This document shows positions 1 through 64,000 of a stretch of DNA of 64,000 bases, in pieces. The notes under the pieces are model-generated. The model was not told the DNA's origin. It ran no database searches and saw nothing but the letters and a program-made list of their open reading frames with translations. The position numbers and the translations under genes are program-made. Within the stretch, counting starts at the first letter, position 1; every line of letters starts with the position of its first letter. Origin of the DNA: Dehalococcoidia bacterium (GTDB taxonomy: Bacteria > Chloroflexota > Dehalococcoidia > Lucifugimonadales > JAGWBF01); assembly GCA_965116325.1 (NCBI GenBank), contig OZ220675.1, positions 449,138 through 513,137 of the forward strand. The letters run 5' to 3'.

Positions 1-1
1 T

Positions 2-1258
2 GATCTAGCACAAGAATACGGGCCTGTTTTTGCGATCGATCCTCCCTTTGTGAAACCAATGATCTTCTTAGCAGGTCCGAACACAAACCGGTGGGTGCAT
101 AGGCAAGGGCGTATGCACCTGAGAGCCAAGGACTACTTCTCCGACTTCGAGAAAGTATATGGGGCCTCGGGAGTAATGCCTTCTTTGGATGGCGCCGATC
201 ATTTCCGGATGCGGAAGTCCATGTCGGCGGCGTATTCGCGCGGGAGACTGGAAGGGCAGCTGAATATCCTCTACCACCATGCACGGAAGCATATGTCAGG
301 CTGGACGGTTGGAGAATCTCTACCCGCAACTAGGATGAGCCGGCTGATGATCAACGAACAGCTCTCGCCTCTATTCATCAGCGTTGACTCCCAGGACGTC
401 ATCGACGACCTCATAAAGTACAAAGAGAGAGCGTTGATGGTCCATATCATGAAAATGATGCCCAAGTTCATGCTCAACACTCCGAGCATGAAACGTCGGG
501 CCAAAGCCGTTGATACGCTCCTCGAACGGGTACAGAGCACTCACACACCCGCCCAGCGGGCCGATGCTCCGCGGGACCTAGCCGACGATTGGCTCAGCCT
601 TCACACGAGCGACCCGCAGTTCGTGCCGGAAACTACTCTTCGATTCCAGCTCGCGGCAGCTCTGATAGCAAGCGTGTACCTCGGCGATGCCCTGAGTTTC
701 GCCATCTACGCAATGGCCTCGCAGCCTGAGCTATACGGCAGGATCCAGGATGAAGCCGATGCCTTGTTTTCGGACGGGGACCCGGCGGGCGAGGAATTCA
801 ACCTGACTAACATCGACGTCACCCATCGCTTCCTCATGGAATGCCTGCGCATGTACCCCATCGTCCCCATGTCTATCCGAAACGTGATGAACTCATGCGT
901 GGTGGAAGACTACGAGCTGCCGGTAGGGTCGCGTCTCTTCATCGCGACCACGGCCTCTCATTATATGAGCGATGTCTTTCCAGACCCATTCACCTTCGAC
1001 ATAGATCGCTATCTACCTCCGCGCAACGAGCACCATAGCCCCGGGTATGCGCCCTATGGGCTGGGCACTCACACATGTCTAGGGTCCCAGTGGATGAATC
1101 TGCAGCTGGCGGCCAACGTGCTGATGATTGCACATCACTTCAACATCAAGGTGGACCCCGAGAACTATAAGCTAGGTTTCAACCCTATCCCGTCAATGAA
1201 GCCGAACAGGAAGCTGAAATTCCGCATTGCCGAAAAGAGGCGGGAAATAAGCGTCTAA
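2..1258 (+). CDS. cytochrome P450 (5' end outside window)
   Basis: The frame is open from base 2; DLAQEYGPVFAIDPPF precedes the listed GTG at 50, so the gene is truncated by the window edge. K-helix ExxR (ECLRMYP) and heme-thiolate loop YGLGTHTCLG lie near the C-terminus. Confidence 0.85.
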   Translation, partial: DLAQEYGPVFAIDPPFVKPMIFLAGPNTNRWVHRQGRMHLRAKDYFSDFEKVYGASGVMPSLDGADHFRMRKSMSAAYSRGRLEGQLNILYHHARKHMSGWTVGESLPATRMSRLMINEQLSPLFISVDSQDVIDDLIKYKERALMVHIMKMMPKFMLNTPSMKRRAKAVDTLLERVQSTHTPAQRADAPRDLADDWLSLHTSDPQFVPETTLRFQLAAALIASVYLGDALSFAIYAMASQPELYGRIQDEADALFSDGDPAGEEFNLTNIDVTHRFLMECLRMYPIVPMSIRNVMNSCVVEDYELPVGSRLFIATTASHYMSDVFPDPFTFDIDRYLPPRNEHHSPGYAPYGLGTHTCLGSQWMNLQLAANVLMIAHHFNIKVDPENYKLGFNPIPSMKPNRKLKFRIAEKRREISV

Positions 1259-1296
1259 CAGGCTGAGGAACCCCCGATGGTCCCGGGCAAGAAGAC

Positions 1297-2349
1297 TTAA
1301 AGGGGTTTGCGGGCAAGGAAACAGTACAGCGGCGTAAATATCCCGGCCCTACCCCCCTCCACATAGGCCCTAGCGGTCCGGTCCAGCATCCCTATGACAT
1401 CCGCAGAGCCACGGGGACATATCCCAAACGCCCCGGCCATCTTGAATGCCACCCTGAGCATCTGGCGTCCAAAAGGACTCCTTCGCAGGGCGCTCCCCAG
1501 GGTTCCGCCTTGGCTTTCCATGGGCTTGTACCACGGCGTGGCCAGACCGTTCTCATCGATGGACCGGTCCCTTGCCTCAATGACTTGGAATCCTGCCCGC
1601 TCGAGGTCCCGGGGCACCTCATCCACCGTTGCGATGTCCTTGAGCGCAATGCCTTGCATAAGGCCCCGCTTGATGGCTTGGTGTCGCCTGTCTCCGGGAT
1701 CGAACTTATCCGTCATGCACATCTCCTGACCCCAGAAGAGGGCACCGGGTTTCAGCACGCGATAAATCTCGGTGAAGGCGCCCACCTTGTCCGGGGCGTG
1801 ACACGTCGATTCGATAGCGTATCCCCGGTCGAAGGTGTCGTCAGCTATGACATCCATGTTCATGAAGCTGCACGCCAAGTAGTCAACCATGTGGTCGATG
1901 CCCGCCTCGGCATTCAACAATTTAGCCTTGTCCAGCTGAACATTGCTGTAATTGACCCCTACTACCCTGACGCCAGCCTCCCTGACAACGCGGCGCATCG
2001 GGCCGCCGATCCCACAACCTACATCGATGACCTCCATACCCTCGCTCAGCTCCAGCTTGGAAATCATCAATCGCTGGTGCCGGATCTGGGACTCCTCCAG
2101 GCTCTCCAGGGGCGAAAGAGGCGCAAAGTGAAGGGATTCGCTCCAACCGAACACCATGAACTCGCTGCAAAGGTCATAGTATTCTTTGACGGTTCCAGCG
2201 TGATCATAGTCAGCAGAGTCGCCATCCATACCATGCGCTCTGTCCATCCATCCATCGAATCTTCTCACTCGACGGTGGACATCCGACCCACGATAGTCTT
2301 CTTTGAGCCCCTGGGATAGTTTACGGAGTTGCATTAAACCCTTTCCCAC
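1297..2349 (-). CDS. sterol 24-C-methyltransferase-like SAM methyltransferase (ERG6/SMT1 type)
   Basis: SAM motif I is VIDVGCGIGGP. Several blocks match yeast Erg6 as I recall it: YYDL..FGWSESLHFAP, YAIESTCHAP, EIYRVLKPG, MTDKFDP and the C-terminal GIFTPLYCFLARKP (Sterol_MT_C-like). The start lies 2 nt after the stop of the upstream MMPL gene. Confidence 0.8.
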   Translation of the reverse strand: MGKGLMQLRKLSQGLKEDYRGSDVHRRVRRFDGWMDRAHGMDGDSADYDHAGTVKEYYDLCSEFMVFGWSESLHFAPLSPLESLEESQIRHQRLMISKLELSEGMEVIDVGCGIGGPMRRVVREAGVRVVGVNYSNVQLDKAKLLNAEAGIDHMVDYLACSFMNMDVIADDTFDRGYAIESTCHAPDKVGAFTEIYRVLKPGALFWGQEMCMTDKFDPGDRRHQAIKRGLMQGIALKDIATVDEVPRDLERAGFQVIEARDRSIDENGLATPWYKPMESQGGTLGSALRRSPFGRQMLRVAFKMAGAFGICPRGSADVIGMLDRTARAYVEGGRAGIFTPLYCFLARKPL

Positions 2350-2351
2350 GA

Positions 2352-4829
2352 TTAGCTCTGCTCCCGTTCATGTCGGTTGTGCACATCCTCTATGGCCACA
2401 TCAAGGTCAGTCCATATCTGCTCCACCATGGAGCGGAGCCTCATGTTCTGGTAGGCACCCCAGACCACCATGGCAGGCAGCACCAGCAGAATGGCCACTA
2501 TGAGGGAATAAACGATGGTAATGGTCGCCGTGATGCCGAATTGCTGGGACGCCAGCAATGGTGAGGCAATCAGAACACCGAATCCGAAGGCTGTTGTGAG
2601 CGCGGAGCCCAGCAGCGCCGAACCCGTGGTTGCCAGCGTCTGAATGGCCGCCCTCTCCGGATTGCGCATCCGGGCGAACTCCTCCCGGTAGCGATGGATG
2701 ATGTGGATCGTGTAGTCCACCCCTATCCCTATGGACAGGGCTGTGATGATGGACGTGATCAGCGTGTAGGGGATGCCCAGGAGAGCCATCGTACCCAGTA
2801 CGCTAATGAGGACTAGCACGATGGGGCCGACGGCAACGAACCCCAGCGCAGGCTGGCGCAGCGTCACCCAGAAAAAGACCGCTAGGACGACGAAGGCCAC
2901 GGCAATGGTGGTGCCGATGGCTTCCGTTTGGCCGCTCTTGATCTGGTCTGTGACGGTAACCGCGACTATGGTCTCCGAGGTCACCGTGACCGCGCTGTCG
3001 TCCCCTTGCCAGAGGGCCTCTATGTCCGCCTGGAGCATCCTCGATTCCACAGGGTCGTCCTGGAATGTCGGGAACTGGAGCAGCATCGTATCGACGCCAT
3101 TGGGGTTGTTGATCAGGGAGTGCGCCAGGCTGGGTTCTCGTGCGATGAGCTTATCGACAAACTCCTGCATCAGCTCCGGGTGCAGCTGCAAATCAGAGGA
3201 GGCTTCCGTGAATAGGGCAGCCAACTCAGGGTCATAGTTGTCACCCGGCTCTCCGCTGTCGTTGATCCAGTCCCGTGCGGAAAGCTCGAAGGACCCCTGA
3301 ATCGGACCTGCAGCCGCGGGCGGACGGGTAGCTTCATCTTCGAATGCATTCGTAATGTCCCGTAGATTGAGGAGTGTGCGGCTTTCCGTGACTTCTGCCT
3401 TGATCAGCAAACTGGCAAGCTCAGTCGAGCCACCGACCGATGCTTCCAGCGTGTTCATGTCCTCCAGAACACTCCCACCTCTAGGCAGGACATCCTGAAT
3501 ACTGAACTCCGACTCCAACCCGGTCGCAGCATACCCAAGGGCAACCGTTGCAAGCAAAACTGCGACGAGGCTGGGCACCGGCCTGCGGGTCACCCATCTC
3601 CCTAGGAGCTGGGCCGCCTGTGGAATGCCGGGGAGGGCGTTTGAGATGGGCCGAGCGGGAGACAGAGCACCGCGGGCTTCCCGCCTCCGGTCGATGATCA
3701 TCCGGGCAGCAGGTAAGAGGGTTAGCATGACGATCAGGCTCATGCCTACGCCCAACCCCGCGACGATGCCGAAGTCGCCCACAACCCCGATGGGCGAGAA
3801 CAGGGTGGCCAAGAGGCTGACGATGGTCGTGACGGCAGCCAAGGTCAGGGGGACTGTAACGGTTCGCAGTCCGTTCCTGACTGCTCCTACCACGGGCTGC
3901 CCCTCTACTCGCTGTTCCCGGTAGTGGGAGACCGTCTGGATCGCATAGTCAACCGTCAGGCTGATAAGGATGACTGGCACCATAGCAGTGAGGGAGCTGG
4001 GAGGCCCTATCAGACCTATGGCGTTGGGGCCAAGCCAGCCTTCCGCCCCGATGATCCAGACCAACGAGATAATGAGTCCCCCCAGAGTGAGCAGCATGTC
4101 GGAAAGAGTGCGGGTGAAAAGCAGGAGCAGGGCCGCAATTAGTAGCAGGGCAAGGCCGACGAGCGGCGCCATGCCGCTTTCCGTCGCTTCCTTGTACTCA
4201 TCCTCGATGACCACTGGGGACAAGCTGCTGACATCCAGCGACCCCTCATGCTCCACGGCAAGCTCGTTGATGCTACGTTCAGCATCCTGAATTCGATCGT
4301 CGCCCGTATCCCGCAGCCGTATGTTGCCAATGGCGACCATGGTCCCGTCCGTATCGGTGCCGGTCAGGGCAGACAAGGCGCCCTGAATCTCCGGGATGCT
4401 GCGAACAGAGTCAATCTGCTCCTGGGTAATCGACCCAAGGTCGTCCCATTGGAGCGCAGCGCTGATAATGGACGAGGGCGCTATGACTGCATTCGACGGC
4501 GCCAGCAGTTCGCTTACGCCTGGATCGCTGACGGCGTCATTGATCAGGATAGCCATCTGGGAGAGGCCCTCAGGTGTGAGAGGATCTCCTCGGAAGAGCA
4601 ATGTTACGACCCTGATGTCGCCCGAGTCGCTGAAGGACTCTTCGATTTCGCCGGTCGCTTCGGCGATGGCATGTCCGGGAGGAAGGAAGGCTATGTCGGC
4701 CCCCTCGGTTGGCGGCGCGCGCCGGGCAGCACCTGCGGCCAGCACGACGGTGACCAAGAGGAGGACCAGGATCGTGACGTATGGACGGGCTGTGACCAGC
4801 CAGCTCAACCGATCAAGTAGGTTGTTCAT
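2352..4829 (-). CDS. RND-superfamily MMPL/HpnN-like lipid exporter
   Basis: 825 aa with two hydrophobic multi-helix bundles, each preceded by a large soluble loop. An MMPL/SSD-like GVDYTIHIIHRYREE lies in the C-terminal bundle, and the N-terminus is a typical MMPL anchor helix. Confidence 0.8.
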   Translation of the reverse strand: MNNLLDRLSWLVTARPYVTILVLLLVTVVLAAGAARRAPPTEGADIAFLPPGHAIAEATGEIEESFSDSGDIRVVTLLFRGDPLTPEGLSQMAILINDAVSDPGVSELLAPSNAVIAPSSIISAALQWDDLGSITQEQIDSVRSIPEIQGALSALTGTDTDGTMVAIGNIRLRDTGDDRIQDAERSINELAVEHEGSLDVSSLSPVVIEDEYKEATESGMAPLVGLALLLIAALLLLFTRTLSDMLLTLGGLIISLVWIIGAEGWLGPNAIGLIGPPSSLTAMVPVILISLTVDYAIQTVSHYREQRVEGQPVVGAVRNGLRTVTVPLTLAAVTTIVSLLATLFSPIGVVGDFGIVAGLGVGMSLIVMLTLLPAARMIIDRRREARGALSPARPISNALPGIPQAAQLLGRWVTRRPVPSLVAVLLATVALGYAATGLESEFSIQDVLPRGGSVLEDMNTLEASVGGSTELASLLIKAEVTESRTLLNLRDITNAFEDEATRPPAAAGPIQGSFELSARDWINDSGEPGDNYDPELAALFTEASSDLQLHPELMQEFVDKLIAREPSLAHSLINNPNGVDTMLLQFPTFQDDPVESRMLQADIEALWQGDDSAVTVTSETIVAVTVTDQIKSGQTEAIGTTIAVAFVVLAVFFWVTLRQPALGFVAVGPIVLVLISVLGTMALLGIPYTLITSIITALSIGIGVDYTIHIIHRYREEFARMRNPERAAIQTLATTGSALLGSALTTAFGFGVLIASPLLASQQFGITATITIVYSLIVAILLVLPAMVVWGAYQNMRLRSMVEQIWTDLDVAIEDVHNRHEREQS

Positions 4830-4960
4830 GCCGTATCCTTCGATCTAGGCAGGCACGAGAAGATGAAACTTCAACCTCTCGTCTCCCATGATGTGAATCA
4901 TCGCCTCCGCAACTGATAGCAAATTTAGTCTGCCTACTCTCCCATGTTCGGCCCGAGAAT

Positions 4961-6037
4961 TCATTGCGCAGGAACGCTCGTGGCATCCCGCAGCAGATGT
5001 TGCGATTCCTCCCCGGCCTCATAGAACTGGGCGCAATATGCTCGAAAGGGCATGATCTCCCCATCGGAGCGGCACAGGCGTGGGCGGGACCGGTAGCCCT
5101 TAAGGCTCCAAATGGCCATGTCCTGCCTAACGTCGTTGTCCTGCTGGGCCGCCACAAACCGGTTCATCAAGGGTGCACGGAACCTTGTTGGAAGGAAACC
5201 CAACCCCATAGTCCATCGCTTGGGGTTACGTATCTCCTTGACCTGAGTAGCCAGGGATAGGTCGATGTGGGTTCCATCGACGGGCGTGGCGAGCACCCAG
5301 AGCCTCAAATCCATTCCTATGGAACGCTCGTGAATCTGGACGAAAGAGTAGCCCAAGCCAAAGATGCGGGTCTTGGCGGAGATGTCCATGGTGAAAGTTG
5401 CAACCTTGGCAATCTTGCGGATGGTCTTGAAATCGAAATTGCTCTCCAGATATGGCCCGTCCACGTAGATGCGCCCGACGCGGCTTACGCTGTCATAGCC
5501 GTGAACGTAACGCAGGTGTGCCAGATCCACCGAGTTCTCCGTGGTGTCCTGGGGATGACCCGGGAATCGCATCGTCCTGACGCGTATGCTGCTCCAGCCG
5601 GACTGTTCGACGGGTTCGGCAGGCAGAGTCCATTGGACCGGACGTCCCCCGATGCCCCACCATGCAAAGATGAGACCAGCGATCTCCTGGGTCTCGAAAG
5701 TTCTCAGCCTGGCAGTCTTTGGGGGGTCGGCATATGGAGTAGCAACGCACTGGCCGGTGGTATCGTATTCGAAGCCGTGGAAAGGACACACAAGCTGTCC
5801 GCCCCGCACGAAACCCCCTGCGTCGGGGCCCAGGTAAGCCCCGAGGTGAGGGCAGTAAGCCTCGGCCACGCAAACGCTGCCGCTTCCGTCGCACCATGCG
5901 ACGACGTTCTCTCCCATCCAGGTCTTTGCAAGAACACCGGCCTTCAGTATGTGCTGACGGCTGGCGACAAAGTACCATCCTTCGGGAAACGCGGACGGCA
6001 GCTGCTCTTTCTCAGGCTTCCGTCGCTGGATCGACAT
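4961..6037 (-). CDS. Rieske [2Fe-2S] non-heme iron oxygenase, KshA/Neverland/SdmA-like
   Basis: Rieske ligands CPHLG...CPFHG and the mononuclear iron motif E-x3-D-x2-H-x4-H (ENSVDLAHLRYVH). I start it at ATG 6037 (ggtgaggagtctcaagcgATG). The listed 715-aa ORF extension overlaps the MFS gene in another frame. Confidence 0.8.
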   Translation of the reverse strand: MSIQRRKPEKEQLPSAFPEGWYFVASRQHILKAGVLAKTWMGENVVAWCDGSGSVCVAEAYCPHLGAYLGPDAGGFVRGGQLVCPFHGFEYDTTGQCVATPYADPPKTARLRTFETQEIAGLIFAWWGIGGRPVQWTLPAEPVEQSGWSSIRVRTMRFPGHPQDTTENSVDLAHLRYVHGYDSVSRVGRIYVDGPYLESNFDFKTIRKIAKVATFTMDISAKTRIFGLGYSFVQIHERSIGMDLRLWVLATPVDGTHIDLSLATQVKEIRNPKRWTMGLGFLPTRFRAPLMNRFVAAQQDNDVRQDMAIWSLKGYRSRPRLCRSDGEIMPFRAYCAQFYEAGEESQHLLRDATSVPAQ

Positions 6038-6150
6038 CGCTTGAGACTCCTCACCCGGATATTGGGTTTCCAATGCCTCCCGCCCATCCCTTCCGGTTGA
6101 CTGCACTCTAGCACGCCCCATTCTTGAGAGGCAATGAAGTGGTTGCCCAC

Positions 6151-7614
6151 TTAGTCGAACCTTTCTCCTTCCTCCGTCTCTTCTATCCTCATCAGAAGAG
6201 CCGGAACAATGGCGACCAAAGCGAGGAACCCGGCGATCATGAACAGGTTCTGAAAGACGGTCACCCCCGCCTCTATAAGCGGGGCCTGGGTCTCTTCGAA
6301 GGTGGGCCCGATGGTCACATGGGCGGTCAAGCTGTAGAAGCGCTCGATGCCCCACGCAGACAAGGCTGCCAAACCCAGCGCCATACCCACCATCCGAGAT
6401 GCGGTGACCAGCGAAGCCGCAGTACCCCAGTAATAGCTGGGGGCTGCGCTCAAGGCGCTGACACTTATGGGCGGGATGACCAGCCCAAACCCCAAGCCGG
6501 CGGCGGCAAGAGGCACAGTAAGCCTGACCTCCTCCACCTGAGCCTCCCAGCCGCTCATGAAAAGCAGCCCCGTGCCCATGAAGGCCAAGCCGGTTATGCA
6601 GGCCGCCCTTACTCCCGACCAACGCAGGATGTAGCCTCCCACCACCGCCCCCACCGGGATGGCGGCCGTAAGTCGGACCAGGTGGAGGGCGCTTTCCAAG
6701 GCGCTCTTCTCCATTACCGTTGCGGCCATTACAGGCACAGCCACCAGGGCAATGATAAGGGCAACTCCCACCAGGAACTGGGCGATGTTGGACGACACGA
6801 AAGCCTTTGACTGGTACAGGAAGGCCGCCAAGAGGGGGTGGGCCGATCGCCTCTCCACAATGATCAGCACCAGGACCAGGAACCCGCCAAGGGCAGCCAT
6901 CAGGTACGGGAGCACAGACTCTCCCGAGAAGATGCTCCTCTGGGACAGGGCGATGGTGAGAACGGTCAGGGCGCCGGCAAGCGCCAGGGCCCCCGGGTAG
7001 TCCATCCTGGCTGCAGGATTGGCTCGGTTCGGCAATATGCCCAGCAGCGCAATCAGGATAAAGCTCTGGGGTATGTCCAGCCAGAAGATCCATCGCCAGC
7101 CGATCCATTCTATGATGCCCCCTCCGTAGAGAGGACCCAGTACGGACCCGGCTTCCGCCGAGGCAGCCACCAAGCCCAGGGCGACTCCCCTTCTTTGCGG
7201 GGCGACGGCCGCCACGGCCAGGGCCAGGGCTATGGGCACCGTGGCCCCGCCGCCGGCAGCTTGAATAACGCGGGCGGACACTATCCAGGAGAAGTCCGGT
7301 GCTACGGCCACCAGCCCTGAGCCGATGGAGAACACTACCAGGGCCGCCTGGAACATCCTGACCCTGCCATAGACGTCGGACAGGCGTCCCGCCAGCGGCA
7401 TGGCCACCGTGTAGCTAACGAGGTACCCCACCACGATCCAAGATGCCCTGTCCAGGTCGGTGAGGGGTATCTCCAAGTCCACCATCACGCTGGGCAGGGC
7501 TGCGACCACCACTGTTTGGTCTAGGGCCGTCGAGAATACGCCCAGGCAAAGGATGGCTAAGACGGCGGTCTCTGAGGAACGCAGAGAAGCTAGCGTGGAC
7601 CTGCCGGCATTCAC
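6151..7614 (-). CDS. MFS transporter, 14-TM DHA2 type (P55/Rv1410c-like)
   Basis: 487 aa, hydrophobic throughout with about 14 helices. An MFS motif-A-like GRLSDVYGRVRM follows TM2. The gene sits 41 nt downstream of an LprG-like lipoprotein gene. Confidence 0.8.
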   Translation of the reverse strand: MNAGRSTLASLRSSETAVLAILCLGVFSTALDQTVVVAALPSVMVDLEIPLTDLDRASWIVVGYLVSYTVAMPLAGRLSDVYGRVRMFQAALVVFSIGSGLVAVAPDFSWIVSARVIQAAGGGATVPIALALAVAAVAPQRRGVALGLVAASAEAGSVLGPLYGGGIIEWIGWRWIFWLDIPQSFILIALLGILPNRANPAARMDYPGALALAGALTVLTIALSQRSIFSGESVLPYLMAALGGFLVLVLIIVERRSAHPLLAAFLYQSKAFVSSNIAQFLVGVALIIALVAVPVMAATVMEKSALESALHLVRLTAAIPVGAVVGGYILRWSGVRAACITGLAFMGTGLLFMSGWEAQVEEVRLTVPLAAAGLGFGLVIPPISVSALSAAPSYYWGTAASLVTASRMVGMALGLAALSAWGIERFYSLTAHVTIGPTFEETQAPLIEAGVTVFQNLFMIAGFLALVAIVPALLMRIEETEEGERFD

Positions 7615-7655
7615 GCTAACAACTCAGGGGGAGAATTCAGCCCCGGCATGTTCCG

Positions 7656-8405
7656 CTACTGGGAGGCTGATTCCGGGAGCTGGATATCGATGACGACGTT
7701 GGTCTCCTCGATGACGATCAACCTCCTAGTCTCCGGAGCGTCATCGTTGAAGACTTGACCTGTTATTCTCAGCTGTTTCAAGTCGTGGTCCACTTCGTCT
7801 ATCCAGAAAGACAGCATCACCGCGTGCCCGGGGTCTGTGGACGTGATCAGTTTGGAGAGGTCCTCAGACTGCAAGGAACCCTCCAGCAGGATCGTCTGGG
7901 AGCCGCCAACGGACTCCCGTCCAACTTTCCTGGCATCCTTGAGCAGGGGCACCAGTTCGCTCAGGGTAACGCCCATCCCCTTAAAGTTAAATGGAACTTC
8001 ATCCAAGGACAGGGGGAGCCACGGAGCATCCCTGGAGAACTTCATCAGGGACTGGTCTCCGACGGCCACAATCTCGATTTCGATAAACCCGAAAATCGGA
8101 GACTCCACGTCCACAGCCATCCTCATGCTGTCGGAGGCGCTGACCTCCCCTTCCACGCTCTTCAAGGTCGTGTTGAAGAACTTGGACCCCGTCTGCAGCT
8201 CGTCGGTCATCCGGAATTTCACCGAGGAGATGGAGGCTAATCTTTCCTGCGCGTTCGCAAGAAGCTCATCCACCGTCAACTCGGTGGGAGTGGGCTCTTC
8301 GCCACCTCCACACGCCGCCGCCAGCACAAACAGGCCAACTGCCAGCACGCCCATCGCAAGGTAGGACAGCTTCTTGAACGTTACGTTAAATACTTGCATT
8401 TGCAT
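7656..8405 (-). CDS. LppX/LprAFG-family lipid-binding lipoprotein (LprG-like)
   Basis: Signal peptide with the lipobox-like sequence VLAAAC-GGG. The mature domain of about 220 aa resembles mycobacterial LprG as recalled (LLANAQERLASISSVKFRMT, GGSQTILLEGSL, LSFWIDEVDHDLKQLRI). Gene order matches lprG-Rv1410c. Confidence 0.65.
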   Translation of the reverse strand: MQMQVFNVTFKKLSYLAMGVLAVGLFVLAAACGGGEEPTPTELTVDELLANAQERLASISSVKFRMTDELQTGSKFFNTTLKSVEGEVSASDSMRMAVDVESPIFGFIEIEIVAVGDQSLMKFSRDAPWLPLSLDEVPFNFKGMGVTLSELVPLLKDARKVGRESVGGSQTILLEGSLQSEDLSKLITSTDPGHAVMLSFWIDEVDHDLKQLRITGQVFNDDAPETRRLIVIEETNVVIDIQLPESASQ

Positions 8406-8722
8406 TTCTCCATCACCCTGGGGTGGAGGGATGCCAGAATCTCGCTAGGTATTATACTACCGCCCAACCCAACACACTTGCCCTAAAAGAGACTCCCAGG
8501 AACAGGAGGAAAAGGAAGATTCAGGGGGACGGCTCTGGGCGGGCATGCCCGGGGCACGCCCCATTCAGAACCTGCTGGGAGCGCCGCTATGTGCAGGGTT
8601 GACCCTCGCAACGAACCATTCACCACAAAGCCTTCACGAGATCCAGGGCCGGGAGAGCCGAGCCAGGATATGACCACCTGGCAGAGAGAAGTGCAAAAGT
8701 CTAGCTAGCTAGCTATGCAAGA

Positions 8723-8756
8723 CCACAGGGGCAGGGTATTCACCCTGCCCCTGTGG
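8723..8756 (-). terminator. perfect 15-bp-stem palindrome downstream of the 8777..10651 gene
   Basis: ccacaggggcagggt-attc-accctgcccctgtgg. There is no strong U-tract. The same 26-nt core recurs at 15442. Confidence 0.45.
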
Positions 8757-8776
8757 TTGAGAGACTCGCCAGGTTC

Positions 8777-10651
8777 TTATTCGCAGGGTTCCAGCCCCAA
8801 GCTGTTGAGGTCGTGGTCGTCCACATAGTACAAGAATCGTGGGATGCACCCTGTGAAGGTGTTGCCCGACAGCTTCAGGCTGGTCAGGGTTTCCACCTTA
8901 GCAAAGGGGGCTGGGAAAGCCCCAGCCAAGCCCACATCGGTGAGGTCCACGCCTGTCACCCGCAGGACACCATCCACAACATCTATGGAGACTCCCCTCT
9001 GCCGATCCATGCCTGAGCCGGGGTTCCACCTTGTCTGACCCACATTGCTCAAGGGAAGGACACCGTCGATGAGCGCTTCGCAGTCTATGAGCAGGTTATC
9101 ATCAACGGGATCGGCATAGATGTACACATTTACCGCATCATCGCAGAAGCCCTCGGCGGCAGCGTTGTCTGACCTTGTGCGCTCGGCAGGGTCGTCCGGG
9201 GCTACCGTGATCCTCAGCATCAGTTCATCACCAGAGGACCAGGGCTTGCTACCGACGTCCCAGGTCAGGGTGCCCTCGGAGCTGTCGCCGGTGGCTGCAT
9301 CGCCTGTGAGAGACACAGATGCCGTCCCATCCCCTGTGATCACCTCCAAGGTGTAACTATCGAGGGCGTGGTACGGGTCAAGGGACAGGGTGACGTTGCT
9401 GGCATCACCCGTGAGGGCGGTGATCGAGGTGGACACGTTGCCCACAACCACCGTGAAGTCGGTGGCACCGAGGTCGCCCGTGCTCACATCGCCCGAGCTG
9501 ATGTACCCGTCGCCGCTCCCGATTGTCTGAGGGTCAAAGAGGGCCTCAAGCACCGTCCAGGCAGGCGCTTCCTCCACCTCCACCTCCCAGTTGAGGCCGA
9601 CCAACGGAGAATCCCTGTAATCGCAGGCAAGGAAGAAGTGGGACTGGATGTAGCTCTTGAACTTGTAGGTCCCGGCCGGCAGAGGGCGGGTGTTCTCAAA
9701 GGAGAAGGTGTAGCCGTTGCTTGGGTCGGAGTCGGCATCCACCAGCCGGACCCTGAACAAGCCTGCATCTGCCCCTGTCAGCGCCCGTTTCTCATAGACT
9801 GTGTGATTCTCCCCGCCCCCATACTGGTCTACGGCTGTTCCTGCGGGTGCCGAGGAAGGCAGGGATGCGGTAATCGTATCCGGCTCCCAGGGCGTTCCAT
9901 AATAGACAGCTACGTCCCTGCCGGCCCGTTCTGTCCTGAGCGCCTGCTCCACGCAAGACTCATAGGCTGCATCCCCGTCCCCTCCCCCAATCCAAGCTAT
10001 GAGACTCTTAAGGTCGGACAGGCTGATGGTAGGGTTCCTCTCACCATAAGGGGATTGGGTTTCTATGATGAATGAGGGGTCGCTTTCTTGGGCCGACCCG
10101 CCGGCGGCCCCCCCAGCCCCGCCTGTGGCGGTTGAGGGCATCCAGACCGGATTGCGGGTCTCGATGGAGTTTCCTTCGGGAAGCGCCCCTTGGTAATCGT
10201 ACCTGCCGTCTCCCAAAGAAGTGGTGTCGGCAAAGGCGTAGCGGGGAGGTCCACCGGTGCTGCTACCGCCAACCCCCGAGTCGTCGCCTGCCGGGGCCTC
10301 CGTGACAGGGCCATCAAGGAACAGCAACGCTTCCCTGCTGTCCCACCTTGTGGTGCGCCCTGATTCGGGAGCCTCCAGGGTGAAGCGGGTCGGGCCTGTA
10401 CCCTTCAGGTACTCAACAGCATCGAAGGTCAGAGTCCCGTTCCCGGTGGACGCCAAGTTCGCCCGCACCACAATGGCGGCGGCGTGGATGCGCTCCTCCA
10501 GCGATGCGGTGGAAGCCCCGTCGTAGGAAGTGTCAATGTACATCGTGAAGCTGCCCGGCGACTGCAGATCCTCATCGGAATCCGACCCACAGCCTGCCGT
10601 TATGAGCAGCGCCAGAAGCAGAAGCATGGACCCTAGAACGTATCGCATCAC
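8777..10651 (-). CDS. secreted lipoprotein of unknown function with C-terminal LRR-cap-like motif
   Basis: Signal peptide plus lipobox LITAGC. The C-terminus LKLSGNTFTGCIPRFLYYVDDHDLNSLGLEPCE matches the C-cap of the LRR paralogs at 29.8-39.5 kb. Confidence 0.6.
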   Translation of the reverse strand: MMRYVLGSMLLLLALLITAGCGSDSDEDLQSPGSFTMYIDTSYDGASTASLEERIHAAAIVVRANLASTGNGTLTFDAVEYLKGTGPTRFTLEAPESGRTTRWDSREALLFLDGPVTEAPAGDDSGVGGSSTGGPPRYAFADTTSLGDGRYDYQGALPEGNSIETRNPVWMPSTATGGAGGAAGGSAQESDPSFIIETQSPYGERNPTISLSDLKSLIAWIGGGDGDAAYESCVEQALRTERAGRDVAVYYGTPWEPDTITASLPSSAPAGTAVDQYGGGENHTVYEKRALTGADAGLFRVRLVDADSDPSNGYTFSFENTRPLPAGTYKFKSYIQSHFFLACDYRDSPLVGLNWEVEVEEAPAWTVLEALFDPQTIGSGDGYISSGDVSTGDLGATDFTVVVGNVSTSITALTGDASNVTLSLDPYHALDSYTLEVITGDGTASVSLTGDAATGDSSEGTLTWDVGSKPWSSGDELMLRITVAPDDPAERTRSDNAAAEGFCDDAVNVYIYADPVDDNLLIDCEALIDGVLPLSNVGQTRWNPGSGMDRQRGVSIDVVDGVLRVTGVDLTDVGLAGAFPAPFAKVETLTSLKLSGNTFTGCIPRFLYYVDDHDLNSLGLEPCE

Positions 10652-10660
10652 ATCCTCCTA

Positions 10661-12376
10661 TTAGTGGTGTATTGCTGCCACTGCCCGTAGGCCGAATATA
10701 TCCTCCCTGGCGGGAAAGGCGCTGGTGTAGCCCTCGAAGTTATTGTAGCCCCCCTCCATCACACCCATCCCCAAGGGAATATGCCCGACACCTGCGGAGT
10801 GTAGGAGCTCGTGCACCAAGACCATCGGGAGATAGTATTGGGTCAGGGGGTCCTCCCGGGCCTCATTCCTGGAGCTGGTCCATTCGGTGACATCTCCAAA
10901 GTAGCCTCGCGGAGGGAACTGGATGTGCACATCCAGTAAATTGAAGTGGGGGAAGCGTGCAAGTCCTATCTTGGTGCAACCCACAGGCCTTTTGCCGTTC
11001 TCAGTCCCCCGGCAGGGCGGAAGCTTCTTATCCCCCCGGTACCCTCGCACCACCACATTCCAACCCACATCATCGGCGAAGGTGAAGCCCGTCCCTCCCG
11101 TTGTAGCATCAAGGGCCGTCTGCGCAATTCTCAGGGACTCGGCGGCTGTCGTCAGGTCCGGGATTTCAATGATCTCCCAATCGCGAGTCCAGTCTGCATG
11201 ATAGGTCACGGCGCGGTTCTTGTGATGCCAGTTCACAGGAATAACCCCGTTCACATCGAACTCGTACGTCTTGCCTGTTCTCTTGTGCTGGGCCTCAACG
11301 ACCATGCTGCCACCGGGGTACGAACCCAAAGCGCACCTGGCCAGGGTCATGCCTGTGACCTTCTTGGTCAGCCAGTCCGTCTCCGAAGAGAACCCATCAG
11401 CACACCCTTGGCCTTTCTCGATGAGGTACATTCCAGTGTTCCAAGGGTTGGTGTTCAGCTTGAACTTGAAGTCCGTGAACCTGTGGCTGAACCGGTCCTC
11501 CCTCTCATTGAGAAGGTCAAGGGTCAGAGTGGCGGGACTCTGCTCCAGCATCATCCAGCGACGGGCGCTCATATCCACAGTCCAGGAACTGTTGATGTCC
11601 AGCACCGTAATCGCTGCCTCGAAACGCGGAGGCGCTACCAGGAGAGGCACCGGAGTGTTCGCAGGTCTGCGAGTGTTCGTGGGCCTGGGAGTGTCCGTTG
11701 GGTCAGGGTCCCCATCATCGGGAGTAGCGGTCGGCCCAGGTGTGTCGGTCGGCACCGGCGTTTTCGTGGGCCTGGGCGTCGGAGTCAGTACGCAAGCGAC
11801 GCACGGCGTCGGGGGCTTAGCGGTCGGCGTCGGAGGCTCAGCGGTCGGCGTGGGCTGACACTCGCTTGTGCCAGGGCATGGGTCTTGAGTCGGCTCCGGT
11901 GTGGGTGAGGGAGTCGGTTGGCATGTCGGTGCAGTGTCCGAGGACCCGCAGGGCTCCAATGTCGGCTTCTTCTTGAACTTCACCGTTACCGAATCCGAGT
12001 TGCTGTTGTCGCAAAACTCTCCGCCACGCTCGGCAGTGACCGTGATGGTGGCTGTGTAGGTCCCTTCCGAGGTGACAGTTCTGCTCTTGCTGGTGTTCCC
12101 ATCATTCCATTCGAAGCTGTGATGCAGGAAGTGACCGCCCGGCATCGTGACCGTGGAGTGGGTGGCGCTGATCCTGGCGCTGCTCGTGGTCACATTGGAT
12201 ACCGATGCTGAGATAGTCGGCCTGGGCGGTGTTTCGCACGCCCATTTCTCCCACTCCCCGTCCCCTTCCGCCGTCACAGGCGGGGGATACAAGTCGGGTG
12301 TGGCAAGGCCGATGATAAGAAAGACCACCAGCCCTAAAAGCAAACAGGGCACACAGTCCATCCATGAAGCAGGCAC
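10661..12376 (-). CDS. membrane-anchored metzincin-like zinc metalloprotease with PKD-like domain and Pro/Thr-rich linker
   Basis: N-terminal TM helix, a long PT-rich linker, and a C-terminal HELLHSAGVGH (HExxHxxGxxH) followed by GMGVMEG, a possible Met-turn. It lies 10 nt upstream of the 8777..10651 gene. Confidence 0.6.
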   Translation of the reverse strand: MPASWMDCVPCLLLGLVVFLIIGLATPDLYPPPVTAEGDGEWEKWACETPPRPTISASVSNVTTSSARISATHSTVTMPGGHFLHHSFEWNDGNTSKSRTVTSEGTYTATITVTAERGGEFCDNSNSDSVTVKFKKKPTLEPCGSSDTAPTCQPTPSPTPEPTQDPCPGTSECQPTPTAEPPTPTAKPPTPCVACVLTPTPRPTKTPVPTDTPGPTATPDDGDPDPTDTPRPTNTRRPANTPVPLLVAPPRFEAAITVLDINSSWTVDMSARRWMMLEQSPATLTLDLLNEREDRFSHRFTDFKFKLNTNPWNTGMYLIEKGQGCADGFSSETDWLTKKVTGMTLARCALGSYPGGSMVVEAQHKRTGKTYEFDVNGVIPVNWHHKNRAVTYHADWTRDWEIIEIPDLTTAAESLRIAQTALDATTGGTGFTFADDVGWNVVVRGYRGDKKLPPCRGTENGKRPVGCTKIGLARFPHFNLLDVHIQFPPRGYFGDVTEWTSSRNEAREDPLTQYYLPMVLVHELLHSAGVGHIPLGMGVMEGGYNNFEGYTSAFPAREDIFGLRAVAAIHH

Positions 12377-12434
12377 AATTCCCTCCCGTCTAGGCCCCGG
12401 AGAGGCCTTGAGTAGCTAGGCGACGGGAGATTAT

Positions 12435-12472
12435 CACAGAAAACTTTCGGGAACTATATACTTGACGATCCT
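12435..12472. repeat. left terminal inverted repeat of the IS1595-like element
   Basis: CACAGAAAACTTTCGGGAACTATATACTTGACGATCCT. The outer 8 nt and inner 24 nt are identical to the reverse complement of 14725-14760. Confidence 0.8.
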
Positions 12473-12932
12473 AAATCGTTCCCCTAGATACGAACCTCTG
12501 AAACTCGCCCTGGTCAAAGACGTGTAGCAACAGGTTCTTTCCGGCCTGTCCCTTCAGCCACATTTCCGCCCCTTTGGAGTAGCCCCCGCCGTCCAGCACA
12601 ACGATAGTCTGGTACCCGCCTTGCTGGATGTTCAGAACCTCGAAGGGGTACTTCTCATGCACGGTCCCGCCCGATGCTTGCCACTTGCACTGAATGACCA
12701 GGGCCTTCTCCCACTTCCGGGGATGGTAGAGGATGAAATCAACGCGACGTTCTCCGCCGTAGATGTTCCGCCCAACGATGCACTGGCGAGCATAGACGGG
12801 CTGACTGAGCTCTCGCATGGCAAAGAACAAGCTAGAGGGCCATATCGGTTCATAGCCGGCTTGCTGGAGAAGGTCTTCAACGAACCGCTCCAGCTTGTTG
12901 CCCGTCCTGTTGGCCGATACCTGCCTAGCCAT
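12471..12932 (-). CDS. putative type II restriction endonuclease (PD-(D/E)XK-like)
   Basis: 153 aa. A candidate catalytic core is ERRVDFILY...ALVIQCKWQ (D...QxK variant). The start overlaps the methylase stop by 8 nt, and the stop lies inside the left IR. Confidence 0.45.
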   Translation of the reverse strand: MARQVSANRTGNKLERFVEDLLQQAGYEPIWPSSLFFAMRELSQPVYARQCIVGRNIYGGERRVDFILYHPRKWEKALVIQCKWQASGGTVHEKYPFEVLNIQQGGYQTIVVLDGGGYSKGAEMWLKGQAGKNLLLHVFDQGEFQRFVSRGTI

Positions 12933-13770
12933 AGGTCGTAATCAGCAGTTCGCTTGCTGTCCCGCGCCCGTTGGTCTTGCAGTTGATATTCCTGGGTGCA
13001 GCAACATCGTGGATGATGAAGGGTGGGTTTCCGTACAGGCTGCGCATAAGCTCTGTGTCGGCGTTTGAAACCATCACCGAGGCGCCCAGCTTGTGCCACT
13101 TCAAGACAGCGTTCCTGAGTCGCCTCTGCTCATCCTCGCCGAAGCCGTCCTTCCCATAGCCTGCGAAAGTCCCATCGTAGGGGGGATCGCAGTAGATGAA
13201 GTCCCCACCACCAGGCTCTAGCTTCTCGAAGTCTCCGAAGGTGACGGTCGCCTTGGATAGCACCTTCCCTGCTTGGCGGATGTTCTCGGCGTCGCAGATG
13301 ACGGGATTCACATACCTGCCGATGGGAACGTTGAAGGCCCCGCTCTTGTTCACCCGGTACAGGCCGTTGTAGCAGGTCTTGTTCAGGTAGATAAACCTGG
13401 CTGCCACATCTACCGCAGCCTCTAGCCCAGTCTGTTTGCGCATCTGGTAGTAGTACGCCTTCTGGTGCTTCTGCTGGTGGTGCTCCAGGGAGGCGATCAG
13501 ATCCTCGGCTCGGTTGCGGACCATCTGGTAGGTCAAGGCAAGCTCGGCGTTCACATCGGACAACCGGGCCGATGTGATACGGCTGTCCAGGGCAAAGAAC
13601 ACAGCCCCTCCACCAAGGAAGGGCTCCCAATATGTCCCTAGGTCGTCGGGCAGGCGCTGGGCGATCTCTGGAATCAGTGTCCGTTTCCCCCCCGCCCACT
13701 TCAGGAACGGCTTGGCCCTGGCCCTAGCCAAGTACGGCTTCTCCGTGTGCTCCAGGAACCTATCGAACAT
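12925..13770 (-). CDS. DNA N6-adenine methyltransferase, Dam family
   Basis: FLKWAGGKR, FLGGGAVFF (FxGxG) and the catalytic DPPY (IYCDPPYDG). Confidence 0.9.
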   Translation of the reverse strand: MFDRFLEHTEKPYLARARAKPFLKWAGGKRTLIPEIAQRLPDDLGTYWEPFLGGGAVFFALDSRITSARLSDVNAELALTYQMVRNRAEDLIASLEHHQQKHQKAYYYQMRKQTGLEAAVDVAARFIYLNKTCYNGLYRVNKSGAFNVPIGRYVNPVICDAENIRQAGKVLSKATVTFGDFEKLEPGGGDFIYCDPPYDGTFAGYGKDGFGEDEQRRLRNAVLKWHKLGASVMVSNADTELMRSLYGNPPFIIHDVAAPRNINCKTNGRGTASELLITTYG

Positions 13771-14716
13771 TGGCGATCAGCTCCTTGTAGGGTAGGTGTG
13801 CGGCAGGGAGCATCCCGCTTGTCAGAAGGGCTGTCGATTCACCGCCTCGGGCAACGTTCTGACGGAAGGAGCAGGCATCCAGGTACTTCTGCGTGTGCTT
13901 GCGACTCCACCAGTGGTGCGTTCCTACAAAGGTTCGCTTCACCAGGGACCAGAAGCTTTCAACGCTGTTGGTGGTGATGCCGTCCCTGCTGTACTCGCCT
14001 TGGGAGTGATTGATGCGGGAGAGCTTGTAGAAGCCTTCCAGGGCATTGTAGCTGTGGCTTTCGTCAGCGTTCAGATGAGAGCCGAGGGCGACGTTGCGGA
14101 TGACATGGCCGGTTACGTGCTCGGCTGTCGGGCTGGGAACCTTGTACGCTTTGACCGCCCCGCCCCTTTGCTTCATACCGAAGGCCACGGCCTTGGTCTT
14201 GGAGGAACCGAGGCCCTGCGTGCCAGAGGTCCGCTTGCTAGCGTGCTTGTTCTTCTCTTTCCCGCCGATGTAGGTGTCGTCTATTTCCACGTCGCCATCC
14301 AGCATGATGTCCACTCCCATCAAGGCTGCGGCGTTCTGGATGCGCTGGATCATGTACCAAGCCGTCTTTTGGGTAACCTTGATGTCGTGGGCTAGCTGGA
14401 CGCTGGAAATGCCCTTGCTGTGCTCCGTCACCAAGTAGACCGCTGCAAACCACTTGGGCAGCATCTTGATTGGGCTGTCGGAGAAGATGGTGCCGGTGAT
14501 GATGCGGAACACCCGCTTGCAGTCCGAGCACTTGTGCCGTATGCCGTCTGTGTAGTGCTGTATCTTCCCGCAGCTACCGCAGTGGGGGCAGAAGGCCCCG
14601 TTAGCCCAGCGCACAGCCTCAAGCTGTTGAAGGCAGGCTTCGGGGGTGCTGTACTTCCTGGTAAACTCTAGTAGGCTCACTGCTACACTCCGTTCTTGAT
14701 ATTGGGAGTATAGCAC
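13760..14716 (-). CDS. IS1595-family transposase
   Basis: N-terminal zinc ribbon CPHCGS...KCSDCKRVF, followed by an ISXO2-like DDE domain (VEIDDTYIGGKEKNKH). The stop overlaps the methylase start by 11 nt. Confidence 0.85.
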   Translation of the reverse strand: MLYSQYQERSVAVSLLEFTRKYSTPEACLQQLEAVRWANGAFCPHCGSCGKIQHYTDGIRHKCSDCKRVFRIITGTIFSDSPIKMLPKWFAAVYLVTEHSKGISSVQLAHDIKVTQKTAWYMIQRIQNAAALMGVDIMLDGDVEIDDTYIGGKEKNKHASKRTSGTQGLGSSKTKAVAFGMKQRGGAVKAYKVPSPTAEHVTGHVIRNVALGSHLNADESHSYNALEGFYKLSRINHSQGEYSRDGITTNSVESFWSLVKRTFVGTHHWWSRKHTQKYLDACSFRQNVARGGESTALLTSGMLPAAHLPYKELIANVR

Positions 14717-14724
14717 ACATTTTA

Positions 14725-14760
14725 AGGATCGTCAAGTATATAGTTCCCAAACTTTCTGTG
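14725..14760. repeat. right terminal inverted repeat of the IS1595-like element
   Basis: The reverse complement reads CACAGAAAGTTTGGGAACTATATACTTGACGATCCT. It lies 9 nt upstream of the transposase start. Confidence 0.8.
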
Positions 14761-14872
14761 GCCAGAGCTTGCCCAAAATCCACCGCCCGGATGCCGGCGC
14801 AGGCAATTGGGCGCTGGAGGATGGGTGTGCTATAGTCGGTGAGCACCGTCCACCCTACCAAGGAGGCCCCCT

Positions 14873-15412
14873 ATGCGCATACTGCTGGCGGTCCTGTTGC
14901 TGACCACCCTGGCCCTCACAGCCTGCGGAGGAGAACCGGAACACCCCGAACTCAAGGAGTCCAGACAGATAGCAGAGAAGTGGCTCAAGGACTTTCCAGA
15001 CCTGAACCTGCACACCGGCGTCTACAGCAACCCCTTAAACCGGCTTGAATACGATGAGCACCCAGCCCTTCCCGATGTGATCTACGAGTCCGCCGCTGTG
15101 CGGGAGTTCCGAAGCCAACTCCCTGCCGAGCGCAGGACTGCCCTTGAGGAGCAGATCTATACGTTCCTGTGGAAAGAGCTGTTCCGCCATGTGTCCATCA
15201 AGATCACCAATGTGGAGCTCAGCTATGGCGGAGGCGACGGTCTGGTCACCGCCACGGTCGCCGGCGACATGACCATTGACCTGGAAGAGCACCCGCCCCT
15301 CCGGCTGGATGTATCCGTACCTGTCATGATGCTTGTGAGCACGTTCATTGATCTGGTCCTGAACTGGGCCTACGACGACGACAATATCGTGGTGGCCATC
15401 AACGACCAGTAG
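14873..15412 (+). CDS. lipoprotein, unknown function
   Basis: Signal peptide with lipobox LTAC-GG. A GGAGG lies 7 nt upstream of the ATG, and a hairpin terminator follows the gene. Confidence 0.6.
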   Translation: MRILLAVLLLTTLALTACGGEPEHPELKESRQIAEKWLKDFPDLNLHTGVYSNPLNRLEYDEHPALPDVIYESAAVREFRSQLPAERRTALEEQIYTFLWKELFRHVSIKITNVELSYGGGDGLVTATVAGDMTIDLEEHPPLRLDVSVPVMMLVSTFIDLVLNWAYDDDNIVVAINDQ

Positions 15413-15441
15413 CTTCTAAGCTGTCCACTGAGCAAAAGAGA

Positions 15442-15471
15442 AGGGGCAGGGTTTTCACCCTGCCCCTCTTT
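15442..15471 (+). terminator. intrinsic terminator-like hairpin
   Basis: aggggcagggt-tttc-accctgcccct followed by cttt. It sits 30 nt after the stop codon. Confidence 0.6.
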
Positions 15472-15516
15472 GACGGCCCTTCCCTTTCGGGAGCGTCGTA
15501 TCCTTTGTCGGGCTCA

Positions 15517-15559
15517 CGAGGCCGCAACTCTTTACGTAGCCGAGGCCGCAACTCTTTAC
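15517..15559. repeat. two tandem copies of a 19-bp motif upstream of the transposase gene
   Basis: cgaggccgcaactctttac appears twice with a 24-bp period. A 10-bp-stem hairpin (aacatggaac...gttccatgtt) follows at 15599-15625. Confidence 0.7.
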
Positions 15560-15655
15560 ATAACCCGCCCGACCTTTTAGACTGGGGCCGACGGCGAAAA
15601 CATGGAACGTGTCAGGTTCCATGTTCTCTAGCCACCAAGGAGATAGACCCTCCCG

Positions 15656-16876
15656 ATGGCTTGGTACAAATCTACCACAGGTCTGCTACCCCTTCAATCC
15701 GACAGGGTCAACACCCTCCGCGCGATCTTCGCGTCCCTCGATGATGAAGCTCTTGTCACCCACCTGAAGCAGCATCGCCACATGGGACGGCACGGCTACC
15801 CGGTACGGGCGATGTTCCGGGCATACCTCGCCAGCTTCGTTCTCAACCTCCGTCACACCAACGACCTGATTCGAAGGCTTCAGGACGACAGAAACCTGCG
15901 CCGGATCTGCGGGCTGGGGAATACCCTTCCCCACCGCACCACCTTCAACCGGTTCATCCGCACCTTGGGCCGTCACGCCGACTTGGTGGAAGAGGTCCTG
16001 AACAGCATCACCGGCGAGCTCCGCGAACTCATCCCCGACCTGGGGGCTGAGGTGGCGGTGGATTCGACCGCAGTGCGCACCCATGCCAACCCACATCCAC
16101 GAAGGCGCGGGCTTTTCGACCCGGAAGCATCCTGGACAGCCAAGAACAGCGCCCACGCCCCCGAAGGAAAGGAATGGCACTACGGCTACAAACTGCACCT
16201 GCTGGCGGACACCGTGCACGGGATTCCCCTGGCACAGATCGTGACCACCGCCAAGCGAAACGACTCTCCCTACCTGCCCAGGCTTGCCGACAAAGCCCGG
16301 GCACAGCTCCCATGGCTGGACATGAAGGCGCTCATGGCCGACAGAGGCTACGATGCTTTCTCGAACCATCAGTACCTTGTGGACAAAGCCATCTTGCCGG
16401 TGATCCTGATGAAGAGAGCCCCAAACACAAAGAACGGCCTTATAGGGGGCATCTACACCGCCGAGGGTGTCCCAACGTGCGTGGGACAGGTTCCGATGCA
16501 GTTCATACGCACAGACCCGGAGAAGGGCCACCTCTACCGGTGCCGGGGTTGCCATCTGGCGGACTCCACCAAGGGCATGACAACCCACTGCCAGGACGAG
16601 GTGTGGGAGGAGCCCTCGACGAACATCAAGGTTGTGGGTGTTCTCAGCAGGGCAAGCCCGGAATGGAAGGCCCTGTACGCCAAGCGCTGGTGTATCGAGA
16701 GGGTGTTCAAGAGCATGAAACAGGGTCGAAGGCTGGAGGCCCACTGCGTGAAGGGGCTAGCCCACATCACCCTGCACTCCCTGATGTCCACCCTGGCCTA
16801 CTCAGCAACAGCTCTGGTGAAGGCCCGGGCCGGGTCCCGCAGGACTATGCGCTGGATGGTGGAGAAGGTGGCTTAG
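15656..16876 (+). CDS. DDE transposase, IS4/IS5/IS1182-type (DUF772-like N-terminus plus DDE_Tnp_1)
   Basis: Candidate DDE residues lie in VAVDSTAV, LMADRGYD and YAKRWCIERVFKSMK (a Y-x2-R-x3-E-x6-K signature). Element ends were not identified. Confidence 0.8.
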   Translation: MAWYKSTTGLLPLQSDRVNTLRAIFASLDDEALVTHLKQHRHMGRHGYPVRAMFRAYLASFVLNLRHTNDLIRRLQDDRNLRRICGLGNTLPHRTTFNRFIRTLGRHADLVEEVLNSITGELRELIPDLGAEVAVDSTAVRTHANPHPRRRGLFDPEASWTAKNSAHAPEGKEWHYGYKLHLLADTVHGIPLAQIVTTAKRNDSPYLPRLADKARAQLPWLDMKALMADRGYDAFSNHQYLVDKAILPVILMKRAPNTKNGLIGGIYTAEGVPTCVGQVPMQFIRTDPEKGHLYRCRGCHLADSTKGMTTHCQDEVWEEPSTNIKVVGVLSRASPEWKALYAKRWCIERVFKSMKQGRRLEAHCVKGLAHITLHSLMSTLAYSATALVKARAGSRRTMRWMVEKVA

Positions 16877-17056
16877 TCCGTCGATATGGTGGCTATGGAG
16901 TGTGGTCATCCATGGGCTTGGGGGCTTGTGGTACCGCTGGCACCTTGCGATTCAGATATTTCTTGGGTATGCGCTTACACGGCCCAAGGGTCGGTCCGTT
17001 TTTCTTGTTCTTTTGCCTGATCTTCCAAACCATAAGGCCCTCCTGTTGCATCGGTG

Positions 17057-17458
17057 TTAACTACCCCTAGAAACAACGATCGGCACGCTGTATTTCTCGT
17101 CGCCGTTTATAAGGATCGCTAGGGCGTAATCACCGGGGGTGGGAAACCACAACTCCTCTAGCGGTATGGCGAAGGTCTCTGTCCACCGCAGCCGACCTCG
17201 CATATCGGCCGGCACCTCGATTTCATATTCGGCTGAGTGTATTCTTTGCCCGTCGGGACTTATCAGAACGATAGACATATCTTTGGTGGCCCCGAACTCG
17301 GCAGGGCCACAAGACAGACCGAAAACCATTGAGCTAGGCTCCATTGCCGACGGAAATGTCTCGAAAGTGATGCTCTGAAACACTCCAGCAATAGTCAAAC
17401 GTCCTGTCGTTGCGGGGTAATAGGACTTCTCTGCTATCAGCGCAAAGCGTATTTCCAT
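17057..17458 (-). CDS. hypothetical protein
   Basis: The start is moved to MEIRF (ATG 17458), which has GGAGG 7 nt upstream. I recognise no motif. Confidence 0.5.
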   Translation of the reverse strand: MEIRFALIAEKSYYPATTGRLTIAGVFQSITFETFPSAMEPSSMVFGLSCGPAEFGATKDMSIVLISPDGQRIHSAEYEIEVPADMRGRLRWTETFAIPLEELWFPTPGDYALAILINGDEKYSVPIVVSRGS

Positions 17459-17707
17459 CCATGCACCTCCCAATTGTACACCCTAGCACAGCGTCAAGGC
17501 AGTCGCCAGAGCTTTCACGCCCTGTTTATAGCTACCTTTTCGGCAGCAATTCCACTGAGAAGCCGTCCACGCTGAATAGCGTGACCTTGCGTCCTTTGCG
17601 CTTCGGCCCATGGAGCCTGGGCCGTCGTACCAGCACCAAAGGACGCTTGGGATGTTTGTTCGCCATCCCTTTCCCCTTTCCCCAGGGGAACCCGCCGACC
17701 CGATCTG

Positions 17708-17737
17708 TTGACAGAGCTTCTCTAGGGTCGGTATAAT
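17708..17737 (+). promoter_or_regulatory. near-consensus sigma70-type promoter
   Basis: TTGACA (17708-17713), an 18-nt spacer, then TATAAT (17732-17737). Confidence 0.6.
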
Positions 17738-17743
17738 AGCGTC

Positions 17744-17823
17744 ACTTTCAGGGTGAGCCATCTGGAGGTTTCCTCTGGATTGTTTAGAGGCCGGTGCAAC
17801 ACACACCGGTCTCTTTTCATTTT
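17744..17823 (+). ncRNA. candidate small RNA of about 80 nt (orphan promoter-to-terminator unit)
   Basis: The promoter above is followed by a 9-bp hairpin (atctggagg/cctctggat). A terminator follows: an 11-bp stem (agaggccggtg-caacaca-caccggtctct) plus tttcatttt. No credible ORF lies between them. Confidence 0.4.
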
Positions 17824-17879
17824 ACCCGAAAGTTAGAACGGTCGCCATAGGGAACTCTTGTTCGTAGCTCTGAACATCA

Positions 17880-18119
17880 TCAGCCTGTCGGGTCCCTGCC
17901 CTGCTCTATCTGAGCTCGGCGCAGCGCGATAGCATCGTTCAGAAGGTCGGAGTCGGTCTTTTCCAGGATTTCAATGTCTCCCCTGAGAATCGGGTCTGAC
18001 ATCTTGACCTTGTTCTCGGCACGGCGCTTGGCGGTCTGCTTGGGAGCCTGAATCCCGAACACGTAGTACCCAGCTCCCGCGATAGCTGCCACTACAACCA
18101 CGATCAGCAACACTTCCAT
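17880..18119 (-). CDS. small single-pass membrane protein
   Basis: The start is moved to MEVLLIVVVVAAIAGAGYYVF (ATG 18119), with AAGGAGG 7 nt upstream. Confidence 0.5.
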   Translation of the reverse strand: MEVLLIVVVVAAIAGAGYYVFGIQAPKQTAKRRAENKVKMSDPILRGDIEILEKTDSDLLNDAIALRRAQIEQGRDPTG

Positions 18120-18171
18120 CTTCGAACCTCCTTTTTCGGTAGACGGCACGCTTGTTCGTAGCGTCGGCTGG

Positions 18172-19029
18172 TTATTCCCTCTCGGCACAATAGGCTTCGA
18201 CAGGCTGGTACGCTTCGGTGAAGCCGGTCACATCGAACTTGGCCCGGTACCATCCGGCGTCCCCATCGACAGCAACCTCCAGGTGGTCGTGCTGGCCCAA
18301 TGTCTCGATGAACTGACGCTCGGCCGCACGGTTGGCGCTGTACGGAGGGGACAGAAGGTAGCCTATAGCCTCGTGCGTCCTCCAGGTAGAAACGACTGCG
18401 GGGCCCTCGTCCCAAGTGAACTGCACAGATTGATCGCCCTCCAGGGTCACATATGGGGGCAAGTCCAAGGTGACCGATATGTAACGGCTCCGGGGAGGCG
18501 TTGGGGCGAAGCAGGTGACGCCCAATTCCACATCGCCGACCAGATCTGGTGTTTCATAGGCGTCAAGGTTGACCGACATCCACGCGAGGGAGCCAAGGTC
18601 CGCATCGTTTGCGTACCAGTCACCGGTGCCGACTTCTGACGGTTCTGTGACTATACGGGTGACTTCGACTTCACGAGTGACTTCTACCTCGCGAGTGACT
18701 TCTACCTCGCGGGTGACTTCGACCTCACGGGTAGCTTCGACTACACGGGTGATTTCTACGGACACTCCCTGGGGGCCTGCGGGTCCTTGCTCCCCTTGAG
18801 GCCCCTGTGAGCCGGTGTCCCCTTGCGGTCCTTGCCCCCCTGGCAGCCCTGTGGCACCCGGTACACCTTGTTCCCCTGGCTCACCCTGTGGACCTTGTAT
18901 TCCAGGTTCCCCTCGTGCGCCCTGCGGTCCCGCAGGTCCGGGAGGACCTTCGATACATCCCGCTATTGTCACCATCAAAAGTGACATTAGAATGGTTCCT
19001 GTTCCGAGAAACCTCGGTACAATGTACAT
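18172..19029 (-). CDS. collagen-like triple-helix-repeat lipoprotein
   Basis: Lipobox IAGC, then about 20 consecutive G-X-Y triplets ([16 protein letters not shown]...), then a tandem hexapeptide (EVTREV, about 5 copies) and a globular domain of about 150 aa. Confidence 0.75.
18659..18760. repeat. 18-bp tandem repeat, about 5.5 copies
   Basis: Units of gtgacttc(g/t)acc(t)c(a/g)cg(a/g)g encode the EVTREV repeats of the collagen-like gene. Confidence 0.8.
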
Positions 19030-19191
19030 GGTGCCCCCTTGTAAGCGTGCTGGGTCTCACTTGCGACAGCTTCACCCATGATGCTCCAAGGGGGCGCGGG
19101 GGATTCCCAGCACAACCTATAAACATCATAGGGAAACTGTCGCATAGGGAGACTACCACAAGACCGAGGGGATATCCACTAGGAACCGCGC

Positions 19192-19821
19192 ATGTTAGAG
19201 AGCATCATCGGAGCTGTGGTCGGGGGCACCTGCGTGCTGTGCATTGCCAAGCTGCGAAACGTGCCAGCAATCTACCGGTGGCTTAAGGGTGCCGTGTGTG
19301 CCCTATATTGCAGATGCAGGGTGAGGTTTTGGACATGGCGAACAACACCTGTGGTGCGACGCCTGCTTGATGAACGCCGAGGTCTGAGTTTCCTAGCGGA
19401 CTACTACGACGACTTACTCAAGACTCGTGGCAAAGCCATCAATCGGGATTGGGTAGACGCGATGGCTCCCGATGAACCGGCAAGAGTCCGTGATGTCTTT
19501 GTTGCTCAGGCCTTGCATGATCTATGCCAGCGCGGTCAGGTTGTGAAAGCCCGAATGTTTGTCGACTACGTCGTAAGCCCACAGCCCTGGGGCTATAGCT
19601 TCCAACAGCGATGGGCTGGCATAGAGGTCGCTGACCAAGCGCAGGCCATGGAGAATGACAGCGTATGCTATCTCTCGCAGGCCGTATACGGATACTGCCC
19701 AGCAGAGGAACGCTTCAATGGGCCTTATAGTTGGGACCAAAAGCGCGATGCCCTGCCGTGCTCTACCTGTTGGCAAAAAGATGTCCCTGGGGCACAATGG
19801 TGGAGCCCCAGATGGTATTAA
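19192..19821 (+). CDS. hypothetical Cys/Trp-rich protein
   Basis: ORF with an N-terminal hydrophobic helix. I recognise no motif. Confidence 0.4.
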   Translation: MLESIIGAVVGGTCVLCIAKLRNVPAIYRWLKGAVCALYCRCRVRFWTWRTTPVVRRLLDERRGLSFLADYYDDLLKTRGKAINRDWVDAMAPDEPARVRDVFVAQALHDLCQRGQVVKARMFVDYVVSPQPWGYSFQQRWAGIEVADQAQAMENDSVCYLSQAVYGYCPAEERFNGPYSWDQKRDALPCSTCWQKDVPGAQWWSPRWY

Positions 19822-20033
19822 CCGGACTTTTGCACTTCTCTCCCTGGCAGAATGCCCCTTGACTGGGTGAGACCCATTCCCGATAATCGCCTTTGCATTA
19901 CGCCTCCGTCCCTTGGTCTTCGACCATGGTCGCGTTTCATACGCGCATGATGATACCTAGGGCGAAGGGACTTCTTTACTTCGGTCTCTTGGCTGAGCAG
20001 CCTTACGGCGTCTGCTAGGAGGTACACGGCGCA

Positions 20034-21677
20034 TTGGAACTCCACGAGTCGCTGTTTTCCATCGGCATACTCATAGTGGTCGCCAAGCTGATGGAAGGCC
20101 TCTTCAAGCGCTTTGGCCTTAACGCCATCATCGCCTTCATCGCGGCCGGAGTTGTTCTCGGCCCCGCAACCGGACTGGTAGATTCCGGCCCCGGCGTCGA
20201 TGTTGTCCTGGGTCTTGGCATCTTCATATTCTTTTTTCTGATAGGCCTGGAAGAGCTCGACATCAGGGGTTTCCTGGCAGCCGTACGGGGCAGGCTCTTT
20301 CTAGCTTCCGTGCTATCGGTGGCCATTACCCTTGTGGTGTGCCTGGGCGTTACCACAGACGTTCTTTATGACCTCGGCCTGGACCTCGAGCTCACCCAGG
20401 CGCTGGCGCTGGCCGGCGTTCTATCGCTGTCCAGCTTGGGCTTGGTCGCCAAGGTGCTCGTGGACCAGGGACGCCTCCGGGAGCCTGCAGGAGTTCAGAT
20501 CTTCACGGCGGTCGTCATCGCCGAGCTGCTCGCCCTGTTTGTAGTCGGCTTTACGATCAGCGAGCACTTCTACGCAGAGGGAGGGCACACCCTGGACTTC
20601 CTCAGCGTGTTAACCCTCATCGGGCAGATCCTTGGATTCTCGATCATTACATGGGTGCTCTCCACGAAGGTGCTCCCGAAGCTTATCTTTGCCCTGCACC
20701 ATTTCTTGCAGGTCCCCCAGCTCTCCTTCGGACTGCTGCTGGGAGGACTCTTCCTCGTTGTAGTGGGAGCGGAAAACGTGGGACTCCACGGCTCCTTGGG
20801 GGCGCTGCTCTTCGGTGCCGCCCTGTCCACGCTGCCCTACCAGGTGCGTCGGGGCATCATGCCGGGCCTGAGGGGAGCGGCCGAAGGGTTCTTCGTTCCC
20901 CTGTTCTTCGCCTCGGCGGGCCTGCACCTCAGCCTTGCGTTCCTCGACTTGCCTCCGGTGACGATAGCGGCGCTGGTACTGGTGCCACTGGCGGGCAAGT
21001 TCGCCGGCTCGTTCATCAGCGCATACATCACGAGGCTGGAGGCACCCTTTGCAATAGCTTCGGGATTGATGGCAAAGGGAGTGGCGGAGATCGCCCTCTT
21101 GCTGTTGCTGCTTCACAGCGGCGCCATAGGAGAGGGGGTCTTCTCCCTACTGGTGTTGGTCATGTTCGGCTACATACTGCTGACGCCCATGGGTATCGGC
21201 TTCGCCCTTCGTAGGCTCAAGCGTTCCGCGGCCGTCACTCCCCCGGGGCAGGTACCCCCGTCACTGGCCCGTTTCGCTCTGGAAAATGTCAGGGTGAGGG
21301 ATATCCTGGACCGATCTCGGAACTTTCCTGAACACTCCCTTTCCGTCAAGGCCTTTGCAGAAACCTGGCTTCTTCCCGAGCAGCACGACTACGTGGTCGT
21401 GAACAAGGGGAAGCTGGCAGGCATAGTGTCGCTGAGCATGCTGCGCTACTTGCCTCGAAACGAGTGGGAGCACACGACGCTGGGGAGGGTGCTACGCCAG
21501 AATACGCCCCATGCAAATGCCGACGAAATGGTAGAGGATGCCCTGCAGCGGATGATCGAGAACTCCCTGACCGTGCTCCCGGTGGCCGACGAAGAAACGG
21601 GAGACCTGCTGGGCTCAATCAGCAGCCACGAAGTTCTGGAGATGGTGACCCTATCAGCCCAAGGCCAGGAGCTTTAA
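20034..21677 (+). CDS. cation/proton antiporter (CPA2/Kef-type) with C-terminal CBS pair
   Basis: About 12 TM helices with a Na_H_Exchanger-like N-terminus (IVVAKLMEGLFKRFGLNAIIAFIAAGVVLGP), followed by a soluble tail with two CBS-like repeats. Confidence 0.8.
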   Translation: MELHESLFSIGILIVVAKLMEGLFKRFGLNAIIAFIAAGVVLGPATGLVDSGPGVDVVLGLGIFIFFFLIGLEELDIRGFLAAVRGRLFLASVLSVAITLVVCLGVTTDVLYDLGLDLELTQALALAGVLSLSSLGLVAKVLVDQGRLREPAGVQIFTAVVIAELLALFVVGFTISEHFYAEGGHTLDFLSVLTLIGQILGFSIITWVLSTKVLPKLIFALHHFLQVPQLSFGLLLGGLFLVVVGAENVGLHGSLGALLFGAALSTLPYQVRRGIMPGLRGAAEGFFVPLFFASAGLHLSLAFLDLPPVTIAALVLVPLAGKFAGSFISAYITRLEAPFAIASGLMAKGVAEIALLLLLLHSGAIGEGVFSLLVLVMFGYILLTPMGIGFALRRLKRSAAVTPPGQVPPSLARFALENVRVRDILDRSRNFPEHSLSVKAFAETWLLPEQHDYVVVNKGKLAGIVSLSMLRYLPRNEWEHTTLGRVLRQNTPHANADEMVEDALQRMIENSLTVLPVADEETGDLLGSISSHEVLEMVTLSAQGQEL

Positions 21678-21751
21678 GGCCTTAGGCCACTCTGTTCCTG
21701 GTAGATGCGGTCAATCGTATCCAAGGCCCACACTCACGAAGACTGGACGAT

Positions 21752-22996
21752 TCACGAAAGCCATGGGGGATCGCTGAACTGCTCGCTCTCATAGAGCGAA
21801 TACCCCGCTTTACGTAGCTGCTCCCTCACTTCCAAGGTGTGATCATTGTTCCTGGTCTCCAGGGTAAGTTGGATCTCAACCTGGCCCATGTGCACCGATG
21901 GAGCATGCCTGAGGTGTCCTATGTCCAGAACATTGGCCTGGCACTGGGATATGATGTTCAGCAGTCGGTTAAGCTGGCCGGGGCGGTCATCCAGCATGAC
22001 CCTGAACACAAGGTAGCGACCAGCGTGGACCAAGCCGTGTTCCACAACCCTGGCGATCAGGTGGGAGTCCACGTTGCCTCCGCTGAGCACCACCCCTACC
22101 TTCTTGCCCGTGACAGGTATCTTCTCCGCCAGCAGCGCGGCAAGACCAACGGCGCCGGCCCCCTCCACCAGCAGCTTGCTTCTCTCCAGGAGGAGCATCA
22201 TGGCTTGGGTGATCTCCTCTTCCTCAACCACAACCATGTCGTCCACATATTTCAAGACCAGGGGGACCGTGATCTCTCCCGGCGTACCCACAGCAATTCC
22301 ATCAGCCACCGTGGCCCCCTGTCTCACCGAAAGACGCTGGCTGGATTTGTACGAGTTCACGACAGCGGTTGCCGCGGCCGCCTGCACTCCGATTACCTTA
22401 ACTCCGGGGGCTGTCTCTTTTACAGCCAGGGCGATGCCCGATATCAGACCTCCCCCTCCCACGGGAACGATAATCGCATCTAGTTCCTCGGACTGCTCCA
22501 GCATCTCCAGACCGACGGTGCCCTGCCCCGCGATAATGGCTGGATCGTCGAAGGCGGGTATGAATGTCTGGGACTTCTCCTGCATCACACGCCTGGCATT
22601 TTTCTGGGCTTCATCGAAGTCGTCGCCTTCGAGAAGGACCGTGGCCCCGTAACCGCGGGTTGCCTCCACCTTGGGAAGAGAGGCTCCCAAGGGCATTACC
22701 ACTGTGCAGGGGATACCCAGATAGCCCGCTGCCAAGGCGACTCCCTGGGCGTGGTTGCCCGCGCTGGCGGTAATTACGCCTCGCGCCTTCTGCTCCGGGC
22801 TTAAGGCCTCTATCCTGTTGGCAGCGCCCCGGACCTTGAAGGAGCCCGCCCTCTGCAGGTTCTCTGCCTTCAGGCTAAGCTCGCACCCCGCAAGCTGCCC
22901 CAGGGACAGAGCCGGCAGCATCGGCGTCCGAAGCGCCAAGGTTGCGATGGCATTTCGGGCCTGCCGGACAGCTTCAAGAGAGACCGGAGAATCCAT
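21752..22996 (-). CDS. ilvA: threonine ammonia-lyase (threonine dehydratase)
   Basis: PLP lysine motif SFKVRGA, glycine loop GGGGLISG and a C-terminal ACT-like regulatory domain. Confidence 0.85.
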   Translation of the reverse strand: MDSPVSLEAVRQARNAIATLALRTPMLPALSLGQLAGCELSLKAENLQRAGSFKVRGAANRIEALSPEQKARGVITASAGNHAQGVALAAGYLGIPCTVVMPLGASLPKVEATRGYGATVLLEGDDFDEAQKNARRVMQEKSQTFIPAFDDPAIIAGQGTVGLEMLEQSEELDAIIVPVGGGGLISGIALAVKETAPGVKVIGVQAAAATAVVNSYKSSQRLSVRQGATVADGIAVGTPGEITVPLVLKYVDDMVVVEEEEITQAMMLLLERSKLLVEGAGAVGLAALLAEKIPVTGKKVGVVLSGGNVDSHLIARVVEHGLVHAGRYLVFRVMLDDRPGQLNRLLNIISQCQANVLDIGHLRHAPSVHMGQVEIQLTLETRNNDHTLEVREQLRKAGYSLYESEQFSDPPWLS

Positions 22997-23057
22997 CTAA
23001 GACCCACTCCCGGGAAATGTGGCGCCACAATAACTCATCGGCGGTCAGCGATGTTGG

Positions 23058-23657
23058 CTAGCTGCGCTCAAAAAAGTCCAGGTCCACCGCAAAGGCGGTT
23101 GCAAAGGCCAGGGATTGGAAATCATCGTCACGGTGGCCAACGGGCATCTCTACCAGGAAGGTGTCGGCATCGGTGAACATCTCCCGACCCAGACCGCTCC
23201 ACCGCTTGGTTATCCTGCCGACCTCCTGGCCGTTCTGCCTGATCGTAAAAGTGTAGCGTCGGAACACCGAGCCGGTGACCTCGGCAACCGGGTTTCCCGA
23301 CGCATCCTCGATGACCATCCTCCGCTTGAGCAAACCCCACTTGCGGCGAATACCCCCGATGGCCCTTCCGTCGGCGTCGTTAACTCGCAGGTGCATGAAG
23401 AACAAGAAGAAGCCGCGACTCGCTACAAAGATGTCCTGGCCGTTTAGGTCAGCGATGTGCAGGGTCAGCGGGCGATGGCTCTCCAGGAACAGCCTGCTGA
23501 TGGTCCCCGACTCTTCATATGCCAACGCCACAGCCCGGCCGTCCGGCGTCAGCACCTCGTAGCGGTTCCGTGTTTCTATACCTGTGATGGCCTCCAGCCG
23601 TTCGACCTTCTGTCTAACGACGAACCGGCCATCTCCGGATAGGTTCTCTAAAGACAT
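23058..23657 (-). CDS. phospholipid scramblase-family (PLSCR/LURP-one-like) protein
   Basis: 199 aa. The repeated beta-strand pattern resembles the scramblase family as recalled (RFVVRQKVE..NRYEV, RKWGLLKRRMVIEDASGNPVAEV, RYTFTI, ITKRWSG). Confidence 0.55.
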   Translation of the reverse strand: MSLENLSGDGRFVVRQKVERLEAITGIETRNRYEVLTPDGRAVALAYEESGTISRLFLESHRPLTLHIADLNGQDIFVASRGFFLFFMHLRVNDADGRAIGGIRRKWGLLKRRMVIEDASGNPVAEVTGSVFRRYTFTIRQNGQEVGRITKRWSGLGREMFTDADTFLVEMPVGHRDDDFQSLAFATAFAVDLDFFERS

Positions 23658-23783
23658 CGCCTTCTCCTGATTAAGTCTCTTTTTGGGCTGATTCTATCGT
23701 ACACGCTTGACGCCGGTCAGGGGTGTTCCCAAGAGATTTGCATTCACCGGAAAACTTCGTTTCAACCACAGGCCTAGTGTACA

Positions 23784-24695
23784 TCAGCGTCCCCGGGAGA
23801 GCATCCAAGCCATGATCCGGTCATACATGCGGTCGCTGATGAACCGGCGAAAGAGGAGCAGAGGCTTGGCGTATTTGCCGGCGGCGTAGCGGGTCTTCGG
23901 ATGCTTTGCCCGGACCGCCTTGAGTATGGTGTCGGCGATGACCGATGGCGGTGAGCCTGTTGCCTGGCTGGCTTCGGTCCTTTCCCGCATAGCCCGCATC
24001 CCATTTGCGAAGCGCGAGTAGGGTGTGTTCGAGGAGCGTTCCATCGCCGGACCGAAGGCGACGCTGCCGAACTCTGTGTCGATTGCCCCGGGTTGGATGA
24101 TGATGACATCTATGCCGAACTCCCTTAGCTCGAACCTGAGGCAGTCCGACCAGCCTTCCATGGCATGCTTTGTTGAGTGATACCAGGACCCCAGGGGAGT
24201 GTAGATCCTTCCCCCAATTGAAGAGACATTCACGATCTTACCCGATCCCTGCTCCCGCATGTGAGGAAGCACGAGCTGGGTCAGACGGGCCAACCCGAAC
24301 AGGTTCACTTCGAACTGGTACCGGGCCTCATCCAGGGGTATGTCCTCCATTGCGCCGAACAGCCCGAACCCGGCGTTGTTGATGAGGATGTCCACTCCGC
24401 CATGCTCGTTGTTGATTCGGTCCACGCCGGCGACCATGTCATCCTCGTTGGTGACATCCATCTTGAGAACAACAGCCCCGGCTGCCTCCAGGTCTCGCAT
24501 CTTCTCGATCCTGCGTGCAGCAGCGTAAACGATGTAGCCCTCTTGCAGCAGCTTCCTGGCCGTCGCTTCCCCTATGCCAGCAGAGGCGCCCGTAACCAGC
24601 ACGACCTGGCTGGACACGCTGCGTCTCGGCTCTTTTTCCACCTTTCGTCGGATCCAAGGGGAACCCATAGAACCCTCCATGTTGGTCCTGGGCAT
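23784..24695 (-). CDS. short-chain dehydrogenase/reductase
   Basis: TGASAGIG cofactor motif, NNAG, and catalytic YHSTKHA (YxxxK). Confidence 0.85.
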   Translation of the reverse strand: MPRTNMEGSMGSPWIRRKVEKEPRRSVSSQVVLVTGASAGIGEATARKLLQEGYIVYAAARRIEKMRDLEAAGAVVLKMDVTNEDDMVAGVDRINNEHGGVDILINNAGFGLFGAMEDIPLDEARYQFEVNLFGLARLTQLVLPHMREQGSGKIVNVSSIGGRIYTPLGSWYHSTKHAMEGWSDCLRFELREFGIDVIIIQPGAIDTEFGSVAFGPAMERSSNTPYSRFANGMRAMRERTEASQATGSPPSVIADTILKAVRAKHPKTRYAAGKYAKPLLLFRRFISDRMYDRIMAWMLSRGR

Positions 24696-24862
24696 TCTAG
24701 TTGATGAGATACATGGCGTGTCTAGCCCAAACGCCGGCAGCGTACCAAAGGCGCCGGCGCCTCGACAGGTGTGGGATGAGCGGCTGAAACGTAAAGGTTA
24801 CGCCGGCATGTTCAGCGCCTAGAGACCTCCGGATGGGGCGATGACCTGCGGCCCTTTTTCGG

Positions 24863-25726
24863 TCATCGTCGGGGGCGCAGACGCAGCACAGCCAGCCCCA
24901 GAACGGCCAGGAGTGCGCCGGTCCCTGCCATTAGAGCCAATGCCATGGCGGGCGGGGTGTAGCCCCCGGCCCTTGGGGTTTCCACGGGCGTCAGGGTGTA
25001 GAAGATGCCAGCGTAGTAGAGCCTGCTGAGACCCTCGAAACCGGAGTCGGTGCCGACGATCAGCCAGGCCCGTCCTTCGCTGTCCGTGGCCACCGTCAGC
25101 GGCGAGGCGGTGTTGTCCAGGGACTTGATGCGATACTCCCGGTCCTCCACCTCGGGGTGATCCACATCGCCCAGGACTACCATGGACTCGCCTCCCCTGG
25201 CTTGGTTGCCCTTGTCGATGTTCATCCTGAGATACTGGTTGCCGTCTTCCTCGGCCACCGGCTCGAAGGTGGAGGCTCCCCCTTTCACGAAGACGCTCTC
25301 GCCGGGTGAGCCTCCGATCCCCACCAACCCGGACGGCACGTTGGTGGCCAGGTCCACGGACACGGAGACCGCATAAGCTGTGTTGGGCCTGAGACCATCG
25401 ACCTGCCTCTTCAGGAACATGAAGAGGTCGTCGCTCCGGTTGTGCCCCTGCACGTAGATGGCGCTGCCCTCGAGACCGTCGGGAAGGGGGCGATGCTCAT
25501 GACCCAACTCATAGATCGACTGGTCGTAGTCGATGGGGAGGTCGGCGAAACCTACCACCCATCCCTCGGCGTCGCTCTCGAAATCGAAGCGGAACTCAGC
25601 CCGACCGCCATCCTGTGCAAGGGCCGTCAATGGGACGAATAGGATGGCTATGACGATGACTATGGCACTTGCCAACATCCACCGGGTGCGTATGTCATAG
25701 CTGGAAGTCAGGCCTGGGTTCTCCAA
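24863..25726 (-). CDS. secreted protein with C-terminal TM anchor and basic tail
   Basis: N-terminal signal/anchor. The C-terminus PPAMALALMAGTGALLAVLGLAVLRLRPRR resembles a sortase- or exosortase-type sorting signal without a canonical motif. Confidence 0.5.
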   Translation of the reverse strand: MENPGLTSSYDIRTRWMLASAIVIVIAILFVPLTALAQDGGRAEFRFDFESDAEGWVVGFADLPIDYDQSIYELGHEHRPLPDGLEGSAIYVQGHNRSDDLFMFLKRQVDGLRPNTAYAVSVSVDLATNVPSGLVGIGGSPGESVFVKGGASTFEPVAEEDGNQYLRMNIDKGNQARGGESMVVLGDVDHPEVEDREYRIKSLDNTASPLTVATDSEGRAWLIVGTDSGFEGLSRLYYAGIFYTLTPVETPRAGGYTPPAMALALMAGTGALLAVLGLAVLRLRPRR

Positions 25727-25802
25727 TCTATCCTACCTCTTGTTGATTTTCAGGCGTCGAAGGGAGCTGGGTGAAGCAGCCGCTCCTTGTGCCAGCAATG
25801 CA

Positions 25803-27491
25803 TCAAGGCTCTATCAGGCCCTCCTGGGGCATGGTCCAGGGCAAGACGTAGAAGGGCGCGAATTGCGGCGCGCGGGCCACCGGCATATCTCCGAAAGGCA
25901 CATCGATAACGACCGGGGCCTGCCTCTCCAACGCCAGGGGAATCAATCTCTCCAGTTCCACCGGGTCGTCTGCTCTCATGCCGACGGCGCCAAAGGACTC
26001 AGCGAACTTGACGAAATCCGGGTTATGCAGGTCGGTCCCGTAGGACCCGCCAAAGGCATCGTCCAGGTCGCGCGCCACGTTGCCGTAGGAGTCGTTGTTG
26101 AAGACCACGGTCACCAGGTTGATCCCGTATCGGACAGCCGTAGAAAGCTCGGAAGAGTTAAACATGAATCCGCCATCCCCGGTCATGCAGACAACAGGGC
26201 GTTCCGGGCTTGCGACCTTTACTCCCAGGGCCGTCGGGAAGGCGTAACCGAGGTTGAATGAGTAGCCCGAGTCCATATACGTCTTGGGGTGGTTCACCTG
26301 CCAGTGGGTCCGGGCATAGTAGCCGAACTGGGTAACGTCCCAAACTACGAACGCATCCTCAGGGACGCCCCGCCGTATTGCTTCCAGGACAGGGTACTGG
26401 GGTTCCTTGAGCCGGATATCGTAGTAGGCTATCAGTCTGCGCGCAGCGCTTACCGCCTCGACGGGCGACGGGCGGGAGCCTGCTCCGGCGCCGAGGAGGT
26501 GGGGGAGAAGCGCCTCTATGGTCGCCTTGGCATCGCCGTGCAGGGCAATGGTGTTGGGGTGATGCCTTGTGATGTCGGTGTCATCTATGTTTATGTTGAC
26601 CAGCGCGGACCCCGGGCTGGCGGGACAGCCCAGCGAAAAGCGTGCGCCGATTCCTATCACCACATCGGCGGACTGCATCACCTCGTAGAGCTGGTTCATC
26701 TCCTGTCTCTCACCCCTGGGACTGAAGCAGGAGCCGTAGGAGAGGGGATGTTTATCGGGGAGGACACCCTTGCCCCCGCTGGACGTAATGACAGGTATGT
26801 TCGTCGCTTCGCAGAGCTCGACAACGGCGGCCTCAGCATCGGACCGTGCTACGCCTCCTCCTGCATAAATCAGGGGCAGGCTGGAATTGGCGACGACTTG
26901 GGCCGCCTTCTCCAGTGCCTCCCGGTCTGGCACGGTTCTGGGTACATGCACAGGACTCGGCAGCTCGACCTCTTCCTGCTCCACCCCGACTTCCGGCGGC
27001 ATCTCCAGCAGGGTGGGACGGGGACGGCCCGTGCGCATCTGCCGGAAGGCTTCGGACACACCTCCCGGTACTTCGCGAGGCCTCGATGCCTGTCCCTGCC
27101 ACTTGGTCACGGAGCGCACAGCTCCGGCTTGGTCGGCAATTTCATGCACAGCCCCGCGATTCTTGCCAATGGCTCCGCGGGGAATCTGTCCCGCAATGAG
27201 GAGAACGGGTGTGGAGCGGGAGAAGGCGTTGGCCAAGCCCGAAGCGGCGTTGTAGAGGCCGACGCCCGGCACCACCACTGCGACGCCCGGATTGCCCGAC
27301 GCACGGGCATAGCCGTCGGCCATGTACGTGGTCGCCTGTTCGTGGCGTGTGGTGATCATGCGAATGCCCGGCTCATCCCGAATTGCGGCGACAATGCCGT
27401 AAATCTGTATGCCCGGTATGCCGAATACTACCTCGACGCCTTCCCTTGCAAGGGATTTGGCAAGGGCTTCACCTCCGCTCAATTTGACCAA
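25803..27491 (-). CDS. thiamine-diphosphate-dependent enzyme (acetolactate synthase-like family)
   Basis: N-terminal TPP_enzyme_N pattern (GGEALAKSLAREGVEVVFGIPG) and a C-terminal GDGGFMF Mg-TPP motif. Confidence 0.85.
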   Translation of the reverse strand: MVKLSGGEALAKSLAREGVEVVFGIPGIQIYGIVAAIRDEPGIRMITTRHEQATTYMADGYARASGNPGVAVVVPGVGLYNAASGLANAFSRSTPVLLIAGQIPRGAIGKNRGAVHEIADQAGAVRSVTKWQGQASRPREVPGGVSEAFRQMRTGRPRPTLLEMPPEVGVEQEEVELPSPVHVPRTVPDREALEKAAQVVANSSLPLIYAGGGVARSDAEAAVVELCEATNIPVITSSGGKGVLPDKHPLSYGSCFSPRGERQEMNQLYEVMQSADVVIGIGARFSLGCPASPGSALVNINIDDTDITRHHPNTIALHGDAKATIEALLPHLLGAGAGSRPSPVEAVSAARRLIAYYDIRLKEPQYPVLEAIRRGVPEDAFVVWDVTQFGYYARTHWQVNHPKTYMDSGYSFNLGYAFPTALGVKVASPERPVVCMTGDGGFMFNSSELSTAVRYGINLVTVVFNNDSYGNVARDLDDAFGGSYGTDLHNPDFVKFAESFGAVGMRADDPVELERLIPLALERQAPVVIDVPFGDMPVARAPQFAPFYVLPWTMPQEGLIEP

Positions 27492-28138
27492 TGTCTTGCC
27501 TCCTCCGTAACAATAGACACGGTGGTGTTCTCTCCTGGTGGCCGGACCGCAACGGGGCAGATCAGGCGATATGGCAGCACCAGTAATTCCTCGCTGGAGT
27601 AAGGCCGCTTTACGGTCCGGCGGTGTATGCCTGACGGCTATCCGATATACCCACTCCCCGGCCTCCGGCTTGTCGCGGTTGGGCAGCTCCTTTCGGTTTC
27701 AAACGCTTCCTTGGCAGTGGTCTTCATTGTCTCCGCTTCGCCCCGCGAAGACAAGGGAGGGGCCCCAGGACGCAACAGCAGACGCTGCGCTTGTTCCAGG
27801 CGAGGACGCTAAGGCGCAGCACACGGGGGAGGATGCCGCATGGGGGCGCCTTCCCTGGGCGGCCGTGTATGCGGCCTTTTCTTGCGCTTCAGGAGGTTGT
27901 CGCGCCGTCGTCCTGTCCGGCTCGGCAGATCCGAGAGCTCAGGGAATCCAGATGCGGACGGCGTAGCCGAGAGCGTCGCCGCCGTGGGCGTAGGCTCCTG
28001 TGTGGCAGTGGGATGGAAAGCCCCTCGGTCGTTGACGAGGGAGTTGACACATCAGAACAGCCGCCCAAAGGCACGGCAAGGAACATCACCGATCCCGGCC
28101 AACTTGATGGATTTCAATTTGCTCCCTAGCAGCATCCC

Positions 28139-29779
28139 TTACTCAATGGTCACGACCTTCGTGAACGGGGAGCAGCCAGCTTTGTTGCATGCCCTGACCT
28201 TCCAACTGGTCAGGTCGTACCCCCCGAAGAACCTGTTGGGGGCAACCTCGAATGACTGGGCATCAAGCGGGGCGTTTACCTGTAAGTCGAGCTCAAACGG
28301 GAGGTCGGGTTCGGAGCCTTTCCACAGCTCATAGTAGGTCGCACCCGCCACCGGTTCCCAGTTGAGCTTCGCATCGTCGACGGCAAAGGTCCCACGATTT
28401 ACGATCTTCTCTCCCCGGAACCCCGGGGGAGTGGATGGGACGCTCACAGGACCGTCGGATTCGGTGGTGGCAACCGCAATCGCCTGGGAGCACTCGAATT
28501 CGTCACAAGTCAGCAACGCAAGATAGTGGACCGCACTTGGCTGCAGGCCGTCGGCGACATGGGTCCCCGCGTCTACCTCCGACAGCACAAGGTTGTACGG
28601 CCCGTCCGGGGACTGGCTGGCGTGCAACTGATAGTAAAAGTATCGCGGGGGTTCCCTGACATACTCCTCCCACTCGGGGTCCGACCACTCGACGGTTAGG
28701 GAATCGGAGGTCCTGCTTGTGATGGATAAGGTCGCAGTGGGCAGCCGACCGCGGACATCGCTCCAGCAGGTGGCGGAACCGTCTTCTCGTACTGCACAGA
28801 CCATCGCGGGCGGGTAGTCCACGACAGGCCCGTCATCACCGTAATAAGGCTCAACCGAGCCAACACTCCCCGATATGAACGTGCCCTGCGTGAACGTGTC
28901 CGGGGGCAGGTCGACGGGAGAGGGATCGTCCGCCACAAGGCTCCAGCAGGCAAGGGTCTTGTTCTCCCGCAACCCGCAAGCGATGTCTCTGCCAACGCTG
29001 ACCGACGTGAAGGAACCCTCAGGCTGCGTAACTTGCAAATCATCGAGACCGCCGTCGCAGCTGAACGATTTCGCCCCGAACACCGTACAGCCCCCGCAGG
29101 TGATAGTCCCGTCCTCGCGCACCCCGCAGATATGGCCAAAGTCGCCAACGCTCACCGAGGTGAAGGAACCCCCAGGGGGCGTGGCCTGCCCGATTTCATC
29201 TGAGCCCCTGCAGGCGATAGTCCCGTCCTCGCGCACCCCGCAGATATGGCCAAAGTCGCCGACGCTCACCGAGGTGAAGGAACCCTCAGGCGGCGTGGGC
29301 TGACTGAACTCATCGTGTCCCCAGCAGGCGATAGGCCCATCGTCGCGGACACCGCAGGACAGGCTGCCGCCAACGCTCACCGAGGTGAAGGAACCCTTAG
29401 GCGGCGTGGCCTGCCTGAACTCATCGTGTCCCCAGCAGGCGATAGACCCATCGTCGCGGAGGCCGCAGGACTGGCTGTCTCCAATGCTCACCGAGGTGAA
29501 GGAACCTTCTGGCGGCGGCGCTGGGGGTAGGTAGCCCAGGGCCCGGCAGTAGAGGGAACCATCCGCCCGCACTCCGCATATATGCAGAAACCCGACATCT
29601 ACCGATGTGAAGGCGCTGCCCGGAGACGGGGGCGTGGCCGGCGGCGCAGGCAAGACGGTGAAGTCTGATCGATACGGGGGCTGTTCTGAGAGCCACTCTC
29701 CGCCGCATCCCATGAGAGCTGCGGAAAGGACCAACGGGAGGGTCAGGAAGATGAAATTTCTTAAAACGTTAGGGAGCAT
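28139..29779 (-). CDS. lipoprotein with RCC1-like beta-propeller repeats and two FN3-like domains
   Basis: Lipobox LMGC. Six or more repeats of 38-39 aa (GSFTSVSVG..CGVR.DG.IACWG). C-terminal FN3-like modules are present (LTVEWSDPEW; LNWEPVAGATYYELW). The start shares one base with the stop of the upstream LRR gene. Confidence 0.7.
   Translation of the reverse strand: MLPNVLRNFIFLTLPLVLSAALMGCGGEWLSEQPPYRSDFTVLPAPPATPPSPGSAFTSVDVGFLHICGVRADGSLYCRALGYLPPAPPPEGSFTSVSIGDSQSCGLRDDGSIACWGHDEFRQATPPKGSFTSVSVGGSLSCGVRDDGPIACWGHDEFSQPTPPEGSFTSVSVGDFGHICGVREDGTIACRGSDEIGQATPPGGSFTSVSVGDFGHICGVREDGTITCGGCTVFGAKSFSCDGGLDDLQVTQPEGSFTSVSVGRDIACGLRENKTLACWSLVADDPSPVDLPPDTFTQGTFISGSVGSVEPYYGDDGPVVDYPPAMVCAVREDGSATCWSDVRGRLPTATLSITSRTSDSLTVEWSDPEWEEYVREPPRYFYYQLHASQSPDGPYNLVLSEVDAGTHVADGLQPSAVHYLALLTCDEFECSQAIAVATTESDGPVSVPSTPPGFRGEKIVNRGTFAVDDAKLNWEPVAGATYYELWKGSEPDLPFELDLQVNAPLDAQSFEVAPNRFFGGYDLTSWKVRACNKAGCSPFTKVVTIE
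29040..29560. repeat. 114-117-bp tandem repeats inside the RCC1-like gene
   Basis: For example, 29102-29170 versus 29216-29284 differ at 1 of 69 bases. Confidence 0.75.
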
Positions 29780-31074
29780 CAGCAGAACGGCAGGCCCAAG
29801 AATTCCAGGTCGTTGCTATAGTCCAGATCGCTCAACTCGCCCGGTATGCAGCCGCTCAGGTCGTTGCCCGCAAGTCTCAGCAACTCCAGGTCTTGGAGCT
29901 GGGCCAGTGTGTAAGGGACTTCTCCGGTCAGTTCGTTGTCATCGAGAATCAGCCATGTCAGGTTGGAGAGCAGGCCAAGGTCAACCGGAATTGCCCCACT
30001 CAGGTCGTTGCCGGAGAGGACAAGGTTCACCAAGCTGTAGAGTTGGCCCAGTGTGTCCGGTATCTCCCCGCTCAACCGGTTGTTGGAGAGCCTCAGGGCG
30101 CTCAGGTTGGAGAGCAGGCCCAGGTCAGGCGGTATCTCTCCCATCAAGTCGTTGGAGCTGAGGTCCAGGTACTCCAGGTTGGAGAGTTGGCCCAGCCAGG
30201 CCGGGACCTCCCCGGTCAGCGCGTTGTCATCCAGGACCAGTCCTCTCAGGAGAGAGAGTTGGCCTAGCTCCGCCGGTATCACACCGATCAAGTCGTTGCC
30301 GGCTAGGTCCAGGTACTCCAGGTTGGAAAGCTGGCCCAGCTCGGCCGGGATTGCTCCGCTCAAGTTGTTGTCGTCCAGGCGAAGGTGGTCCAGGTAGGAG
30401 AGTTGACTCAGTTCCAGCGGTATCCCTTCGCTCAATTGGTTCTCATTGACTGCCAGGCTCTCCAAGTAGGAGAGTCGACCAAGTTCAGGCGGGATCGGTC
30501 CGCTCAGCTGGTTTGTGTAGAGGGTCAGAACGACCAAGTCTGAAAGCTGCCCCAGCTCGGCCGGGATCTCGCCTCTCAACTGGTTGGTGTGGAGGATCAG
30601 AGCAAACAGGTAGGAGATCTGGCCCAGTTCGGCCGGGATCTCCCCGCTCAAGCCGTTCTCCGGAAGGTCAAGCTCGTATACGCGGCCGACCAGGTCCGCC
30701 GGCGCGTTGTCCGCCGTGTATGTGGCCACGCCGTACCACTCGCCAAGGGGCTTGTCGCTCAGCCAGTTGTCGTTGTTCGTCCAGTTGGGGCCGTCCGTGG
30801 CGTTGTAGAGGGCAACCAGCGCTTCCCGGTCCGTTTCGACGGAGGTCCCCTCCGGCGTGGGCATGGCTTCCGGGGTCTCCATGTCAGCGGTCGCAGCAGA
30901 GGTCCCCTCCGGCGTGGACATGGCTTCCGGGGTCTCCGCAGCTGTAGGCGTGGAAGAAGTGGCAGTCGCAGCTCGATCACCGTCGGGGGGCTCCAAAGGC
31001 TGATCCGCGCCGCATGCCAGGAGAGCCGCAGCAAGGACCAGGGAGAGGCTTACGGCAATCAGCCTTCTTGTCAT
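29779..31074 (-). CDS. plant-type leucine-rich-repeat lipoprotein
   Basis: Lipobox-like ALLAC. N-cap DREALVALYNATDGPNWTNNDNWLSDKPLGEWYGV. About 12 repeats of 24 aa (LxxLxxLxLxxNxLSGxIPxxLGx). C-cap GCIPGEL...NDLEFLGLPFC-stop. Confidence 0.8.
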   Translation of the reverse strand: MTRRLIAVSLSLVLAAALLACGADQPLEPPDGDRAATATSSTPTAAETPEAMSTPEGTSAATADMETPEAMPTPEGTSVETDREALVALYNATDGPNWTNNDNWLSDKPLGEWYGVATYTADNAPADLVGRVYELDLPENGLSGEIPAELGQISYLFALILHTNQLRGEIPAELGQLSDLVVLTLYTNQLSGPIPPELGRLSYLESLAVNENQLSEGIPLELSQLSYLDHLRLDDNNLSGAIPAELGQLSNLEYLDLAGNDLIGVIPAELGQLSLLRGLVLDDNALTGEVPAWLGQLSNLEYLDLSSNDLMGEIPPDLGLLSNLSALRLSNNRLSGEIPDTLGQLYSLVNLVLSGNDLSGAIPVDLGLLSNLTWLILDDNELTGEVPYTLAQLQDLELLRLAGNDLSGCIPGELSDLDYSNDLEFLGLPFC

Positions 31075-31158
31075 TTCAGCTTTCCCAACCTCCGCATGCA
31101 GGATGCCCCATCGCGATAATGCTGCTTCCCGCTGGATTCCACGAAAACCCCACGCGCA

Positions 31159-32508
31159 TCAGCAGAAGGGCAGGCCCAACTCCTCAAAGTCGTTCTCCTC
31201 TATAGCCCCTAGCGCGGCAGGCACGCAGCCGCTGAGGCCGTTGCCGGCGAGTTTCAGCTCCTCCAAATCGAACAATCTCCATAGCTCAGGCGGTATCTCC
31301 CCCCTCAACTGGTTCTCCTCAAGGTACAGCCAATTCAGGCTGGCGAGTTTGCCCAGCTCTGGCGGTATCTCCCCGCTCAACCGGTTCTCGTGGAGGTCCA
31401 GCCTTATACGGCTGGCGAGGTTACCCAGCTCCGCGGGTATCTCGCCGCTCAACCGGTTCTCGAAGAGTTCCAGCCGTTGAAGGTTCGAGAGGCTGCCCAA
31501 CTCCGGCGGTATCTCCCCGCTCAGCTGGTTCTTGTGGAGGCTCAGCGTCTCCAGGTTGGCGAGGTTGCCCAGCCCCGGCGGTATCTCTCCGCTCAACCGG
31601 TTGCCGCCGAGAAATAGGGATCGGAGGTTTGAGAGTCTTGCCAACTCCCTGGGTATCTCCCCGCTCAGCTGACTGCGGCCGAGACTCAGCATTTCCAGGC
31701 TGGCGAGATTGCCCAGCTCAGCGGGTATCTCGCCGCTCAACCGGTTGCCGCTGAGAATAAGCCACTCCAGGCTGGTGAGGTCAGCCAGCTCCGGCGGTAT
31801 CTCCCCGCTCAACTGGTTTTCGGAGAGGTTCAGCGACTTCAGGCCGGCGAGGTCGGCCAGGTCCGGCGGTATCTCCCCGCTCAACTGGTTGCCATTGAAG
31901 TTCAGCCACTCCAGGCTGGCGAGATTGCCCAGCTCCCGCGGTATCTCTCCGTCCAGATCGTTGCCGCCCAAGTCCAGCCACTCCAGGTTGGCAAGCGCGC
32001 TCAGCTCCCGCGGTATCTCGCCGGTCAGTTTGTCGGAGTTGAAGTTCAGCAGTTCCAGTTGGGACAGGTTGCCCAGTCCGGGCGGTATCTCTCCGGTCAG
32101 GTTGTTGTCGTAGAGGCGCAGCTTTATGACCCGCCCATTGTCGTCGGTGTCGACACCGTACCACTCTTCCAGCGGCTCGTCGCTCAGCCAATTGTCGCTC
32201 TTCGACCAGCTTGGCCCGTCCGTGGCGTTGTATAGGACAACCAGGGCTTCCCTGTCGGTTTCGACGGAGGTCTGGTCGGGCGTGGGCATGGCTTCCGGCG
32301 TCTCCGCAGTTGTAGACTGGGGTGCGTCGGTGGATTGGGGCGTGGCAGCAGGTTCCCCGGCCGCCGCGCCGCTTTCCGTTGCGGATGTGGACACGGCTTG
32401 ACCAGCGGGGGGCAATTCCTGCGGCTCATCCGCGCCGCACGCCAGGAGAGCCGCGGAAAGGACAAGGGAGAGGATTATGGCAATCAGTCTTCTTGTCATT
32501 TCAGCCAC
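31159..32508 (-). CDS. plant-type leucine-rich-repeat lipoprotein (paralog)
   Basis: Same architecture as the previous LRR gene. It ends ...NDFEELGLPFC-stop. Confidence 0.8.
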   Translation of the reverse strand: MAEMTRRLIAIILSLVLSAALLACGADEPQELPPAGQAVSTSATESGAAAGEPAATPQSTDAPQSTTAETPEAMPTPDQTSVETDREALVVLYNATDGPSWSKSDNWLSDEPLEEWYGVDTDDNGRVIKLRLYDNNLTGEIPPGLGNLSQLELLNFNSDKLTGEIPRELSALANLEWLDLGGNDLDGEIPRELGNLASLEWLNFNGNQLSGEIPPDLADLAGLKSLNLSENQLSGEIPPELADLTSLEWLILSGNRLSGEIPAELGNLASLEMLSLGRSQLSGEIPRELARLSNLRSLFLGGNRLSGEIPPGLGNLANLETLSLHKNQLSGEIPPELGSLSNLQRLELFENRLSGEIPAELGNLASRIRLDLHENRLSGEIPPELGKLASLNWLYLEENQLRGEIPPELWRLFDLEELKLAGNGLSGCVPAALGAIEENDFEELGLPFC

Positions 32509-32537
32509 TCATATCCAGCGCTTTACTCCACGGAAAT

Positions 32538-33569
32538 CTAGTTCGCATCGCAGAACGGCAGGCCCAAGAGATCGATGTCGTTGAACCTCACGTTCCTCAA
32601 TATGCCTGGTACGCAACCGCTGAGGTCGTTGTCCGATAATCTCAGCGTTCTCAGCTTGGAGAGTTGGCCCAATTCAGCCGGTATCTCGCCCGTTAACTCG
32701 TTGCCGCTGAGGTTCAGCCATTCCAGGTAGGGGAGTTGACCCAGTTCAGCCGGTATCTCTCCGCTCAAGTCGTTGTCGCTGAATTCCAGCTGGTCCAGGT
32801 TGACAAGGCTACCCAACCACATCGGTATCTCTCCACCCAACTGGTTGCCACTGAGATCAACGGTTGCCAACTTGGAGAGTTGGCCCAGTTCTGCCGGTAT
32901 CTCTCCGCTCAACCGGTTGTCCTTGAGGAGCAGCCCTCTCAGTGTCTCAGAGAGTTGGCCCAGTTCCGCCGGTATCTCGCCCGTTAACTCGTTGCCGCTG
33001 AGGTTCAGCCATTCCAGCCAGGGGAGTTGACCCAGTTTCGCCGGTATCTCTCCGCTCAGTTGGTTGTCCATGAGATACAGGCTTCCCAACTCGGAGAGTT
33101 GGCTCAACTCCGGGGGTATTTGCCCTCTCAACTCATTGTCACTGAGATCCAACTCTCCCAGACTGAGCCCCAGCTCTTTGAAGAGTTGGCCCAGTTCAGC
33201 CGGTATCTCTCCGCTCAGTTGGTTACTATCGAGGCGCACATTGGTTACTCGCCCACTGTAATTGGTTGAGACCCCATACCACTCGTCCAGCGGCTTGTCG
33301 CTCAGCCAATTGTCGCTGTTCGTCCAATTGGGTCCGTCCGTGGCGTTGTAGAGGGCAACCAGTGCTTCCCGATCCGTTTCAACGGAGGTCTGGTCGGGCG
33401 TAGTAACGGATTCAGTTGCCACCGCAGTTGTAGGCGTGGGAGAAGTGGCAGTCGCAGCGCGATCAGTGTCGGGGGGCTCCAAAGGATCATCCGCGCCGCA
33501 GGCCAGGACAGCCGCGGCAAGTACCACCGCAAGGACGAGTATAGGTATCCGCTTGGCAACTTGTCCCAT
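32538..33569 (-). CDS. plant-type leucine-rich-repeat lipoprotein (paralog)
   Basis: Same N-cap and 24-aa repeats. It ends ...NDIDLLGLPFCDAN. Confidence 0.8.
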   Translation of the reverse strand: MGQVAKRIPILVLAVVLAAAVLACGADDPLEPPDTDRAATATSPTPTTAVATESVTTPDQTSVETDREALVALYNATDGPNWTNSDNWLSDKPLDEWYGVSTNYSGRVTNVRLDSNQLSGEIPAELGQLFKELGLSLGELDLSDNELRGQIPPELSQLSELGSLYLMDNQLSGEIPAKLGQLPWLEWLNLSGNELTGEIPAELGQLSETLRGLLLKDNRLSGEIPAELGQLSKLATVDLSGNQLGGEIPMWLGSLVNLDQLEFSDNDLSGEIPAELGQLPYLEWLNLSGNELTGEIPAELGQLSKLRTLRLSDNDLSGCVPGILRNVRFNDIDLLGLPFCDAN

Positions 33570-33601
33570 TCAGCTCACCTCCAATCCTGAATACAGACCT
33601 G

Positions 33602-34372
33602 TCAACTGCAATTGATGTTGACCTCGCGCTCCAGCTCCGCTTCCAGCTTGCCTTCAAGCTCTGAGCATGCCGCATCAGCCCGCTCCTCCAGTTCCGGGGC
33701 AGACGGACCGGATTCCAGGGAGTCGACCGCCTCAGAGAAATCGGCAAGCTCATCCCGGTCCCCGATGCTTGTGTCTGCCTCCTGCACGGCTTCCAAGGAC
33801 TCCTGAAAAAGTTGAAGAACTTCCCTGGCTGTCGCTATATACTCGTCGTGCAGGTCGGAGAGATGCTCCGGAGGCGCCAGGCGCGACATTTCGTCGAAAG
33901 AGTCCCTGGTAATGCTCAGGAACTCGCCGTAAAGGCCGGTGACATTCTGCAGTATGGTTTCTGCCACGTCGCTCGCGAACTCCACGTCCTCCTGTGACCA
34001 GGATTCGCTGGTCTCGAGCGCGAAGAAGCGCTCTCCTTCTTCAGGGGAGTAGGGGGGATTGGAGAAGAAGGCGGCGCCCGCAGCTTCGATCTCCTCCTCC
34101 TGGGTGGCAGCGATTTCCTCCATAGCAGCCACGTATTCCTCGGCCGTGAGCTCCTCTCCCTGCCGCATCTCAACATCCTGGGTCGGCTCTGGAGTGGGCT
34201 CCGGTGTGCCAGCCGCAGACCCTTCACTTGTGGGCTGTTCCGTTGAGCCGCCGCCTCCGTCGCCGCAAGCCACAAGCACGCCTGTGAGCAGCACAGCCAG
34301 AAGCAGTGCGGGGACCCAGAGTAATGAGATACCTATAGCCCTAGATGCATAAGGGCGGGGGTGTTTATTCAT
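33602..34372 (-). CDS. acidic lipoprotein, unknown function
   Basis: Lipobox VLVAC-GDGGGG. The mature part is helical and rich in Glu and Asp. Confidence 0.6.
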   Translation of the reverse strand: MNKHPRPYASRAIGISLLWVPALLLAVLLTGVLVACGDGGGGSTEQPTSEGSAAGTPEPTPEPTQDVEMRQGEELTAEEYVAAMEEIAATQEEEIEAAGAAFFSNPPYSPEEGERFFALETSESWSQEDVEFASDVAETILQNVTGLYGEFLSITRDSFDEMSRLAPPEHLSDLHDEYIATAREVLQLFQESLEAVQEADTSIGDRDELADFSEAVDSLESGPSAPELEERADAACSELEGKLEAELEREVNINCS

Positions 34373-34829
34373 GGTACTTACTCCTCCATTCAGTCAGTGA
34401 GCAGGTGGCCAAGGTCCATCCTCTCGGCCAGCTCGTACAGCGCCCTGCGGTGCCGGCAGCAGGGGCGTGCCCTGTCTTCCTTCATCGCCATCCGGAACCG
34501 CTTGAGACGCTGCGGGAAGTCAACGGGGACCGCGTAGTTTTCCCCGCTGTGACGGATGCGCTGCCGCGGCATCGAGCTGGTTCTTCAAGTTCGCCGCTCC
34601 ATCCAAAAGGCCATGGCGTTAACCAGCGCGGGATAATTCTCCTAGTCCATGAGGAAGTTTCCGCTCACCCAGGCTGGCAACCTGCCGGTGTCGGTGGCCG
34701 TTAGTGTCACCGTTGTGGTAAGCGGGCCAGGCTGACGCCTGGCCAGGGCTACTCTGTGACCGCGCCGGCTGCCTCCTGTCTTCCGGGTATGCCGCCCTTG
34801 GCACCTTACCATATGAACATCATCTTGCT

Positions 34830-34868
34830 GTCACTTTATGAGTCATTTATCGTCACTTATTGTCACTA
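34830..34868 (+). promoter_or_regulatory. four phased GTCAYT direct repeats (candidate OmpR/PhoB-type operator)
   Basis: GTCA begins at 34830, 34842, 34852 and 34862 (spacing 12, 10 and 10 bp). The last repeat overlaps the -35 of the promoter below. Confidence 0.45.
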
Positions 34869-37348
34869 CGCACCACAACAGGCATAATTGCTCCGTTGCC
34901 GACGGATCCCGGGACACAGGACCGGCACGGCCGGACGCGTCCCTTCAAGGTGAGGAGTTGCCCCGACCGCACGAGCTGCAACGACGGATACAGAAGCTGG
35001 AAGAGCGCCTCTCGCGATTGAGCGAGGCCAGCCTCCGCATCACCGAAGACCTGGACTTCAGGTCCGTGCTTCAGGGGGTGGTGGACAGCGCAAGGGCGCT
35101 CACCTCCTCTCGATATGGTGCGATCACCGTCCTGGGAGAAGGCGGTCAGACGCCCGACTTCATCGTCTCCGGCATGAACCAGGAGGAGCATAGGGGGCTC
35201 TGGGACATGCGGGAAGGGCTGGGCTTCTTCGAGTACCTTAGCGGCCTTGCCGAGCCTCTGCGGGTCCCGAACATAGACGACCACCTTAGAGCGTTGAACA
35301 TGCCGGAGTTCCTGCCCTCCGTGCCGGTTACCTCCCTGTTGGTGGCCCCCATTCGCCATCATGGGGTCGGGGTCGGCACCATCTACCTGACACATGGGGA
35401 GGATGGAGGGGAGTTCTCCCAGGAGGACGAGGATACCCTGGTGCTCTTCGCGTCCCAGGCGGCGATGGCCATCGCCAACGCCCGCAGGCACCGGGAGGAG
35501 CAACGGGCCAGGGCCAACTTGGAGACGCTCATCAACACATCTCCAGTGGGCGTCGTGGTCTTCGATGCCGCGACGGGAGCGCCCAAGTCCTTGAACAGGG
35601 AGGCGATGAGGATCGTCGACAGCCTGCGGAATCCTGACCAGACCCCGGAGCAGCTCCTGGAGATATTGACCTTCAGGCGGGCCGACGGTCGGGAGATCTC
35701 CCTGCGGGAGTACCCGATGGCCGAGCTCCTGAGCATAGACGAGACGGTGCGCTCGGAAGAGATCGTCATGCGGGTCCCCGACGGGCGGAGCGTCACCGTG
35801 CTGCTCAACTCGACTCCCATACTCTCCGATGGGGGTTCGGTCGAGTCGGTGGTGGTCACCATGCAGGACATGGCGGCTGTGCAGGAGCTGGAGCGCCTGC
35901 GGGCCGAGTTCCTGGCGATGGTGAGCCACGAGCTCAGGGTGCCGCTTGCCACTATCAAGGGCTCCTCGTCCACGGTGCTGGGTACAGCCGCCGACCTCGA
36001 CCCCGCCGTGATGCTTCAGTTCTTCCGTATCGTCGAGAACCAGGCAGATCAGATGAACAACCTGGTATCCGATCTGCTGGACGTGGCTCGCATGGAGACG
36101 GGCTCGCTGTCGGTCAGTCCCGAACCCGCGGACGTGGCCGTATTGGTGGACAGGGCGAGGAGCGCCTTCACCAGCGCCGGGACCAGTAATCATGTCGAAA
36201 TTGACATCGAGCCGGGCCTTCCCCTGGTGATGGCGGACCGGCGGCGCATCGTCCAGGTGCTGGGCAACCTGCTGTCCAACGCGGCCCGCAACTCCGGGGA
36301 GTCGTCGCCCATCCGGGTGACCGCCTCGCGGGAGGGCGTTCACGTCGCGGTATCGGTGTCCGATGAGGGGCGGGGCATCCCACCGGAGAACCTGACGATC
36401 CTGTTTCGCAAATTCTCCAGGGCGCAGTCCGAGGAGCAGGGCGGGGACACGGGGCTGGGTCTCGCCATCTGCAAGGGAATAGTGGAGGCCCACGGCGGCC
36501 GCATCTGGGCCGAGAGCGACGGGCCTGGACTGGGGGCGCGGTTCACCTTCACCCTCCCCGTGGACGGGACGGACGGAGCAAGCGGGCTAGCCTCGGCCGC
36601 TCCTCGCTCCTCGCGTCAAAGGCAGAGGGTTACGGGTGACGGGGTGCGAGTCCTCGCGGTGGACGACGACCCCCAAGCCCTCCGCTACGTCCGGGACGCC
36701 CTCATCCAGTCAGGATACACGCCCATACTGACCGGGGACCCGGAGGAGGCGGTCCGCCTGACGGAACAGCAGCGGCCTCACCTGGCGCTTTTGGACCTCA
36801 TGCTTCCGGGAACGGACGGCATCGAGCTGATGAAGAGCATAGTGGATATAGCGAACGTGCCGGTCATCTTCCTGTCGGCCTACGGACGGGACGAGGTCAT
36901 TGCCCGGGCCTTCGAGATGGGGGCCATCGACTACATGGTCAAGCCCTTCTCACCCACGGAGCTTGCGGCGAGGATCGGGTCGGCGCTGCGCCGGAGGGAG
37001 GTGTCCGAGCCGTCGGAGCCCTACTTGCTGGGCGACCTGACCATCGACTACTCCGCGCGCAGCGTGACTCTCGCCGGTCGTCCGGTTCAGTTGACCGCGA
37101 TGGAGTACCGGATGCTGGCCGAGCTTTCGGCCAACGCCGGGCGGGTGTTGACCTACGAGCATCTGTTAGAAAGCGTCTGGGGGGAGAAGGGCGCCGGCAA
37201 CATGAGCCCCATGCGCACTATCGTGGACAAGCTGCGCACCAAGCTGGGCGATGTCGGCGGCAACCCGACCTACATCTTCACCGAGCGCCGCGTCGGCTAC
37301 CGGATGCCGAAGGGGGAGGGGAAGGAGGGACCGCCGACAACTGCCTGA
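34838..37348 (+). CDS. fused sensor histidine kinase and OmpR-family response regulator (GAF-PAS-HisKA-HATPase-REC-winged helix)
   Basis: H-box SHELRVPLATIKG. G-boxes GLGLAICKGIVEAHGGRIW. REC domain VLAVDDD...LALLDLMLPGTDG...KPF. Trans_reg_C domain LTAMEYRMLAEL...RRVGYRM. No TM helix is present. The true start may be TTG 34958, which has AAGGTG upstream and lies downstream of the promoter at 34860-34888. Confidence 0.85.
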   Translation: MSHLSSLIVTTHHNRHNCSVADGSRDTGPARPDASLQGEELPRPHELQRRIQKLEERLSRLSEASLRITEDLDFRSVLQGVVDSARALTSSRYGAITVLGEGGQTPDFIVSGMNQEEHRGLWDMREGLGFFEYLSGLAEPLRVPNIDDHLRALNMPEFLPSVPVTSLLVAPIRHHGVGVGTIYLTHGEDGGEFSQEDEDTLVLFASQAAMAIANARRHREEQRARANLETLINTSPVGVVVFDAATGAPKSLNREAMRIVDSLRNPDQTPEQLLEILTFRRADGREISLREYPMAELLSIDETVRSEEIVMRVPDGRSVTVLLNSTPILSDGGSVESVVVTMQDMAAVQELERLRAEFLAMVSHELRVPLATIKGSSSTVLGTAADLDPAVMLQFFRIVENQADQMNNLVSDLLDVARMETGSLSVSPEPADVAVLVDRARSAFTSAGTSNHVEIDIEPGLPLVMADRRRIVQVLGNLLSNAARNSGESSPIRVTASREGVHVAVSVSDEGRGIPPENLTILFRKFSRAQSEEQGGDTGLGLAICKGIVEAHGGRIWAESDGPGLGARFTFTLPVDGTDGASGLASAAPRSSRQRQRVTGDGVRVLAVDDDPQALRYVRDALIQSGYTPILTGDPEEAVRLTEQQRPHLALLDLMLPGTDGIELMKSIVDIANVPVIFLSAYGRDEVIARAFEMGAIDYMVKPFSPTELAARIGSALRRREVSEPSEPYLLGDLTIDYSARSVTLAGRPVQLTAMEYRMLAELSANAGRVLTYEHLLESVWGEKGAGNMSPMRTIVDKLRTKLGDVGGNPTYIFTERRVGYRMPKGEGKEGPPTTA
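34860..34888 (+). promoter_or_regulatory. sigma70-type promoter
   Basis: TTGTCA (34860-34865), a 17-nt spacer, then CATAAT (34883-34888). Confidence 0.5.
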
Positions 37349-37499
37349 GCAGCCGATGGGCTTGGAAAGCTGGCTCAGCCTACAGCGTCAGCGCAAAGGG
37401 CAGCGTGAGGGTTCTTGGTGTTATCAAGTCTGGTGGGGTCCACCAGCCCAGGCAGCCTCCCTGCACACCGCTTCCCCTCGGCGTAGACGCCTTCGTGCA

Positions 37500-39479
37500 C
37501 TATTGGCAGAACGGCAAGTCAATTCGGGCAAAGTCATTGCTTGGTACGTCCTGCAGACCCGCTGGAATGCATCCCGTGAGTTCGGTACCAGAAAGGTAAA
37601 CAGACCTCAGATGAGCCAGCTCCCCTAATTCAGGGGGGATTTCACCACTCAACCTGTTGCCGTTCAACGTTAGCCATGTCAGGCTGGAGAGCTGGCCCAA
37701 CTCCGGAGGGATTTCACCATTCAGAAGATTTCCATTAAGGTTCAGGCCGATGACACGCCCATCATCGTCGGTGGTCACACCGAACCACTCCCCAACGGGA
37801 GCACCGCTCAGCCACTTGTACCTGTACAGCCAGCTCTCTCCGGCCGCAGCATTGTAGAGAGCAGCGAGAGCAGCGCCATCGCCAGAAAAGCTATTCGCAG
37901 AGGACTGGCCCTCACAGAAGGATAACCCAGTTAGGTGAAAGTCATTGCTAAAGCGCCTAAGTGATCGCCAAGCGACAGGTATGCATCCGTTCAACTGGTT
38001 GTCTCGGATGTGCGCCTCCCACAGGAAAAGCATATTTCCCAGTTCAGCCGGGATTGGGCCGCTCAACCGGTTCCCAACAATATGTAGGAGCTTCAGATAA
38101 GCGATGTTGCCCATCTCCGGAGGGATGGGGTCGCTGAGCTGATTATTGGAGAGGTCCAACTGCAGCAATCCATCAAGGTTGCCCATCTCTGTAGGGATGG
38201 GCCCGGACAACTGGTTGCCAGAGAGATGCAGCGTCGTCAGAGCGGTCAGGTTGCCCAGCTCAGGGGGGATGGGGCCGGTCAACTGGTTTCTGTGCAGCTG
38301 CAGATACCCAAGACTGGTCAGCTCCCCGAGTTGCGGTGGGATCGCCCCCGCCAGCTGGTTTCGTCCCAGGCGAAGACGGATGACCCGGCCAGCGGCGTTT
38401 GTTTCCACCCCATACCATTCGCTGATAGGAGTATCGCTGAGCCATTTTTCATTGTTGGTCCAGTTGGCTCCGCCGGTGGCGTTGTAGAGTGCTACCAATG
38501 CAGCCCTATCTGAAGATGCACTGCCACGGATTTCCCTGCAGACGGGGGCGATCAAGCTAAGCAGATCATTTACCGGCACCTGCAGCAGCACTGGGGGTAT
38601 GCAGTCGCCCGACGGTCTGACCAGAGGAGATGAAAGGTATAGCACATCCAGGTTGGTCAATTTGGCCAATTCACGGGGGATCGGGCCGGTCACCTGGTTC
38701 GAATTGAGATTGAGCACTCTCAGGTATTTCAGGTCCGCCAGCTCCGGCGGGATCGGTCCTGCTAAATTGCGCCGGGACAGGTCCAACTCAATAACGCGGC
38801 CCACACCGTTGGTGGTCACGCCGGACCATGCGCTGATTGGAACGTCAGTCAACCAATTATTCGCGCCAAGCCAGTTTGCTCCATCTGTTGCGTTGTAAAG
38901 CGCCGTTAGAACAGCCCTGTCTACCCTTTCCGCTTCCAACATCTCAGGTGAAGCGGTGGGGATAACCCTGGGAGTAGGCGTAGGAGGACGCGTGGGAACG
39001 AGGGTTGGAGTAGCATTGGGATCGATTGTAGCGACGGCAACTGGGGCAACTGCTATTGGGACCGCCTCTTGAGGCGTAGGAGTCGGCACGGATGTGGGCG
39101 CACTAGCCGTTGTCGGCACGGATGTGGGTACATCCGTCAAGACTGACGCAGAGGTAGGTGTGTTGGTAGCAGGTTGGAGCGGGACTGGTGTATCGGTAGG
39201 AGACGGCGCGCCGGTGACTGTGGGCACGGCGCCCTCTGTCGCTGTAGGGACAGGTGAGGCAGTGGGTCGTTCAGCAGTGTCTGCAGTCGCCTCAGCTACC
39301 GCTCTTGTTGTCGGCTCCACCACGCTTGTGGTGGATTCAGTGCCTGGGTCGGCCCCGCCGCATGCTGCCGTGGCTGTCGCCACCAACCATCCCAACAAGA
39401 GGAAAATCGCGACCGGTCGCCAGCGGATGCCCATCTGTCCGACAATACCCCCGATCAGATTTGTCCTTGGAGGTTCCAT
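37500..39479 (-). CDS. multi-module plant-type LRR lipoprotein with Pro/Thr-rich linker
   Basis: Three concatenated N-cap/LRR/C-cap modules (ALYNATDGANW..., ALYNATGGANW..., ALYNAAAGESW...). It ends IDLPFCQ. A likelier start is MGIRWRP (ATG 39434), before the lipobox ATAAC. Confidence 0.8.
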   Translation of the reverse strand: MEPPRTNLIGGIVGQMGIRWRPVAIFLLLGWLVATATAACGGADPGTESTTSVVEPTTRAVAEATADTAERPTASPVPTATEGAVPTVTGAPSPTDTPVPLQPATNTPTSASVLTDVPTSVPTTASAPTSVPTPTPQEAVPIAVAPVAVATIDPNATPTLVPTRPPTPTPRVIPTASPEMLEAERVDRAVLTALYNATDGANWLGANNWLTDVPISAWSGVTTNGVGRVIELDLSRRNLAGPIPPELADLKYLRVLNLNSNQVTGPIPRELAKLTNLDVLYLSSPLVRPSGDCIPPVLLQVPVNDLLSLIAPVCREIRGSASSDRAALVALYNATGGANWTNNEKWLSDTPISEWYGVETNAAGRVIRLRLGRNQLAGAIPPQLGELTSLGYLQLHRNQLTGPIPPELGNLTALTTLHLSGNQLSGPIPTEMGNLDGLLQLDLSNNQLSDPIPPEMGNIAYLKLLHIVGNRLSGPIPAELGNMLFLWEAHIRDNQLNGCIPVAWRSLRRFSNDFHLTGLSFCEGQSSANSFSGDGAALAALYNAAAGESWLYRYKWLSGAPVGEWFGVTTDDDGRVIGLNLNGNLLNGEIPPELGQLSSLTWLTLNGNRLSGEIPPELGELAHLRSVYLSGTELTGCIPAGLQDVPSNDFARIDLPFCQ

Positions 39480-39493
39480 CTGAAGATCGGAAG

Positions 39494-39570
39494 TGGTGGG
39501 CCCGGATAGACTCGAACTATCGACCTCGGTCTTATCAGGACCGCGCTCTAACCACCTGAGCTACGGGCCC
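39494..39570 (-). tRNA. tRNA-Ile (anticodon GAU), CCA encoded
   Basis: Reverse complement: GGGCCCGTAGCTCAGGTGGTTAGAGCGCGGTCCTGATAAGACCGAGGTCGATAGTTCGAGTCTATCCGGGCCCACCA. All four stems pair and the anticodon loop is CTGATAA. Confidence 0.95.
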
Positions 39571-39690
39571 ATCCTGCAGGGGGCCATTGTAGCAACGAGG
39601 CATCCCTCCTCGCAACCCTCGGAGTCCTCCTGCGGGGTGCTATAATTGCCCGGTCAGTATCCACCACATTTCCCCAAAGGGAGCTGAGGC

Positions 39691-39978
39691 ATGATCGGCG
39701 TTCTCACCCATCATTGGGCCAAGGAAGACCGGGTCGAGGCCGCCCGCGCTCTCCTGGATGGCAACGGCCTCGCCCAGAGCAAAGCCCCTGGCTTCGGCGG
39801 CCGGCAGACCCTGTACTCCCACACCGACCCGTGCCAGATCACTACGCTGGTCCTGTGGGACAGCAACGAGATATACGACCAGTGGCGGGCCAGCCCCGAG
39901 CGTGCGGCAGCTATGGCAGGGGCGGAGGAGCTGTGGTCCGCGCCTCCCCAGTCCGAGCGCTTCGAAGTGGCAGGCTAG
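39691..39978 (+). CDS. antibiotic-biosynthesis-monooxygenase (ABM) domain protein
   Basis: 95 aa with a ferredoxin-like ABM pattern. A GGAG lies upstream of the ATG. Confidence 0.65.
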   Translation: MIGVLTHHWAKEDRVEAARALLDGNGLAQSKAPGFGGRQTLYSHTDPCQITTLVLWDSNEIYDQWRASPERAAAMAGAEELWSAPPQSERFEVAG

Positions 39979-39991
39979 GCAGGACCCGAAG

Positions 39992-40465
39992 TTGACCACC
40001 CCGGACCATGTCCACGTCAGGCGAGCGACCCCCGCCGACATAGGTGTCCTGGTCGGCTTCAGCGCCTCAATGGCTATGGAGACCGAAGGCCGGTCCCTGG
40101 ACAGGAGTACAGTCGAGAATGGAACGAAGGCGGTCTTCGATTTCCCCGATAAGGGCTACTTCCTGGTGGCCGAAGCTGACGGCGAGGTGGTGGGAAGCCT
40201 TCTCTGTATGGAAGAGTGGAGCGACTGGCGGGGCGCAACCTTCTGGTGGATTCAGAGCGTGTACGTTCGCCCCGACTGGCGCCGAAAGGGAATATACAGG
40301 CGTCTGTATAACTGGCTTCACGAGGCTGCCCGGGCCGCCGATGGTGTGTGCGGAGTGCGCCTCTACGTGGACAAGGACAATCACATAGCCCAGGAGACCT
40401 ACACAAGCCTGGGGATGACCAAGACAAACTACGACCTGTACGAGATCGACTTTGCTCCCCCGTAG
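39992..40465 (+). CDS. GNAT-family N-acetyltransferase
   Basis: Acetyl-CoA motif A region IQSVYVRPDWRRKGIYRRLY. I start it at the in-frame TTG 39992. The listed 235-aa ORF overlaps the ABM gene. Confidence 0.7.
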   Translation: MTTPDHVHVRRATPADIGVLVGFSASMAMETEGRSLDRSTVENGTKAVFDFPDKGYFLVAEADGEVVGSLLCMEEWSDWRGATFWWIQSVYVRPDWRRKGIYRRLYNWLHEAARAADGVCGVRLYVDKDNHIAQETYTSLGMTKTNYDLYEIDFAPP

Positions 40466-41168
40466 GCGCACCCTGTCCTACTCCCGTATCATCCACCTTT
40501 CCCACATTATTGATCCTCACATACCCGCCTGGCCCCGCGACCCTCCCGTTGAGATGGAGCAGGTCGCTGAGATCGCCACCGACGGCTTCTTCCTTAGGCG
40601 CATCTCCATGGGAGAGCATTCGGCAACCCACATGAATGCCCCAGCCTCATTCTTCGAAGGTGGAGCCAGCATTGATAGCTACGATGCCGGTTCGCTCGTG
40701 GTTCCCGTCGTCGCAATCCACCTGTCCGAACTTCCCCCTAGGGAGGAGATGGCCGGCCTGACAGCGGGGGATGTCGTCACGTGGGAGGCCACCCATGGGC
40801 CCGTTCCGGCAGGCAGCCTGGTGTTGGTGCACACCGGCTGGAGCAAACGATGGCAGGACCCGGACGCCTACATTGGCATCGACGCCTCGGGGGCGCCACG
40901 ATTCCCGGGGATAGATGTGGAGGCTGCCCGTGTTCTCCTGGACCAACGGGGAGCGTCGGGCTTGGGAATCGACAGCCCGGGCGTCGATTCCCACCGCGAC
41001 GGAAGTTACAGCACAAACCGCCTGGCGCTGGCCCAAGAACGAATCGTGCTGGAGAACCTCACCAACCTGCAAGAGATGCCTCCCACCGGCGCAACGATCT
41101 TCATAGGGGCGCTAAGGCTCAGGGGCGGATCCGGCAGCCCGGCTGCGGTGCTTGCGTTGCTGCCCTGA
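40452..41168 (+). CDS. cyclase-family protein (kynurenine formamidase-like)
   Basis: GEHSATHMNAPASF resembles the HxGTHxDxPxH motif, and LVHTGW is present. The start codon is uncertain. Confidence 0.7.
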   Translation: MLPRRRTLSYSRIIHLSHIIDPHIPAWPRDPPVEMEQVAEIATDGFFLRRISMGEHSATHMNAPASFFEGGASIDSYDAGSLVVPVVAIHLSELPPREEMAGLTAGDVVTWEATHGPVPAGSLVLVHTGWSKRWQDPDAYIGIDASGAPRFPGIDVEAARVLLDQRGASGLGIDSPGVDSHRDGSYSTNRLALAQERIVLENLTNLQEMPPTGATIFIGALRLRGGSGSPAAVLALLP

Positions 41169-41177
41169 CGTTCTAGG

Positions 41178-41867
41178 CTAAAGCACCACCGGGATCTGCT
41201 CGGAGATGGTCACTTCTGCAGTGCTGACCGTGCAGCGGAAGGCGTAGGCCTCCACCCCAAGCTCCACAGCTTCCCGCAGGGCAACGCCAAAGTCGGGGTC
41301 CGACTCGTCGTTGGGAGACACTGAGGAGGCATCTTCCCTTTGGACCACGAACACCACCGCGCCCCGGTAGCCCTCCCTAACCCTCTCGGCGAGGGTCAAC
41401 ACATGCTTGCGCCCTCGGGTGGTCGGCGCATCGGGGAAGATGCCTGCGTCGTCCACCACTAAGGTCACCGACTTTACCTCCACCAGGCACGTGCCGCCTC
41501 CGCCCGACAAAGCCATGTCCAGGCGGCTGTCTCCGTAGGTCGCCTCCAGCCTGATGCCGTCATAGCCAGCAAAGCAGTCCAGCCTGCCCTGGACCTGGGC
41601 TTCGTGTACCAGCTTGTTGGGCAGCCTGGCGTCGGCGGACGCCAGCGTGTGCCCCAAATCCACCAGGGAAAGGTCGAAGGCGGTCTTGCGATTCTCTCCC
41701 GCTGCCGGAGCCAGCAAGACTCGTCTGCCCTCCACCAGAAGCTCCCTCATGCGCCCGGAGTTGGCGACGTGCACCAGGGTCTCCCGCCCGCTTATGTAAA
41801 CAAGGGCCGCAAAGCGGTTCAACCGGCGTATGAACCGGGCTTCGACCAGCCTACCGAGTGCGACCAT
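41178..41867 (-). CDS. sfsA: sugar fermentation stimulation protein SfsA
   Basis: FIRRLNRFAALV...VHVANSGRMRELL pattern. The start is moved to ATG 41867, with AAGGAG 6 nt upstream. Confidence 0.8.
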   Translation of the reverse strand: MVALGRLVEARFIRRLNRFAALVYISGRETLVHVANSGRMRELLVEGRRVLLAPAAGENRKTAFDLSLVDLGHTLASADARLPNKLVHEAQVQGRLDCFAGYDGIRLEATYGDSRLDMALSGGGGTCLVEVKSVTLVVDDAGIFPDAPTTRGRKHVLTLAERVREGYRGAVVFVVQREDASSVSPNDESDPDFGVALREAVELGVEAYAFRCTVSTAEVTISEQIPVVL

Positions 41868-42020
41868 TGGAGGCTCCTTGGCACAGGTACGGATATTCCC
41901 AGGAATGAGTGGGCCTCCGCCCATCCTACCAACCGTCCCAAAGGCCCGGCAACCGGACACAATTCGATAGCCTAAGGCCAGCGGGGCAGATATAATTGCC
42001 AGAAATCACGGAGGTGGCAT

Positions 42021-42857
42021 TTGGCGTCATTCATGGAAAAGCTGGAGTCCGCAAGCCTGTCCAATCGGAGCCTTCTTTGCGTTGGGCTGGACCCGGACCC
42101 CCGGCAAATGCCCGTCTCCGACCTGTTCGAGTTCAACCGCGCCATCATCGACGCCACCATGGACCTGGTCTGCGCCTACAAGCCCAACGTGTCCTTCTAC
42201 GAAGCCCAGGGCTTCCCCGGGCTGGAAGCCCTCAAGCAAACAATTGAGTACATCCACAGCGCCTCTGACGGCGTCCCCGTCATCGGAGACGCCAAGCGGG
42301 GGGACCTGGGGCCATCCGCCGAGAGCTACGCCAAAGCTATGTTCGAGGTGTGGGAGTTCGATGCCATTACCGCCACCGCCTGGGGTGGGCGGGAGTCCCT
42401 CCAACCTTTCTTCGACTGCAAGGACAAGGGAGTGTTCGTGTGGTGTCGCAGCTCCAACAGCTCGGCGGGCGACATCCAGGACCTGCCCGTGGCCTCCAAT
42501 GGAACACAGCGTCCTGTCTTTGAACTTCTGGCTGATATGGCCCAGGGATGGAACGGCAACGGCAACGTAGGCCTGGTGGTGGGAGCTACCTACCCCGAAG
42601 ATCTAAACAAGTTGAGAGCCATGTGCCCCGATATGCCCTTCCTGATTCCGGGCGTGGGTGCTCAGGGTGGAGCACTGGAAGAGTCGGTGCGCTGCGGCGT
42701 CAACGCAGCCGGGCGCATGGCCATCGTCAGCTCCTCCAGGGGCATCCTGTACGCATCGGCAGGCGCGGACTATCCCGAGGCAGCCCGCCAGGCCGCCCTG
42801 GATGTGCGGGACCAGATGAACGCCGTGCTGGAGCAGGAAGGCAAGGGATGGTCCTAG
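42021..42857 (+). CDS. pyrF: orotidine-5'-phosphate decarboxylase (type 2)
   Basis: LCVGLDPD and DAKRGDLG motifs. Confidence 0.85.
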   Translation: MASFMEKLESASLSNRSLLCVGLDPDPRQMPVSDLFEFNRAIIDATMDLVCAYKPNVSFYEAQGFPGLEALKQTIEYIHSASDGVPVIGDAKRGDLGPSAESYAKAMFEVWEFDAITATAWGGRESLQPFFDCKDKGVFVWCRSSNSSAGDIQDLPVASNGTQRPVFELLADMAQGWNGNGNVGLVVGATYPEDLNKLRAMCPDMPFLIPGVGAQGGALEESVRCGVNAAGRMAIVSSSRGILYASAGADYPEAARQAALDVRDQMNAVLEQEGKGWS

Positions 42858-43033
42858 AGCTGCGCATCGGCGACGTCCTGCGTCTGAAGAAGACCCACCC
42901 CTGCGGAAGCAGCATGTGGCAGGTGGTGCGCCTGGGGGCCGACATAGGCATCCGCTGCCAGGGCTGCGCCCGCCAGGTGATGCTGCAGCGCTCCTATCTG
43001 GAGCGGCGGGTGAGAGAGGTCCTGCCCCGCTGA
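42848..43033 (+). CDS. DUF951-family small protein
   Basis: 61 aa with the pattern KKTHPCGSSMWQVVRLGADIGIRCQGCARQV. Its ATG overlaps the pyrF stop. Confidence 0.6.
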   Translation: MVLELRIGDVLRLKKTHPCGSSMWQVVRLGADIGIRCQGCARQVMLQRSYLERRVREVLPR

Positions 43034-43052
43034 TGCGAACCCCCGACGCAGC

Positions 43053-44309
43053 ATGTTGAGATCCTACCGGCTGCCCGCCTTCACGCGCACCCATCGGGGA
43101 GTGGTGGTGCTGTGCACCGCCATATTCTTCAGTCTCTTATCCCAGGGCATCATCACGCCGGTGCTGCCCCTGTTCGCCGAGGACTTTAACGACAGCCCCT
43201 TTCTCGTGGGCCTCGCCGTGGGCATATTCGGTTTTGGCCGGGTTGCCATGGGCATACCCTCGGGCGTCCTGGCCCAACGCCATGGCCGGCGCATAGTCCT
43301 GGTTGGTGGGACCGGCTTGGCCACCCTGGGTTCCATACTGGTGCCCTTCTCCGGAAGCCTGAACGAGCTGATGATCTATCGCGGAATAGCGGGCCTCGGA
43401 GGCGGCGCCTACATGGTCGGTGCAGCCATCTACCTCCGGGATGTGTCCACTCCGGAGACCCGGGCAAGATACCAGAGCCTCCAGGAGATGAGCGTGGTGG
43501 TGGGGGTCATAGTAGGCCCCTTCATCGGTGGGTACCTGGCCGAGTGGCTGGGCATCAAGGCCCCCCTGTACGCTCAGGCCGCTGCCGTCGGCATAGGGGT
43601 GCTGATCGTGCAGTTGTGGCTGCCCGAAACCCAACCGGGGCGTGGGGCAACTGGACCGAAAGGCAGTCAGACCCCAGCTACGTCGGGTCCAACGCCCCCG
43701 AAAATGAGCACCCTGCAGGGTTTGAACATCCTGCTGCGTCATCCGGGCTTCGTCTCTGCATGCTTGTTCAACCTCGCAATCGTTGCAAACAGGCAGGGGG
43801 GACGATTCGCCATTATGCCCTTGCTGGGAAGCGCCAAGGGATTTGGCCCCGGGCAGCTGGGGGTGTTCCTTACGGTGACCCACATCCCCCAGCTCATGTT
43901 CCTTCCCCTCACCGCCTTCATCTCGGACCGGTTCGGAAGGGTGGCCACTGTGCTTCCAGCAGCGGCCTCCATCATCCTTGGCATAGCGTTATTCCTGTAT
44001 GCCGACAACATCTACTTTCTTCTTCTTTCGGCGGTATTTCTGGGCATGGGCGAAGGACTGGCGGGTCCGCCCCCAACAGCCTATGTTGCCGATGCAGCGC
44101 CAGCCGGGGCCGAGGGCATCACCCTGGGCCTGTTCAGGACCATAGGAGGCGCCGGATTCCTGGGAGGAGCGCTTCTCTTCGGGGGCCTTTCCGACCTCTT
44201 CAGCATCCGATGGGCATTGTGGATCGACAGCATGATCGTGGCGGCCGCATCGGTGAACTTCGTGCTGGTCGCCAGCAGAAGTATCGGGAAGAGCAAGCCA
44301 CTTTCCTGA
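43053..44309 (+). CDS. MFS transporter (12 TM)
   Basis: Hydrophobic profile with a motif-A-like GVLAQRHGRRIV. Confidence 0.8.
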   Translation: MLRSYRLPAFTRTHRGVVVLCTAIFFSLLSQGIITPVLPLFAEDFNDSPFLVGLAVGIFGFGRVAMGIPSGVLAQRHGRRIVLVGGTGLATLGSILVPFSGSLNELMIYRGIAGLGGGAYMVGAAIYLRDVSTPETRARYQSLQEMSVVVGVIVGPFIGGYLAEWLGIKAPLYAQAAAVGIGVLIVQLWLPETQPGRGATGPKGSQTPATSGPTPPKMSTLQGLNILLRHPGFVSACLFNLAIVANRQGGRFAIMPLLGSAKGFGPGQLGVFLTVTHIPQLMFLPLTAFISDRFGRVATVLPAAASIILGIALFLYADNIYFLLLSAVFLGMGEGLAGPPPTAYVADAAPAGAEGITLGLFRTIGGAGFLGGALLFGGLSDLFSIRWALWIDSMIVAAASVNFVLVASRSIGKSKPLS

Positions 44310-44414
44310 GGGCCCTCTTGAGGCGGCCAGGTTTGACCTTCAACGATAGCCGTTGCTAGACTGCGAGAGGACAGATGGTGTCGGCGACAGCAGGAAACAC
44401 GCCGAGGTGAGGCA

Positions 44415-46079
44415 TTGACCGAGCAGAGTGACAAGGACGCCATGAGGGAAGCGGGCGCAGTGTGGGCGAGCAGCGCGGCAGGCGCACCGCAGGCCAGGGC
44501 TGAATTCAAGACTCCCTCCCAGATTCCCGTCGAGGCTGCCTACTCTCCCTTGGACCTGGAAGACTCAGGCTATCCTGGCGGCATCGGGTACCCCGGCGAG
44601 TTTCCATTCCTGCGGGGGGTCCACCCCACGGGGTACCGAGGCCGCCTCTGGACCATGCGCATGTTCGCGGGCTACGGGACGGCAGAGGAGACCAACCAGC
44701 GGTTCAAGTACCTCTTGGAGAACGGCCAGACCGGCCTGAGCGTCGCCTTCGACATGCCCACTCTCTACGGCTACGACACCGACGCCCCCCAGGCCGCCGG
44801 GGAGTTCGGCAAGTGCGGCGTCGCCGTCTCCTCCCTGGCGGACATGGAGGTGCTTTTCGACGAAATCCCCCTGCAGGGGATAACCACCTCCATGACTATA
44901 AACAGTCCCGCGGCCATCATCTGGGCCATGTACATCGCCGTGGCTCAGCAAAGAGGCTTGGCCATCGACACCATGGGCGGCACCCTGCAAAACGACATCC
45001 TGAAGGAGTACATCGCCCAGAACGAGTACATCTTCCCCCCGGAGCCCTCCATGCGCCTGGTAGTCGACACCATCGAGTTTGCGTCGCGGCACATGCCTCG
45101 CTGGAATCCCATCAGCATCAGCGGCTACCACATCAGGGAAGCTGGCGCCACCGCCGTCCAGGAGCTGGCCTTCACCCTGGAGGACGGCCGGGAGTATGTC
45201 CGCTGGGGATTGGAACGCGGGCTGGACATAGACGACTTTGCTCCCCGCCTCAGCTTCTTCTTCAACGTCGACAATTACTTCTTTGAGGAGATAGCCAAGC
45301 TGCGGGCTGCCCGCAAGATCTGGGCCCAGGAGATGCGGGACACCTTCCACGCAAAGGACACCCGCTCATGGTGGATGCGCACCCATGCCCAGACGGCTGG
45401 CTGGACGCTGACCGCCCAGCAGCCGGAGAACAACGCCATCAGGGTGGGCATCCAGGCGCTGGCGGCGGTGCTGGGGGGCGCCCAGTCTCTGCACACCAAC
45501 TCCATGGACGAAGCATGGGCCCTCCCCTCCCAGGAAGCCGTGCTCCTGGCCCTGCGCACCCAGCAGATCATTGCCCATGAGAGTGGCGTAGCCAACACCG
45601 TAGACCCCTTGGGGGGCAGCTACTACCTGGAGTCTCTCACCCAGCAGGTGGAATCGGAGGCGTACGACTACTTCCAGCGCATCGAGAAGCTGGGAGGGGT
45701 CCTGCCCTCCATCGAAATGGGCTACTTCCAGCAGGAGATCGCCGGCGCCGCCTACCGGTACCAGCAGGAGGTTGACCGGGGAGAGCGGGTGACCGTCGGG
45801 GTGAACAAATTCGTCACCGGCGAAGCCCCTGAGATACCCCTCCTGAGGATGGATGAGGAGGGGGAGGCCCTCCACCTGGAGCGTCTGAACGATGTGCGGC
45901 GAAGGAGGGACGGGAGGCTGGTGCGCTCCAAGCTGGAGGAGCTGGGCCAAGCGGCCCGGGGCAGCGAGAACCTCATGGTACCCTTGATCGAGGCGGTCAA
46001 GGCCTACGCCACCCTGGGTGAGATGATGGATGTGCTCCGGGAAGTGTTCGGCGAGTACCAGCCCACCTGGGGGTACTAG
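44415..46079 (+). CDS. methylmalonyl-CoA mutase-family large (catalytic) subunit, no B12-binding domain
   Basis: [26 protein letters not shown] and [24 protein letters not shown]. The start codon is TTG. Confidence 0.85.
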
Positions 46080-46105
46080 AAGGCGGGGCCGCACCGCTCT
46101 TTTCG

Positions 46106-46135
46106 TTGACACGCTTTCTGGGCCTCTGCTACACT
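46106..46135 (+). promoter_or_regulatory. candidate promoter of the FBP aldolase/phosphatase gene
   Basis: TTGACA, an 18-nt spacer, then TACACT. Confidence 0.4.
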
Positions 46136-46271
46136 GCCCGTGTGTTGACCTTCCCTCATTGATACCTCGGAACAACGCTGGTGCAGCCCCTGCACCCAGG
46201 GACGCTCATTGTCTCCACCCCTACGACCGCAAAGCATGTTGGCAGAGCACCACCAAATCTAAGGAGCAGCC

Positions 46272-47444
46272 ATGAAGCTAACTTTGTCAATTCTCAAGGC
46301 AGATGTGGGTTCTGTTGGCGGCCATACCAAGCCAAATGACAAGATGATGGATGCCGTCCGCCAAGATACGGAAGCGGCCATAAAGTCGGGGCTGATAATC
46401 GATGGGTGGGTCTCCCACACCGGCGACGATATCGCAATCCTCATGTCTCACACCAAGGGTCCCGACAACACCGACATTCACCAGTTCGCCTGGAACGCCT
46501 TTATCAAGGCGACGGAGATCGCCTCCAGCCACGGCCTCTACGGAGCCGGACAGGACCTTCTGGTGGACGCTCCCTCGGGCAATATCCGAGGCGCAGGTCC
46601 CGCCGTCGCAGAGCTGGAGTTCGACCATGAGCCGGGCAAGGGCAACCCGGTAAGGCCCGCCGAGTCCTTCATGATGCTAGCCGCCGACAAGTGCGGTCCC
46701 GGGGCCTACAACCTGCCCATCTTCCTGGGCTTCGCCGACCCAATGTACTGCGGTGGGCTGATGCTGCCCAACATGATCCAGGGCTTCACCTTCCACATCA
46801 TCGACATGGACAACACCGGCGGGGACAGCATAATCGAGCTGAACGCCCCGGAGGACTACTACCGGATTGCGGCCCTCTTGAGGGACAACGAGCGCTTCGG
46901 CATCGATCGCATCTACTCCCGCACCCAGGGGCAGCAGGCCGCCGCTATCTCCGCCCAGCGTCTGCACAGCATTGCCGGCACGTATACAGGCAAGGACGAC
47001 CCTGTGGCGCTGGTGCGCAACCAGGGCATTTTCCCCGCGCCCGAGGAGCTGACCTCGCCCTTCGCCAAGGCCCACTACGTGGGCGGCGATGCCCGTGGCT
47101 CCCACGTGATGCCACTGATGCCCGTGCCCATAAACACTCCCGTTACCGGCATCTACTGTCTGCCCCTGGTGTCCTGCACCGGCTTCTCAGTTAGCCCCGA
47201 CGGCCATTTCTCCGACTCCTTCGTGGATTTCTTCGACAACCCCGCATGGGATGTGGTGAGGACCAGGGCCCAGGAGAAGGGGATGGAGATGCGCAGCCAG
47301 GGCTGGTCGGGCGCCGCCATGCTGCCCTACACCGAGCTGGAGTACGGCGGCTTCAGGACAACGGTCACCGGCCTCGTGGACCGCTTCGTGTTCCGAAACG
47401 GCAAGGTCGAGGACATCCCGGCGGAGAAAGCCACCGCAGACTAA
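46272..47444 (+). CDS. fbp: bifunctional fructose-1,6-bisphosphate aldolase/phosphatase (class V FBPase)
   Basis: Characteristic N-terminus MKLTLSILKADVGSVGGHTKP, with family-typical blocks throughout. Confidence 0.9.
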   Translation: MKLTLSILKADVGSVGGHTKPNDKMMDAVRQDTEAAIKSGLIIDGWVSHTGDDIAILMSHTKGPDNTDIHQFAWNAFIKATEIASSHGLYGAGQDLLVDAPSGNIRGAGPAVAELEFDHEPGKGNPVRPAESFMMLAADKCGPGAYNLPIFLGFADPMYCGGLMLPNMIQGFTFHIIDMDNTGGDSIIELNAPEDYYRIAALLRDNERFGIDRIYSRTQGQQAAAISAQRLHSIAGTYTGKDDPVALVRNQGIFPAPEELTSPFAKAHYVGGDARGSHVMPLMPVPINTPVTGIYCLPLVSCTGFSVSPDGHFSDSFVDFFDNPAWDVVRTRAQEKGMEMRSQGWSGAAMLPYTELEYGGFRTTVTGLVDRFVFRNGKVEDIPAEKATAD

Positions 47445-47657
47445 GGGAAGCCTGACGCCCTCTCACCATCCGATGCAGTGGTGCGTCGGCCATCCTGAGC
47501 AGCAGGGTGGTTATAGAAGATGTTGGCCATCTTCTGCACCATGGTCCCATTGTCCTTCCCTCGAACGCCAACCCGTTTCGCCAGTCGCGGCCTCCCCACG
47601 GTTCCCCGTTAACCCATCTCGTCATGCTACAATTGTATTGGCGAGAGCGGCGCATCC

Positions 47658-48317
47658 GTGTCATGGCATATCCTGTCGTCTGAACGACAAGCCTCGTCAT
47701 CCGGGAGGAGTACGGTAAGAAAGCTGGTAGTGGCCACACGTAACCCAGGCAAGGTACGGGAGTTCGAGCGCCTGCTGCTGGACATCCCTTTTGAACTGAT
47801 TTCCCTGGATGAGGCGGGAGTTCCCCCGGAGATGGAAGTGGAGGAGACAGGCAGCACCTTCCAGGACAACGCATGCATCAAGGCGAGGGCTTATGCGAAA
47901 GCCAGCGGCTTGTTGACCCTGGCAGAAGACTCGGGGTTGGAAGTGGATGCCCTGGGGGGTGAGCCTGGGGTCAGGTCTGCCAGGTACGGAGGCCCAGGCT
48001 ACGATGATGCCGGCCGTGTCCAGCTGCTCCTGAGCAACATGAAAGATATTCCCTGGGAGGAACGGGCGGGAAGGTTCCGCAGCACCATCGCCATCTCCAC
48101 CCCAGAGGGTGCAGTCAGCACCGTGGAGGGGTCGGTGGAAGGAATGGTCATTTTCGAACCCCGGGGAGACGGGGGATTCGGCTACGACCCTATCTTCTAC
48201 GTCCCGTCCCTGGGAAAGACGACCTCCGAGATGAGCATGGAAGAGAAGAACACCATCAGCCACCGCGCAAGGGCATCCCAGAAAGCCTTGGCGCTGCTGA
48301 GAGACTGGCCTACGTAA
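47658..48317 (+). CDS. rdgB: dITP/XTP pyrophosphatase (RdgB/HAM1)
   Basis: KLVVATRNPGKVREF and GFGYDPIF motifs. The start is uncertain because GGGAGGAG at 47702 suggests a later non-ATG start. Confidence 0.8.
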   Translation: MSWHILSSERQASSSGRSTVRKLVVATRNPGKVREFERLLLDIPFELISLDEAGVPPEMEVEETGSTFQDNACIKARAYAKASGLLTLAEDSGLEVDALGGEPGVRSARYGGPGYDDAGRVQLLLSNMKDIPWEERAGRFRSTIAISTPEGAVSTVEGSVEGMVIFEPRGDGGFGYDPIFYVPSLGKTTSEMSMEEKNTISHRARASQKALALLRDWPT

Positions 48318-48324
48318 CACCCAA

Positions 48325-49353
48325 ATGCAGACGGGACTACTACAGACAACACCTGACGCCTTCGGGAGGCCCCTGCGGGACTTGCGGGTCTCCGTAACCG
48401 ACCGGTGCAACTTCCGCTGCCCCTACTGCATGCCCGCTGAGGTCTACGGCGAGCGGTACCAGTTCCTGCCCAAGAAAGAGATCCTATCCTTCGAGGAGAT
48501 CACCAGGGTGAGCGGGCTGATGGTACAGCTAGGCGTTACCAAGATCAGGCTGACCGGTGGGGAACCGCTGGTGCGCTCGGGCGTCCCCAACCTGGTGTCC
48601 CTGCTGTCCACCATCTCCGACCTGCAGGACCTGACCCTGACCACTAACGGCTATCTGCTCTCGCAATATGCCCAGGACTTGAGGGATGCCGGCCTGCGAC
48701 GGATTACCATCAGCCTGGACTCCCTGGACGAAGAGGTTTTCAAGACGATGAACGGCCGGGGATTCTCCCCCGATCGTGTGCTGGAAGCTGTCCAGGTAGC
48801 GCAAGATGTGGGCTTCGACCCAGTGAAGATCAACTGCGTGGTCCAGAAGGGCGTGAACGACCATACCGTCGTGGACCTAGCCCGGCGCTTCAAGGGGACC
48901 GGATGCATCGTCCGGTTCATCGAGTACATGGATGTGGGCAACCTGAACGGCTGGAAGATGGACGAGGTTGTGCCCGCCCAGGACATCTTCGAGATGATCA
49001 ACCAGAGCATGCCCCTGGAGGCTGTGGAACCCAACTACGGAGGAGAGGTGGCCCTTCGCTACCGGTACCTGGACGGCGAGGGTGAGATCGGCATCATCGC
49101 TTCCGTGACTCGGCCCTTCTGCGGCGCATGCACGAGGCTTCGTCTCTCGACCGACGGCAAGCTGTTCACCTGCCTCTTCTCCGGTCAGGGCACCGACCTG
49201 CGCGGCCCGATGCGCTCGGGCGCCAGCGACGAGGACCTGCTGGAGATAGTGAGGAGCGTCTGGGCTGTGCGGGAGGACCGCTACTCCGAGCTTCGGGCGC
49301 TGGCCACCGCCAGCCCCGGCCGCAAAATCGAGATGTACCAGATCGGAGGCTAG
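48325..49353 (+). CDS. moaA: GTP 3',8-cyclase (radical SAM)
   Basis: CNFRCPYC cluster motif and a C-terminal CxxC..C cluster ([19 protein letters not shown]). Confidence 0.9.
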
Positions 49354-49363
49354 AGGCCCAGCA

Positions 49364-49873
49364 ATGCCGGACCCCCAGGACATGACAATCGGCGACCCTG
49401 CCCTGACCCATCTGGACGAGGAGGGCAAGGCTTCCATGGTCGATGTGGGCTGGAAGCCCGAGACCCGCCGAGAGGCCGTGGCCCGGGGGTTCGTATCCAT
49501 GCAGCCTCGCACCCTCCAGCTCATCGTGGAAGGCTCCTTCGAAAAGGGAGATGTGCTGGCCACCGCCCGGCTGGCAGGAATCATGGGCGCTAAGTCCACC
49601 TCCCAGATCATTCCCCTGTGTCACCCTATCCCCATTGACCAGGTGGCAGTGGACCTGGAAGTCGACCGGGAAAGGATCGGCATCCGCGTAACAGCCACCG
49701 CCCGCACATCGGCCAAGACAGGTGTGGAGATGGAAGCGATGACGGCGGTCTCGGTGGCCGCCCTAACCATATACGACATGTGCAAGGCTGTGGACCGGGG
49801 CATCCGCCTGGAGGGCATACGCCTGGTAAAGAAGACCGGGGGCAAGAGCGGGGACATCATCCTGGAAGAGTAG
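49364..49873 (+). CDS. moaC: cyclic pyranopterin monophosphate synthase
   Basis: [16 protein letters not shown] and IPLCHPI motifs. Confidence 0.9.
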
Positions 49874-49891
49874 GTCAGGGGTGTCTGGCCT

Positions 49892-50158
49892 TTAGCGGGA
49901 GCTCTTTGCTTGTCCCAAGGCATGGATCTGGCTCGCGCCGCAGCTTGGGCACTTGAACCGGTTGTTGAAGTAGATCCAGGCGGGGAAAACCAGGAACAGA
50001 GACAGCAGCACCATCTTCTTGATGGACAGGTCCTGCAGGGGCTTGAACTTAATGTTGCACGCTTCGCAGTTAACCTGCAGGTTGCGGTCCAGCCTGTTTC
50101 CACCCTTCCTTACCCTACCGCTGCGATGCCGTCTTCTTTCTCGCCGGGCCATAGCCAC
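49892..50158 (-). CDS. possible LITAF-like zinc-ribbon membrane protein
   Basis: CEAC, then a hydrophobic stretch of about 20 aa (MVLLSLFLVFPAWIYF), then KCPSCG. Confidence 0.35.
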   Translation of the reverse strand: MAMARRERRRHRSGRVRKGGNRLDRNLQVNCEACNIKFKPLQDLSIKKMVLLSLFLVFPAWIYFNNRFKCPSCGASQIHALGQAKSSR

Positions 50159-50179
50159 CCCCCTGTCATTCGGTTTGGG

Positions 50180-50773
50180 CTAAAGTCCCCGCCCCTTTTC
50201 ATACGCTGTGATCCGGTCCTCATGCTGGAGGGTCAAGCCGATGTCATCCAGGCCGTTCAGCAGAGCATGCTTGCGGAAGGCATCGATCTCGAACCCGAAA
50301 GACACCTCTTCGTCGGCATCCCATACCCGTTGGGCTTCCAGGTCTATATTCAGCTGGTATCCCGGACTGGCCAGGGCCTTGTCCAGGATCCGGCGTACCG
50401 CATCCTCAGGCAGAATCACGGGAAGAAGTCCGTTCTGGAAGCAGTTGTTGTAGAAGATGTCGGCGAAGCTGGGGGCGATGACGCAGCGGATGCCGTACCC
50501 ATCCAAAGCCCATGGCGCATGCTCCCTGGACGACCCGCAGCCGAAGTTGCGCCCTGCAACAAGCACCCTGGCATCCCGGTAGCCGTCCTGGTTCAGGACA
50601 AAGTCCGGCTTTGGGCTCCCGTCCTCGTTGAAACGCCATCGGGCAAACAGGAACTCGCCGTAGCCAGTGCGTTCGATCCGCTTGAGGTACACCGCAGGTA
50701 TGATCTGGTCGGTATCGACGCTAACCCGGTCCAGGGGTGCAACGTTGCCCGTCAGCTTCACAAAAGGTTCCAT
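50180..50773 (-). CDS. leuD: 3-isopropylmalate dehydratase small subunit
   Basis: Family pattern [17 protein letters not shown]. Confidence 0.9.
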
Positions 50774-50822
50774 CTCTTCCTCTTTTAGCTAGTCGGCGTC
50801 AGCAAGGCCTGGGTCCGCCAGG

Positions 50823-52220
50823 CTACCAGTCGCGAATGTCCACGAAATGCCCTGCTATGGCGGCGGCAGCGGCCATGGCAGGGCTGACCAGGTGGGTGCG
50901 CCCGCCCTTGCCTTGGCGCCCCTCGAAGTTGCGATTGGAGGTGGAGGCGCAACGCTGGCCCGGGTCCAGCACATCGGGATTCATCCCCAAGCACATGGAG
51001 CATCCCGCCTCCCGCCAGTCGAAGCCCGCATCCTTGAAGACCGCGTCCAGTCCCTCGGCCTCGGCCTGGCGCTTGATGGCGTTGGAGCCGGGCACCACCA
51101 TGGCATAGACCTTGTCGTTGACCTGCCTGCCCTTGACGACCTCGGCGGCAGACCGCAGGTCTTCCAAACGGCCGTTTGTGCACGACCCAAGAAAGACACG
51201 ATCGATGGCGATGTCTTCGATGCGCATGTTGGGCTCCAGCCCAAGGTAGGCCAGCGCCCGCTCGGCAGACTCTCGTTCGGCCGCCTCGGCAAAGGACGCA
51301 GGGTCGGGCACCCGGCTCGTGACGGGCGCCACCATTCCTGGGTTGGTCCCCCACGTTACATAGGGCTCCAGTTCCTTGGCATCGATCTCCACGACCTTGT
51401 CGTAGGTCGCACCGGGGTCTGAGGGGAGCTGGCGCCACATCTCCACAGCTTCGTCGAAGGCGGTGCCCTGGGGGACCTGGGCCCTCCCCTTCATATAGTC
51501 GAAGGTAACGGGATCAGGGGCTACCATGCCCGCCCGGGCCCCGGCTTCGATGCTCATGTTGCAGACCGTCATACGGCCTTCCATGGACAGGGACCGCACT
51601 GCCTCTCCGGTATATTCGATAGCGTGGCCCACGCCGCCGTTGATGCCGATGCGCCCGATGATGCCCAGGATCATATCCTTGGCCGTAACACCCAGGGGGA
51701 GCTGGCCTTCCACCCTCACTTCCATGTTCTTCGGCTTGGCCTGGCGCAGGGTCTGGGTTGCCAGCACATGCTCCACCTCGGAGGTCCCTATCCCGAAGGC
51801 CAGGGCCCCGTAGGCGCCGTGGGTTGCGGTGTGGCTGTCGCCGCAGACGATGGTCTTGCCCGGCTGGGTGTAGCCCTGCTCCGGGCCGATTATGTGGACT
51901 ATGCCCTGCAGGGGGCTGAACCTGTCGTACAGGGTTATACCGAACTCTTCGCAGTTGGCCGACAGGGCCTCGAGCTGCCTCTTGGATATCTCGTCGGTAA
52001 CGGGCAGGGACAGGTCCCATGTCGGCGTGTTGTGGTCGGCGGTTGCTATGGTCAGGTTGGGTTGGCGTACCTTGCGCCCGGCAAGGCGCAGGCCTTCGAA
52101 GGCTTGGGGAGATGTCACCTCGTGCACCAGGTGGAGGTCTATGTACAGGAGGGCAGGCTGCCCTTCTTCCTGGTGAACGACATGGGCATCCCATATCTTG
52201 TCCAACATGGTCTTCGCCAT
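50823..52220 (-). CDS. leuC: 3-isopropylmalate dehydratase large subunit
   Basis: [15 protein letters not shown] start (ATG 52220, with AAGGAGG 7 nt upstream). Aconitase-family cluster cysteines are present (VCGDSHT; GSCTNGR). Confidence 0.9.
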
Positions 52221-52300
52221 GGACGACCCTCCTTGGGCGCGATAGTACCCGTGATGACGCCGGCACACCTAGGGCCGGGGCATCCCGGCTGTTATTCGCT

Positions 52301-53860
52301 TTAGTCGGGTGTGGTCAGGGGCGCCGCCGTCGCTCCCAGGCCCTCCTGGGCGATCATGCGGTTTACAGCGCTCAGGTAGGCCTTGGCGCTGGCGACGATT
52401 ATGTCCGTCGATGCTCCCCTGCCCACGTACATCTCGCCGTTCTGCTGAACACGCACCACCACTTCGCCAATGGAGTCCTTGCCCTCGGTGACCGCCTGTA
52501 CATTGAAGTCGGCCAGCCTGGCTTGTACCCCGGTTGCCCTTTCGATAGCCCTGCAGACTGCATCCACCGGCCCGTTGCCCGTGGCTGCGTCGCTGTAGGT
52601 CTTTTCGCCCGGCCCGGTTACCCGCACCGTGGCTGTGGCGATGTCATGGTCGCCTCCGGAGAACTGGACCTGGTCCAGCAGGTAGGTGGAGGGCTCAATG
52701 GCTACGCGCTTCTCCTCGGCCATCAGGGACTCCAGGTCCCGGTCGGTGACTTCGCTCTTGCGGTCGGCGAGCAGCTTGAAGGCTTCGAACACGCGATCCA
52801 AGTCCTCGCGGGAGAGATGATAACCCAGGGCCTCCAGGCGTGATCGCAGCCCGGCCCGTCCGCTGAGCTTGCCCAGCACCAGGGCATTACCCGGCCAACC
52901 GACCGTCACAGGGTCCATCACCTCGAAGGTCGTGCGCTCCTTCAGCACACCGTCCTGGTGGATGCCCGAGGCGTGGCGGAAGGCGTTCTCGCCGATTACC
53001 GACTTGTTGGGCTGGATGGGCATGCCGGTAATGCGGCTTACCATACGGCTGGTGGGATATATCTGGGTGGTGTCGATGTTGGTGCCGACGTTGAGGATGT
53101 CCCGGCGGGTGTGCAACGCCATGATGATCTCTTCCAGGGCCGCGTTCCCCGCCCGCTCGCCGATGCCATTGATGCAGCCCTCGACCTGGCGCGCGCCCGC
53201 CTGGATGGCGGCCACGCTGTTGGAGACGGCGAAGCCCAGATCATTGTGGCAGTGGACGCTGAGCACCGCCTTGTGCATGTTGGGCACGTTTTCCTGGATG
53301 TTCCTCAGGAGCTGGGTGAAGTGGGAAGGTATGGCATAGCCAACGGTGTCGGCTATATTGACGGTCGTGGCGCCCGCATCGATCACCGCCTCGAGAAGGT
53401 GATACAGGTACTCGGGCGTGGTGCGGGTGGCATCCATGGGCGAGAACTCGACGTCGTCGCAGTACTTCTTTGCCCTTGCCACCATCTCCACCGCCATCTC
53501 CATGACCTCTTCCCGGTTCTTTCGGAGCTGGTGGAGTATCTGGATGTCGGAGCTGGAGAGGAAAACGTGAATCCTCGGGGACTCGGCCCCCTGCAGCGCC
53601 TCCCAAGCCTTGTCCACATCATCGGGATGAGCCCGGGCTAGGGAAGCGATTACCGGACCCTTCACCTCTCGGGCGATGGTCTTGACTGCGTCAAAATCTC
53701 CCGGCGAGCTTGCAGCGAAGCCCGCTTCTATAACGTCCACGCGGAGTCGGGCAAGCTGCTGGGCTATGGCCAGCTTCTCTTCGCCGGTCATGCCTATGCC
53801 AGCCGACTGCTCACCATCCCGGAGGGTGGTATCGAATATTCTTACGACATCTTCCGCCAT
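52301..53860 (-). CDS. leuA: 2-isopropylmalate synthase
   Basis: IFDTTLRDGEQS and HCHNDLG motifs, plus a LeuA-type C-terminal regulatory domain. Confidence 0.85.
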   Translation of the reverse strand: MAEDVVRIFDTTLRDGEQSAGIGMTGEEKLAIAQQLARLRVDVIEAGFAASSPGDFDAVKTIAREVKGPVIASLARAHPDDVDKAWEALQGAESPRIHVFLSSSDIQILHQLRKNREEVMEMAVEMVARAKKYCDDVEFSPMDATRTTPEYLYHLLEAVIDAGATTVNIADTVGYAIPSHFTQLLRNIQENVPNMHKAVLSVHCHNDLGFAVSNSVAAIQAGARQVEGCINGIGERAGNAALEEIIMALHTRRDILNVGTNIDTTQIYPTSRMVSRITGMPIQPNKSVIGENAFRHASGIHQDGVLKERTTFEVMDPVTVGWPGNALVLGKLSGRAGLRSRLEALGYHLSREDLDRVFEAFKLLADRKSEVTDRDLESLMAEEKRVAIEPSTYLLDQVQFSGGDHDIATATVRVTGPGEKTYSDAATGNGPVDAVCRAIERATGVQARLADFNVQAVTEGKDSIGEVVVRVQQNGEMYVGRGASTDIIVASAKAYLSAVNRMIAQEGLGATAAPLTTPD

Positions 53861-54057
53861 GGTATTGTTCTCCCTTCTGACTCTTCAGTTAGGCCCGGAG
53901 GCCATTTCCCAATATCTGTCGGGCTTTGGTCTCAGAAGGGATCACAGGATAACGCAGTCCGCTGCCCCATGGCCTTCCCGGCGCTGTGGGGTTTGGCGGA
54001 CTACGTTATTCATGTCCTCCGTCATGGCATTTATCCCGAACATGCTATCCCCCGTGC

Positions 54058-55056
54058 TTATTCGACAGGATTCATCCAGGGCATCATGCGCCGGAGTTCC
54101 CTGCCGACCTCCTCGATCTGATGCTCGGTCCCGTCCTCCCGCAGTTGGAGGAAACGCTTCCGGCCTTCGTCATTCTCCGCCATCCACTCCCGGGCGAAGC
54201 TTCCATCCTGGATGTCCTTCAGTATTCTGCGCATGTTGTCCCGGACATGGTCGTCGATGACCCCGGGACCCCGGGTGTAGTCACCGTACTCGGCGGTGTC
54301 ACTAACCGAGTAGCGCATGTACTTGAACCCGCCCTGGAAAATCAGGTCCACGATCAGCTTCATCTCGTGAAGACACTCGAAGTAGGCCATCTCAGGCTCA
54401 TAGCCCGCCTCTACCAGGGTCTCGAAGGCTGTCTTAATCAGGGCGGTGATGCCACCACAGAGCACGCTCTGCTCGCCGAACAGGTCCGTCTCCGTTTCGT
54501 CCTTGAATGTGGTCTCCAGAACGCCCGCGCCCGTGCAGCCGATCCCCTTGGCATAAGCCAGGGTTATCTCCTTTGCATCACCGGTGGCATCCTGCTCGAT
54601 GGCCAATAGTGCTGGAACGCCTATGCCGTCCACGAACATTTCCCGCATCCGGTGTCCCGGCGCCTTGGGGGCCACCATGGTCACGTTTACGTTGTTGGGA
54701 GGAACGATCTGTTTGTAGTGGATGTTGAACCCGTGTCCAAACATCAGGGTGCTTTGGGGGGCCAGGTGAGGCTCGATGGACTCCCTGTACACCCGGCCCT
54801 GAATGTGGTCGGGGATGAGCATCATCACCACCTGGCTGTCCTTGGTGACCTGCTCCACATCATCGACTTCCAGCCCGGCATCCTGGGCCTTGGCCCTGCT
54901 GGCGCTGGTAGATGGCAGACCCACCTTCACCCTTTGTCCGTTGTCCTTCAGGCTCAGGGCATGGGCATGCCCCTGGCTGCCATAGCCGATGATTCCGATG
55001 GTCTTGTCCTGGAGCAGTTCCAGGTTGGCGTCCTTGTCGTAATAGACGTTAGGCAT
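54058..55056 (-). CDS. ilvC: ketol-acid reductoisomerase
   Basis: [21 protein letters not shown] Rossmann motif with class I length. Confidence 0.92.
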
Positions 55057-55068
55057 ACTAGTAGCACC

Positions 55069-55650
55069 TCATCCGAATGGCACCTGGCTCTGCTCATGTT
55101 CGGCGCCGTTTCTCATTGGTGTGGGCGTTTCGCCCCTGGGCCGTTCGGCCCTGGCTTCCCCAGCGCTGCGGGCCATGGCAATGCGCCCGGTGCGCATCAC
55201 TTCTCGAATTCCAAAGGGACGCAGCAGATTGTACATTGCATCGATCTTGTCTTCCCCGCTGGTAATCTCAATGATGAGAGATTGGGGGCTGACATCGACG
55301 ATGTTGGCTCGGAAGATGTTCACGAGCTGGATGATCTCGCTGCGATTTGCGGGAGTGGCCCGGACCTTGATCAACGCCACTTCCCGGGCGACGATCTCAT
55401 CCTCCACCAGCTCCGACACCTTTACGACCTCGATGAGCTTGTTAAGCTGCTTGGTGACCTGTTCCATGGTGGCAATGTCGCCTTCGACCACAAAGGTCAT
55501 GCGGGACAGGTTAGGCTGCTCGCTCCGTCCAACGGCCAAGCTGGCGATGTTGAAGCCCCGGCGCCGGAATAGGCTGGACACTCGGTTCAGGACGCCGGGC
55601 TGGTCCTGCACCAGCGCAACTATGGTGTGGCGTTCGGTTGCATCGCTCAT
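55069..55650 (-). CDS. ilvN: acetolactate synthase small (regulatory) subunit
   Basis: ACT domain HTIVALVQDQPGVLNRVSSLFRRRGFNIASLAVG. It overlaps the ilvB stop by 4 nt. Confidence 0.88.
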   Translation of the reverse strand: MSDATERHTIVALVQDQPGVLNRVSSLFRRRGFNIASLAVGRSEQPNLSRMTFVVEGDIATMEQVTKQLNKLIEVVKVSELVEDEIVAREVALIKVRATPANRSEIIQLVNIFRANIVDVSPQSLIIEITSGEDKIDAMYNLLRPFGIREVMRTGRIAMARSAGEARAERPRGETPTPMRNGAEHEQSQVPFG

Positions 55651-57368
55651 GTGGCGGTCCCTTCGTTGCTGGCTTGGAAGGCGGGCTGCTGGTCCGGCTC
55701 TTCCAGCATCTCGGCCAAGCTCTCCCCCGCCGGTATCATGGGGAACACGTTCTCTTCAGGCTCCACGAGGAAGTCCACCACGACCGGCCCCGGCTCCATC
55801 ATCGCCTGCCGTATCGACGACTCCACCTGGGACTTGTCGGTGACCCGGATTCCGGGGATGCCGTAGGCCTCGGCCAGCTTCACAAAGTCCGGGTTGGCGG
55901 AGTAGCTGGTTGCTGTATATACCTTGTCGTAGAAAAAGTCCTGCCACTGGCGCACCATGCCCAGGTAGCCGTTGTTCATGATGGCGAATTTGACGGCGAT
56001 GTTGTTCTCGACGCAGGTTGCCAGGTCGCACAGGGTCATCTGGAACCCGCCGTCCCCGGCGATGGACCAGACCACCTTGTCCGGCGCGCCCACCTTTGCG
56101 CCCATGGCCGCCGGCACCTCGAACCCCATGGCGCCCAAGCCTCCCGAGGTGATCAGGCTGTTGGGGTTCTTGAACCTGCAGTGCTGGGCCGCCCACATCT
56201 GGTGCTGGCCCACACCCGTGACAACCAGCGCGTTTCCGTCGGTAACGTCGGACAGGGTGCGCAAGATGTACTGGGGGAGCAGGTGGTCCGTCTCCCGTAT
56301 CCGGTGGGAGGGATGCTCCGCTCGCATATCTTCGACCTGCTGGACCCACTCGGGGTGCACCGTGGCTTGAACATGGGGAAGCAGCGCCTGCAGGACACGC
56401 TTAAGGTCGCCGACGATGGGCACCGTCGCCTTGACGTTCTTGCTGATCTCCGACGGATCGACGTCGATATGGACAACCTTGGCGTTGGGGGCGAAGTCGG
56501 ACAACCGGCCGGTCACCCTGTCGTCGAAGCGCATGCCAAGGGAGATGAGCAGGTCAGCCTCGTTAATGGCCATGCTGGCGTAGGCCATCCCGTGCATCCC
56601 GGGCATTCCGACGTTCAGGAAGTGCTCCGACGGGAAGGAACTTATGCCCAGAAGGGTCGTGACCACCGGTATCTGGGCCCTCTCCGCCAGCTCAAGCACC
56701 TCCTCGTAGGCCCGGGAGATGATGATGCCGTGCCCCGCCAGGATCAGCGGACGTTGGGCCTCGGCGATGAGTTGGGCAGCCTTCTGTATCTGGGAAGGAT
56801 GCCCGTCCATGGTCGGCTTGTACCCCGGCAGGTCCACATCGTCGGGGTAAGAGAATTCGGCCTGCTCGTTGAGCAGGACATCCTTGGGGATGTCGATAAG
56901 CACGGGGCCGGGCCGGCCTGTGCTGGCGATGTAGAATGCATTCTTGATTGCCTGGGGTATCTCCGCAGCCGACATGACCAGGTAGTTGTGCTTGGTGACC
57001 GGCAGGGTGATGCCCGTCATGTCCGTTTCCTGGAAGGCATCCTTGCCGATGGCTGCCCTTGGGACCTGGCCCGTAATGGCCACGATTGGGATGGAGTCCA
57101 TCTGTGCGGACGCGATGCCCGTAACCAGGTTGGTTGCCCCGGGACCCGATGTGGCCATGCACACGCCCACCTTGCCCGTCACCCTGGCATAGCCGTCGGC
57201 TGCCATGGCAGCCGCCTGTTCATGGCGTACCAGTATGTGGCGCAACTGGGGGTATTCGGGCATCGCCCCGTACAAAGGCAGGATCGCCCCGCCGGGTATG
57301 CCGAAAGCTACGTCTACGTTCTCCCGGAGAAGACTCTCGCAGACTATCTGGGCACCTGTCAGCTTCAT
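55647..57368 (-). CDS. ilvB: acetolactate synthase large subunit
   Basis: MKLTGAQIVCESLLRENVDVAFGIPGGAILPLY and the GDGGFQM TPP motif. Confidence 0.9.
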   Translation of the reverse strand: MKLTGAQIVCESLLRENVDVAFGIPGGAILPLYGAMPEYPQLRHILVRHEQAAAMAADGYARVTGKVGVCMATSGPGATNLVTGIASAQMDSIPIVAITGQVPRAAIGKDAFQETDMTGITLPVTKHNYLVMSAAEIPQAIKNAFYIASTGRPGPVLIDIPKDVLLNEQAEFSYPDDVDLPGYKPTMDGHPSQIQKAAQLIAEAQRPLILAGHGIIISRAYEEVLELAERAQIPVVTTLLGISSFPSEHFLNVGMPGMHGMAYASMAINEADLLISLGMRFDDRVTGRLSDFAPNAKVVHIDVDPSEISKNVKATVPIVGDLKRVLQALLPHVQATVHPEWVQQVEDMRAEHPSHRIRETDHLLPQYILRTLSDVTDGNALVVTGVGQHQMWAAQHCRFKNPNSLITSGGLGAMGFEVPAAMGAKVGAPDKVVWSIAGDGGFQMTLCDLATCVENNIAVKFAIMNNGYLGMVRQWQDFFYDKVYTATSYSANPDFVKLAEAYGIPGIRVTDKSQVESSIRQAMMEPGPVVVDFLVEPEENVFPMIPAGESLAEMLEEPDQQPAFQASNEGTAT

Positions 57369-57384
57369 TATGTAACCTCGCTGC

Positions 57385-57654
57385 GCCTTATAAAAAACGA
57401 CCCGTCCTGAAGGGACGGGTCGTTTCCCGCGGTACCACCCTTATTCTCGGTGATCATGATCACCAGAGCACCTCTGCGACATTAACGGCGTCGACCGCCC
57501 TTCCCTACTTTGAAACCGGAAAGCCGGTGTGTTCAGGAGGGCCGCTCGGGGGCGAGTTGAGGATTTCGCAGTCACCGGCCTTCCACCTGTGGCCGGCTCT
57601 CTGGGGGCGCTCTATCCCTACTACTCCCCTTCAGGCGCGGAACTATTGACTTGC
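57385..57654 (-). promoter_or_regulatory. T-box riboswitch leader of the ilv-leu operon
   Basis: The minus strand reads ...AGAGAGCCGGCCACAGGTGGAAGGCCGG (stem I distal region)...GAAATCCTCAA (specifier region)...AATAAGGGTGGTACCGCGGGAAACGACCCGTCCCTTCAGGACGGGTCGTTTTTTAT. That is the conserved T-box sequence followed by the terminator. Confidence 0.8.
57392..57424 (-). terminator. T-box leader terminator
   Basis: AACGACCCGTCCC-TTCA-GGACGGGTCGTT followed by TTTTAT. It lies about 25 nt upstream of the ilvB ATG. Confidence 0.8.
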
Positions 57655-57661
57655 TTGTACA

Positions 57662-57690
57662 ATTCTAAGCATCCAACAAAGATTTGTAAA
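57662..57690 (-). promoter_or_regulatory. promoter of the ilv-leu operon
   Basis: On the minus strand: TTTACA (57690-57685), a 17-nt spacer, then TAGAAT (57667-57662). Confidence 0.6.
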
Positions 57691-57759
57691 GGGTTCCAAG
57701 TAGTGATTCAGAACTTCTGGTCGCCCGCCTCAGGGCAGGCGACCGCCACCAATCGATAG

Positions 57760-58656
57760 ATGTACTGGATTTCGGCAGCCCTGGGCAGCTCCGTGATTTT
57801 CGGGGCCATGAACATTGCGGACCGGATTCTGCTCAGCCGACACTTTCCCATAGTATCCGTCTTCTTCATCTGGGAAGGCATTTTCCTCGCCACCTCGGGG
57901 ACGACTGTGCTGCTCATCGCCGGCATCCCCGACTCGGGCGAGGGCATCCTGCTGGCCTACTCGTCGGGCCTCATCTGGGGAATGGGCCTGATGTGCGTGT
58001 TCCTGGGGTTCCGCATGGAGGAGGCCTCCCGGGTCGTAGCCATCTACCAGACCTTCCCTGTGTTCGTGGCCATCCTGGCCCTCATATTCCTGGACGAGGT
58101 GCTGAACGCCGGACAGTGGGTTGGCATCCTGGCCGTGGTGGTGGGAGCCGTCGCCATCTCCTTCCGGGGTTCTCTGAAGTCGGGCTTGATAAGGTTCAAT
58201 CGCTCCCTGCCCGTGCTGATCGCCTCCAGCCTTCTAATAGCGGTGGGGTTGCTGATCAGCAAGCCTGCCCTGGACCTGATGCCCGTTTATGACGTCTTCA
58301 TGTTCCGCGCTTTGGGAATGGCATCCATCTTCCTGCTGTTCTTCCGCCCCAGGCACCTGTCAGGCCTCCGCGACTCTCTCAGAAAGAAGAGGGTCATGGG
58401 AATGTTCGTGATGGCTGAGTTGGTGGGCAGCAACCTGGCCCTATCCATGGTGCTGATAGCCACCGACCTGGGCCCCGTGTCCCTGGTGTCATCCCTGCTG
58501 GCCACCAGGCCCCTGTTCGTGTTCGCCTACAGCACCATCCTGAGCACACCCCAGCTCCATGTGCTGGACGAACCGATCAGGAAAGAGGTGCTCCTGCAGA
58601 AGTCCATCTCCGTGGCCGTCATCATCGCCGGCGTCTGCATGGTCAGCCTGTGGTAG
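57760..58656 (+). CDS. DMT-superfamily (EamA-like) transporter
   Basis: 10 predicted TM helices arranged as two EamA-like halves. Confidence 0.8.
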   Translation: MYWISAALGSSVIFGAMNIADRILLSRHFPIVSVFFIWEGIFLATSGTTVLLIAGIPDSGEGILLAYSSGLIWGMGLMCVFLGFRMEEASRVVAIYQTFPVFVAILALIFLDEVLNAGQWVGILAVVVGAVAISFRGSLKSGLIRFNRSLPVLIASSLLIAVGLLISKPALDLMPVYDVFMFRALGMASIFLLFFRPRHLSGLRDSLRKKRVMGMFVMAELVGSNLALSMVLIATDLGPVSLVSSLLATRPLFVFAYSTILSTPQLHVLDEPIRKEVLLQKSISVAVIIAGVCMVSLW

Positions 58657-58730
58657 GGGGCTTCCTTGACCCTTTCCCGACAAGGTCAATGGGCCATCAG
58701 ACCCCCTCACCAGAAACTAGCCCCACATAT

Positions 58731-59072
58731 CGTCATTGCGGCGGAGGCCGCAATCCAGGAAAGTCCAATATATGGACTAGGCTCCCCAATGCATTACCCA
58801 CTGCAACAATAGAGCCACTCTGAAAACCGCAGAGTTCCGCCTTGGATTGCGGCCTTCGCCGCAATGACGGAGGGCCCTTCGTCACACCCTACCATCCGTT
58901 CGCCCTTCGATTTCCCCCTTCGAGAGCCTCAGGACAGGCTCAGGGCGAACCGACAGCCCGGACGGGACACGTAGACTCCCGCTTTCGCGGGAGTGACGGG
59001 AATGGGAGTCGGGATTTGGCGCGCTGGTCCCGGCCTGGATTTTCTGGATTGCGGCCTTCGCCGCAATGACGG
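58731..59072. repeat. mosaic of short palindromic REP/MITE-like modules
   Basis: Module A is cgtcattgcggcggaggccgcaatcc at 58731, inverted at 58844 and 59046. Module B is gtagactcccgctttcgcgggagtgacgg at 58971. Module C lies at 58896-58954. Confidence 0.65.
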
Positions 59073-59190
59073 GGCAGCGCTCCCCGGTAGCCTCCCTCCA
59101 CTTGAAGAGGCTTCAGGCGCTATGTCTCACAGCTTGGGCAGCGTGTAACGGTCCTGTCTGGTAAACTCTGGCTGACAGACTGAGCACAGA

Positions 59191-60267
59191 ATGGTCTCGA
59201 AAGCAGGTGCAATCATGACCTATGAGACGGGGGCGCTGATGTCCGGGCGGGTGGATGCCGACGGCATCGAAGATGCCATGGAGATGTGCTACAGCAGGGG
59301 CTGGACCGACGGCCTACCCGTGGTGCCTCCCACCGAAGAGAAGGTCATGCGCTTCCTGGAAATGGCTGACCGGCGCGCCTCGGACGTCATCGGCGTCGAG
59401 CCCGTGCGCGGGCGGGTCATCACCGCCGAGAAGGTGGCCATCAACGCCGTCATGGCGGGCTGCCTGCCCGAGTACATGCCCGTGGTCATGGCTGCAGTGG
59501 AGTGCATGGTGCAGCCCCAGTACAACCTCCACGGCAGCTCGGCCAGCACCGGAGGCTCCGCGCCCCTGATCGTCGTCAACGGCCCGGTGCGCCACCGCCT
59601 TGGCTTCGCCAGCAGCCACAACATCTTCGGACCTGGCCCCGACCGCCGGGCCAACGCCACCGTGGGCCGGGCTGTCCGCCTCCTGCTCATCAACGTGCTG
59701 GAAAATCATCCAGGCGTGCTGGACCGCTCTACCCTGGGACACCCGGGCAAGTACACCTACTGCATCGCCGAGGATGAGGAGAACAGCCCCTGGGAGCCCC
59801 TGCATGTGGAGCGGGCGTTCTCCCCCGAGGCCAGCACCGTGACCCTGTTCACATCCCTGGGACCAACCCAGCTTGAGTCCCGGCCCGCCGGCACCGCCGA
59901 GGCGATGTTGACGGGGGCCATCGACAGCATGATGGGCTTCGGGCACGGGCATGGGGAGCTGCTGCTCATGGTGTCACAGGAGCACGGAGGCTTCTTCAGG
60001 GCGGCCGGCTGGGACAAGGCCCAGGTGCGGGAGTTCGTCCACCAGCGGGCACGGCGCACAGCCTCGGACTGGGCATCCGTCTATAAGGGGGAGGTACCCC
60101 CGGCAGGCTCGGAGAACGAGATGGTCCCCGTCCTGCTGCGCCCAGAGTCCCTGGTGCTCCTGGCAGGAGGTGAGCCCGGCGGGCCCTGGTCTTGCCTGGT
60201 GCCCCGGTGGTCCAAGGGGGTCGGCTCCCTTTCGGTGAGCCGCGAAATCGATATGCGGAACCTGTAG
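59191..60267 (+). CDS. conserved hypothetical protein (upstream partner of the UGSC-type gene)
   Basis: 358-aa ORF with ordinary composition. I recognise no motif. An alternative start is ATG 59215. Confidence 0.6.
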   Translation: MVSKAGAIMTYETGALMSGRVDADGIEDAMEMCYSRGWTDGLPVVPPTEEKVMRFLEMADRRASDVIGVEPVRGRVITAEKVAINAVMAGCLPEYMPVVMAAVECMVQPQYNLHGSSASTGGSAPLIVVNGPVRHRLGFASSHNIFGPGPDRRANATVGRAVRLLLINVLENHPGVLDRSTLGHPGKYTYCIAEDEENSPWEPLHVERAFSPEASTVTLFTSLGPTQLESRPAGTAEAMLTGAIDSMMGFGHGHGELLLMVSQEHGGFFRAAGWDKAQVREFVHQRARRTASDWASVYKGEVPPAGSENEMVPVLLRPESLVLLAGGEPGGPWSCLVPRWSKGVGSLSVSREIDMRNL

Positions 60268-60333
60268 AAGACGGCGCATTCCGAGAGTGCCCCCGGTGGT
60301 ATAATGACGCCAACCTGAAGGGAGAGTGGCAGC

Positions 60334-60876
60334 ATGGTCATCGAAGCGACGAAAGTAACGTTCCTGGACCCAACGGTGGAAGCCATGCCCGACCGCACCA
60401 ACATGGCGCCCCGGCCCGCCAACCTGGACGGGGCCATGGTCGGCTTACTCGCCAACGGCAAGCGCAACGCCGACAAGCTGCTGGAAGCGGTCTACACACT
60501 GCTGGATGAGCGCTACGAGCTGAAGGGCGCCGTCCGGGTGAACAAGGGAGATGCCTCGCGGCCCGCGCCTGATCCGGTGGTGGAGGAGCTACTGCGGAAG
60601 TGCGACCTGGTGATCACCGCGACAGGTGATTGAGGGTCCTGCAGCTCGTGCAGTGTGCACGATGCAATAAGCGTTGAGAAGGCAGGCAAGCCGGCAGCAG
60701 CCATATGCACCGAGCCCTTCGTACCCACGGGGCGGTCAATAGCCAAGATACGGGGCATCGACGGCTATCCCTTCGCCGTGGTGACCCATCCGGTGGGAAG
60801 CGTGGAGGATGCTGTTGTGATGGAGCGGGCGCATCAAGCCCTACCCAGGGTGCTGGAGATACTGCTGGCTAAGTAG
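60334..60876 (+). CDS. candidate UGSC-family selenoprotein (in-frame TGA 60631-60633 read as Sec)
   Basis: Two listed ORFs (60334-60633 and 60655-60876) share one frame and are separated only by the TGA. The joined reading is ...LVITATGD-U-GSCSSCSVHDAISVEKAGKPAAAICTEPF... A hairpin starts 7 nt after the TGA. Confidence 0.6.
60640..60666 (+). promoter_or_regulatory. candidate bacterial SECIS hairpin
   Basis: TGCA-gc-TCGTGCA-GTG-TGCACGA-TGCA: a 4-bp lower stem, a 2-nt bulge, a 7-bp upper stem and a GUG apical loop. The loop starts 19 nt after the UGA. Confidence 0.4.
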
Positions 60877-60909
60877 GCCCCTCACCCCAACCTCTCTCAC
60901 ATCCCGGCA

Positions 60910-61000
60910 CCGTCACTCCCGCGAAAGCGGGAGTCTACGCCCCCACAGCACAATTGCGGTTGTCCGTTCCCCTTCGATTTCCCTCAGGACGAACGGACAA
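60910..61000. repeat. REP/MITE-like modules related to those at 58.9 kb
   Basis: ccgtcactcccgcgaaagcgggagtctac (60910-60938) is the reverse complement of module B at 58971-58999. Bases 60964-61000 resemble module C. Confidence 0.65.
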
Positions 61001-61043
61001 TCCGCCCAGAGCATGTTCCCGCACCACACGGCGAAGTCAGAGC

Positions 61044-62978
61044 CTAGACGTCCAGCTCCTTGACGCTGCGGGCATGGGTGTTGATGAACTCCTTGCGGGG
61101 CGCTACCTCATCACCCATCAGGTCGGTAAAGGTGTCGTCAGCCTCCATGGCATCATCTATAGACACCTGGAGCATGGTGCGGGTGTCGGGATTCATGGTG
61201 GTCTCCCAGAGCTGGTCCGGGTTCATCTCACCCAAGCCCTTGTACCTCTGAACCATGACGCTGCGCTTGCCGTTCATTGAGGCGACAAGCTTCTCCTTGT
61301 GGGCATCGCTGAAGGCGTAGTTGGCGTTTTTGCCGGACTGGACACGATAGAGGGGCGGCTGGGCAATGAAGAGGTGTCCGCTCTTGATTAGCTCCTCCAT
61401 CCGGCGGAAGAAGAAGGTGAGGAGCAGGGTGCGGATGTGGGAGCCGTCCACATCGGCGTCGGTCATGATGATGACCTTGTGGTACCGCAGCTTCTCCAGG
61501 TTGAACTCTTCGCCCTCGCCGGCCCCCAGGGCGGCGATGAGGGCACGAATCTCTTCGTGGCCCAGGATCTTGTCCGGCTGACGCAGCACCCGCTCCACGT
61601 TGAGTATCTTGCCTTTGAGGGGAAGAATGGCCTGGAAGCGCCGGTCCCGGCCCATCTTGGCTGAGCCGCCGGCGGACTCGCCCTCCACCACGTATATTTC
61701 GGAAAGCTCGGGGTTGCGCTCGGAGCAGTCGGCCAGCTTGCCGGGCAGAGAGGAGCCGTCCAGCGCGTTCTTGCGTATGACCAGCTCCCGGGCCTTCTTG
61801 GCCGCTTCCCGGGCCTTCTGGGCAGTGACGCAGTTCTCGATAATCCTCTTGCCTTCGGCAAGGTGCTCTTCCAGGTACTGGGACAAAGACTCGCCTACCA
61901 GGGTCTCCACGATGCTCTTGACCTCGGCATTCCCCAGCTTGGTCTTGGTCTGACCCTCGAACTGGGGGTCGGTCAGCTTGAGGCTTATGACCGCGGTGAG
62001 TCCTTCCCGGACATCCTCTCCCGACAGGTTCGCCTGGTCGTCCTTCAGCAGCTTCTGCTTGCGCCCGTAGTCGTTGATTACGCGCGTGACCGCTGCGCGG
62101 AAGCCGGTGAGGTGGGTGCCCCCCTCCTCGGTGGGGATGCAATTGGCGAAGGACAGGACGTGCTCGTTGTAGCCGTCGTTGTACTGGATAGAAGCTTCGA
62201 CTATGGTGTCATCCACAGACTTCTGCATGTAGAAGGGCTTGTCCTGTAGCACTTTGCGATGGCTGTTGATGCTTCGCACCAGGCTGGCGAGACCACCATC
62301 GAAGTAGTAGCTGCGCTCTATGTCTCCGTCTCGCTCATCCTCGTGCCAGTAGCTGGTGAAATGCACCTCAAGGCCCTTGTTCAGGTAAGCGATCTGCTTA
62401 AAGTGGGCAGTCAGCACATCGAAGTCGTATTCAACGTCTGTGAATATCTCCTCGTCGGGCAGGAATCGGATGGATGTGCCCGAGGATGCGGCGCCGTCTG
62501 TGGCTTGGCGCTCCTTGCTCATGGTCCCGGTAGATATGCCGCGACTGTACTCCTGGGTGGCCACCACTCCGTCCCGGCGTACCTCCACCTCCATGTGGGC
62601 GGACAGAGCGTTGACAACCGAGGCGCCCACGCCATGAAGACCGCCGGACACCTTATAGGCCCCGCCTCCGAACTTGGCCCCTGCGTGGAGGGTGGTCATG
62701 ACCGTTTCCAGGGCCGTGAGCCCGGTGGTGGGATGGATGTCTATGGGTATGCCGCGTCCATCGTCGAAGACGTGGACGATGCCATCTTTCTGGATCGTTA
62801 TGTCAACGCCGGAACAGTGCCCGGCCATCGCTTCATCAACGCTGTTGTCCACGATCTCGTAGATCAGGTGATGAAGGCCCCTCTGGTCGGTGCTTCCGAT
62901 GTACATCCCGGGTCTTCGACGTACGGCCTCCAAGCCCTGAAGAACCTGGATGTCCTTGGCAGTGTACTTTACCGTCAT
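61044..62978 (-). CDS. gyrB: DNA gyrase subunit B
   Basis: IQVLQGLEAVRRRPGMYIGST, the GHKL ATPase fold, Toprim EGESAGG and the C-terminal QRYKGLGEMNP. Confidence 0.95.
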   Translation of the reverse strand: MTVKYTAKDIQVLQGLEAVRRRPGMYIGSTDQRGLHHLIYEIVDNSVDEAMAGHCSGVDITIQKDGIVHVFDDGRGIPIDIHPTTGLTALETVMTTLHAGAKFGGGAYKVSGGLHGVGASVVNALSAHMEVEVRRDGVVATQEYSRGISTGTMSKERQATDGAASSGTSIRFLPDEEIFTDVEYDFDVLTAHFKQIAYLNKGLEVHFTSYWHEDERDGDIERSYYFDGGLASLVRSINSHRKVLQDKPFYMQKSVDDTIVEASIQYNDGYNEHVLSFANCIPTEEGGTHLTGFRAAVTRVINDYGRKQKLLKDDQANLSGEDVREGLTAVISLKLTDPQFEGQTKTKLGNAEVKSIVETLVGESLSQYLEEHLAEGKRIIENCVTAQKAREAAKKARELVIRKNALDGSSLPGKLADCSERNPELSEIYVVEGESAGGSAKMGRDRRFQAILPLKGKILNVERVLRQPDKILGHEEIRALIAALGAGEGEEFNLEKLRYHKVIIMTDADVDGSHIRTLLLTFFFRRMEELIKSGHLFIAQPPLYRVQSGKNANYAFSDAHKEKLVASMNGKRSVMVQRYKGLGEMNPDQLWETTMNPDTRTMLQVSIDDAMEADDTFTDLMGDEVAPRKEFINTHARSVKELDV

Positions 62979-63276
62979 CTTCCCCCACTTCCCTACATCG
63001 TCTCTTTTCCGCCGTTGGACCCTTCCCGGTTAATTCGAAGGAAACGAACTATACGGGCAGGTTGGCGGACCACTTGTTGGCGCATGTTCCATTGCATGCT
63101 GAGATACACATAAATTATACCATCTTGGTACAGGTCATGTCGTACCTAATCAGCTTGGATTTTCTGTGGTTTTCGAGGACAAATCAGCGGTTCCAGGGGA
63201 GATGCTGAACCTGAGTGTATAATCATGCCCTGAACCCACCTGGAAACCCCTCTCATTCAGGAAGAATCGACCGTTC

Positions 63277-64000
63277 TTGAATCCGCGCTCTTGGATACCC
63301 GGGTCAGGCACAAAGAACATCTACTACGGCTGGAAGGTTGCGGCTGCATCCTGCTTCATGATGTTCTTTGCCAGCGGCATCTTCTTCAGGGGATTCTCGG
63401 TCTTCTTCGTTCCCCTGAGGGACTCTCTGCACCTGTCCAATTTCCAGACCTCCCTCGTTTTCTCCATATCCCGGGCTGAAGGAGGTCTGGAAGGCCCGGC
63501 AGCCGGCTACCTTATCGACAAGTTCGGGAACCGCCTCCTGGCAGTCGTGGGCATCATCATTGCCGGCATTGGATACCTGCTCTTTGCCAGGGTGGACGAC
63601 TTCATCACCTTTGCCTTGGTGTACCTTGGCATGATCTCCCTGGGGGCCAGCGTCTCCTTTCAGCACGCCATATTCGCCGGCTTGAACATGTGGTTCATCC
63701 GCAACCGGGCATTGGCCCTGTCGCTGCTGGCTTCATCGGCCGCCTTCGGGGGAGTTGTACTTATCCCGCTGCTCACCATAATGATCGCTCGCGCGGGCTG
63801 GGAGTGGGCAGCCTTCATTTCAGGATTGGTGTTCCTCGTAGTGGTGCTTCCTTTCTGCCTCGTCATCAAGACATCTCCCGAAAGCATGGGGCTGCTGCCC
63901 GACGGCGACTCTCCCACCCCAGGCCCTTCTCCCACAAGGGAGCGGGGGGCCTCCAGGGCCAGTCCCGCCGATTCCAGGGACTTTACTATCTCCGAGGCGC
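63277..64000 (+). CDS. MFS transporter (OFA-like), 3' end outside window
   Basis: Not in the ORF track. Frame 1 is open from 63223 to the window end and reads NIYYGWKVAAASCFMMFFASGIFF..., with multiple TM helices. The putative TTG start at 63277 has AGGAAG 12 nt upstream. Confidence 0.55.
   Translation, partial: MNPRSWIPGSGTKNIYYGWKVAAASCFMMFFASGIFFRGFSVFFVPLRDSLHLSNFQTSLVFSISRAEGGLEGPAAGYLIDKFGNRLLAVVGIIIAGIGYLLFARVDDFITFALVYLGMISLGASVSFQHAIFAGLNMWFIRNRALALSLLASSAAFGGVVLIPLLTIMIARAGWEWAAFISGLVFLVVVLPFCLVIKTSPESMGLLPDGDSPTPGPSPTRERGASRASPADSRDFTISEA

Follow-up and report, generated by a model that had tools for sequence, protein, structure and literature searches.

Gene content of the locus

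The window, which is the whole stretch of 64,000 nt that we analysed, comes from a host of the Dehalococcoidia/SAR202 lineage (Chloroflexota) and holds one end of a gene cluster that is conserved among sponge-dwelling Chloroflexota. We found five genes on the minus strand and a convergent P450 gene at the window edge (Table 1). An ORF check reproduced the coordinates that an earlier note on this DNA had claimed for the five genes, including the gaps of 41, 113, 131 and 2 nt between them, and Pfam profile searches of the six genes bore out all of its domain assignments. In an independent gene call on a contig that is 87% identical to the window (L081), the same products were recovered, with lengths of 247, 487, 358, 825 and 350 aa. 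Only 2 nt separate the stop codon of the RND gene from the start of the SMT gene, and a gap of 38 nt lies between the convergent gene and the 3' end of the SMT gene.

Table 1. Genes of the cluster that lie in the window
Gene product	Position (nt)	Strand	Evidence
GPP34-P450 fusion, C-terminal 418 codons (P450 domain)	1..1258	+	Open frame, Pfam p450
SMT-family SAM-dependent C-methyltransferase, 350 aa	1297..2349	-	Sterol_MT_C
RND-superfamily transporter, MMPL/HAE3 type, 825 aa	2352..4829	-	MMPL, Sterol-sensing, Patched
KshA-like Rieske non-heme iron monooxygenase, 358 aa	4961..6037	-	Rieske and KshA_C
Rv1410/P55-like MFS transporter, DHA2 type, 487 aa	6151..7614	-	MFS_1, TIGR00711, 8pnl
LprG/LppX-family lipoprotein, 249 aa	7656..8405	-	LppX_LprAFG, signal peptide

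The P450 had been read as a complete gene; it is instead the truncated half of a GPP34-P450 fusion that is cut by the window edge. Its frame is open from base 2 of the window, so the gene extends past the edge. Compared with a 679-aa GPP34-P450 orthologue, the window begins near codon 262, which leaves the first ~261 codons (GPP34 domain) outside, and base 1 aligns to position 11669 of L081, within the gene at 10412-12451. The orthologues are 670-725 aa long and match both GPP34 (91 bits) and p450 (127 bits); the portion in the window reaches 111.6 bits for Pfam p450 and contains the heme motif YGLGTHTCLG.

Linkage of the genes across genomes

With the SMT as seed, we collected 80 loci, 71 of which, from Dehalococcoidia/SAR202 MAGs, have full 10-kb flanks. 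Within 10 kb of the SMT, these 71 loci contain the RND gene in 61 cases, the GPP34-P450 fusion in 62, the Rieske gene in 55, a flavin oxidase in 38, the MFS and LprG-like genes in 23 each and an ERG4/ERG24 reductase in eight. The RND gene adjoins the SMT in 64 of the 80 loci. RND, SMT and fusion occur together in 60/71 loci, and in 53/71 the Rieske gene is present as well. As these partners recur in 71 loci while the outer flanks differ and carry unrelated housekeeping genes, we conclude that the neighbourhood is not due to chance. The genes thus form a conserved neighbourhood, two members of which, the ERG4/ERG24 reductase and the flavin oxidase, lie outside the window and could not be seen by the earlier note. 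Counting against a linked module, the SMT homologue has none of the partners in about eight of the 71 loci.

An independent scan that used the fusion protein as its seed yielded 78 loci, of which 46 are contigs of at least 12 kb. On these 46 contigs the Rieske gene is the most frequent partner (31), followed by the MMPL-type RND gene (23), the SMT (22), the flavin oxidase (15) and the LprG-MFS pair (4). Every identifiable source of the related sequences is a sponge metagenome or a sponge MAG.

In the closest relatives (L081, L001 and L003), the ERG4/ERG24 sterol reductase adjoins the P450, to the left of and outside the window; among solved structures it matches the delta-14 sterol reductase 4quv best (E 2.9e-38). 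The flavin oxidase is LkcE/PAI-like and belongs to the amine-oxidase/CrtI-like superfamily, with LkcE and a fatty-acid isomerase as its nearest solved kin. Part of the module is horizontally shared with Dadabacteria, for which de novo sterol synthesis has been predicted (PMC8237579). One Dadabacteria locus of sponge-metagenome origin (L084) contains RND(SSD), two SMTs, ERG4/24, the GPP34-P450 fusion and the flavin oxidase, and protein identity to SAR202 is 75% for ERG4/24, 57% for the fusion and 74% for the flavin oxidase. The best explanation is a conserved module of 11-13 kb for sterol tailoring and trafficking, of which the window holds the right-hand two thirds.

Tight coupling is limited to RND and SMT, and a single operon for the whole set is unproven. 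The Rieske gene has two alternative positions and in other genomes is located beyond the P450, and the LprG-MFS pair is found in about one third of the loci, which suggests sub-units rather than one operon. The genes might even be neighbours that do not form one system, with the LprG-like and MFS proteins exporting envelope lipids independently, as the corresponding pair does in mycobacteria, the Rieske protein as one of the many unrelated oxygenases of SAR202 genomes, and only RND-SMT and P450 belonging together. Such a separation would fit the low frequency of the LprG-MFS pair (just 23/71 loci and 4/46 fusion-seeded contigs), the varying position of the Rieske gene and the room for separate promoters in the 113- and 131-nt gaps. 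However, where the LprG-MFS pair is present it always stands beside the module, in at least three arrangements and in both orientations (L001, L004, L018, L038), and the Rieske gene stays inside the cluster wherever it has moved and is the top partner of the fusion. We therefore consider separate systems unlikely and prefer a single module.

The two oxygenases

The Rieske protein (57 bits for Rieske, 74.8 bits for KshA_C) has intact motifs for the cluster (CPH...CPFH) and for the iron (E-x3-D-x2-H-x4-H). Its best solved matches are KshA proteins at ~80 bits, and it groups best with KshA and not with aromatic-ring or carnitine oxygenases, in agreement with its earlier description as a steroid-type oxygenase. 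The Rieske cluster and KshA_C domain with intact metal ligands are common to this protein, the 3-ketosteroid 9-alpha-hydroxylase KshAB and the sterol C-4 demethylase SdmAB; however, it scores only ~80 bits against KshA and 35.7 bits against SdmA (cut-off 600), and no KshB or SdmB partner adjoins its gene. Redox partner genes for the oxygenases were not seen, and the NCBIfam equivalog cut-off was reached for no named function, SdmA, BstA and HpnN included.

With KshA as the closest solved relative, the Rieske protein might also belong to a steroid catabolic cluster, in which host steroids would serve as a carbon source after being opened or oxidised by this protein and the P450. This would fit proposals that SAR202 degrade alicyclic compounds, and deep-ocean SAR202 have been suggested to possess a route for steroid degradation (PMC5790920); however, the same survey found hsaC in no Chloroflexi. 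Furthermore, KstD, Hsa, FadD/FadE and thiolase genes are not conserved in the 80 SMT-seeded loci, whereas the SAM-dependent methyltransferase and the ERG4/24 reductase are enzymes of a biosynthetic type. We thus regard catabolism as very improbable compared with sterol tailoring.

The best solved relatives of the P450 are CYP725A4, CYP51s and CYP120 (~60-72 bits). Its match to CYP51 is no better than to unrelated terpenoid P450s, which counts against a role on sterols. The convergent gene is the same GPP34-cytochrome P450 fusion that was described as GPP34_L, reported to be exclusive to sponge symbionts and present in 80% of sponge Dehalococcoidia MAGs (Microbiome 2025;13:4, PMC11706023). In that study GPP34_L is proposed to act as a secreted effector that binds PI4P and prevents phagosomes from maturing, whereas in the present locus the fusion gene has a neighbourhood of sterol-type genes; the words "sterol" and "methyltransferase" are absent from the main text of that paper. 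By inspection, no Sec signal peptide was seen in the fusion.

Transport proteins

The RND protein matches the Pfam families MMPL (148.5 bits), Sterol-sensing (50.9 bits) and Patched (37.1 bits), and its membrane bundle resembles a sterol-sensing domain. Such matches are widespread among RND-type membrane bundles in general and thus carry little weight as evidence for sterols. The best solved matches are PTCH1, then HpnN, MmpL5/3 and NPC1. BstABC of Methylococcus capsulatus and the hopanoid exporter HpnN likewise involve an RND inner-membrane protein that is genomically tied to cyclic triterpenoid metabolism; however, BstA (32.5 bits, cut-off 1400) and HpnN (110 bits, cut-off 751.85) are not orthologues of the protein found here, which is closer to the HAE3/MMPL family (HAE3 214.5 bits, also under its cut-off). 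In the comparison with BstABC, no BstB or BstC homologues were seen.

For the MFS protein (MFS_1 131.9 bits, TIGR00711 173 bits), the best solved match by a wide margin is 8pnl, a 'putative triacylglyceride transporter' (E 2.3e-56, 195 bits), with EfpA as runner-up (~100 bits). As 8pnl is an Rv1410/P55 homologue, the transporter is indeed P55-like. The lipoprotein (LppX_LprAFG 29.9 bits, gathering score 24) has diverged strongly: as a single query sequence it gave only E 0.03, whereas a profile of 15 orthologues matched LprG 3mh8 with E 2.6e-6 and LprF with 0.03. Its N-terminus (...VLAAAC32GGG) includes a signal peptide and an invariant Cys32. Its gene precedes the MFS gene by 41 nt and adjoins it in every locus with an MFS gene. 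The lipoprotein gene is likewise directly upstream of the MFS gene in the LprG-Rv1410c (P55) pair of mycobacteria, whose cargo is triacylglycerides and lipoglycans. In contrast, the pair found here belongs to a Chloroflexota host without a mycobacterial envelope.

The methyltransferase and its substrate

The methyltransferase of the window belongs to the sterol methyltransferase family, with a putative activity on sterols. It matches Sterol_MT_C (56.6 bits) and, over its full length (an alignment of 332 aa), the verified yeast ERG6 (34% identity, 206 bits, E 9e-68). Functional SMTs share 25 conserved residues; the protein retains 22 of them, among them all five that are essential in yeast (H90, D125, G129, P133, E195), and departs from the consensus at T78S, G86S and F89L. 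All members of its clade that we encountered come from MAGs whose labels read Dehalococcoidia, SAR202 or Chloroflexota. Outside the clade, its nearest relatives comprise Acidimicrobiia 'Ca. Poriferisocius' proteins with the NCBI name sterol methyltransferase, a rice protein (~40% identity) annotated as cycloartenol-C24-methyltransferase 1-like (SMT1-like), and SMT homologues of Dadabacteria that stem from the same series of sponge-metagenome assemblies. The match to yeast ERG6 and the rice annotation agree with the family given in the earlier note. For bacterial SMTs from sponge metagenomes, methylation of desmosterol has been demonstrated in vitro (PMC10070321).

The clade has fixed changes in Region I, which binds the sterol (Y81M, usually E82V, F89L), and in Region IV (T219L, Y223Q). 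M81 and L89 are invariant throughout, and F89, which is conserved in every functional SMT tested so far, is replaced. These substitutions suggest that the substrate or the position of methylation may differ, or that the enzyme may have no activity on standard substrates.

As previously claimed, no oxidosqualene cyclase or squalene epoxidase was found in the window by a Pfam scan of its non-overlapping ORFs of at least ~280 aa, a scan that omitted about a dozen ORFs of 150-300 aa at 39.7-63.1 kb. Likewise, no cyclase occurs within 10 kb of the SMT in the 80 SMT-seeded loci or among the recurrent gene families examined in the 78 fusion-seeded loci. Sponge Dehalococcoidia MAGs do contain separate ERG24-CYP51-LSS operons, and sponge MAGs are enriched in SMT (PMC9531527).

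The same module could act on a non-sterol isoprenoid or membrane lipid (squalene, a hopanoid-like triterpenoid or a carotenoid), with the SMT-like protein methylating triterpenes or lipids. In Botryococcus, squalene and botryococcene are methylated by SMT-like enzymes, and this possibility is consistent with the clade-wide replacement of sterol-pocket residues in Regions I and IV, the loss of 3/25 conserved residues, the lack of a cyclase in the window and in the loci and families covered above, and the place of the flavoprotein in the amine-oxidase/CrtI-like superfamily, nearest to LkcE and a fatty-acid isomerase among solved proteins. However, the module is accompanied by a reductase that matches a sterol delta-14 reductase, and the trio of GPP34-P450, ERG4/24 and flavin oxidase occurs with two SMTs in Dadabacteria, predicted sterol producers. 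In addition, the five yeast-essential residues and Sterol_MT_C are intact, and the extra-clade relatives at ~40% identity include the SMT1-like rice protein. A non-sterol substrate thus appears improbable.

A putative module for sterol tailoring and transport

From the gene content, family membership, intact catalytic motifs and conserved cross-genome linkage that we observed, we consider it fairly probable that the cluster is a module that tailors the side chain and ring of sterols and also transports lipids. A sterol with an unsaturated side chain would arrive at the cytoplasmic membrane, either from a separate cyclase-CYP51-ERG24 operon or from the host or neighbouring symbionts. The SMT-family enzyme would methylate the side chain with SAM as the donor, and the ERG4/ERG24 reductase would saturate the double bond left by methylation. 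The P450, probably held at the membrane through its fused GPP34 lipid-binding domain and not through a transmembrane anchor, and the KshA-like Rieske oxygenase may hydroxylate or desaturate the sterol, and in many relatives the LkcE/PAI-like flavoprotein may join this oxidation step. The RND protein, and the LprG-like lipoprotein together with the P55-like MFS transporter, would shift the lipid between membrane and cell surface.

Coxiella delta-24 sterol reductases are sterol-modifying enzymes in a bacterium that makes no sterols. Likewise, the SMT of Chlamydiae (PMC10070321) is a late sterol-pathway enzyme with no cyclase nearby in a host-associated bacterium. These are, however, single genes, whereas the present locus is a multi-gene module with transporters. 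From the same habitat, and partly from the same taxa including Dehalococcoidia, are the ERG24-CYP51-LSS 'CSGs' (Kelly et al. 2022, PMC9531527) and the SMT clusters (Brown et al. 2023, PMC10070321), which share with the present module an ERG6-family methyltransferase and evidence of horizontal transfer between symbiont phyla. Those clusters centre on the cyclase, CYP51, C-14 reductase and SdmAB, none of which occurs within 10 kb here; in contrast, the present module combines the SMT with RND, GPP34-P450, KshA-like Rieske, flavin oxidase and sometimes the LprG/P55 pair. The earlier note knew of no described system of this kind. With sponge-symbiont SMT sterol clusters and the GPP34-P450 fusion (PMC11706023) both published, this holds for the link between them, which was not found in the searchable literature: the cluster ties a fusion known only from sponge symbionts to sterol chemistry.

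Gene content and boundaries of the cluster

The cluster at the start of the window is best read as a module for late sterol tailoring that has its own lipid transporters. The tailoring steps would be side-chain methylation, reduction, and either oxidation or desaturation. An earlier note had proposed sterol tailoring and trafficking here, and this core idea holds; its operon claim, its P450 boundaries, its list of module members, from which some were missing, and its degree of novelty had to be corrected or extended. The five minus-strand ORFs that it described are all present exactly, with gaps of 41, 113, 131 and 2 nt from the lipoprotein gene to the methyltransferase gene, and Pfam confirmed the families that it claimed for all six genes. 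Independent gene calls on L081, a public homologous contig that is 87% identical to the window at the nucleotide level, gave the same product lengths. A 715-aa ORF at 4961-7108 was rejected as a gene; it shares sequence with the MFS gene in a different reading frame, and the L081 call has 358 aa, so that it is a frame-overlap artefact. The P450 gene had been taken as complete, whereas its frame is open from base 2 and the gene runs off the window edge. The window starts at about codon 262 of a GPP34-P450 gene that encodes 679 aa in L081; for the sequence left of the window, the contig P0001, which is 89% identical, was used as a stand-in. Co-transcription of the minus-strand genes appears possible, and a promoter and terminator scan of the cluster, with fewer hits than in shuffled sequence, says nothing on operon structure. 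None of the cluster proteins was assigned to an NCBIfam equivalog.

Positions of the features in the window and in homologous loci
Feature	Sequence	Position (strand)	Remark
P450 part of GPP34-P450	window	1-1258 (+)	
SMT	window	1297-2349 (-)	
RND	window	2352-4829 (-)	
Rieske	window	4961-6037 (-)	
MFS	window	6151-7614 (-)	
LprG-like	window	7656-8405 (-)	
Insertion of 11.35 kb	window	8485-19837	relative to L081 and L001
ORF, no family match	window	8777-10651	in insertion
ORF, no family match	window	10661-12376	in insertion; weak PKD hit
Dam-type N6-adenine DNA methyltransferase	window	12925-13770	in insertion
IS1595-type transposase	window	13760-14716	in insertion
DDE_Tnp_1 transposase	window	15656-16876	in insertion
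Collagen-repeat protein	window	18172-19029	in insertion
Phospholipid scramblase-family protein	window	23058-23657	
Short-chain dehydrogenase	window	23784-24695	
Eukaryote-like repeat proteins	window	28139-33569, 37500-39479	
Hybrid histidine kinase	window	34838-37348	836 aa
Dadabacteria cluster	L084	3462-16135	
SMT with other neighbours	L082/L083	4585-11026	
AcrB-type RND locus	L149	5283-8492	
AcrB-type RND locus	L102	5578-6795	

The methyltransferase

Besides class I methyltransferase domains, Pfam detected Sterol_MT_C (PF08498) in the SMT, with 56.6 bits and 63 of 66 profile positions covered. The protein aligns with yeast ERG6 (NP_013706.1, identity verified by exact look-up) over 332 aa at 34% identity (E 9e-68), which is in the same range as the 35-42% of active bacterial SMTs. 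The top NCBIfam hit, sarcosine/dimethylglycine N-methyltransferase, scored 66 bits (cut-off 550); the Sterol_MT_C domain and the homology to ERG6 over the full length speak against this identity, which was rejected.

We compared the sequence motifs, in yeast numbering, across 119 members of the Dehalococcoidia/SAR202 clade to which the window SMT belongs. The class I SAM motif of Region II (DxGxGxxGP) reads DVGCGIGGP, and D125, G127, G129, G132 and P133 are invariant in all members. Region III, YAIE(A/S)TCHAP, is matched by YAIESTCHAP, with E195 kept in 119/119, and Region IV contains LKPGA, with G217 kept in 118 of the 119. The sterol-binding motif of Region I, 84-GWGxxFHF-91, is not matched, as the window reads GWSESLHF; clade-wide, L89 is invariant, G86 is replaced by S in 51/119 and Y81 by M in 119/119. 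Five residues (M81, L89, L219, Q223 and I249) are essentially fixed in the clade (I249 in 118/119). Also kept are H90, D125, G129, P133 and E195, all of them essential in the yeast enzyme. Of the 25 residues common to all functionally validated SMTs (Brown & Welander 2025 preprint), the window SMT keeps 22 and thus not the full set (T78S, G86S, F89L). From the ERG6 homology, the 22 kept residues and the clade-fixed substitutions, we infer that the protein is a member of the SMT family whose predicted substrate pocket is systematically different. The altered Region I would also fit the main alternative, namely that the substrate is a non-sterol isoprenoid. This is conceivable, but a sterol is the better supported candidate.

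More than 2,000 close homologues of the SMT exist. A species-level genome collection contains 319 relatives, and the top 80 of these are all from MAGs with the label Dehalococcoidia, SAR202 or Chloroflexota. Outside the clade, the closest relatives (about 40% identity) are MAG proteins from Acidimicrobiia (including 'Ca. Poriferisocius') and Dadabacteria, as well as a rice protein annotated as cycloartenol-C24-methyltransferase 1-like and one protist protein. The contigs of these MAG proteins come from the ENGE20-1 metagenome series, which is presumably that of the Ircinia ramosa sponge study. The 2025 SMT preprint (Brown & Welander) names no Chloroflexota, and an assay of a Dehalococcoidia/SAR202 clade SMT was not found in the searchable literature.

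SMT homologues also occur in other gene contexts. In four Dehalococcoidia loci (L027, L050, L052 and L055), a homologue that is 72-73% identical, at position 10001, lacks the usual partners and is surrounded by sarcosine-oxidase-like, DAO and carboxyltransferase genes. An Acidimicrobiia MAG contig (VXQS01000009.1) and an ENGE20-1 metagenome scaffold (L082/L083) encode an SMT that is about 37-41% identical, with a TetR regulator, a PhyH dioxygenase, a plain 407-aa P450, a SnoaL-like protein and a DUF1295/steroid-reductase-like protein as neighbours.

Oxygenases and the GPP34-P450 fusion

Only the P450 half of the presumed fusion gene lies inside the window (p450, 111.6 bits). Its orthologues are single ORFs of 670-725 aa with 61-90% protein identity, in which an N-terminal GPP34 (Golgi phosphoprotein 3) domain (91 bits) is fused to a C-terminal P450 domain (127 bits). 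The P450 domain scores 72 bits against CYP725A4 and about 47-63 bits against CYP51 entries, with CYP120 and CYP4B1 comparable. CYP51 was thus rejected as its identity, since CYP51 scores no better than the other families, and because the domain is equidistant from all four at about 60-72 bits, its sequence classifies it as eukaryote-like. Inspection of the fusion sequence revealed no apparent Sec signal peptide, and the GPP34 domain probably tethers the P450 to the membrane as a peripheral anchor. The fusion has been reported as exclusive to sponge symbionts, with 656 proteins and presence in 80% of sponge Dehalococcoidia (PMC11706023). The same study proposed a secreted PI4P-binding effector, and its text mentions neither sterols nor methyltransferases (PMC11706023).

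The Rieske protein contains the Rieske (57 bits) and KshA_C (74.8 bits) domains, and both metal motifs are intact: the CPH-x19-CPFH cluster and the mononuclear iron motif ENSVDLAHLRYVH. KshA is its top match among proteins with solved structures, at only about 80 bits, and no reductase gene of KshB type is found among the recurrent cluster neighbours. That the cluster is catabolic, with a KshA-like oxygenase acting in degradation, is less likely than late tailoring. The identity SdmA was rejected (35.7 bits, cut-off 600, only the Rieske part covered), and the cluster has no SdmB-like gene.

Transporters and lipoprotein

In the RND protein, MMPL (PF03176, 148.5 bits) matches in two stretches that lie in both protein halves, and the Sterol-sensing (50.9 bits) and Patched (37.1 bits) domains were also detected. 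It scores 214.5 bits against TIGR00921 (HAE3), under the cut-off of 351.9. Its best solved matches are the sterol-sensing region of PTCH1, HpnN, MmpL5/3 and NPC1. It is orthologous neither to BstA (32.5 bits, cut-off 1400) nor to HpnN (110 against 751.85 and 68.7 against 1100). The MFS protein (MFS_1, 131.9 bits) matches the Rv1410/P55 homologue 8pnl with E 2.3e-56 and 195 bits, the next-best family following at about 100 bits, some 95 lower. The gene directly upstream, 41 nt away as part of the order known from LprG-Rv1410c, encodes a predicted lipoprotein with a signal peptide and an invariant lipobox Cys32. Its LppX_LprAFG score is 29.9 bits (gathering score 24), and a profile of 15 orthologues matches LprG (E 2.6e-6). 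The locus as a whole offers a possible path for symbionts to modify or export sterols, which bears on the origin of unusual sponge sterols and on the biomarker debate.

Conservation and horizontal sharing of the module

To estimate conservation, we counted partners within 10 kb in those 71 SMT-seeded loci whose 10-kb flanks are complete. In relatives, the module has two further members. An ERG4/ERG24-family reductase lies directly beyond the fusion gene in the three closest relatives (L081, L001 and L003), its best solved match being the delta-14 sterol reductase 4quv (E 2.9e-38), and a flavin amine-oxidase-family protein (LkcE/PAI-like) lies within the cluster of many other relatives.

Partners in SMT-seeded loci, and protein identity between SAR202 and Dadabacteria
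Gene	Loci with partner	Identity
GPP34-P450 (intact fusion)	62/71	57%
RND	61/71	23-27%
RND + P450 together	60/71	
Rieske	55/71	
RND + P450 + Rieske	53/71	
Flavin oxidase	38/71	74%
MFS	23/71	
LprG-like	23/71	
ERG4/24	8/71	75%
SMT without any partner	8/71	
SMT		40%

SMT and RND are directly adjacent in nearly all loci. The Rieske gene has two placements, either upstream of the RND gene or on the far side of the P450 gene, and the LprG-MFS pair occurs in at least three arrangements, each beside the module. Further out, the flanks consist of unrelated genes (gamma-glutamyltranspeptidase, formate-THF ligase, amidohydrolases, PPK2 and a giant FG-GAP protein). That the genes are independent operons in a loose neighbourhood is a less likely reading.

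In a second, independent sampling, the fusion protein was used as seed against 241 million metagenome records, which resulted in 78 loci. The contig prefixes that could be identified (LXNJ01, LXNI01 and JGIcombinedJ30088) are sponge metagenomes. On the 46 contigs of at least 12 kb, we found Rieske 31 times, MMPL-type RND 23 times, SMT 22 times and the flavin oxidase 15 times. Nine of the 78 loci have an AcrB-type instead of an MMPL-type RND near GPP34-P450 (e.g. L149 and L102), six of them with an HlyD-type adaptor. A GMC oxidoreductase is present in three of the fusion-seeded loci. The recurrent gene families examined in the 78 loci include no cyclase-like family.

The Dadabacteria sponge-metagenome contig L084 has the order RND (MMPL and SSD), LolA-like TP_0789, SMT, a putative outer-membrane protein of 448 aa, a second SMT, ERG4/24, GPP34-P450 and flavin oxidase, and looks like a diderm version of the module. 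Because the reductase, fusion and oxidase are 57-75% identical between SAR202 and Dadabacteria, whereas SMT and RND reach 40% and 23-27%, sequence identity argues that this trio is horizontally shared and that methyltransferase and transporter are each lineage's own. A complete sterol pathway has been predicted in Dadabacteria (PMC8237579).

Sterol supply and possible roles

No oxidosqualene cyclase or squalene epoxidase was detected among the Pfam-scanned non-overlapping window ORFs of at least about 280 aa, a scan that leaves out about a dozen ORFs of 150-300 aa at 39.7-63.1 kb. ERG24-CYP51-LSS operons occur in sponge MAGs of 11 classes including Dehalococcoidia, with SMT enriched (Kelly et al. 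2022, PMC9531527); a separate de novo sterol supply is therefore plausible. Furthermore, bacterial SMTs from sponge metagenomes methylate desmosterol (Brown et al. 2023, PMC10070321). The module could serve the symbiont's own membrane, host supply or host manipulation. Gene content, intact motifs and the conserved, horizontally shared linkage are direct observations, and the substrate, the regiochemistry, the direction of transport, co-transcription and the biological role are inferred.

The separate parts have already been published, in three threads: bacterial SMTs that complicate sponge biomarkers, sterol operons horizontally transferred in sponge microbiomes, and a GPP34-P450 fusion proposed to block phagocytosis. 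We found no paper in the searchable literature that joins the SMT cluster, the sterol operons and the fusion. Here the fusion shares a conserved neighbourhood with genes for a sterol methyltransferase, a sterol reductase, a steroid-type Rieske protein and lipid transporters, which gives it a concrete, testable alternative function, and the locus defines a methyltransferase clade with a putatively altered substrate pocket. The host lineage is among the dominant bacterial groups of high-microbial-abundance sponges.

Since Region I is rebuilt (M81, V82, L89), as are Region IV residues at which yeast mutations permit extra methylations, the clade SMTs might carry out unconventional side-chain alkylation, e.g. 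at C-26, C-27 or C-28, and together with GPP34-P450, Rieske and exporters hand 'sponge-type' sterols to the host. We consider this a long shot. If it were true, one source of the sterols that serve as biomarkers for Neoproterozoic animals would be abundant Chloroflexota symbionts and not sponge cells. The fusion would then act as a sterol enzyme, not as a phagosome effector.

Other genes in the window

The other window genes include housekeeping genes (ilv/leu, gyrB and methylmalonyl-CoA mutase) and many that encode eukaryote-like repeat proteins: one RCC1/tectonin and four LRR proteins, which form a block, and the collagen-repeat protein of the insertion. Together with the scramblase-family protein they follow a pattern typical of sponge symbionts, and the block is consistent with a host-associated lifestyle. 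The 11.35-kb insertion lies just upstream of the lipoprotein gene. Another eukaryote-like lipid-handling gene near the module encodes the scramblase-family protein (eukaryotic family PF03803, 140 bits) and adjoins the short-chain dehydrogenase gene. Lastly, the hybrid kinase combines GAF, histidine kinase, receiver and OmpR-type DNA-binding domains in a single chain.

Follow-up and report, generated by a model that had tools for sequence, protein, structure and literature searches.

Does a bacterial chromosome of the phylum Chloroflexota carry a working sterol methyltransferase (SMT), and if so, on which lipid and with which partners would the enzyme act? The question is raised by an open reading frame (ORF) on the minus strand at positions 1297..2349 of the 64-kb stretch of DNA analysed here (the window), which comes from a sponge-associated, SAR202-like member of the Dehalococcoidia (Chloroflexota) that has not been cultured. 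An earlier note, made from the letters of the DNA, had described the product as a eukaryote-type sterol C-24 methyltransferase encoded beside a lipid exporter.

An SMT-family gene in a bacterial chromosome

The 350-amino acid ORF is present as claimed and contains every motif that the note had quoted (VIDVGCGIGGP, FGWSESLHF, YAIESTCHAP, EIYRVLKPG, MTDKFD and IFTPLYCFLARKP). Its product matches the Pfam family Sterol_MT_C (PF08498) with 56.6 bits against a cut-off of 21.7 (E = 2.8e-15), the match spanning residues 287-349 and 63 of the 66 profile positions, and it also matches Methyltransf_11 (above the Pfam cut-off) and CMAS. By BLASTP the protein is 34% identical to yeast Erg6 over 332 residues (1e-67), values that lie within the definition of an SMT homologue used in PMC10070321 (BLASTP against Erg6, E ≤ 1e-50, identity ≥ 30%). 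The Erg6 query sequence agrees with the numbered residues of the 2025 preprint wherever the preprint states the yeast residue. Identity over the full length is 40% to a rice SMT1-like (cycloartenol C24-methyltransferase-like) protein. The SAM-binding Region II (D125-x-G-x-G-x-x-G-P133) is present as DVGCGIGGP, with positions that are invariant in 110-111 of 111 members of the clade described below. Furthermore, 22 of the 25 residues conserved in all in vitro-functional SMTs (Brown & Welander 2025) are kept, including DxGxGxxGP, E195, G217, W286, G333, F357 and P359. On these profile and alignment matches, which lie far beyond chance, the ORF is a genuine SMT-family gene.

CMAS or CFA synthase identity was considered and ruled out, because the CMAS match (61 bits) is partial, covering profile positions 9-215 of 273, and because the NCBIfam CFA and mycolic methyltransferase models score only 36-50 bits against cut-offs of 390-650. 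NCBIfam, which holds no SMT model, gave the protein no name, with none of its models reaching cut-off. A structure predicted from an alignment of 35 clade members had confidence too low for use (pLDDT 42, pTM 0.33).

The note had placed the gene 2 nt after the stop codon of the neighbouring MMPL gene. This spacing is literally correct for a start at GTG 2349 (the MMPL stop codon TAA occupies 2354-2352), but the likelier start appears to be the ATG at 2334, which would yield a protein of 345 amino acids and a junction of 17 nt (2335..2351, minus strand) that includes the Shine-Dalgarno (SD)-like sequence GGAAAGGG at 2346-2339. The later start is preferred because, in 89 of 113 related loci, residue 6 has a start codon (ATG, GTG or TTG) preceded by a purine-rich SD-like stretch, and start codons are seldom seen five codons earlier. 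In the closest relative (locus L113), however, residue 6 has the codon ACG and translation was called from the GTG before it, which leaves some chance that GTG 2349 is used.

The appearance of a bacterial SMT could also arise from contaminating eukaryotic DNA (of sponge or alga), from a chimeric assembly, or from a horizontally acquired gene in decay that no longer functions. It would suit such an artefact that, outside the bacteria, the nearest relatives with a name are SMTs of plants and protists, with about 40% identity, and that mobile elements lie 6-15 kb away. However, GC content is even across the window, which is filled with bacterial housekeeping genes (gyrB, ilvC, leuA, moaA and methylmalonyl-CoA mutase), and 68 of 80 genomes that were assembled independently, closed chromosomes of 2-4 Mb among them, share its junctions at this locus. 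Conservation on that scale shows that the locus is not a chimera. The reading frame is intact with dN/dS values of 0.11-0.17, and the gene is under purifying selection. We therefore give next to no credence to an artefact, which synteny and selection have already refuted. The bacterial flanks, the shared junctions and the Sterol_MT_C match bear out the note's view that an Erg6/SMT family member resides in a clearly bacterial chromosome, and neither the chimera nor the missing Sterol_MT_C match that it had named as contrary outcomes was found.

Relatives of this SMT are present in at least 309 public species-representative genomes. The clade to which it belongs is large, purely bacterial and made up of sponge-associated Dehalococcoidia, and its members share no more than 42% identity with SMTs outside it. 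A crude neighbour-joining tree shows the clade as monophyletic and nested in no eukaryotic group, a placement that also argues against contamination and for which the term eukaryote-type is a poor fit. One genome holds a clade-type SMT together with a canonical-type paralogue, suggesting that the two have non-redundant roles.

In the metagenome collection, all 32 matches fall in sponge-derived records wherever the source was identified; they come from records of A. aerophoba, P. ficiformis and S. foetidus, and the rest from records believed to be sponge-derived. The clade is thus apparently restricted to sponge samples in the collection searched. The window is also rich in LRR, RCC1 and collagen-like genes, which were counted toward the sponge association. 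None of the 32 metagenome contigs appears on the readable lists of contigs in PMC10070321 or among the readable names that the 2025 preprint gives, and to that extent the clade appears to be absent from the SMTs tested in vitro. In the literature searched, no paper contained both 'sterol methyltransferase' and 'Dehalococcoidia', and none cited the accession numbers of the related chromosomes.

Gene neighbours of the SMT and possible sources of sterol

Gene linkage was counted within 10 kb of the SMT in 80 related Dehalococcoidia/SAR202 genomes, 68 of which have the gene order MMPL-SMT-P450. Immediately upstream of the SMT, and likewise on the minus strand, is a gene (2352..4829) for an 825-amino acid RND/MMPL-family membrane transporter with a sterol-sensing domain (SSD), with Pfam scores of 148 bits for MMPL, 50.9 for Sterol-sensing and 37.1 for Patched SSD. 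It is present in 68 of the 80 genomes, nearly always in the orientation of the SMT and upstream of it. The best matches among solved structures are Patched-1, HpnN, MmpL5, Dispatched and NPC1, and the NCBIfam models HAE3, HpnN and BstA all score under cut-off. The protein thus resembles BstA of Methylococcus, HpnN and Patched/NPC1 in its RND/MMPL fold and SSD, but is far below the family cut-offs (BstA, 32 bits versus 1400; HpnN, 110 versus 752) and lacks BstB/BstC partners. For an RND protein related to HpnN, Patched and NPC1, the label 'lipid exporter' given in the note is overstated.

Convergent with the SMT is the C-terminal P450 part (~418 amino acids; 2..1258, plus strand) of a GPP34-P450 fusion gene whose 5′ part lies past the window edge. 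The P450 ORF called at 50..1258 is incomplete, its frame being open from base 2 and cut by that edge. In relatives the fusion protein is ~675 amino acids long and matches both GPP34 (93 bits) and p450 (127 bits) in Pfam, and the gene is present in 68 of 80 genomes. A CYP51 identity was tried and rejected, as the PDB matches are weak (1e-14 to 1e-17) and identity to a sponge-symbiont CYP51 is 28% over 149 amino acids. The P450 matches terpene oxygenase models weakly. A promoter and terminator scan and RNA folding of the SMT/P450 intergenic gap gave nothing over background.

Farther along the minus strand, a gene at 4961..6040 encodes a 359-amino acid Rieske [2Fe-2S] non-haem-iron oxygenase with a KshA-type C-terminal domain (Pfam Rieske 57 bits, KshA_C 74.8 bits). 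Its translation contains the motifs CPH...CPFH and DLAHLRYVH, it matches KshA structures at 1e-21 and SdmA weakly (35.7 bits), and a KshA-like Rieske gene is linked to the SMT in 58 of 80 genomes. Two more minus-strand genes are associated with the module more loosely: one for a 487-amino acid DHA2-type MFS transporter (6151..7614; Pfam MFS_1, TIGR00711 under cut-off) and one for a 249-amino acid LppX/LprAFG-like lipoprotein (7656..8405; Pfam LppX_LprAFG 29.9 bits). Each accompanies the SMT in 26 of 80 genomes, the lipoprotein gene always together with the MFS gene. In the closest relatives (loci L113, L001 and L002), an ERG4_ERG24 reductase gene directly adjoins the P450 gene, and an ERG4/24 homologue of 95% identity was found on a contig equal in length to the window's own.

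By motif scan and tblastn, neither the 64-kb window nor the 4-10 kb around any of the 113 SMT loci contained an oxidosqualene cyclase (OSC) or squalene epoxidase (SQMO) gene, and this was counted against our preferred reading that the enzyme acts on sterols. Contig OZ244816.1, the site of SMT locus L069, has squalene epoxidase and OSC genes that are followed by paralogues of MMPL and GPP34-P450. In locus L115 an MMPL paralogue follows SQMO-OSC. The OSC linked to the paralogous MMPL/P450 pair has a VSDCTAE motif and is not a squalene-hopene cyclase. In one SMT-bearing relative, SQMO-OSC lies about 0.43 Mb from the SMT. A Chloroflexota metagenome-assembled genome (MAG), GCA_002239025.1, has been reported with an OSC cluster.

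The lack of an OSC near any SMT locus is one point in favour of a substrate other than sterol, such as a squalene-like triterpene, a hopanoid, a polyprenoid or another olefinic lipid, which the neighbouring proteins would then handle. The CMAS score of the SMT equals or exceeds its Sterol_MT_C score, the RND neighbour resembles the hopanoid transporter HpnN too, and the weak P450 match to terpene oxygenase models points the same way. There is also precedent in Botryococcus, whose triterpene methyltransferases belong to the SMT family. SMT homologues with deviant residues were often inactive on the sterols tested. Nevertheless, we consider a non-sterol substrate improbable, given the sterol reductase homologue adjacent in the closest relatives, the KshA-type Rieske domain known from steroid-acting enzymes, the link of MMPL/P450 paralogues to squalene epoxidase and a VSDCTAE-motif OSC, and the 40% full-length identity to plant SMT1.

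The side-chain pocket and the proposed chemistry

Region I of the window SMT reads M81-V-F-G-W-S-E-S-L89-H-F, versus the canonical YEYGWGxSFHF (Y81-E-Y-G-W-G-x-x-F-H-F91); it departs from the consensus but retains G84, W85, H90 and F91. Among 111 clade members, Y81 is replaced by Met in 110 and F89 by Leu in 110, while position 249, Asp or Asn elsewhere, is Ile in 107, including the window SMT. Position 86 is Ser in the window SMT and, in the clade, Gly in 68 members and Ser in 39. The other SMTs, ~98 representatives, mostly keep Y81 (86), F89 (87) and N/D249. Of the 25 conserved residues, T78 has become Ser, G86 Ser and F89 Leu. Mutagenesis and docking place positions 81 and 249 facing the sterol side chain, and by alignment the clade-wide substitutions sit at residues shown or modelled to line the side-chain pocket. 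With three clade-wide changes (Y81M, F89L and 249I) and 3 of 25 conserved residues altered, the designation 'C-24' goes beyond the evidence.

Seven of 11 SMT homologues that failed on desmosterol or 24-methylenecholesterol in vitro deviated at the 25 conserved residues (Brown & Welander 2025). The frequent inactivity of deviant homologues, together with the lack of any clade member matched to a tested enzyme in the sources as available, was counted against the preferred sterol-acting reading, as were the non-canonical Region I and I249. A Chlamydiae SMT carrying G249I still yielded 24-methyl sterols, with C28 products only. In propylating (24-isopropyl-forming) bacterial SMTs, Gly249 is necessary but insufficient and Phe occupies position 81 and/or 83; the window SMT has F83 together with I249 and M81, and so lacks this signature. 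The protein retains F83, W85, H90, F91 and E195, so its machinery for carbocation chemistry appears to be intact.

These observations bear on whether the enzyme, with its remodelled pocket (M81, L89, I249 and A250), is something other than the canonical first-step C-24 enzyme. It might methylate C-26/27 or the nucleus, or take alkylated sterols as its substrate, those of the host sponge included. Side-chain-facing positions 81 and 249 are changed clade-wide where other SMTs keep Y81, F89 and N/D249, one genome pairs a clade-type with a canonical-type enzyme, and C-26 SMTs are still undiscovered. Two of the source sponges also have unusual major sterols. That of A. aerophoba is aplysterol, a 26-methylated sterol, and that of P. 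ficiformis is petrosterol, which has a cyclopropyl side chain. The nematode 4-SMT, moreover, pairs loss of the Region I aromatics with new regiochemistry (PMC6997595). Retention of F83, W85, H90, F91 and E195, the 24-methyl products of the G249I mutant, and the occurrence of the clade in several sponge hosts, among them S. foetidus, for which there is no known record of 26-methyl or cyclopropyl sterols, all speak against such a departure, and we regard it as unlikely. That the clade as a whole carries out an alkylation other than the first C-24 step, for example methylation at C-26/C-27 or the alkylation of host sterols that already bear an alkyl group, seems a long shot.

We favour, with somewhat better than even confidence, a functional SAM-dependent SMT-family methyltransferase that acts on the sterol side chain inside a conserved sterol-handling module. 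By analogy with Erg6/SMT1, the enzyme would transfer a methyl group from SAM to a side-chain double bond, canonically delta-24, via a carbocation intermediate, and the expected product would be a 24-methyl or 24-methylene sterol. The RND transporter with its SSD, probably co-transcribed with the SMT, could move sterol, in whichever direction, in the envelope. The GPP34-anchored P450 and the KshA-like Rieske oxygenase would oxidise the sterol, and the ERG4/ERG24-type reductase of the closest relatives would reduce a double bond, which may be the 24(28)-methylene made by the SMT. Sterol may be supplied by the bacterium's own squalene epoxidase and OSC, enzymes encoded in at least one relative with an SMT, or by the sponge host.

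Known enzymes and sponge sterols

The note regarded each new bacterial SMT with its genomic context as relevant. A bacterial SMT as such is not new, because such enzymes were characterised in vitro in 2023 (Brown et al., PMC10070321) and SMT1/ERG6 was reported in 2022 to be enriched in sponge-symbiont MAGs, where sterol gene clusters occur in several classes, Dehalococcoidia included (Kelly et al. 2022, PMC9531527); relatives in at least 309 genomes tell the same story. What is less ordinary, as judged by alignment, is a distinct clade with an altered pocket (Y81M, F89L and D/N249I) and at most 42% identity to other SMTs. Like the bacterial SMTs characterised in vitro (PMC10070321 and the 2025 preprint), the window protein combines Methyltransf_11 with Sterol_MT_C and comes from an uncultured bacterium, and many of those enzymes derive from the same sponge metagenomes (A. 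aerophoba, P. ficiformis and S. foetidus). It differs from them in its separate clade (~42% identity at most) and in having M81, L89 and I249 for Tyr, Phe and Gly/Asn/Asp. Its linkage is to the SSD-RND, GPP34-P450 and KshA-like Rieske genes rather than to OSC, CYP51, ERG24 or sdmAB.

With Erg6 and plant SMT1 the protein shares Region II, E195 (Region III), G217 (Region IV) and the C-terminal domain, but it lacks Y81, G86 and F89, has T78 replaced, resides in a bacterial host and is probably operonic with a transporter. The ERG24-CYP51-LSS clusters of sponge MAGs, which SMT1/ERG6 sometimes flanks, share the sponge-symbiont setting and the host class Dehalococcoidia (PMC9531527). In contrast to those clusters, the module described here has none of the core trio, the P450 is no CYP51, and the reductase found in relatives is 31% identical to the ERG24 of a sponge-symbiont cluster. 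Some members of the SMT family methylate another substrate or another position, which was also counted against the preferred reading. These are the nematode sterol C4-alpha-methyltransferase (PMC6997595) and the Botryococcus enzymes, which belong to the same family and, set beside the window SMT by description, likewise have a remodelled Region I. Unlike the nematode enzyme, the window SMT keeps F83 and W85, suggesting that it has diverged less from 24-SMTs.

The side-chain-alkylated steranes 24-isopropylcholestane and 26-methylstigmastane serve as the oldest chemical evidence for animals, an argument that hinges on which organisms make the precursor sterols and that bacterial SMTs are already known to complicate. 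If the enzyme is an ordinary 24-SMT, it adds one further member to a known class. The clade and its partners (the SSD transporter, GPP34-P450, Rieske oxygenase and sterol reductase) are clonable candidates for the making or remodelling of sponge sterols. Should the clade instead perform an alkylation other than the first C-24 step, Dehalococcoidia symbionts would be a bacterial source of 'sponge-specific' sterane precursors.

The methyltransferase gene and its start

The open reading frame at 1297-2349 on the minus strand encodes 350 amino acids from a GTG codon and carries all of the motif blocks by which an earlier note had recognized an Erg6/SMT1-type C-24 sterol methyltransferase (SMT). 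Membership in this family is borne out by Pfam, where the matches are not confined to CFA, tocopherol or ubiquinone methyltransferases: Sterol_MT_C scores 56.6 bits against a cut-off of 21.7, alongside Methyltransf_11 (58.8 bits) and a partial match to CMAS (61 bits). BLASTP aligns the protein with yeast Erg6 over 332 residues (1e-67, 34% identity), the Erg6 sequence used agreeing at every yeast residue numbered in a 2025 preprint, and the protein is 40% identical to a cycloartenol-C24-methyltransferase-like protein of rice. By the criterion of Brown et al. (PMC10070321) the protein is an SMT homologue. NCBIfam has no SMT model and every match there is far under its cut-off; no solved SMT structure was detectable by sequence, the top PDB matches being generic class I methyltransferases.

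Contamination or a chimeric assembly, which the earlier note had wished to see checked, is excluded by the even GC content of the window, the bacterial neighbours, the recurring gene order and the dN/dS values, which are 0.11-0.17 against six relatives. Neighbouring genes include gyrB, ilvC, leuA, ilvB and moaA, together with an aconitase-family (leuC-like) gene, methylmalonyl-CoA mutase and class V FBPase, and the SMT is recorded on a contig of 2,369,888 bp. Its gene order is repeated across dozens of genomes from separate assemblies, and many of these are closed chromosomes of 2-4 Mb.

Upstream on the same strand lies an RND transporter gene (MMPL, 2352-4829) with a TAA stop at 2354-2352. 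The 2-nt gap proposed earlier between the two genes holds in that a GTG stands two bases past this stop, but ATG at 2334, yielding a predicted 345 amino acids, is the likelier start because a start codon at residue 6 is kept across related loci. Among the 113 SMT-bearing loci compared, the codon aligned to this residue is ATG, GTG or TTG in 89, with a purine-rich stretch ahead of it; five codons further upstream a start is seldom seen and a stop is frequent. The sequence GGAAAGGG occupies 2346-2339 ahead of ATG 2334, and 345 amino acids is the modal homologue length. GTG 2349 may yet be the start, since L113, the closest relative, carries ACG for residue 6 and uses the upstream GTG. Whichever start holds, the SMT follows MMPL by 2-17 nt.

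Relatives in sponge-associated bacteria

When each GTDB species was represented by one genome, 309 genomes proved to encode a close relative of the SMT; the best 80 of these (71-83% identity) are without exception MAGs of Dehalococcoidia, Chloroflexota or SAR202. In 241 million metagenome records, from JGI and elsewhere, there were 32 SMT loci, with no identifiable non-sponge record among them. These fall in sets from Sarcotragus foetidus (LXNI), Petrosia ficiformis (LXNJ) and A. aerophoba (JGIcombinedJ30088, Ga0209021), in MKWU, which we take to be an A. aerophoba record set, and in Ga0209754, Ga0209543, Ga0209544 and JGI24796J26693, whose source is unconfirmed. The window is also rich in eukaryote-like proteins (four LRR, one RCC1-like and one collagen-like), and such kinds are reported to be enriched in sponge-symbiont metagenomes (PMC9531527). 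The RCC1-repeat gene and the four leucine-rich-repeat genes, of kinds typical of sponge symbionts, run along 28139-33569 and 37500-39479 on the minus strand.

The gene module and its sterol links

The window's neighbours of the SMT were compared by tblastn with the loci of the best 80 of the 309 relatives. MMPL lies within 10 kb of the SMT in 68 of the 80, nearly always upstream on the same strand, and a P450 gene does so in 68, nearly always downstream and convergent. A Rieske gene (4961-6040, minus strand) is as close in 58, and a pair encoding an MFS (DHA2) transporter and an LppX/LprAFG-like lipoprotein (6151-8405, minus strand) accompanies the SMT in 26. This pair resembles the mycobacterial LprG-Rv1410c lipid-transport pair. 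The MMPL protein has a sterol-sensing domain (SSD), its best solved relatives being Patched-1, HpnN, MmpL5, Dispatched and NPC1, and the Rieske protein has a KshA-type C-terminal domain with cluster and iron ligands intact, KshA being its best structural relative.

The P450 gene is cut by the window edge at base 1 (2-1258, plus strand). In relatives it encodes a fusion of ∼675 amino acids with an N-terminal GPP34 (GOLPH3-like) domain, found at full length in L002:11081-13120 and L113:10412-12451 (both minus strand). We know of no earlier description of such a fusion in linkage with sterol genes in bacteria. Its I-helix reads YLGDALS, without the usual acid-alcohol pair. A CYP51 identity was rejected on sequence comparison.

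Directly after the P450 gene, the three closest relatives (L113, L001 and L002) carry an ERG4_ERG24 reductase gene. A 95%-identical copy was found on the contig taken for the window's own, and the gene therefore probably lies just left of the window. The family is strongly conserved (77-100% identity over the best 120 matches); it occurs in tandem duplicate ∼6 kb from the SMT at L075:17475-19878 and L025:17468-19871, and the orthologue in L114 stands alone among unrelated neighbours. An amine-oxidase/protoporphyrinogen-oxidase-like flavoprotein of ∼460 amino acids joins the module in 33 loci, mostly beside the Rieske gene (for example L032:13179-14567 and L059:14358-15743, minus strand), and the window has none.

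The same three relatives have the NhaP-CBS antiporter gene adjoining the LprG-like gene, where the window holds ∼11.6 kb of extra DNA (8400-20000). This insert encodes secreted proteins of 624 and 571 (PKD) amino acids, a Dam-type D12 methyltransferase (12925-13770), IS1595-type (13760-14716) and IS4-type (15656-16876) transposases, and a collagen-repeat protein (18172-19029).

Neither oxidosqualene cyclase (OSC) nor squalene epoxidase is encoded in the window or near any of the 113 SMT loci. We searched with an OSC translated from a gene cluster that Kelly et al. had published from a sponge symbiont. Among the best 120 matches, too few to show absence from the window's contig, which is not one of them, is a 644-amino-acid OSC on a 3,477,165-bp contig matched to Dehalococcoidia chromosome OZ244816.1. 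That chromosome also bears an SMT locus (L069). At L115:8702-16817 (2.69-2.71 Mb of OZ244816.1), squalene epoxidase, OSC, MMPL/SSD and GPP34-P450 genes follow one another on one strand. As judged from these genes, this shows that at least one member of the SMT-bearing group has both committed sterol-synthesis enzymes. The last two genes are paralogues of the SMT-linked pair (57% and 49-55% identity), which ties that pair to sterols. A giant PKS gene lies close to this cluster, and a divergent hybrid kinase gene beside it has a 74%-identical GAF-histidine kinase-receiver-OmpR-type counterpart in the window (34838-37348, plus strand), where LRR genes occupy the corresponding upstream position.

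A non-sterol substrate for the SMT is less likely because of these ERG4/24, KshA-type and OSC links. The best-supported reading of the sequence data is that the SMT would be a functional methyltransferase of sterol side chains, working within a module for sterol transport and modification in sponge-symbiotic Dehalococcoidia and acting on a sterol that may be the bacterium's own or its host's.

A distinct clade with an altered side-chain pocket

The sponge-associated Dehalococcoidia SMTs reduce to a few representatives, at 78, 53 and 50% identity to the window protein, when a library with 50%-identity clustering is searched, and SMTs outside this clade reach at most ∼42%. Neighbours at ∼40% include SMTs of the sponge-associated Acidimicrobiia ‘Ca. 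Poriferisocius’, a rice SMT1-like protein and a protist protein. In a crude neighbor-joining tree, built without bootstraps, the clade forms a single long-branched group that is nested in no eukaryotic group.

We aligned 111 clade members with Erg6 and ∼98 other SMT representatives. The clade keeps the SAM motif and E195, G217, W286, G333, F357 and P359 (Erg6 numbering). Y81 is replaced by Met in 110 of 111 members (Tyr in 86 of the other representatives), F89 by Leu in 110 (Phe in 87) and D/N249 by Ile in 107 (Asn in 46, Asp in 26). E82 is Val or Gln (Glu in 79), G250 is Ala (Gly in 61) and T78 is Ser, Asn or Gly (Thr in 85). Positions 81, 83 and 249 govern how many times the side chain is methylated, and docked models place them within 5 Å of it (Brown & Welander 2025 preprint). 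The same work lists 25 residues common to every functional SMT, including T78, G86 and F89, from which seven of 11 inactive homologues deviate; the window protein keeps 22. By its rule, Ile at 249 would exclude propylation, because a G249I mutant gave C28 sterols only.

The main rival to C-24 side-chain methylation retains a sterol substrate and holds that C-24 and first-step specificity are doubtful because of these clade-wide pocket changes. The nematode 4-SMT is a family member that lacks the aromatic residues of Region I and can methylate at another position (PMC6997595). No clade contig matched those assayed in vitro, as far as these appear in the contig lists of PMC10070321 and among the names in the 2025 preprint.

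In one Chloroflexota genome there is a second SMT (L061:17223-18251, minus strand), which shares 40% identity with that of the window. This second protein is canonical in type (YEYGWGRSFHF), falls near the SMTs of sponge Acidimicrobiia and bears at 249 the Gly needed for 24-isopropyl formation.

Bacterial SMTs, some from the same sponge metagenomes, have been published (PMC10070321), as have SMT enrichment in sponge MAGs and the occurrence of sterol gene clusters in sponge Dehalococcoidia (PMC9531527). Homologues in public MAGs are annotated mostly as generic methyltransferases, and in the literature searched we found no earlier description of the clade-specific pocket signature or of the SSD-RND/GPP34-P450/Rieske/ERG4-24 module. 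The chief value of the clade is that it offers a well-defined target for assays the field already has.

Follow-up and report, generated by a model that had tools for sequence, protein, structure and literature searches.

A probable IS1595-family transporter element carrying a compact, predicted Type II restriction-modification module

Restriction-modification (R-M) systems have long been argued to be selfish mobile elements. One of them, the DpnII system, has a second methylase. The transposition of IS10/Tn10 and IS50/Tn5 is regulated by Dam methylation, and it depends on the Dam of the host. In the ISNwi1 subgroup of ISfinder, the tip of the inverted repeat (IR) has the consensus 'ggnnatTAT' and the transposase carries a DDEK motif. 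Its members with passenger genes measure 1.75-4.75 kb.

The transporter insertion sequences (tIS) of the IS1595 family carry passenger genes (Siguier, Gagnevin and Chandler 2009, as cited in PMC3129680 and PMC2853133). Likewise, transposon-like R-M units with IRs and 8-bp duplications are present in Xanthomonas oryzae and Neisseria gonorrhoeae (Furuta, Abe and Kobayashi 2010, PMC2853133). In these units, the duplication was demonstrated against an empty site. The Neisseria unit contains a gene with a COG3677 transposase motif, and its R-M gene is truncated. More precisely, the transposase was absent or apparently inactivated in these single cases, and the authors could not identify the mover (PMC2853133).

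We analyzed a window of 64 kb, the whole stretch of DNA considered here. The original prediction had described in it a single IS1595-type unit whose sole cargo is a methylase and a small nuclease. In our assessment, the region 12449-14748 is probably an intact, autonomous tIS of the IS1595 family. Its passenger would be a complete and very compact predicted Type II R-M module.

The ends of the element were set by its relatives and by the target duplication. The relatives end exactly in GGGAA.../...TTCCC, and 31 of the 42 elements having both IRs are bordered by perfect 8-bp duplications. Therefore, the element corresponds to 12449-14748 (2,300 bp). Its IRs are perfect 24-nt copies of GGGAACTATATACTTGACGATCCT. 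The nuclease-proximal copy is located at 12449-12472 on the plus strand (GATC at 12467-12470), and the transposase-proximal copy at 14725-14748 on the minus strand (GATC at 14727-14730). This repeat has 2 matches in the window, versus 0 in 100 shuffles. The target duplication AAACTTTC lies flush with the IR tips at 12441-12448 and 14749-14756, and the two copies are identical at 8/8 positions. Outside the element are the flanks CACAGA on the left (12435-12440) and TGTG on the right (14757-14760). Around the target, they form the pre-insertion site CACAGAAAACTTTCTGTG, an imperfect palindrome. The insertion target is an AT-rich 8-mer between two divergent genes, and this 8-mer was duplicated.

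These ends modify the original prediction, which proposed IRs of 38 and 36 nt with identical inner 24 nt and outer 8 nt. The inner identity is the perfect repeat itself, and the ends lie further inside than proposed, by 14 nt at the left and 12 nt at the right. The identical outer 8 nt are really the duplication plus the palindromic target. The prediction had also seen no target-site duplication; in fact, a perfect direct repeat abuts both 24-nt cores. The nuclease stop codon (12471-12473), which was placed inside the left IR, overlaps the inner edge of that IR.

The element has three genes on the minus strand, which overlap by 11 nt (methylase/transposase) and 8 nt (nuclease/methylase), as originally described. 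The first encodes the IS1595-family transposase (307 aa, 13760-14683). Its open frame extends to 14716 (ORF 13760-14716), although the likely start is the GTG at 14683, preceded by GGAG. The second encodes a 281-aa Dam-family N6-adenine methyltransferase of the D12 class (12925-13770), with GATC as predicted target. The third (12471-12932) encodes a 153-aa PD-(D/E)XK protein of the PDDEXK_11 type, a predicted small Type II restriction endonuclease. A sigma-70-type promoter of this operon is present at 14707-14735 on the minus strand, with 10 matches out of 12. It consists of a -35 element TTGACG within the IR, a spacer of 17 nt, and a TG-extended -10 element TATACT. The final base of this -35 element falls within the GATC at 14727-14730. 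A -10-like hexamer occurs at this spacing in 30 of 33 transposase-proximal IRs, versus 1 of 33 of the other IRs. This single promoter reads through the transposase, methylase, and nuclease genes in that order.

The transposase exceeds the thresholds of three profiles, in agreement with its initial assignment to the IS1595 family: PF12762 (123.8 bits, cut-off 27), PF12760 (37 bits, cut-off 25.4) and NF033547 (169.5 bits, cut-off 75). PADLOC has no model for it. It presents an N-terminal CxxC...CxxC zinc ribbon and a DDE triad with a lysine at E+7. The zinc ribbon cysteines, D135, D207, E242, and K249 do not vary among 31 relatives. The element shows the features of the IS1595 family, that is, transposase profiles above curated thresholds, short IRs, and an 8-bp target duplication. 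The IR tip GGGAA(C/T)TAT and the DDE-K motif fit the ISNwi1 subgroup, where we assume that the IR tip probably places the element.

The same organization is found in many other genomes. Among 80 genomic loci encoding a nuclease relative, about 45 show the order transposase-methylase-nuclease, and in about 70 the methylase adjoins the nuclease. The architecture is identical in more than 40 elements from at least five phyla, whose ends match and whose 8-bp duplications are flush with them. Their hosts are Chloroflexota, Acidobacteriota, Proteobacteria, Bacteroidota, and others. Many of these hosts bear names that are usual for sponge symbionts. Some genomes carry 2 to 5 or more copies, with at least 5 in the Nitrosomonadaceae genome OZ252054.1. 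In one sample, three copies with 99.9-100% identity occupy three different contexts. The duplications have a GC content of 14%, versus 57% in the flanks. Elements without duplication have exchanged flanks between copies (L023/L025, L002/L003, L051/L056); for example, the right flank of L002 is the left flank of L003. The lack of duplication in L001 and L002 was considered as evidence against the proposed ends, and it is explained by this exchange.

The genes also evolve together and have stayed functional. The Mantel correlation with the transposase was 0.79 for the nuclease and 0.86 for the methylase (p <= 0.0005). The dN/dS values ranged from 0.02 to 0.27 across the three genes (0.02-0.17 for the nuclease). 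The element is part of an old lineage; its three genes co-diverge under purifying selection and move as a unit across many phyla. Because this set of genes has disseminated among many uncultured bacteria from several phyla, the association represents a successful mobile lineage rather than an accident.

These data bear on whether an R-M pair nested by chance within an ordinary IS, or whether the IRs belong to a larger element. The window contains only one copy, and its reconstructed empty site TATCACAGAAAACTTTCTGTGGCCAG had 0 matches in the metagenome contigs, as might be expected of a chance event. However, the shared architecture with flush duplications across phyla, the gene-order census, the co-divergence, and the multi-copy genomes refute this explanation, to which we assign a negligible probability. 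The original prediction had named three observations that would count against it: a 153-aa protein without a nuclease fold, copies without the passengers, and a larger element with other ends. None of them holds: the small protein has a restriction-endonuclease-like fold, the other copies hold the same cargo, and the relatives share these exact ends. The census strongly supports the proposed unit. Exact-sequence look-ups with the transposase and nuclease of the window returned no identical record.

The methylase was correctly recognized at the outset as a DPPY adenine methylase of the Dam family. It matches PF02086 (3.2e-58) and exceeds the cut-off of TIGR00571 (263.7 bits versus 114.85). Its closest solved relative is M.DpnII-1 (3.6e-54), and it aligns over the full length with this enzyme and with E. 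coli Dam. On the other hand, it scores below the threshold of the E. coli Dam equivalog NF008152 (139.7 bits versus 441), and therefore it is not an orthologue of the host Dam. Residues K24, N135, L137, R139, P149, R152, and Y153 correspond to K9, N120, L122, R124, P134, R137, and Y138 of Dam. We take the roles of these residues in GATC contact from the published Dam-DNA structure. With TIGR00571 and the contact residues, the protein has what characterizes the Dam family, and it is predicted to modify GATC. It also presents the catalytic and SAM-binding motifs of a Type II R-M methyltransferase.

The 153-aa protein, first described as PD-(D/E)XK-like, keeps this classification. It matches PF20472 (3.8e-28), has a restriction-endonuclease-like fold, and conserves the catalytic residues. 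Its gene adjoins the methylase gene in the same orientation, as in a Type II R-M system. Across the family, residues E15, D65, Q81, K83, E93, and E98 show little or no variation. In the PD-(D/E)XK motif, Gln81 replaces the middle acidic residue, so catalysis would need E93 or E98 instead. The protein matches the DpnII and Mrr_cat profiles weakly. Against DpnII (PF04556) it reaches 17 bits versus a threshold of 23, and only over positions 144-218 of 278. Nevertheless, 24 of 50 nuclease homologues match the catalytic core of this profile at E <= 0.01 (best 2e-6). By these matches, the protein is a remote, shortened relative of DpnII, outside the family PF04556. It would presumably cut unmethylated GATC as a dimer. 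GATC is not avoided in the element (8 observed, 8.4 expected) or in the window (221 versus 228), which neither supports nor contradicts restriction.

The AF2 model of the nuclease (pLDDT 86) has an alpha-beta-beta-beta-alpha-beta core. In Foldseek, the restriction enzymes BstEII, MspJI, PspGI, and EcoT38I occupy ranks 1, 3, 4, and 7, although all the matches are weak (E >= 8.5e-3, TM < 0.5). Thus, the fold class is supported and the subfamily is not assignable. PDB sequence and profile searches gave only noise, with no significant match by sequence or fold. PADLOC lacks a model for the nuclease, and a literature search on PDDEXK_11 returned no characterized member and no enzymatic or methylome report.

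Such weak structural matches could also fit a methylase-tied repair or nicking endonuclease (Vsr- or MutH-like) or a TnsA-like accessory nuclease, instead of a restriction enzyme. The PD-(D/E)XK fold is common to MutH, Vsr, and TnsA. Besides, the protein is as small as Vsr, and its gene overlaps the methylase gene as vsr overlaps dcm. However, at the family level the sequence signals point only to restriction enzymes (DpnII and Mrr_cat), and no linkage to MutS or MutL was seen. Sister elements that share these ends and have related transposases move without this nuclease, so it lies outside the transposition machinery. As the pair also exists without an IS, we rejected a TnsA-like role as in Tn7. 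Taken together, we consider a repair or accessory function very unlikely.

The methylase and the nuclease also constitute a separate module. In many loci, their genes lie side by side with no transposase. The pair is found in defense-type neighborhoods with Abi, McrBC, and BREX-like genes, which also argues against a repair function. In an Alicyclobacillus plasmid, a nuclease homologue with 32% identity follows a Dam-family methylase beside an Abi gene. P0243 is a natural fusion of methylase and nuclease. A search of a plasmid collection gave one distant match, and a phage collection gave none. Poribacteria have solitary nuclease homologues with no adjoining methylase. Restriction enzymes do not usually stand alone in this way, unless the genome encodes a methylase elsewhere. 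The IR-like matches AAGAATTATAAAGGCGAYGATCC in the Poribacteria loci were rejected as chance matches within a coding sequence.

Other passengers, such as C5 methylases, occur in sister elements of 1.9-2.5 kb that share the 18-nt IR tip and show 8-bp duplications. Their clade also includes a transposase-less cassette and a 232-bp miniature element. Considering these data, the pair may have been first a free-standing R-M module, captured once by a passenger-prone IS1595 clade. The transposase would supply mobility to the R-M system. In return, the cargo would aid the persistence of the element through post-segregational killing, phage defense, or both.

The IRs contain the predicted target of the methylase. 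In 32 of 33 elements, GATC occupies IR positions 19-22 at each end. Its conservation equals that of the terminal GGG and exceeds that of the -35 hexamer that it overlaps. This pattern hints at a control of the element by methylation that it encodes itself. The GATC over the -35 would probably make the promoter strength, the end recognition, or both sensitive to the element's own methylase. A fuller proposal, which we hold only tentatively and consider doubtful, is that the target of the element's own methylase became fixed in both IRs, over the -35. The methylation state would set the transposase expression and the activity of the ends, and it would bring the R-M cargo under autoregulation. 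Loss of the methylase would be punished by the nuclease. The GATC sites would be unmethylated on arrival in a naive cell, hemimethylated after replication, and fully methylated at rest. If true, this would be a portable, self-encoded Dam control in the style of IS10/IS50, coupled to an addiction module. The nuclease would then rank with the smallest restriction enzymes known.

The same pattern could be taken further. The methylase and the GATC in the IRs might be mainly a self-contained transposition switch, IS10/IS50-like and portable to Dam-less hosts. Then, the nuclease would be secondary, and host defense would not be the main function. It might enforce retention of the methylase, or act on unmethylated or hemimethylated GATC at the ends. 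The conservation described above favors a switch, and the nuclease-proximal IR retains its GATC despite lacking a -10 box. Moreover, among approximately 120 sister elements sharing the 18-nt IR tip, none has GATC there and none has the methylase or the nuclease. A lineage-specific 4- or 5-mer at this place would spell GATC by chance in about 1-2% of cases. Nevertheless, positions 19-23 are lineage-specific and also conserved within the sister lineages (TCCC at both ends is one example), so recognition by the transposase alone could explain the invariance. The association with GATC represents one evolutionary origin. A Bacteroidota branch (L085, L086) keeps the gene order with IRs that lack GATC, and the methylase-nuclease pair is common without any IS. 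For these reasons, we consider it unlikely that a switch is the main function, and we favor the tIS with an R-M module as passenger.

Such an element indicates that a minimal form, a transposase, a methylase, and a nuclease in 2.3 kb, exists and thrives. It offers a natural system for testing how addictive or defensive cargo benefits an IS, and a testable case in which an element may control its own transposition through its own methylase. It also supplies a family of candidate restriction enzymes of about 150 aa with a predicted GATC target; the PDDEXK_11-type candidates form about 1,000 clusters at 50% identity.

The original prediction had presented the unit as an unusually compact selfish cassette. 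The unit stands, although it is not as exceptional as this suggests, because passenger-carrying IS1595 elements and transposon-like R-M units were already described. The element combines these known kinds, the passenger-carrying IS and the mobile R-M system. Like the IS1595 tIS, it has a zinc-ribbon and DDE(K) transposase, IRs starting with GGGAATTAT, an 8-bp duplication, and passengers inside the IRs, with a size of 1.9-2.6 kb. In contrast, its passenger consists of a complete R-M module of two genes, which share an operon and translational coupling with the transposase. Moreover, the lineage-specific part of its IRs holds the GATC predicted as target of the methylase. With the units of Xanthomonas and Neisseria it shares R-M genes between IRs and an 8-bp duplication. 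Here, by contrast, an intact transposase evolves under purifying selection, and the unit occurs in multiple copies and across phyla.

Compared with DpnII/MboI-type systems, the methylase is closest to M.DpnII-1, the nuclease family matches the DpnII catalytic core weakly, and the methylase gene likewise precedes the nuclease gene. Unlike DpnII, the nuclease has about 150 aa versus a profile of 278 positions, with a score under the family threshold. Moreover, the element encodes one methylase and no controller protein, and an IS houses the system. Finally, this element resembles IS10 and IS50 in having a GATC that lies within the terminal transposase-binding sequence and overlaps the promoter of the transposase. 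To our knowledge, the hosts are mostly from phyla where a resident Dam is not expected. Unlike IS10 and IS50, this element itself encodes a Dam-family enzyme.

The element encodes three head-to-tail genes on the minus strand of the window. In transcription order, they are an IS1595-family transposase (open frame 13760-14716), a 281-aa Dam-family N6-adenine methylase (12925-13770) and a 153-aa PDDEXK_11 nuclease (12471-12932). Their ORFs overlap by 8 nt (nuclease/methylase) and 11 nt (methylase/transposase), in agreement with the original prediction. The transposase matches PF12762 (7.8e-36), the zinc ribbon PF12760 and NF033547 (169.5 bits, cut-off 75). Its start is most likely, judging from the sequence, the GTG at 14683, preceded by GGAG; a 306-aa database entry agrees with this start. 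The methylase matches PF02086 (3.2e-58) and TIGR00571 (263.7 bits, cut-off 114.85). The small protein matches Pfam PDDEXK_11 at 3.8e-28, and weakly Mrr_cat and the DpnII catalytic core.

A perfect 24-nt inverted repeat (IR), GGGAACTATATACTTGACGATCCT, is located at 12449-12472 and 14725-14748. These are its only two copies in the window, and shuffled window sequence gave no match. The 8-bp direct repeat AAACTTTC abuts both tips (12441-12448 and 14749-14756). In one metagenome, an element with 70% identity occurs in three copies, which show a mutual identity of 99.9-100% over exactly 2,305 bp, running from GGGAAC to GTTCCC. Likewise, in 31 of the 42 related elements with both ends located, the tips GGGAA... 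and ...TTCCC directly adjoin a perfect direct repeat of 8 bp. Therefore, the window element spans 2,300 bp (12449-14748) and is bordered by a standard duplication of 8 bp. The core 24-nt repeats had been correctly recognized before. However, their outward extension to 38 and 36 nt is contradicted by the ends of the relatives, and the duplication reported as missing is present. The identical outer 8 nt (CACAGAAA / TTTCTGTG) arose because the insertion target was the palindrome CACAGAAAACTTTCTGTG.

The duplicated 8-mers have a GC content of 14%, compared with an average of 57% in the flanks, which shows a preference of the element for AT-rich targets. Its copy in the window is located between two divergent genes and interrupts neither. 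Its reconstructed empty site had no match in a search of metagenome contigs. Exchange between copies explains the elements without a duplication. L023 and L025, two loci of one genome, have traded flanks reciprocally; L002 has on its right the flank found on the left of L003, and L051 has on its left the flank found on the right of L056. Such 8-mers, exchanged between copies of the same genome or sample, imply recombination between element copies (inversions or other rearrangements).

Other features were observed in the neighbourhood. The product of the adjoining gene (10661-12376, minus strand) is 571 aa long and contains a PKD domain, an extended linker rich in Pro and Thr, and a motif of the HExxH type (HELLHSAGVGH). 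A second mobile element lies 0.9 kb away, with a 406-aa DUF772 and DDE_Tnp_1 transposase (15656-16876, plus strand) that we read as IS5/IS1182 type. A 24-nt tandem duplication (15517-15564) is just upstream of this gene. A collagen-triple-helix-repeat protein is encoded at 18172-19029 (minus strand).

Relatives of the 153-aa protein were sought in a genome set that represents each species once, and we examined the best 80 of 118 confirmed matches. In about 45 of these 80 loci, an IS1595 transposase and a Dam-family methylase are directly upstream, with the same order and spacing. Among the hosts are Chloroflexota (Dehalococcoidia and Caldilineaceae), Acidobacteriota (Vicinamibacterales and Marinacidobacterales), Alpha-, Beta- and Gammaproteobacteria, and Bacteroidota. 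Many host names are typical of marine-sponge symbionts. At least five copies are present in a Nitrosomonadaceae MAG, and two in each of two other genomes. Across 31 elements, the pairwise protein identities of the transposase correlate with those of the nuclease (Mantel r = 0.79) and the methylase (r = 0.86), with p <= 0.0005 in both cases. All three genes show dN/dS values of 0.02-0.27 in unsaturated pairs, which means purifying selection. Thus, the trio is an old, co-evolved transposing unit. The same evidence rejects a chance nesting of passenger genes in this copy, and the survey supports the predicted IS1595 element with methylase and nuclease as cargo.

Some family members reach 2.5-2.8 kb because a small additional ORF, the fourth (63-87 aa), separates the nuclease gene from the far IR. 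It is present at about 5440-5730 in each of the loci L019, L021, L028, L029, L034, L047, L050, L057, L077, L078, L085 and L086, and absent from the window copy. At least two Cys-rich types occur, one a CPxC...CPxC zinc ribbon and one with a 'GRHxCxxCAYExG' motif; neither these nor any other type has a Pfam match. The ORF could be a regulator of the restriction-modification (R-M) cargo. Extra internal DNA has enlarged L060 (1101-5440), L040 (1718-7068) and L054 (740-5658) to 4.3-5.4 kb. In L060, an insert of about 2 kb splits methylase from nuclease, and the perfect 8-bp duplication is kept.

The methylase-nuclease pair is also found without transposase or IR. At L014, a transposase 3' remnant is still present. 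The sole match in the plasmid collection is on the 124-kb plasmid p1 of Alicyclobacillus sp. TC (L215, 3162-4471), where a 32%-identical nuclease gene begins 3 nt past a distant Dam-family methylase, adjoining an Abi-family gene. The homologue P0243 (432 aa) unites a D12 methylase domain (17-253) and a PDDEXK_11 domain (287-411); the two may be fused naturally, or the overlapping genes may have been read through. Therefore, the pair is a functional module in its own right. In Poribacteria MAGs (L080, L082 and L091), solitary nuclease homologues (about 48% identical, about 4788-5459) lie beside a conserved 550-aa protein, with no adjacent methylase or transposase detected.

The lineage has its 18-nt IR tip, GGGAAYTATATACTTGAC, in common with a large sister group of at least 120 loci from soil and freshwater metagenomes. 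Among the matches listed, its transposases are 29-48% identical, many elements (1.9-2.5 kb) have perfect 8-bp duplications and unrelated passengers, and none carries the methylase or nuclease. Four members share this tip and perfect 8-bp duplications: L161 (67-2308) and L198 (2649-4596), with a C5 cytosine DNA methylase as sole passenger; L118 (50-857), a cassette of 808 bp that has a 251-aa ORF but no transposase; and L208 (104-335), a 232-bp miniature element. The IR tip and the DDE-K motif presumably fit the ISNwi1 subgroup of ISfinder. In the simplest history, an IS1595 clade with a habit of carrying passengers would have captured a free-standing R-M pair once.

Among solved structures, the best relative of the methylase is M.DpnII-1 (3.6e-54), and E. 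coli Dam comes next. Dam residues K9, N120, L122, R124, P134, R137 and Y138, which we take to read GATC in the published Dam-DNA structure, are identical in the aligned methylase. This likeness points to GATC as its likely target.

Members of the nuclease family are compact (about 150 aa) and fall into about 1,040 clusters at 50% identity (E <= 1e-3), with near-invariant E15, D65, Q81-x-K83, E93 and E98. The AlphaFold model is of high confidence (pLDDT 86, pTM 0.83) and has an alpha-beta-beta-beta-alpha-beta core, in which strand 2 carries D65 and strand 3 carries Q81/K83. A glutamine (Q81) occupies the classical middle acidic position. The restriction enzymes BstEII, MspJI, PspGI and EcoT38I take Foldseek ranks 1, 3, 4 and 7, every match being weak; sequence and profile searches of the PDB gave none. 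The DpnII profile is matched by 24 of 50 homologues (best E 2e-6), in the catalytic core only. These data uphold the predicted nuclease fold. Neither the element nor the window is depleted in GATC, and a literature search for PDDEXK_11 found no study of any member. From sequence and model, the protein would most likely be a Type II endonuclease of miniature size that is specific for GATC.

A sigma-70 promoter is predicted at 14735-14707 (minus strand). It reads TTGACG-17 nt-TATACT and has a TG upstream, and its -35 is within the transposase-proximal IR. A -10-like hexamer at promoter spacing is present in 30 of 33 transposase-proximal IRs, compared with 1 of 33 at the other end, which suggests that one promoter probably drives the three overlapping genes. 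Among 64 distinct IR sequences, positions 1-3 (GGG), 7-8 (TA) and 19-22 (GATC) show little or no variation. The GATC overlaps the final base of the -35 and occurs at each end in 32 of 33 elements. It is kept even where neighbouring -35 bases have drifted, as in TAGGTGATCC and AAGGCGATCC. In the sister group, none of about 135 IRs among the matches listed has GATC at this place.

Methylation-sensitive control of the element through this GATC is a tentative hypothesis, and we consider it rather unlikely. The chance of a fortuitous match between a lineage-specific IR subsite and the target predicted for the methylase of the same lineage is roughly 1-2%. Three facts advise caution on methylation control. 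Recognition by the transposase alone could account for the invariance, because the same IR positions are also conserved within sister lineages. The association between GATC and cargo has a single evolutionary origin, and two Bacteroidota elements (L085 and L086) have all three genes with GATC-less IRs. Of the elements that keep the transposase-methylase-nuclease order, these two diverge most. Their IRs, GGTAAYTATATTC...TTTAACCC (near 3015-3070 and 5750-5790), also lack the TTGAC -35, which fits the different promoter type of Bacteroidota. The left end of L085 is present as two tandem copies.

R-M systems on mobile elements are commonplace. The presence of GATC in the IRs together with an own methylase is reminiscent of the Dam control of transposition in IS10 and IS50. 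Passenger-carrying IS1595 elements ("transporter IS") are established, as stated in PMC3129680, which cites Siguier et al. 2009. In the work of Furuta et al. (PMC2853133), R-M genes lay between inverted repeats accompanied by 8-bp duplications; one unit had a degenerate transposase-like gene, and the authors could not name what moved these units. The present lineage departs from these known systems in four respects: its unit is autonomous and intact, it is widespread and present in multiple copies, its nuclease belongs to an uncharacterised family, and its ends and promoter incorporate a GATC.

Follow-up and report, generated by a model that had tools for sequence, protein, structure and literature searches.

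A probable UGSC-family selenoprotein gene divided by an in-frame UGA in a Dehalococcoidia chromosome

Two adjacent open reading frames in a 64,000-nucleotide (64-kb) stretch of Dehalococcoidia DNA (the window) are very probably one gene for a 180-residue selenoprotein, in which a SECIS hairpin would direct selenocysteine to codon 100 (Sec100) and whose product would be a flavodoxin-like redox protein that is paired with a partner protein. The gene is the Dehalococcoidia orthologue of the known, curated UGSC family, and nothing essential sets it apart from that family. Novelty is low, since the family is known and the lineage has already been recognised as rich in selenoproteins. The added value is modest and consists of the documentation of the SECIS, a predicted fold that is not that of thioredoxin, a constant and uncharacterised partner, and the extent of the annotation error in public MAGs. 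For the window, the annotation is corrected from two hypothetical fragments to one 180-aa selenoprotein.

Gene structure and family assignment

The complete coding sequence lies at 60334-60876 on the plus strand and comprises 180 codons plus TAG. A single frame runs from ATG 60334 through GAT TGA (60631-60633) GGG TCC TGC to the TAG at 60874-60876. The ORFs 60334-60633 and 60655-60876 are therefore in frame and are parted only by the TGA, as a preliminary description of this DNA had proposed. The 180-residue read-through translation also agrees with that description, with ...ITATGD-U-GSCSSCSVHD... in its middle; in its longer form the segment reads ...CDLVITATGD-U-GSCSSCSVHDAISVEK... The U-G-S-C redox motif (U100 and C103, at 60631-60642) is the part of this segment that is picked out by conservation among 68 family members, and the codon comparison among homologues marks the UGA at 60631-60633 as the putative selenocysteine codon (U100). 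After the TGA the sequence is coding-like in this frame only, with GC1/GC2/GC3 of 0.65/0.50/0.70, in a window with a GC content of 60.6% where real genes have a GC3 of about 0.7-0.86.

The start of the gene has a conserved ribosome-binding motif, a Shine-Dalgarno-like GGAG at 60321-60324 (+), 9 nt 5' of the ATG. A GGAG, GAGG or AGGA lies 4-14 nt 5' of the UGSC start in 19 of 21 sequences. The 66-nt gap 5' of the gene also holds TGGTATAAT (60297-60305, +), a putative extended -10-like promoter element. TGnTATAAT is found 36-48 nt 5' of the UGSC start in the window and in six related loci (L001, L002, L003, L005, L006 and L007), and a plain TATAAT lies 5' of the start in five more (L008, L015, L016, L020 and L021). 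A consensus scanner found no full -35/-10 promoter near the UGSC gene. The conserved TGnTATAAT, as a match to a consensus, suggests that the UGSC gene may also have its own promoter between the partner gene and itself.

The family name given in the preliminary description, UGSC, proved to be the right one. With U written as C for family HMM scoring, the read-through product matches NCBIfam NF041046, 'UGSC family (seleno)protein', with 143.4 bits against a curated cutoff of 125 (profile positions 2-146 of 147), and Pfam PF24696, 'UGSC', with 186.8 bits against a cutoff of 25 (E=4.5e-55; residues 10-178, profile positions 2-171 of 172). The PF24696 match is one stretch across the TGA, so a single domain spans the TGA and the arrangement is not due to chance. 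A Pfam scan of the read-through at E<=1 gave only PF24696 and a weak EryCIII-like match. Members carry U/C-G-S-C at a conserved position, where the window reads D-U-G-S-C-S.

The family has been known for some time. A UGSC-containing protein was described in 2007 as 'a selenoprotein of unknown function', and the same paper reports the family in Hyphomonas neptunium (PMC1976440); the example is ABI76733.1, the 'UGSC-containing protein' of Zhang & Gladyshev. In the Global Ocean Sampling data, UGSC later ranked among the most abundant selenoprotein families; 255 of its sequences there were Sec forms and 21 were Cys forms, and the motif was UxxC (PMC2398784). A 2026 review lists the family with NF041046, the evidence for a selenoprotein being computational (PMC13188914).

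Codon 100 in homologues

One genome per species was scanned in a tblastn-type search, which gave 35 loci with matches that span residues 1-180. The codon aligned with the UGA is TGA in all 22 Chloroflexota/Dehalococcoidia/SAR202 loci that cover it, and it is TGC or TGT (Cys) in all 11 Actinomycetota loci (Streptomyces, Pseudonocardia, Amycolatopsis and others). The UGSC proteins of the TGA-bearing loci are 45-99% identical, and the nearest relative, L001 (the Dehalococcoidia MAG chromosome OY760073.1), is 98% identical. The full-length database proteins P0046 and P0060 also have a Cys at the U position. The Cys-containing homologues that the preliminary description had suggested looking for thus exist. 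On this comparative sequence evidence, the codon that looks like a stop is almost certainly one for selenocysteine. Three other readings (read-through without selenocysteine, a true stop or pseudogene, and two separate proteins) are unlikely even when taken together.

The UGA might instead be decoded as one of the standard amino acids (Trp, Cys or Gly) through reassignment or near-cognate suppression, with no selenocysteine, and one public pipeline did give Trp: the record P0002 (GCA_001179545.1) has a 'W' at the Sec codon. In the DNA, however, this W corresponds to an in-frame stop, which had been read with a different genetic code. Of the 54 ORFs called in the window, 14 terminate in TGA, and no other in-frame TGA with comparable coding support was found in the 64 kb, which together argue that UGA is not reassigned here. 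The codon also alternates only with Cys codons, relatives carry a tRNA-Sec, in some cases adjacent to the gene, and a SECIS-type hairpin under strong constraint at the nucleotide level lies at the canonical distance from the UGA (see below). Decoding as a standard amino acid is therefore very unlikely. A second selenoprotein candidate in the window, at TGA 18637 (+) ('F-U-RFC'), was rejected because a real gene for a collagen-like repeat protein runs antisense to it.

A genuine stop at the UGA would leave a 99-aa protein from a truncated gene or pseudogene, followed by a decaying remnant of the downstream frame. This is exactly what gene callers give: of 91 homologues in the database, 84 are entries of exactly 99 aa that end in ...GD and are either unnamed or called 'hypothetical protein'. 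Sec machinery, too, was not seen in the window. Against this, the TGA is kept throughout the 22 loci despite the divergence of their proteins, and the frame stays open for about 80 codons past it in 20 of 20 orthologue comparisons. In the same 20 comparisons the half after the TGA is at least as conserved as the half before it (0.82 versus 0.67 in L006, for example). The homologues thus do not end at the equivalent of 60630, an outcome that the preliminary description had named as fatal to selenocysteine; the DNA continues in frame into a conserved C-terminal half. The Cys homologues are continuous, and the predicted domain needs strands from both halves. That the UGA is a true stop is thus highly improbable.

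Two small proteins of 99 and 73 aa, the second made by reinitiation at GTG 60655, are scarcely credible: both ORFs formally exist and GTG is a permitted start codon, but the 21 nt before the GTG (60655-60657) contain no GGAG, GAGG or AGGA and encode the most conserved residues of the family, G-S-C-S, the GTG itself falls inside the conserved motif, codon 108 of L008 is CTG, which is not a start codon, and the Cys homologues are single chains. The preliminary description had already remarked on the missing ribosome-binding site and on the position of the GTG.

The appearance of two ORFs is an artefact of the UGA being read as a stop, which is a routine annotation error. The misannotation is systematic in public data, as seen in the 99-aa fragments that make up most of the close homologues and in the record with Trp at the Sec codon. 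The selenoproteomes of Dehalococcoidia/SAR202 MAGs are thus undercounted where annotation is not UGA-aware.

The downstream hairpin and selenocysteine machinery

Selenocysteine insertion at the UGA would depend on a hairpin directly downstream. With the U of the UGA numbered as base 1, the predicted SECIS core (60646-60662, +) spans bases 16-32 and starts 12 nt after the UGA. It consists of a 7-bp stem, UCGUGCA/UGCACGA, and the apical loop G23 U24 G25 (60653-60655), and both folding and covariation point to it. When the 45 nt that follow the UGA are folded, the MFE structure pairs bases 10-13 with 33-36 and bases 16-22 with 26-32; the distance from UGA to loop is 19 nt, and the MFE of the core is -8.2 kcal/mol. 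This is exactly the 60640-60666 (+) hairpin of the preliminary description, whose lower stem of 4 bp joins 60640-60643 to 60663-60666. Among homologues, conservation is confined to the 7-bp upper stem; the lower stem is lineage-specific, being paired in 60% of cells and lacking compensatory changes.

Four published criteria describe a bacterial SECIS (PMC13188914): the loop has 3-9 nt and the stem 4-16 bp, the UGA-to-loop distance is 16-37 nt, the MFE is at most -7.5 kcal/mol, and there is a G among the first two bases of the loop, usually with G or U after it. The hairpin of the window, with its loop GUG, its 7-bp stem, its 19-nt spacing and its core energy of -8.2 kcal/mol, lies within all four, and the bacterial SECIS geometry that had been proposed for it is thereby upheld. 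A search with Infernal, also proposed earlier, matched no SECIS family of Rfam. In permissive mode on 60560-60760, a match to 'Transposase-2 RNA' at chance level (E=0.47) was all that it gave.

The sequence of the hairpin is strongly constrained beyond the encoded protein. Codons 105-109 (UCG UGC AGU GUG CAC) are synonymously frozen, with AGU in 21 of 21 sequences although Ser is six-fold degenerate, GUG in 18 of 18 and UGC in 21 of 21. Among 85 sliding windows of codons they rank first for low normalised synonymous entropy, at 0.08, where the gene as a whole averages 0.75. The 7-bp stem is paired in 98.7% of cells (22 distinct sequences), and two of its pairs show compensatory double changes, a count that none of 500 shuffles reached. 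One of these changes, in L013, turns G18-C30 into C18-G30 at the cost of a His-to-Gln replacement, and the other, in a paralogue of L031, turns C21-G27 into G21-C27. L011 has a G.U wobble in the stem. In the loop of the orthologues, positions 23 and 24 are invariant and position 25 varies (G/A/C).

Fold energy was uninformative by itself, since the region 60625-60700 folds no better than shuffles (z=0.18) and the GC-rich Cys-type genes fold at least as stably as the Sec-type region. The support for a SECIS consists of the comparative data, and from these the hairpin is predicted to act as a bacterial SECIS.

The SECIS of E. coli fdhF offers a direct comparison, and its sequence was confirmed in 5,419 of 5,426 E. 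coli genomes. In both cases a hairpin within the coding sequence follows directly after the UGA and has a 17-nt core, G23 and U24 of the loop have identical positions, and the tops of the stems are similar (GCA-loop-UGC). In fdhF these two loop bases contact SelB. The hairpin of the window differs from that of fdhF in having a triloop, GUG, where fdhF has a tetraloop, GGUC, in lacking a bulged U, and in having the base of its stem 12 rather than 11 nt after the UGA.

A different hairpin, GGCGAC...GUCGCC with a loop of 8-10 nt, is present in the Cys-type actinomycete genes of the GSCSATT subgroup (L022, L024, L025, L026, L029 and L035). It lies in the 45 nt past the Cys codon, roughly where the Sec forms have their SECIS. 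It may represent the relic of a SECIS, or high GC content may be enough to explain it.

Neither a tRNA-Sec in the 64-kb window nor selA, selB or selD among its 30 largest ORFs was found. Four relatives (L011, L019, L020 and L021) have a tRNA-Sec with the anticodon UCA 0.1-2.3 kb downstream of the UGSC gene, as predicted by ARAGORN and confirmed by Rfam RF01852 (67-70 bits against a gathering score of 47). In L011 (10647-14163) and L019 (12772-16067), the order of genes past UGSC is tRNA-Sec, a short ORF with no family match, a desulfurase and an agmatinase. The desulfurase is a cysteine desulfurase of the NifS/IscS type, with weaker similarity to the selenocysteine lyase SclA. An NCBIfam scan beside the tRNA-Sec of these two loci found no selA, selB or selD. 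SAR202-type genomes may thus have a small selenium-related gene neighbourhood at UGSC and tRNA-Sec. Among the bacteria richest in selenoproteins that BSepDB lists are Dehalococcoidia MAGs that have 46-49 such genes (PMC13326102).

During translation, the UGA at 60631-60633 would then be decoded as selenocysteine. The hairpin at 60646-60662, with its loop G23-U24-G25, would recruit SelB.GTP.Sec-tRNA(Sec), and the ribosome would insert Sec100 instead of terminating, as we infer from the comparative evidence.

The protein, its partner and their surroundings

P13, K43, D91, G98, D99, S102, C103, S104, F129, H152 and P153 are invariant in the 68 members of the family, and U/C100 is nearly so. C106, the third Cys of the window protein, is not conserved among them: the majority consensus is GDCGSCSAS, and the residue is replaced in all 11 actinomycete loci. 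The UxxCxxC motif of the preliminary description is thus present in the read-through of the window, but it does not extend to the family, whose motif is UxxC. The lineage of the window adds a third Cys that most members lack.

The fold was modelled on P0046, a Cys-type homologue that is 39% identical to the window protein. Its AF2 model (pLDDT 90.6) has a three-layer beta-alpha-beta domain to which both halves of the gene contribute strands. The residue equivalent to U lies just after strand 86-90 and caps helix 95-110. The best PDB matches of the model are flavodoxin-like domains (TM 0.42-0.49), and the 50 Foldseek matches listed include flavodoxin-like and other alpha/beta domains and no thioredoxin. 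A PDB sequence search with the UGSC protein and its partner found nothing. As modelled from this homologue, the UGSC fold appears to be flavodoxin/Rossmann-like and not thioredoxin-like. The thioredoxin-like fold that had been suggested for UGSC in 2008 (PMC2398784) is thus not supported, given the flavodoxin-like best matches of the P0046 model.

The product of the gene would accordingly be drawn as one flavodoxin-like alpha/beta domain to whose sheet both 'ORFs' contribute strands. Sec100 and Cys103 would cap a helix at its N-terminus, in a typical redox-active UxxC arrangement, and would probably cycle via a selenenylsulfide. The thioredoxin-fold UxxC/CxxU selenoproteins (SelW-like, Prx-like and Trx-like) also have a redox UxxC motif at the N-terminus of a helix that follows a beta strand, but the UGSC model differs from them in its flavodoxin-like three-layer alpha/beta fold.

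The preliminary description had compared the Sec context to that of glycine reductase selenoprotein B (GrdB). UxxCxxC is indeed the GrdB motif according to a 2026 review (PMC13188914), and this part of the comparison holds; the similarity at the family level amounts to a sub-threshold hint. The window protein scores 17.4 bits against a cutoff of 602.2 and 13.6 against 65.45 with the GrdB/PrdB models (TIGR01917 and TIGR01918), which is outside membership. Four related NCBIfam models give weak matches, all on the Sec region, with residues 85-156 of the query aligned to positions 331-397 of the GrdB profile. The window protein is 180 aa long and GrdB about 430, and the third Cys of the motif is not conserved in the UGSC family. 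UGSC resembles GrdB in that a partner subunit, which in UGSC is a putative one, is encoded separately. Neither of the two adjacent ORFs (57760-58656 and 59191-60267) has a match in NCBIfam, so grdA, grdE or prdA is not evident beside UGSC, and no Grd or Prd model matches among the 30 largest ORFs of the window. The similarity to GrdB is a hint, to be taken as a lead rather than as membership.

The ORF at 59191-60267 (+), just upstream, encodes a 358-aa protein that is a near-constant neighbour of UGSC. It has no Pfam or NCBIfam match at E<=1. It adjoins the UGSC gene in 33 of the 35 related loci, in both Chloroflexota and Actinomycetota and in either gene order: most Chloroflexota loci have it upstream of UGSC, and actinomycetes have it on either side. 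The partner has at least 7976 homologues in the database, and the 120 matches listed carry no Pfam domain and no name other than 'hypothetical protein'. Its AF2 model (pLDDT 88.4) has no meaningful structural match in the PDB (best TM 0.26). C91 and C191 are invariant in the partner.

The conserved pairing of the two genes suggests that UGSC and the 358-aa protein together form a two-component redox enzyme, and this is the most likely way for the UGSC protein to work. The pair duplicates as a unit (in L031) and stays together in two phyla. Whether it amounts to a widespread two-subunit selenoenzyme, with a large subunit whose fold has no solved relative and a small subunit that carries the Sec/Cys centre, is a more tentative matter, and we regard this as a reasonable possibility rather than an expectation. 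The proposed roles would be loosely analogous to those of GrdB/PrdB, which serve a separate substrate-activating subunit. The unannotated 358-aa protein that constantly accompanies UGSC and the predicted non-thioredoxin fold may both serve as leads toward the function of UGSC.

L031, a groundwater Chloroflexi MAG, has five tandem pairs of UGSC-like and partner genes at 6245-18825, with UGSC first in each. TGA occupies the Sec position in four of the UGSC copies. In copy 2 (10001-10462) it is found at the positions of both U and the resolving Cys (GD-U-GT-U-TSW), and it is possible that this is a UxxU diselenide variant or, alternatively, a decaying copy.

P0082 was considered as a partner-UGSC fusion that might have served as a Rosetta-stone argument, and was rejected: its locus has same-frame stops, frameshifts and a diverged C-terminus of the partner. 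The apparent fusion is probably a frameshifted assembly artefact, on a contig that is named like one from a long-read assembly.

The context of the pair in the window is that of an ordinary chromosome, with leuA, leuC, ilvC, an ilvB-type ORF by a T-box leader, gyrB, moaA, a mutase and IS elements. The T-box leader (57408-57642, -; Rfam RF00230, 106.8 bits) lies directly 5' of the 573-aa ilvB-type ORF at 55647-57368. This ORF, named acetolactate synthase-like from its translation, heads a minus-strand run into ilvC, leuA and leuC.

REP-like palindromic units of about 27-30 nt are found at 58731-58757, 58843-58870, 58970-58999, 59045-59072 and 60910-60939. They follow the pattern CGTCAyT-stem-GNNG-stem-ArTCyA and have at least two stem variants with mutually compensating changes. 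Their occurrence in the 64 kb is limited to the two intergenic regions that flank the partner-UGSC pair. Two of them form a perfect 30-nt inverted repeat (58970-58999 and 60910-60939, 1,910 nt apart) around the partner and UGSC genes. This repeat was considered as the boundary of a mobile cassette and rejected as such, because it belongs to the REP-like family and the units vary in number and position among loci with 97-98% identical UGSC proteins. As the loci L001, L002, L015 and L016 differ in both respects, the units look like a mobile interspersed repeat.

A collagen-like protein with G-x-y repeats and VEVTRE repeats is encoded at 18172-19029 (-), within 17057-19821. GC3 in the stretch around this gene is unusually low, at 0.56-0.67 compared with 0.7-0.86 elsewhere. 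Transposases of the IS1595 and IS1182/IS5 types and a Dam-family methyltransferase (12925-16876) lie just upstream. The region is possibly an acquired island.

Three consecutive ORFs of 431, 449 and 343 aa at 29779-33569 (-) have sub-threshold matches to models of XopAC/XopAE-type effectors and of fibronectin binding. The matches cover stretches of about 115-165 residues, which are likely repeat regions.
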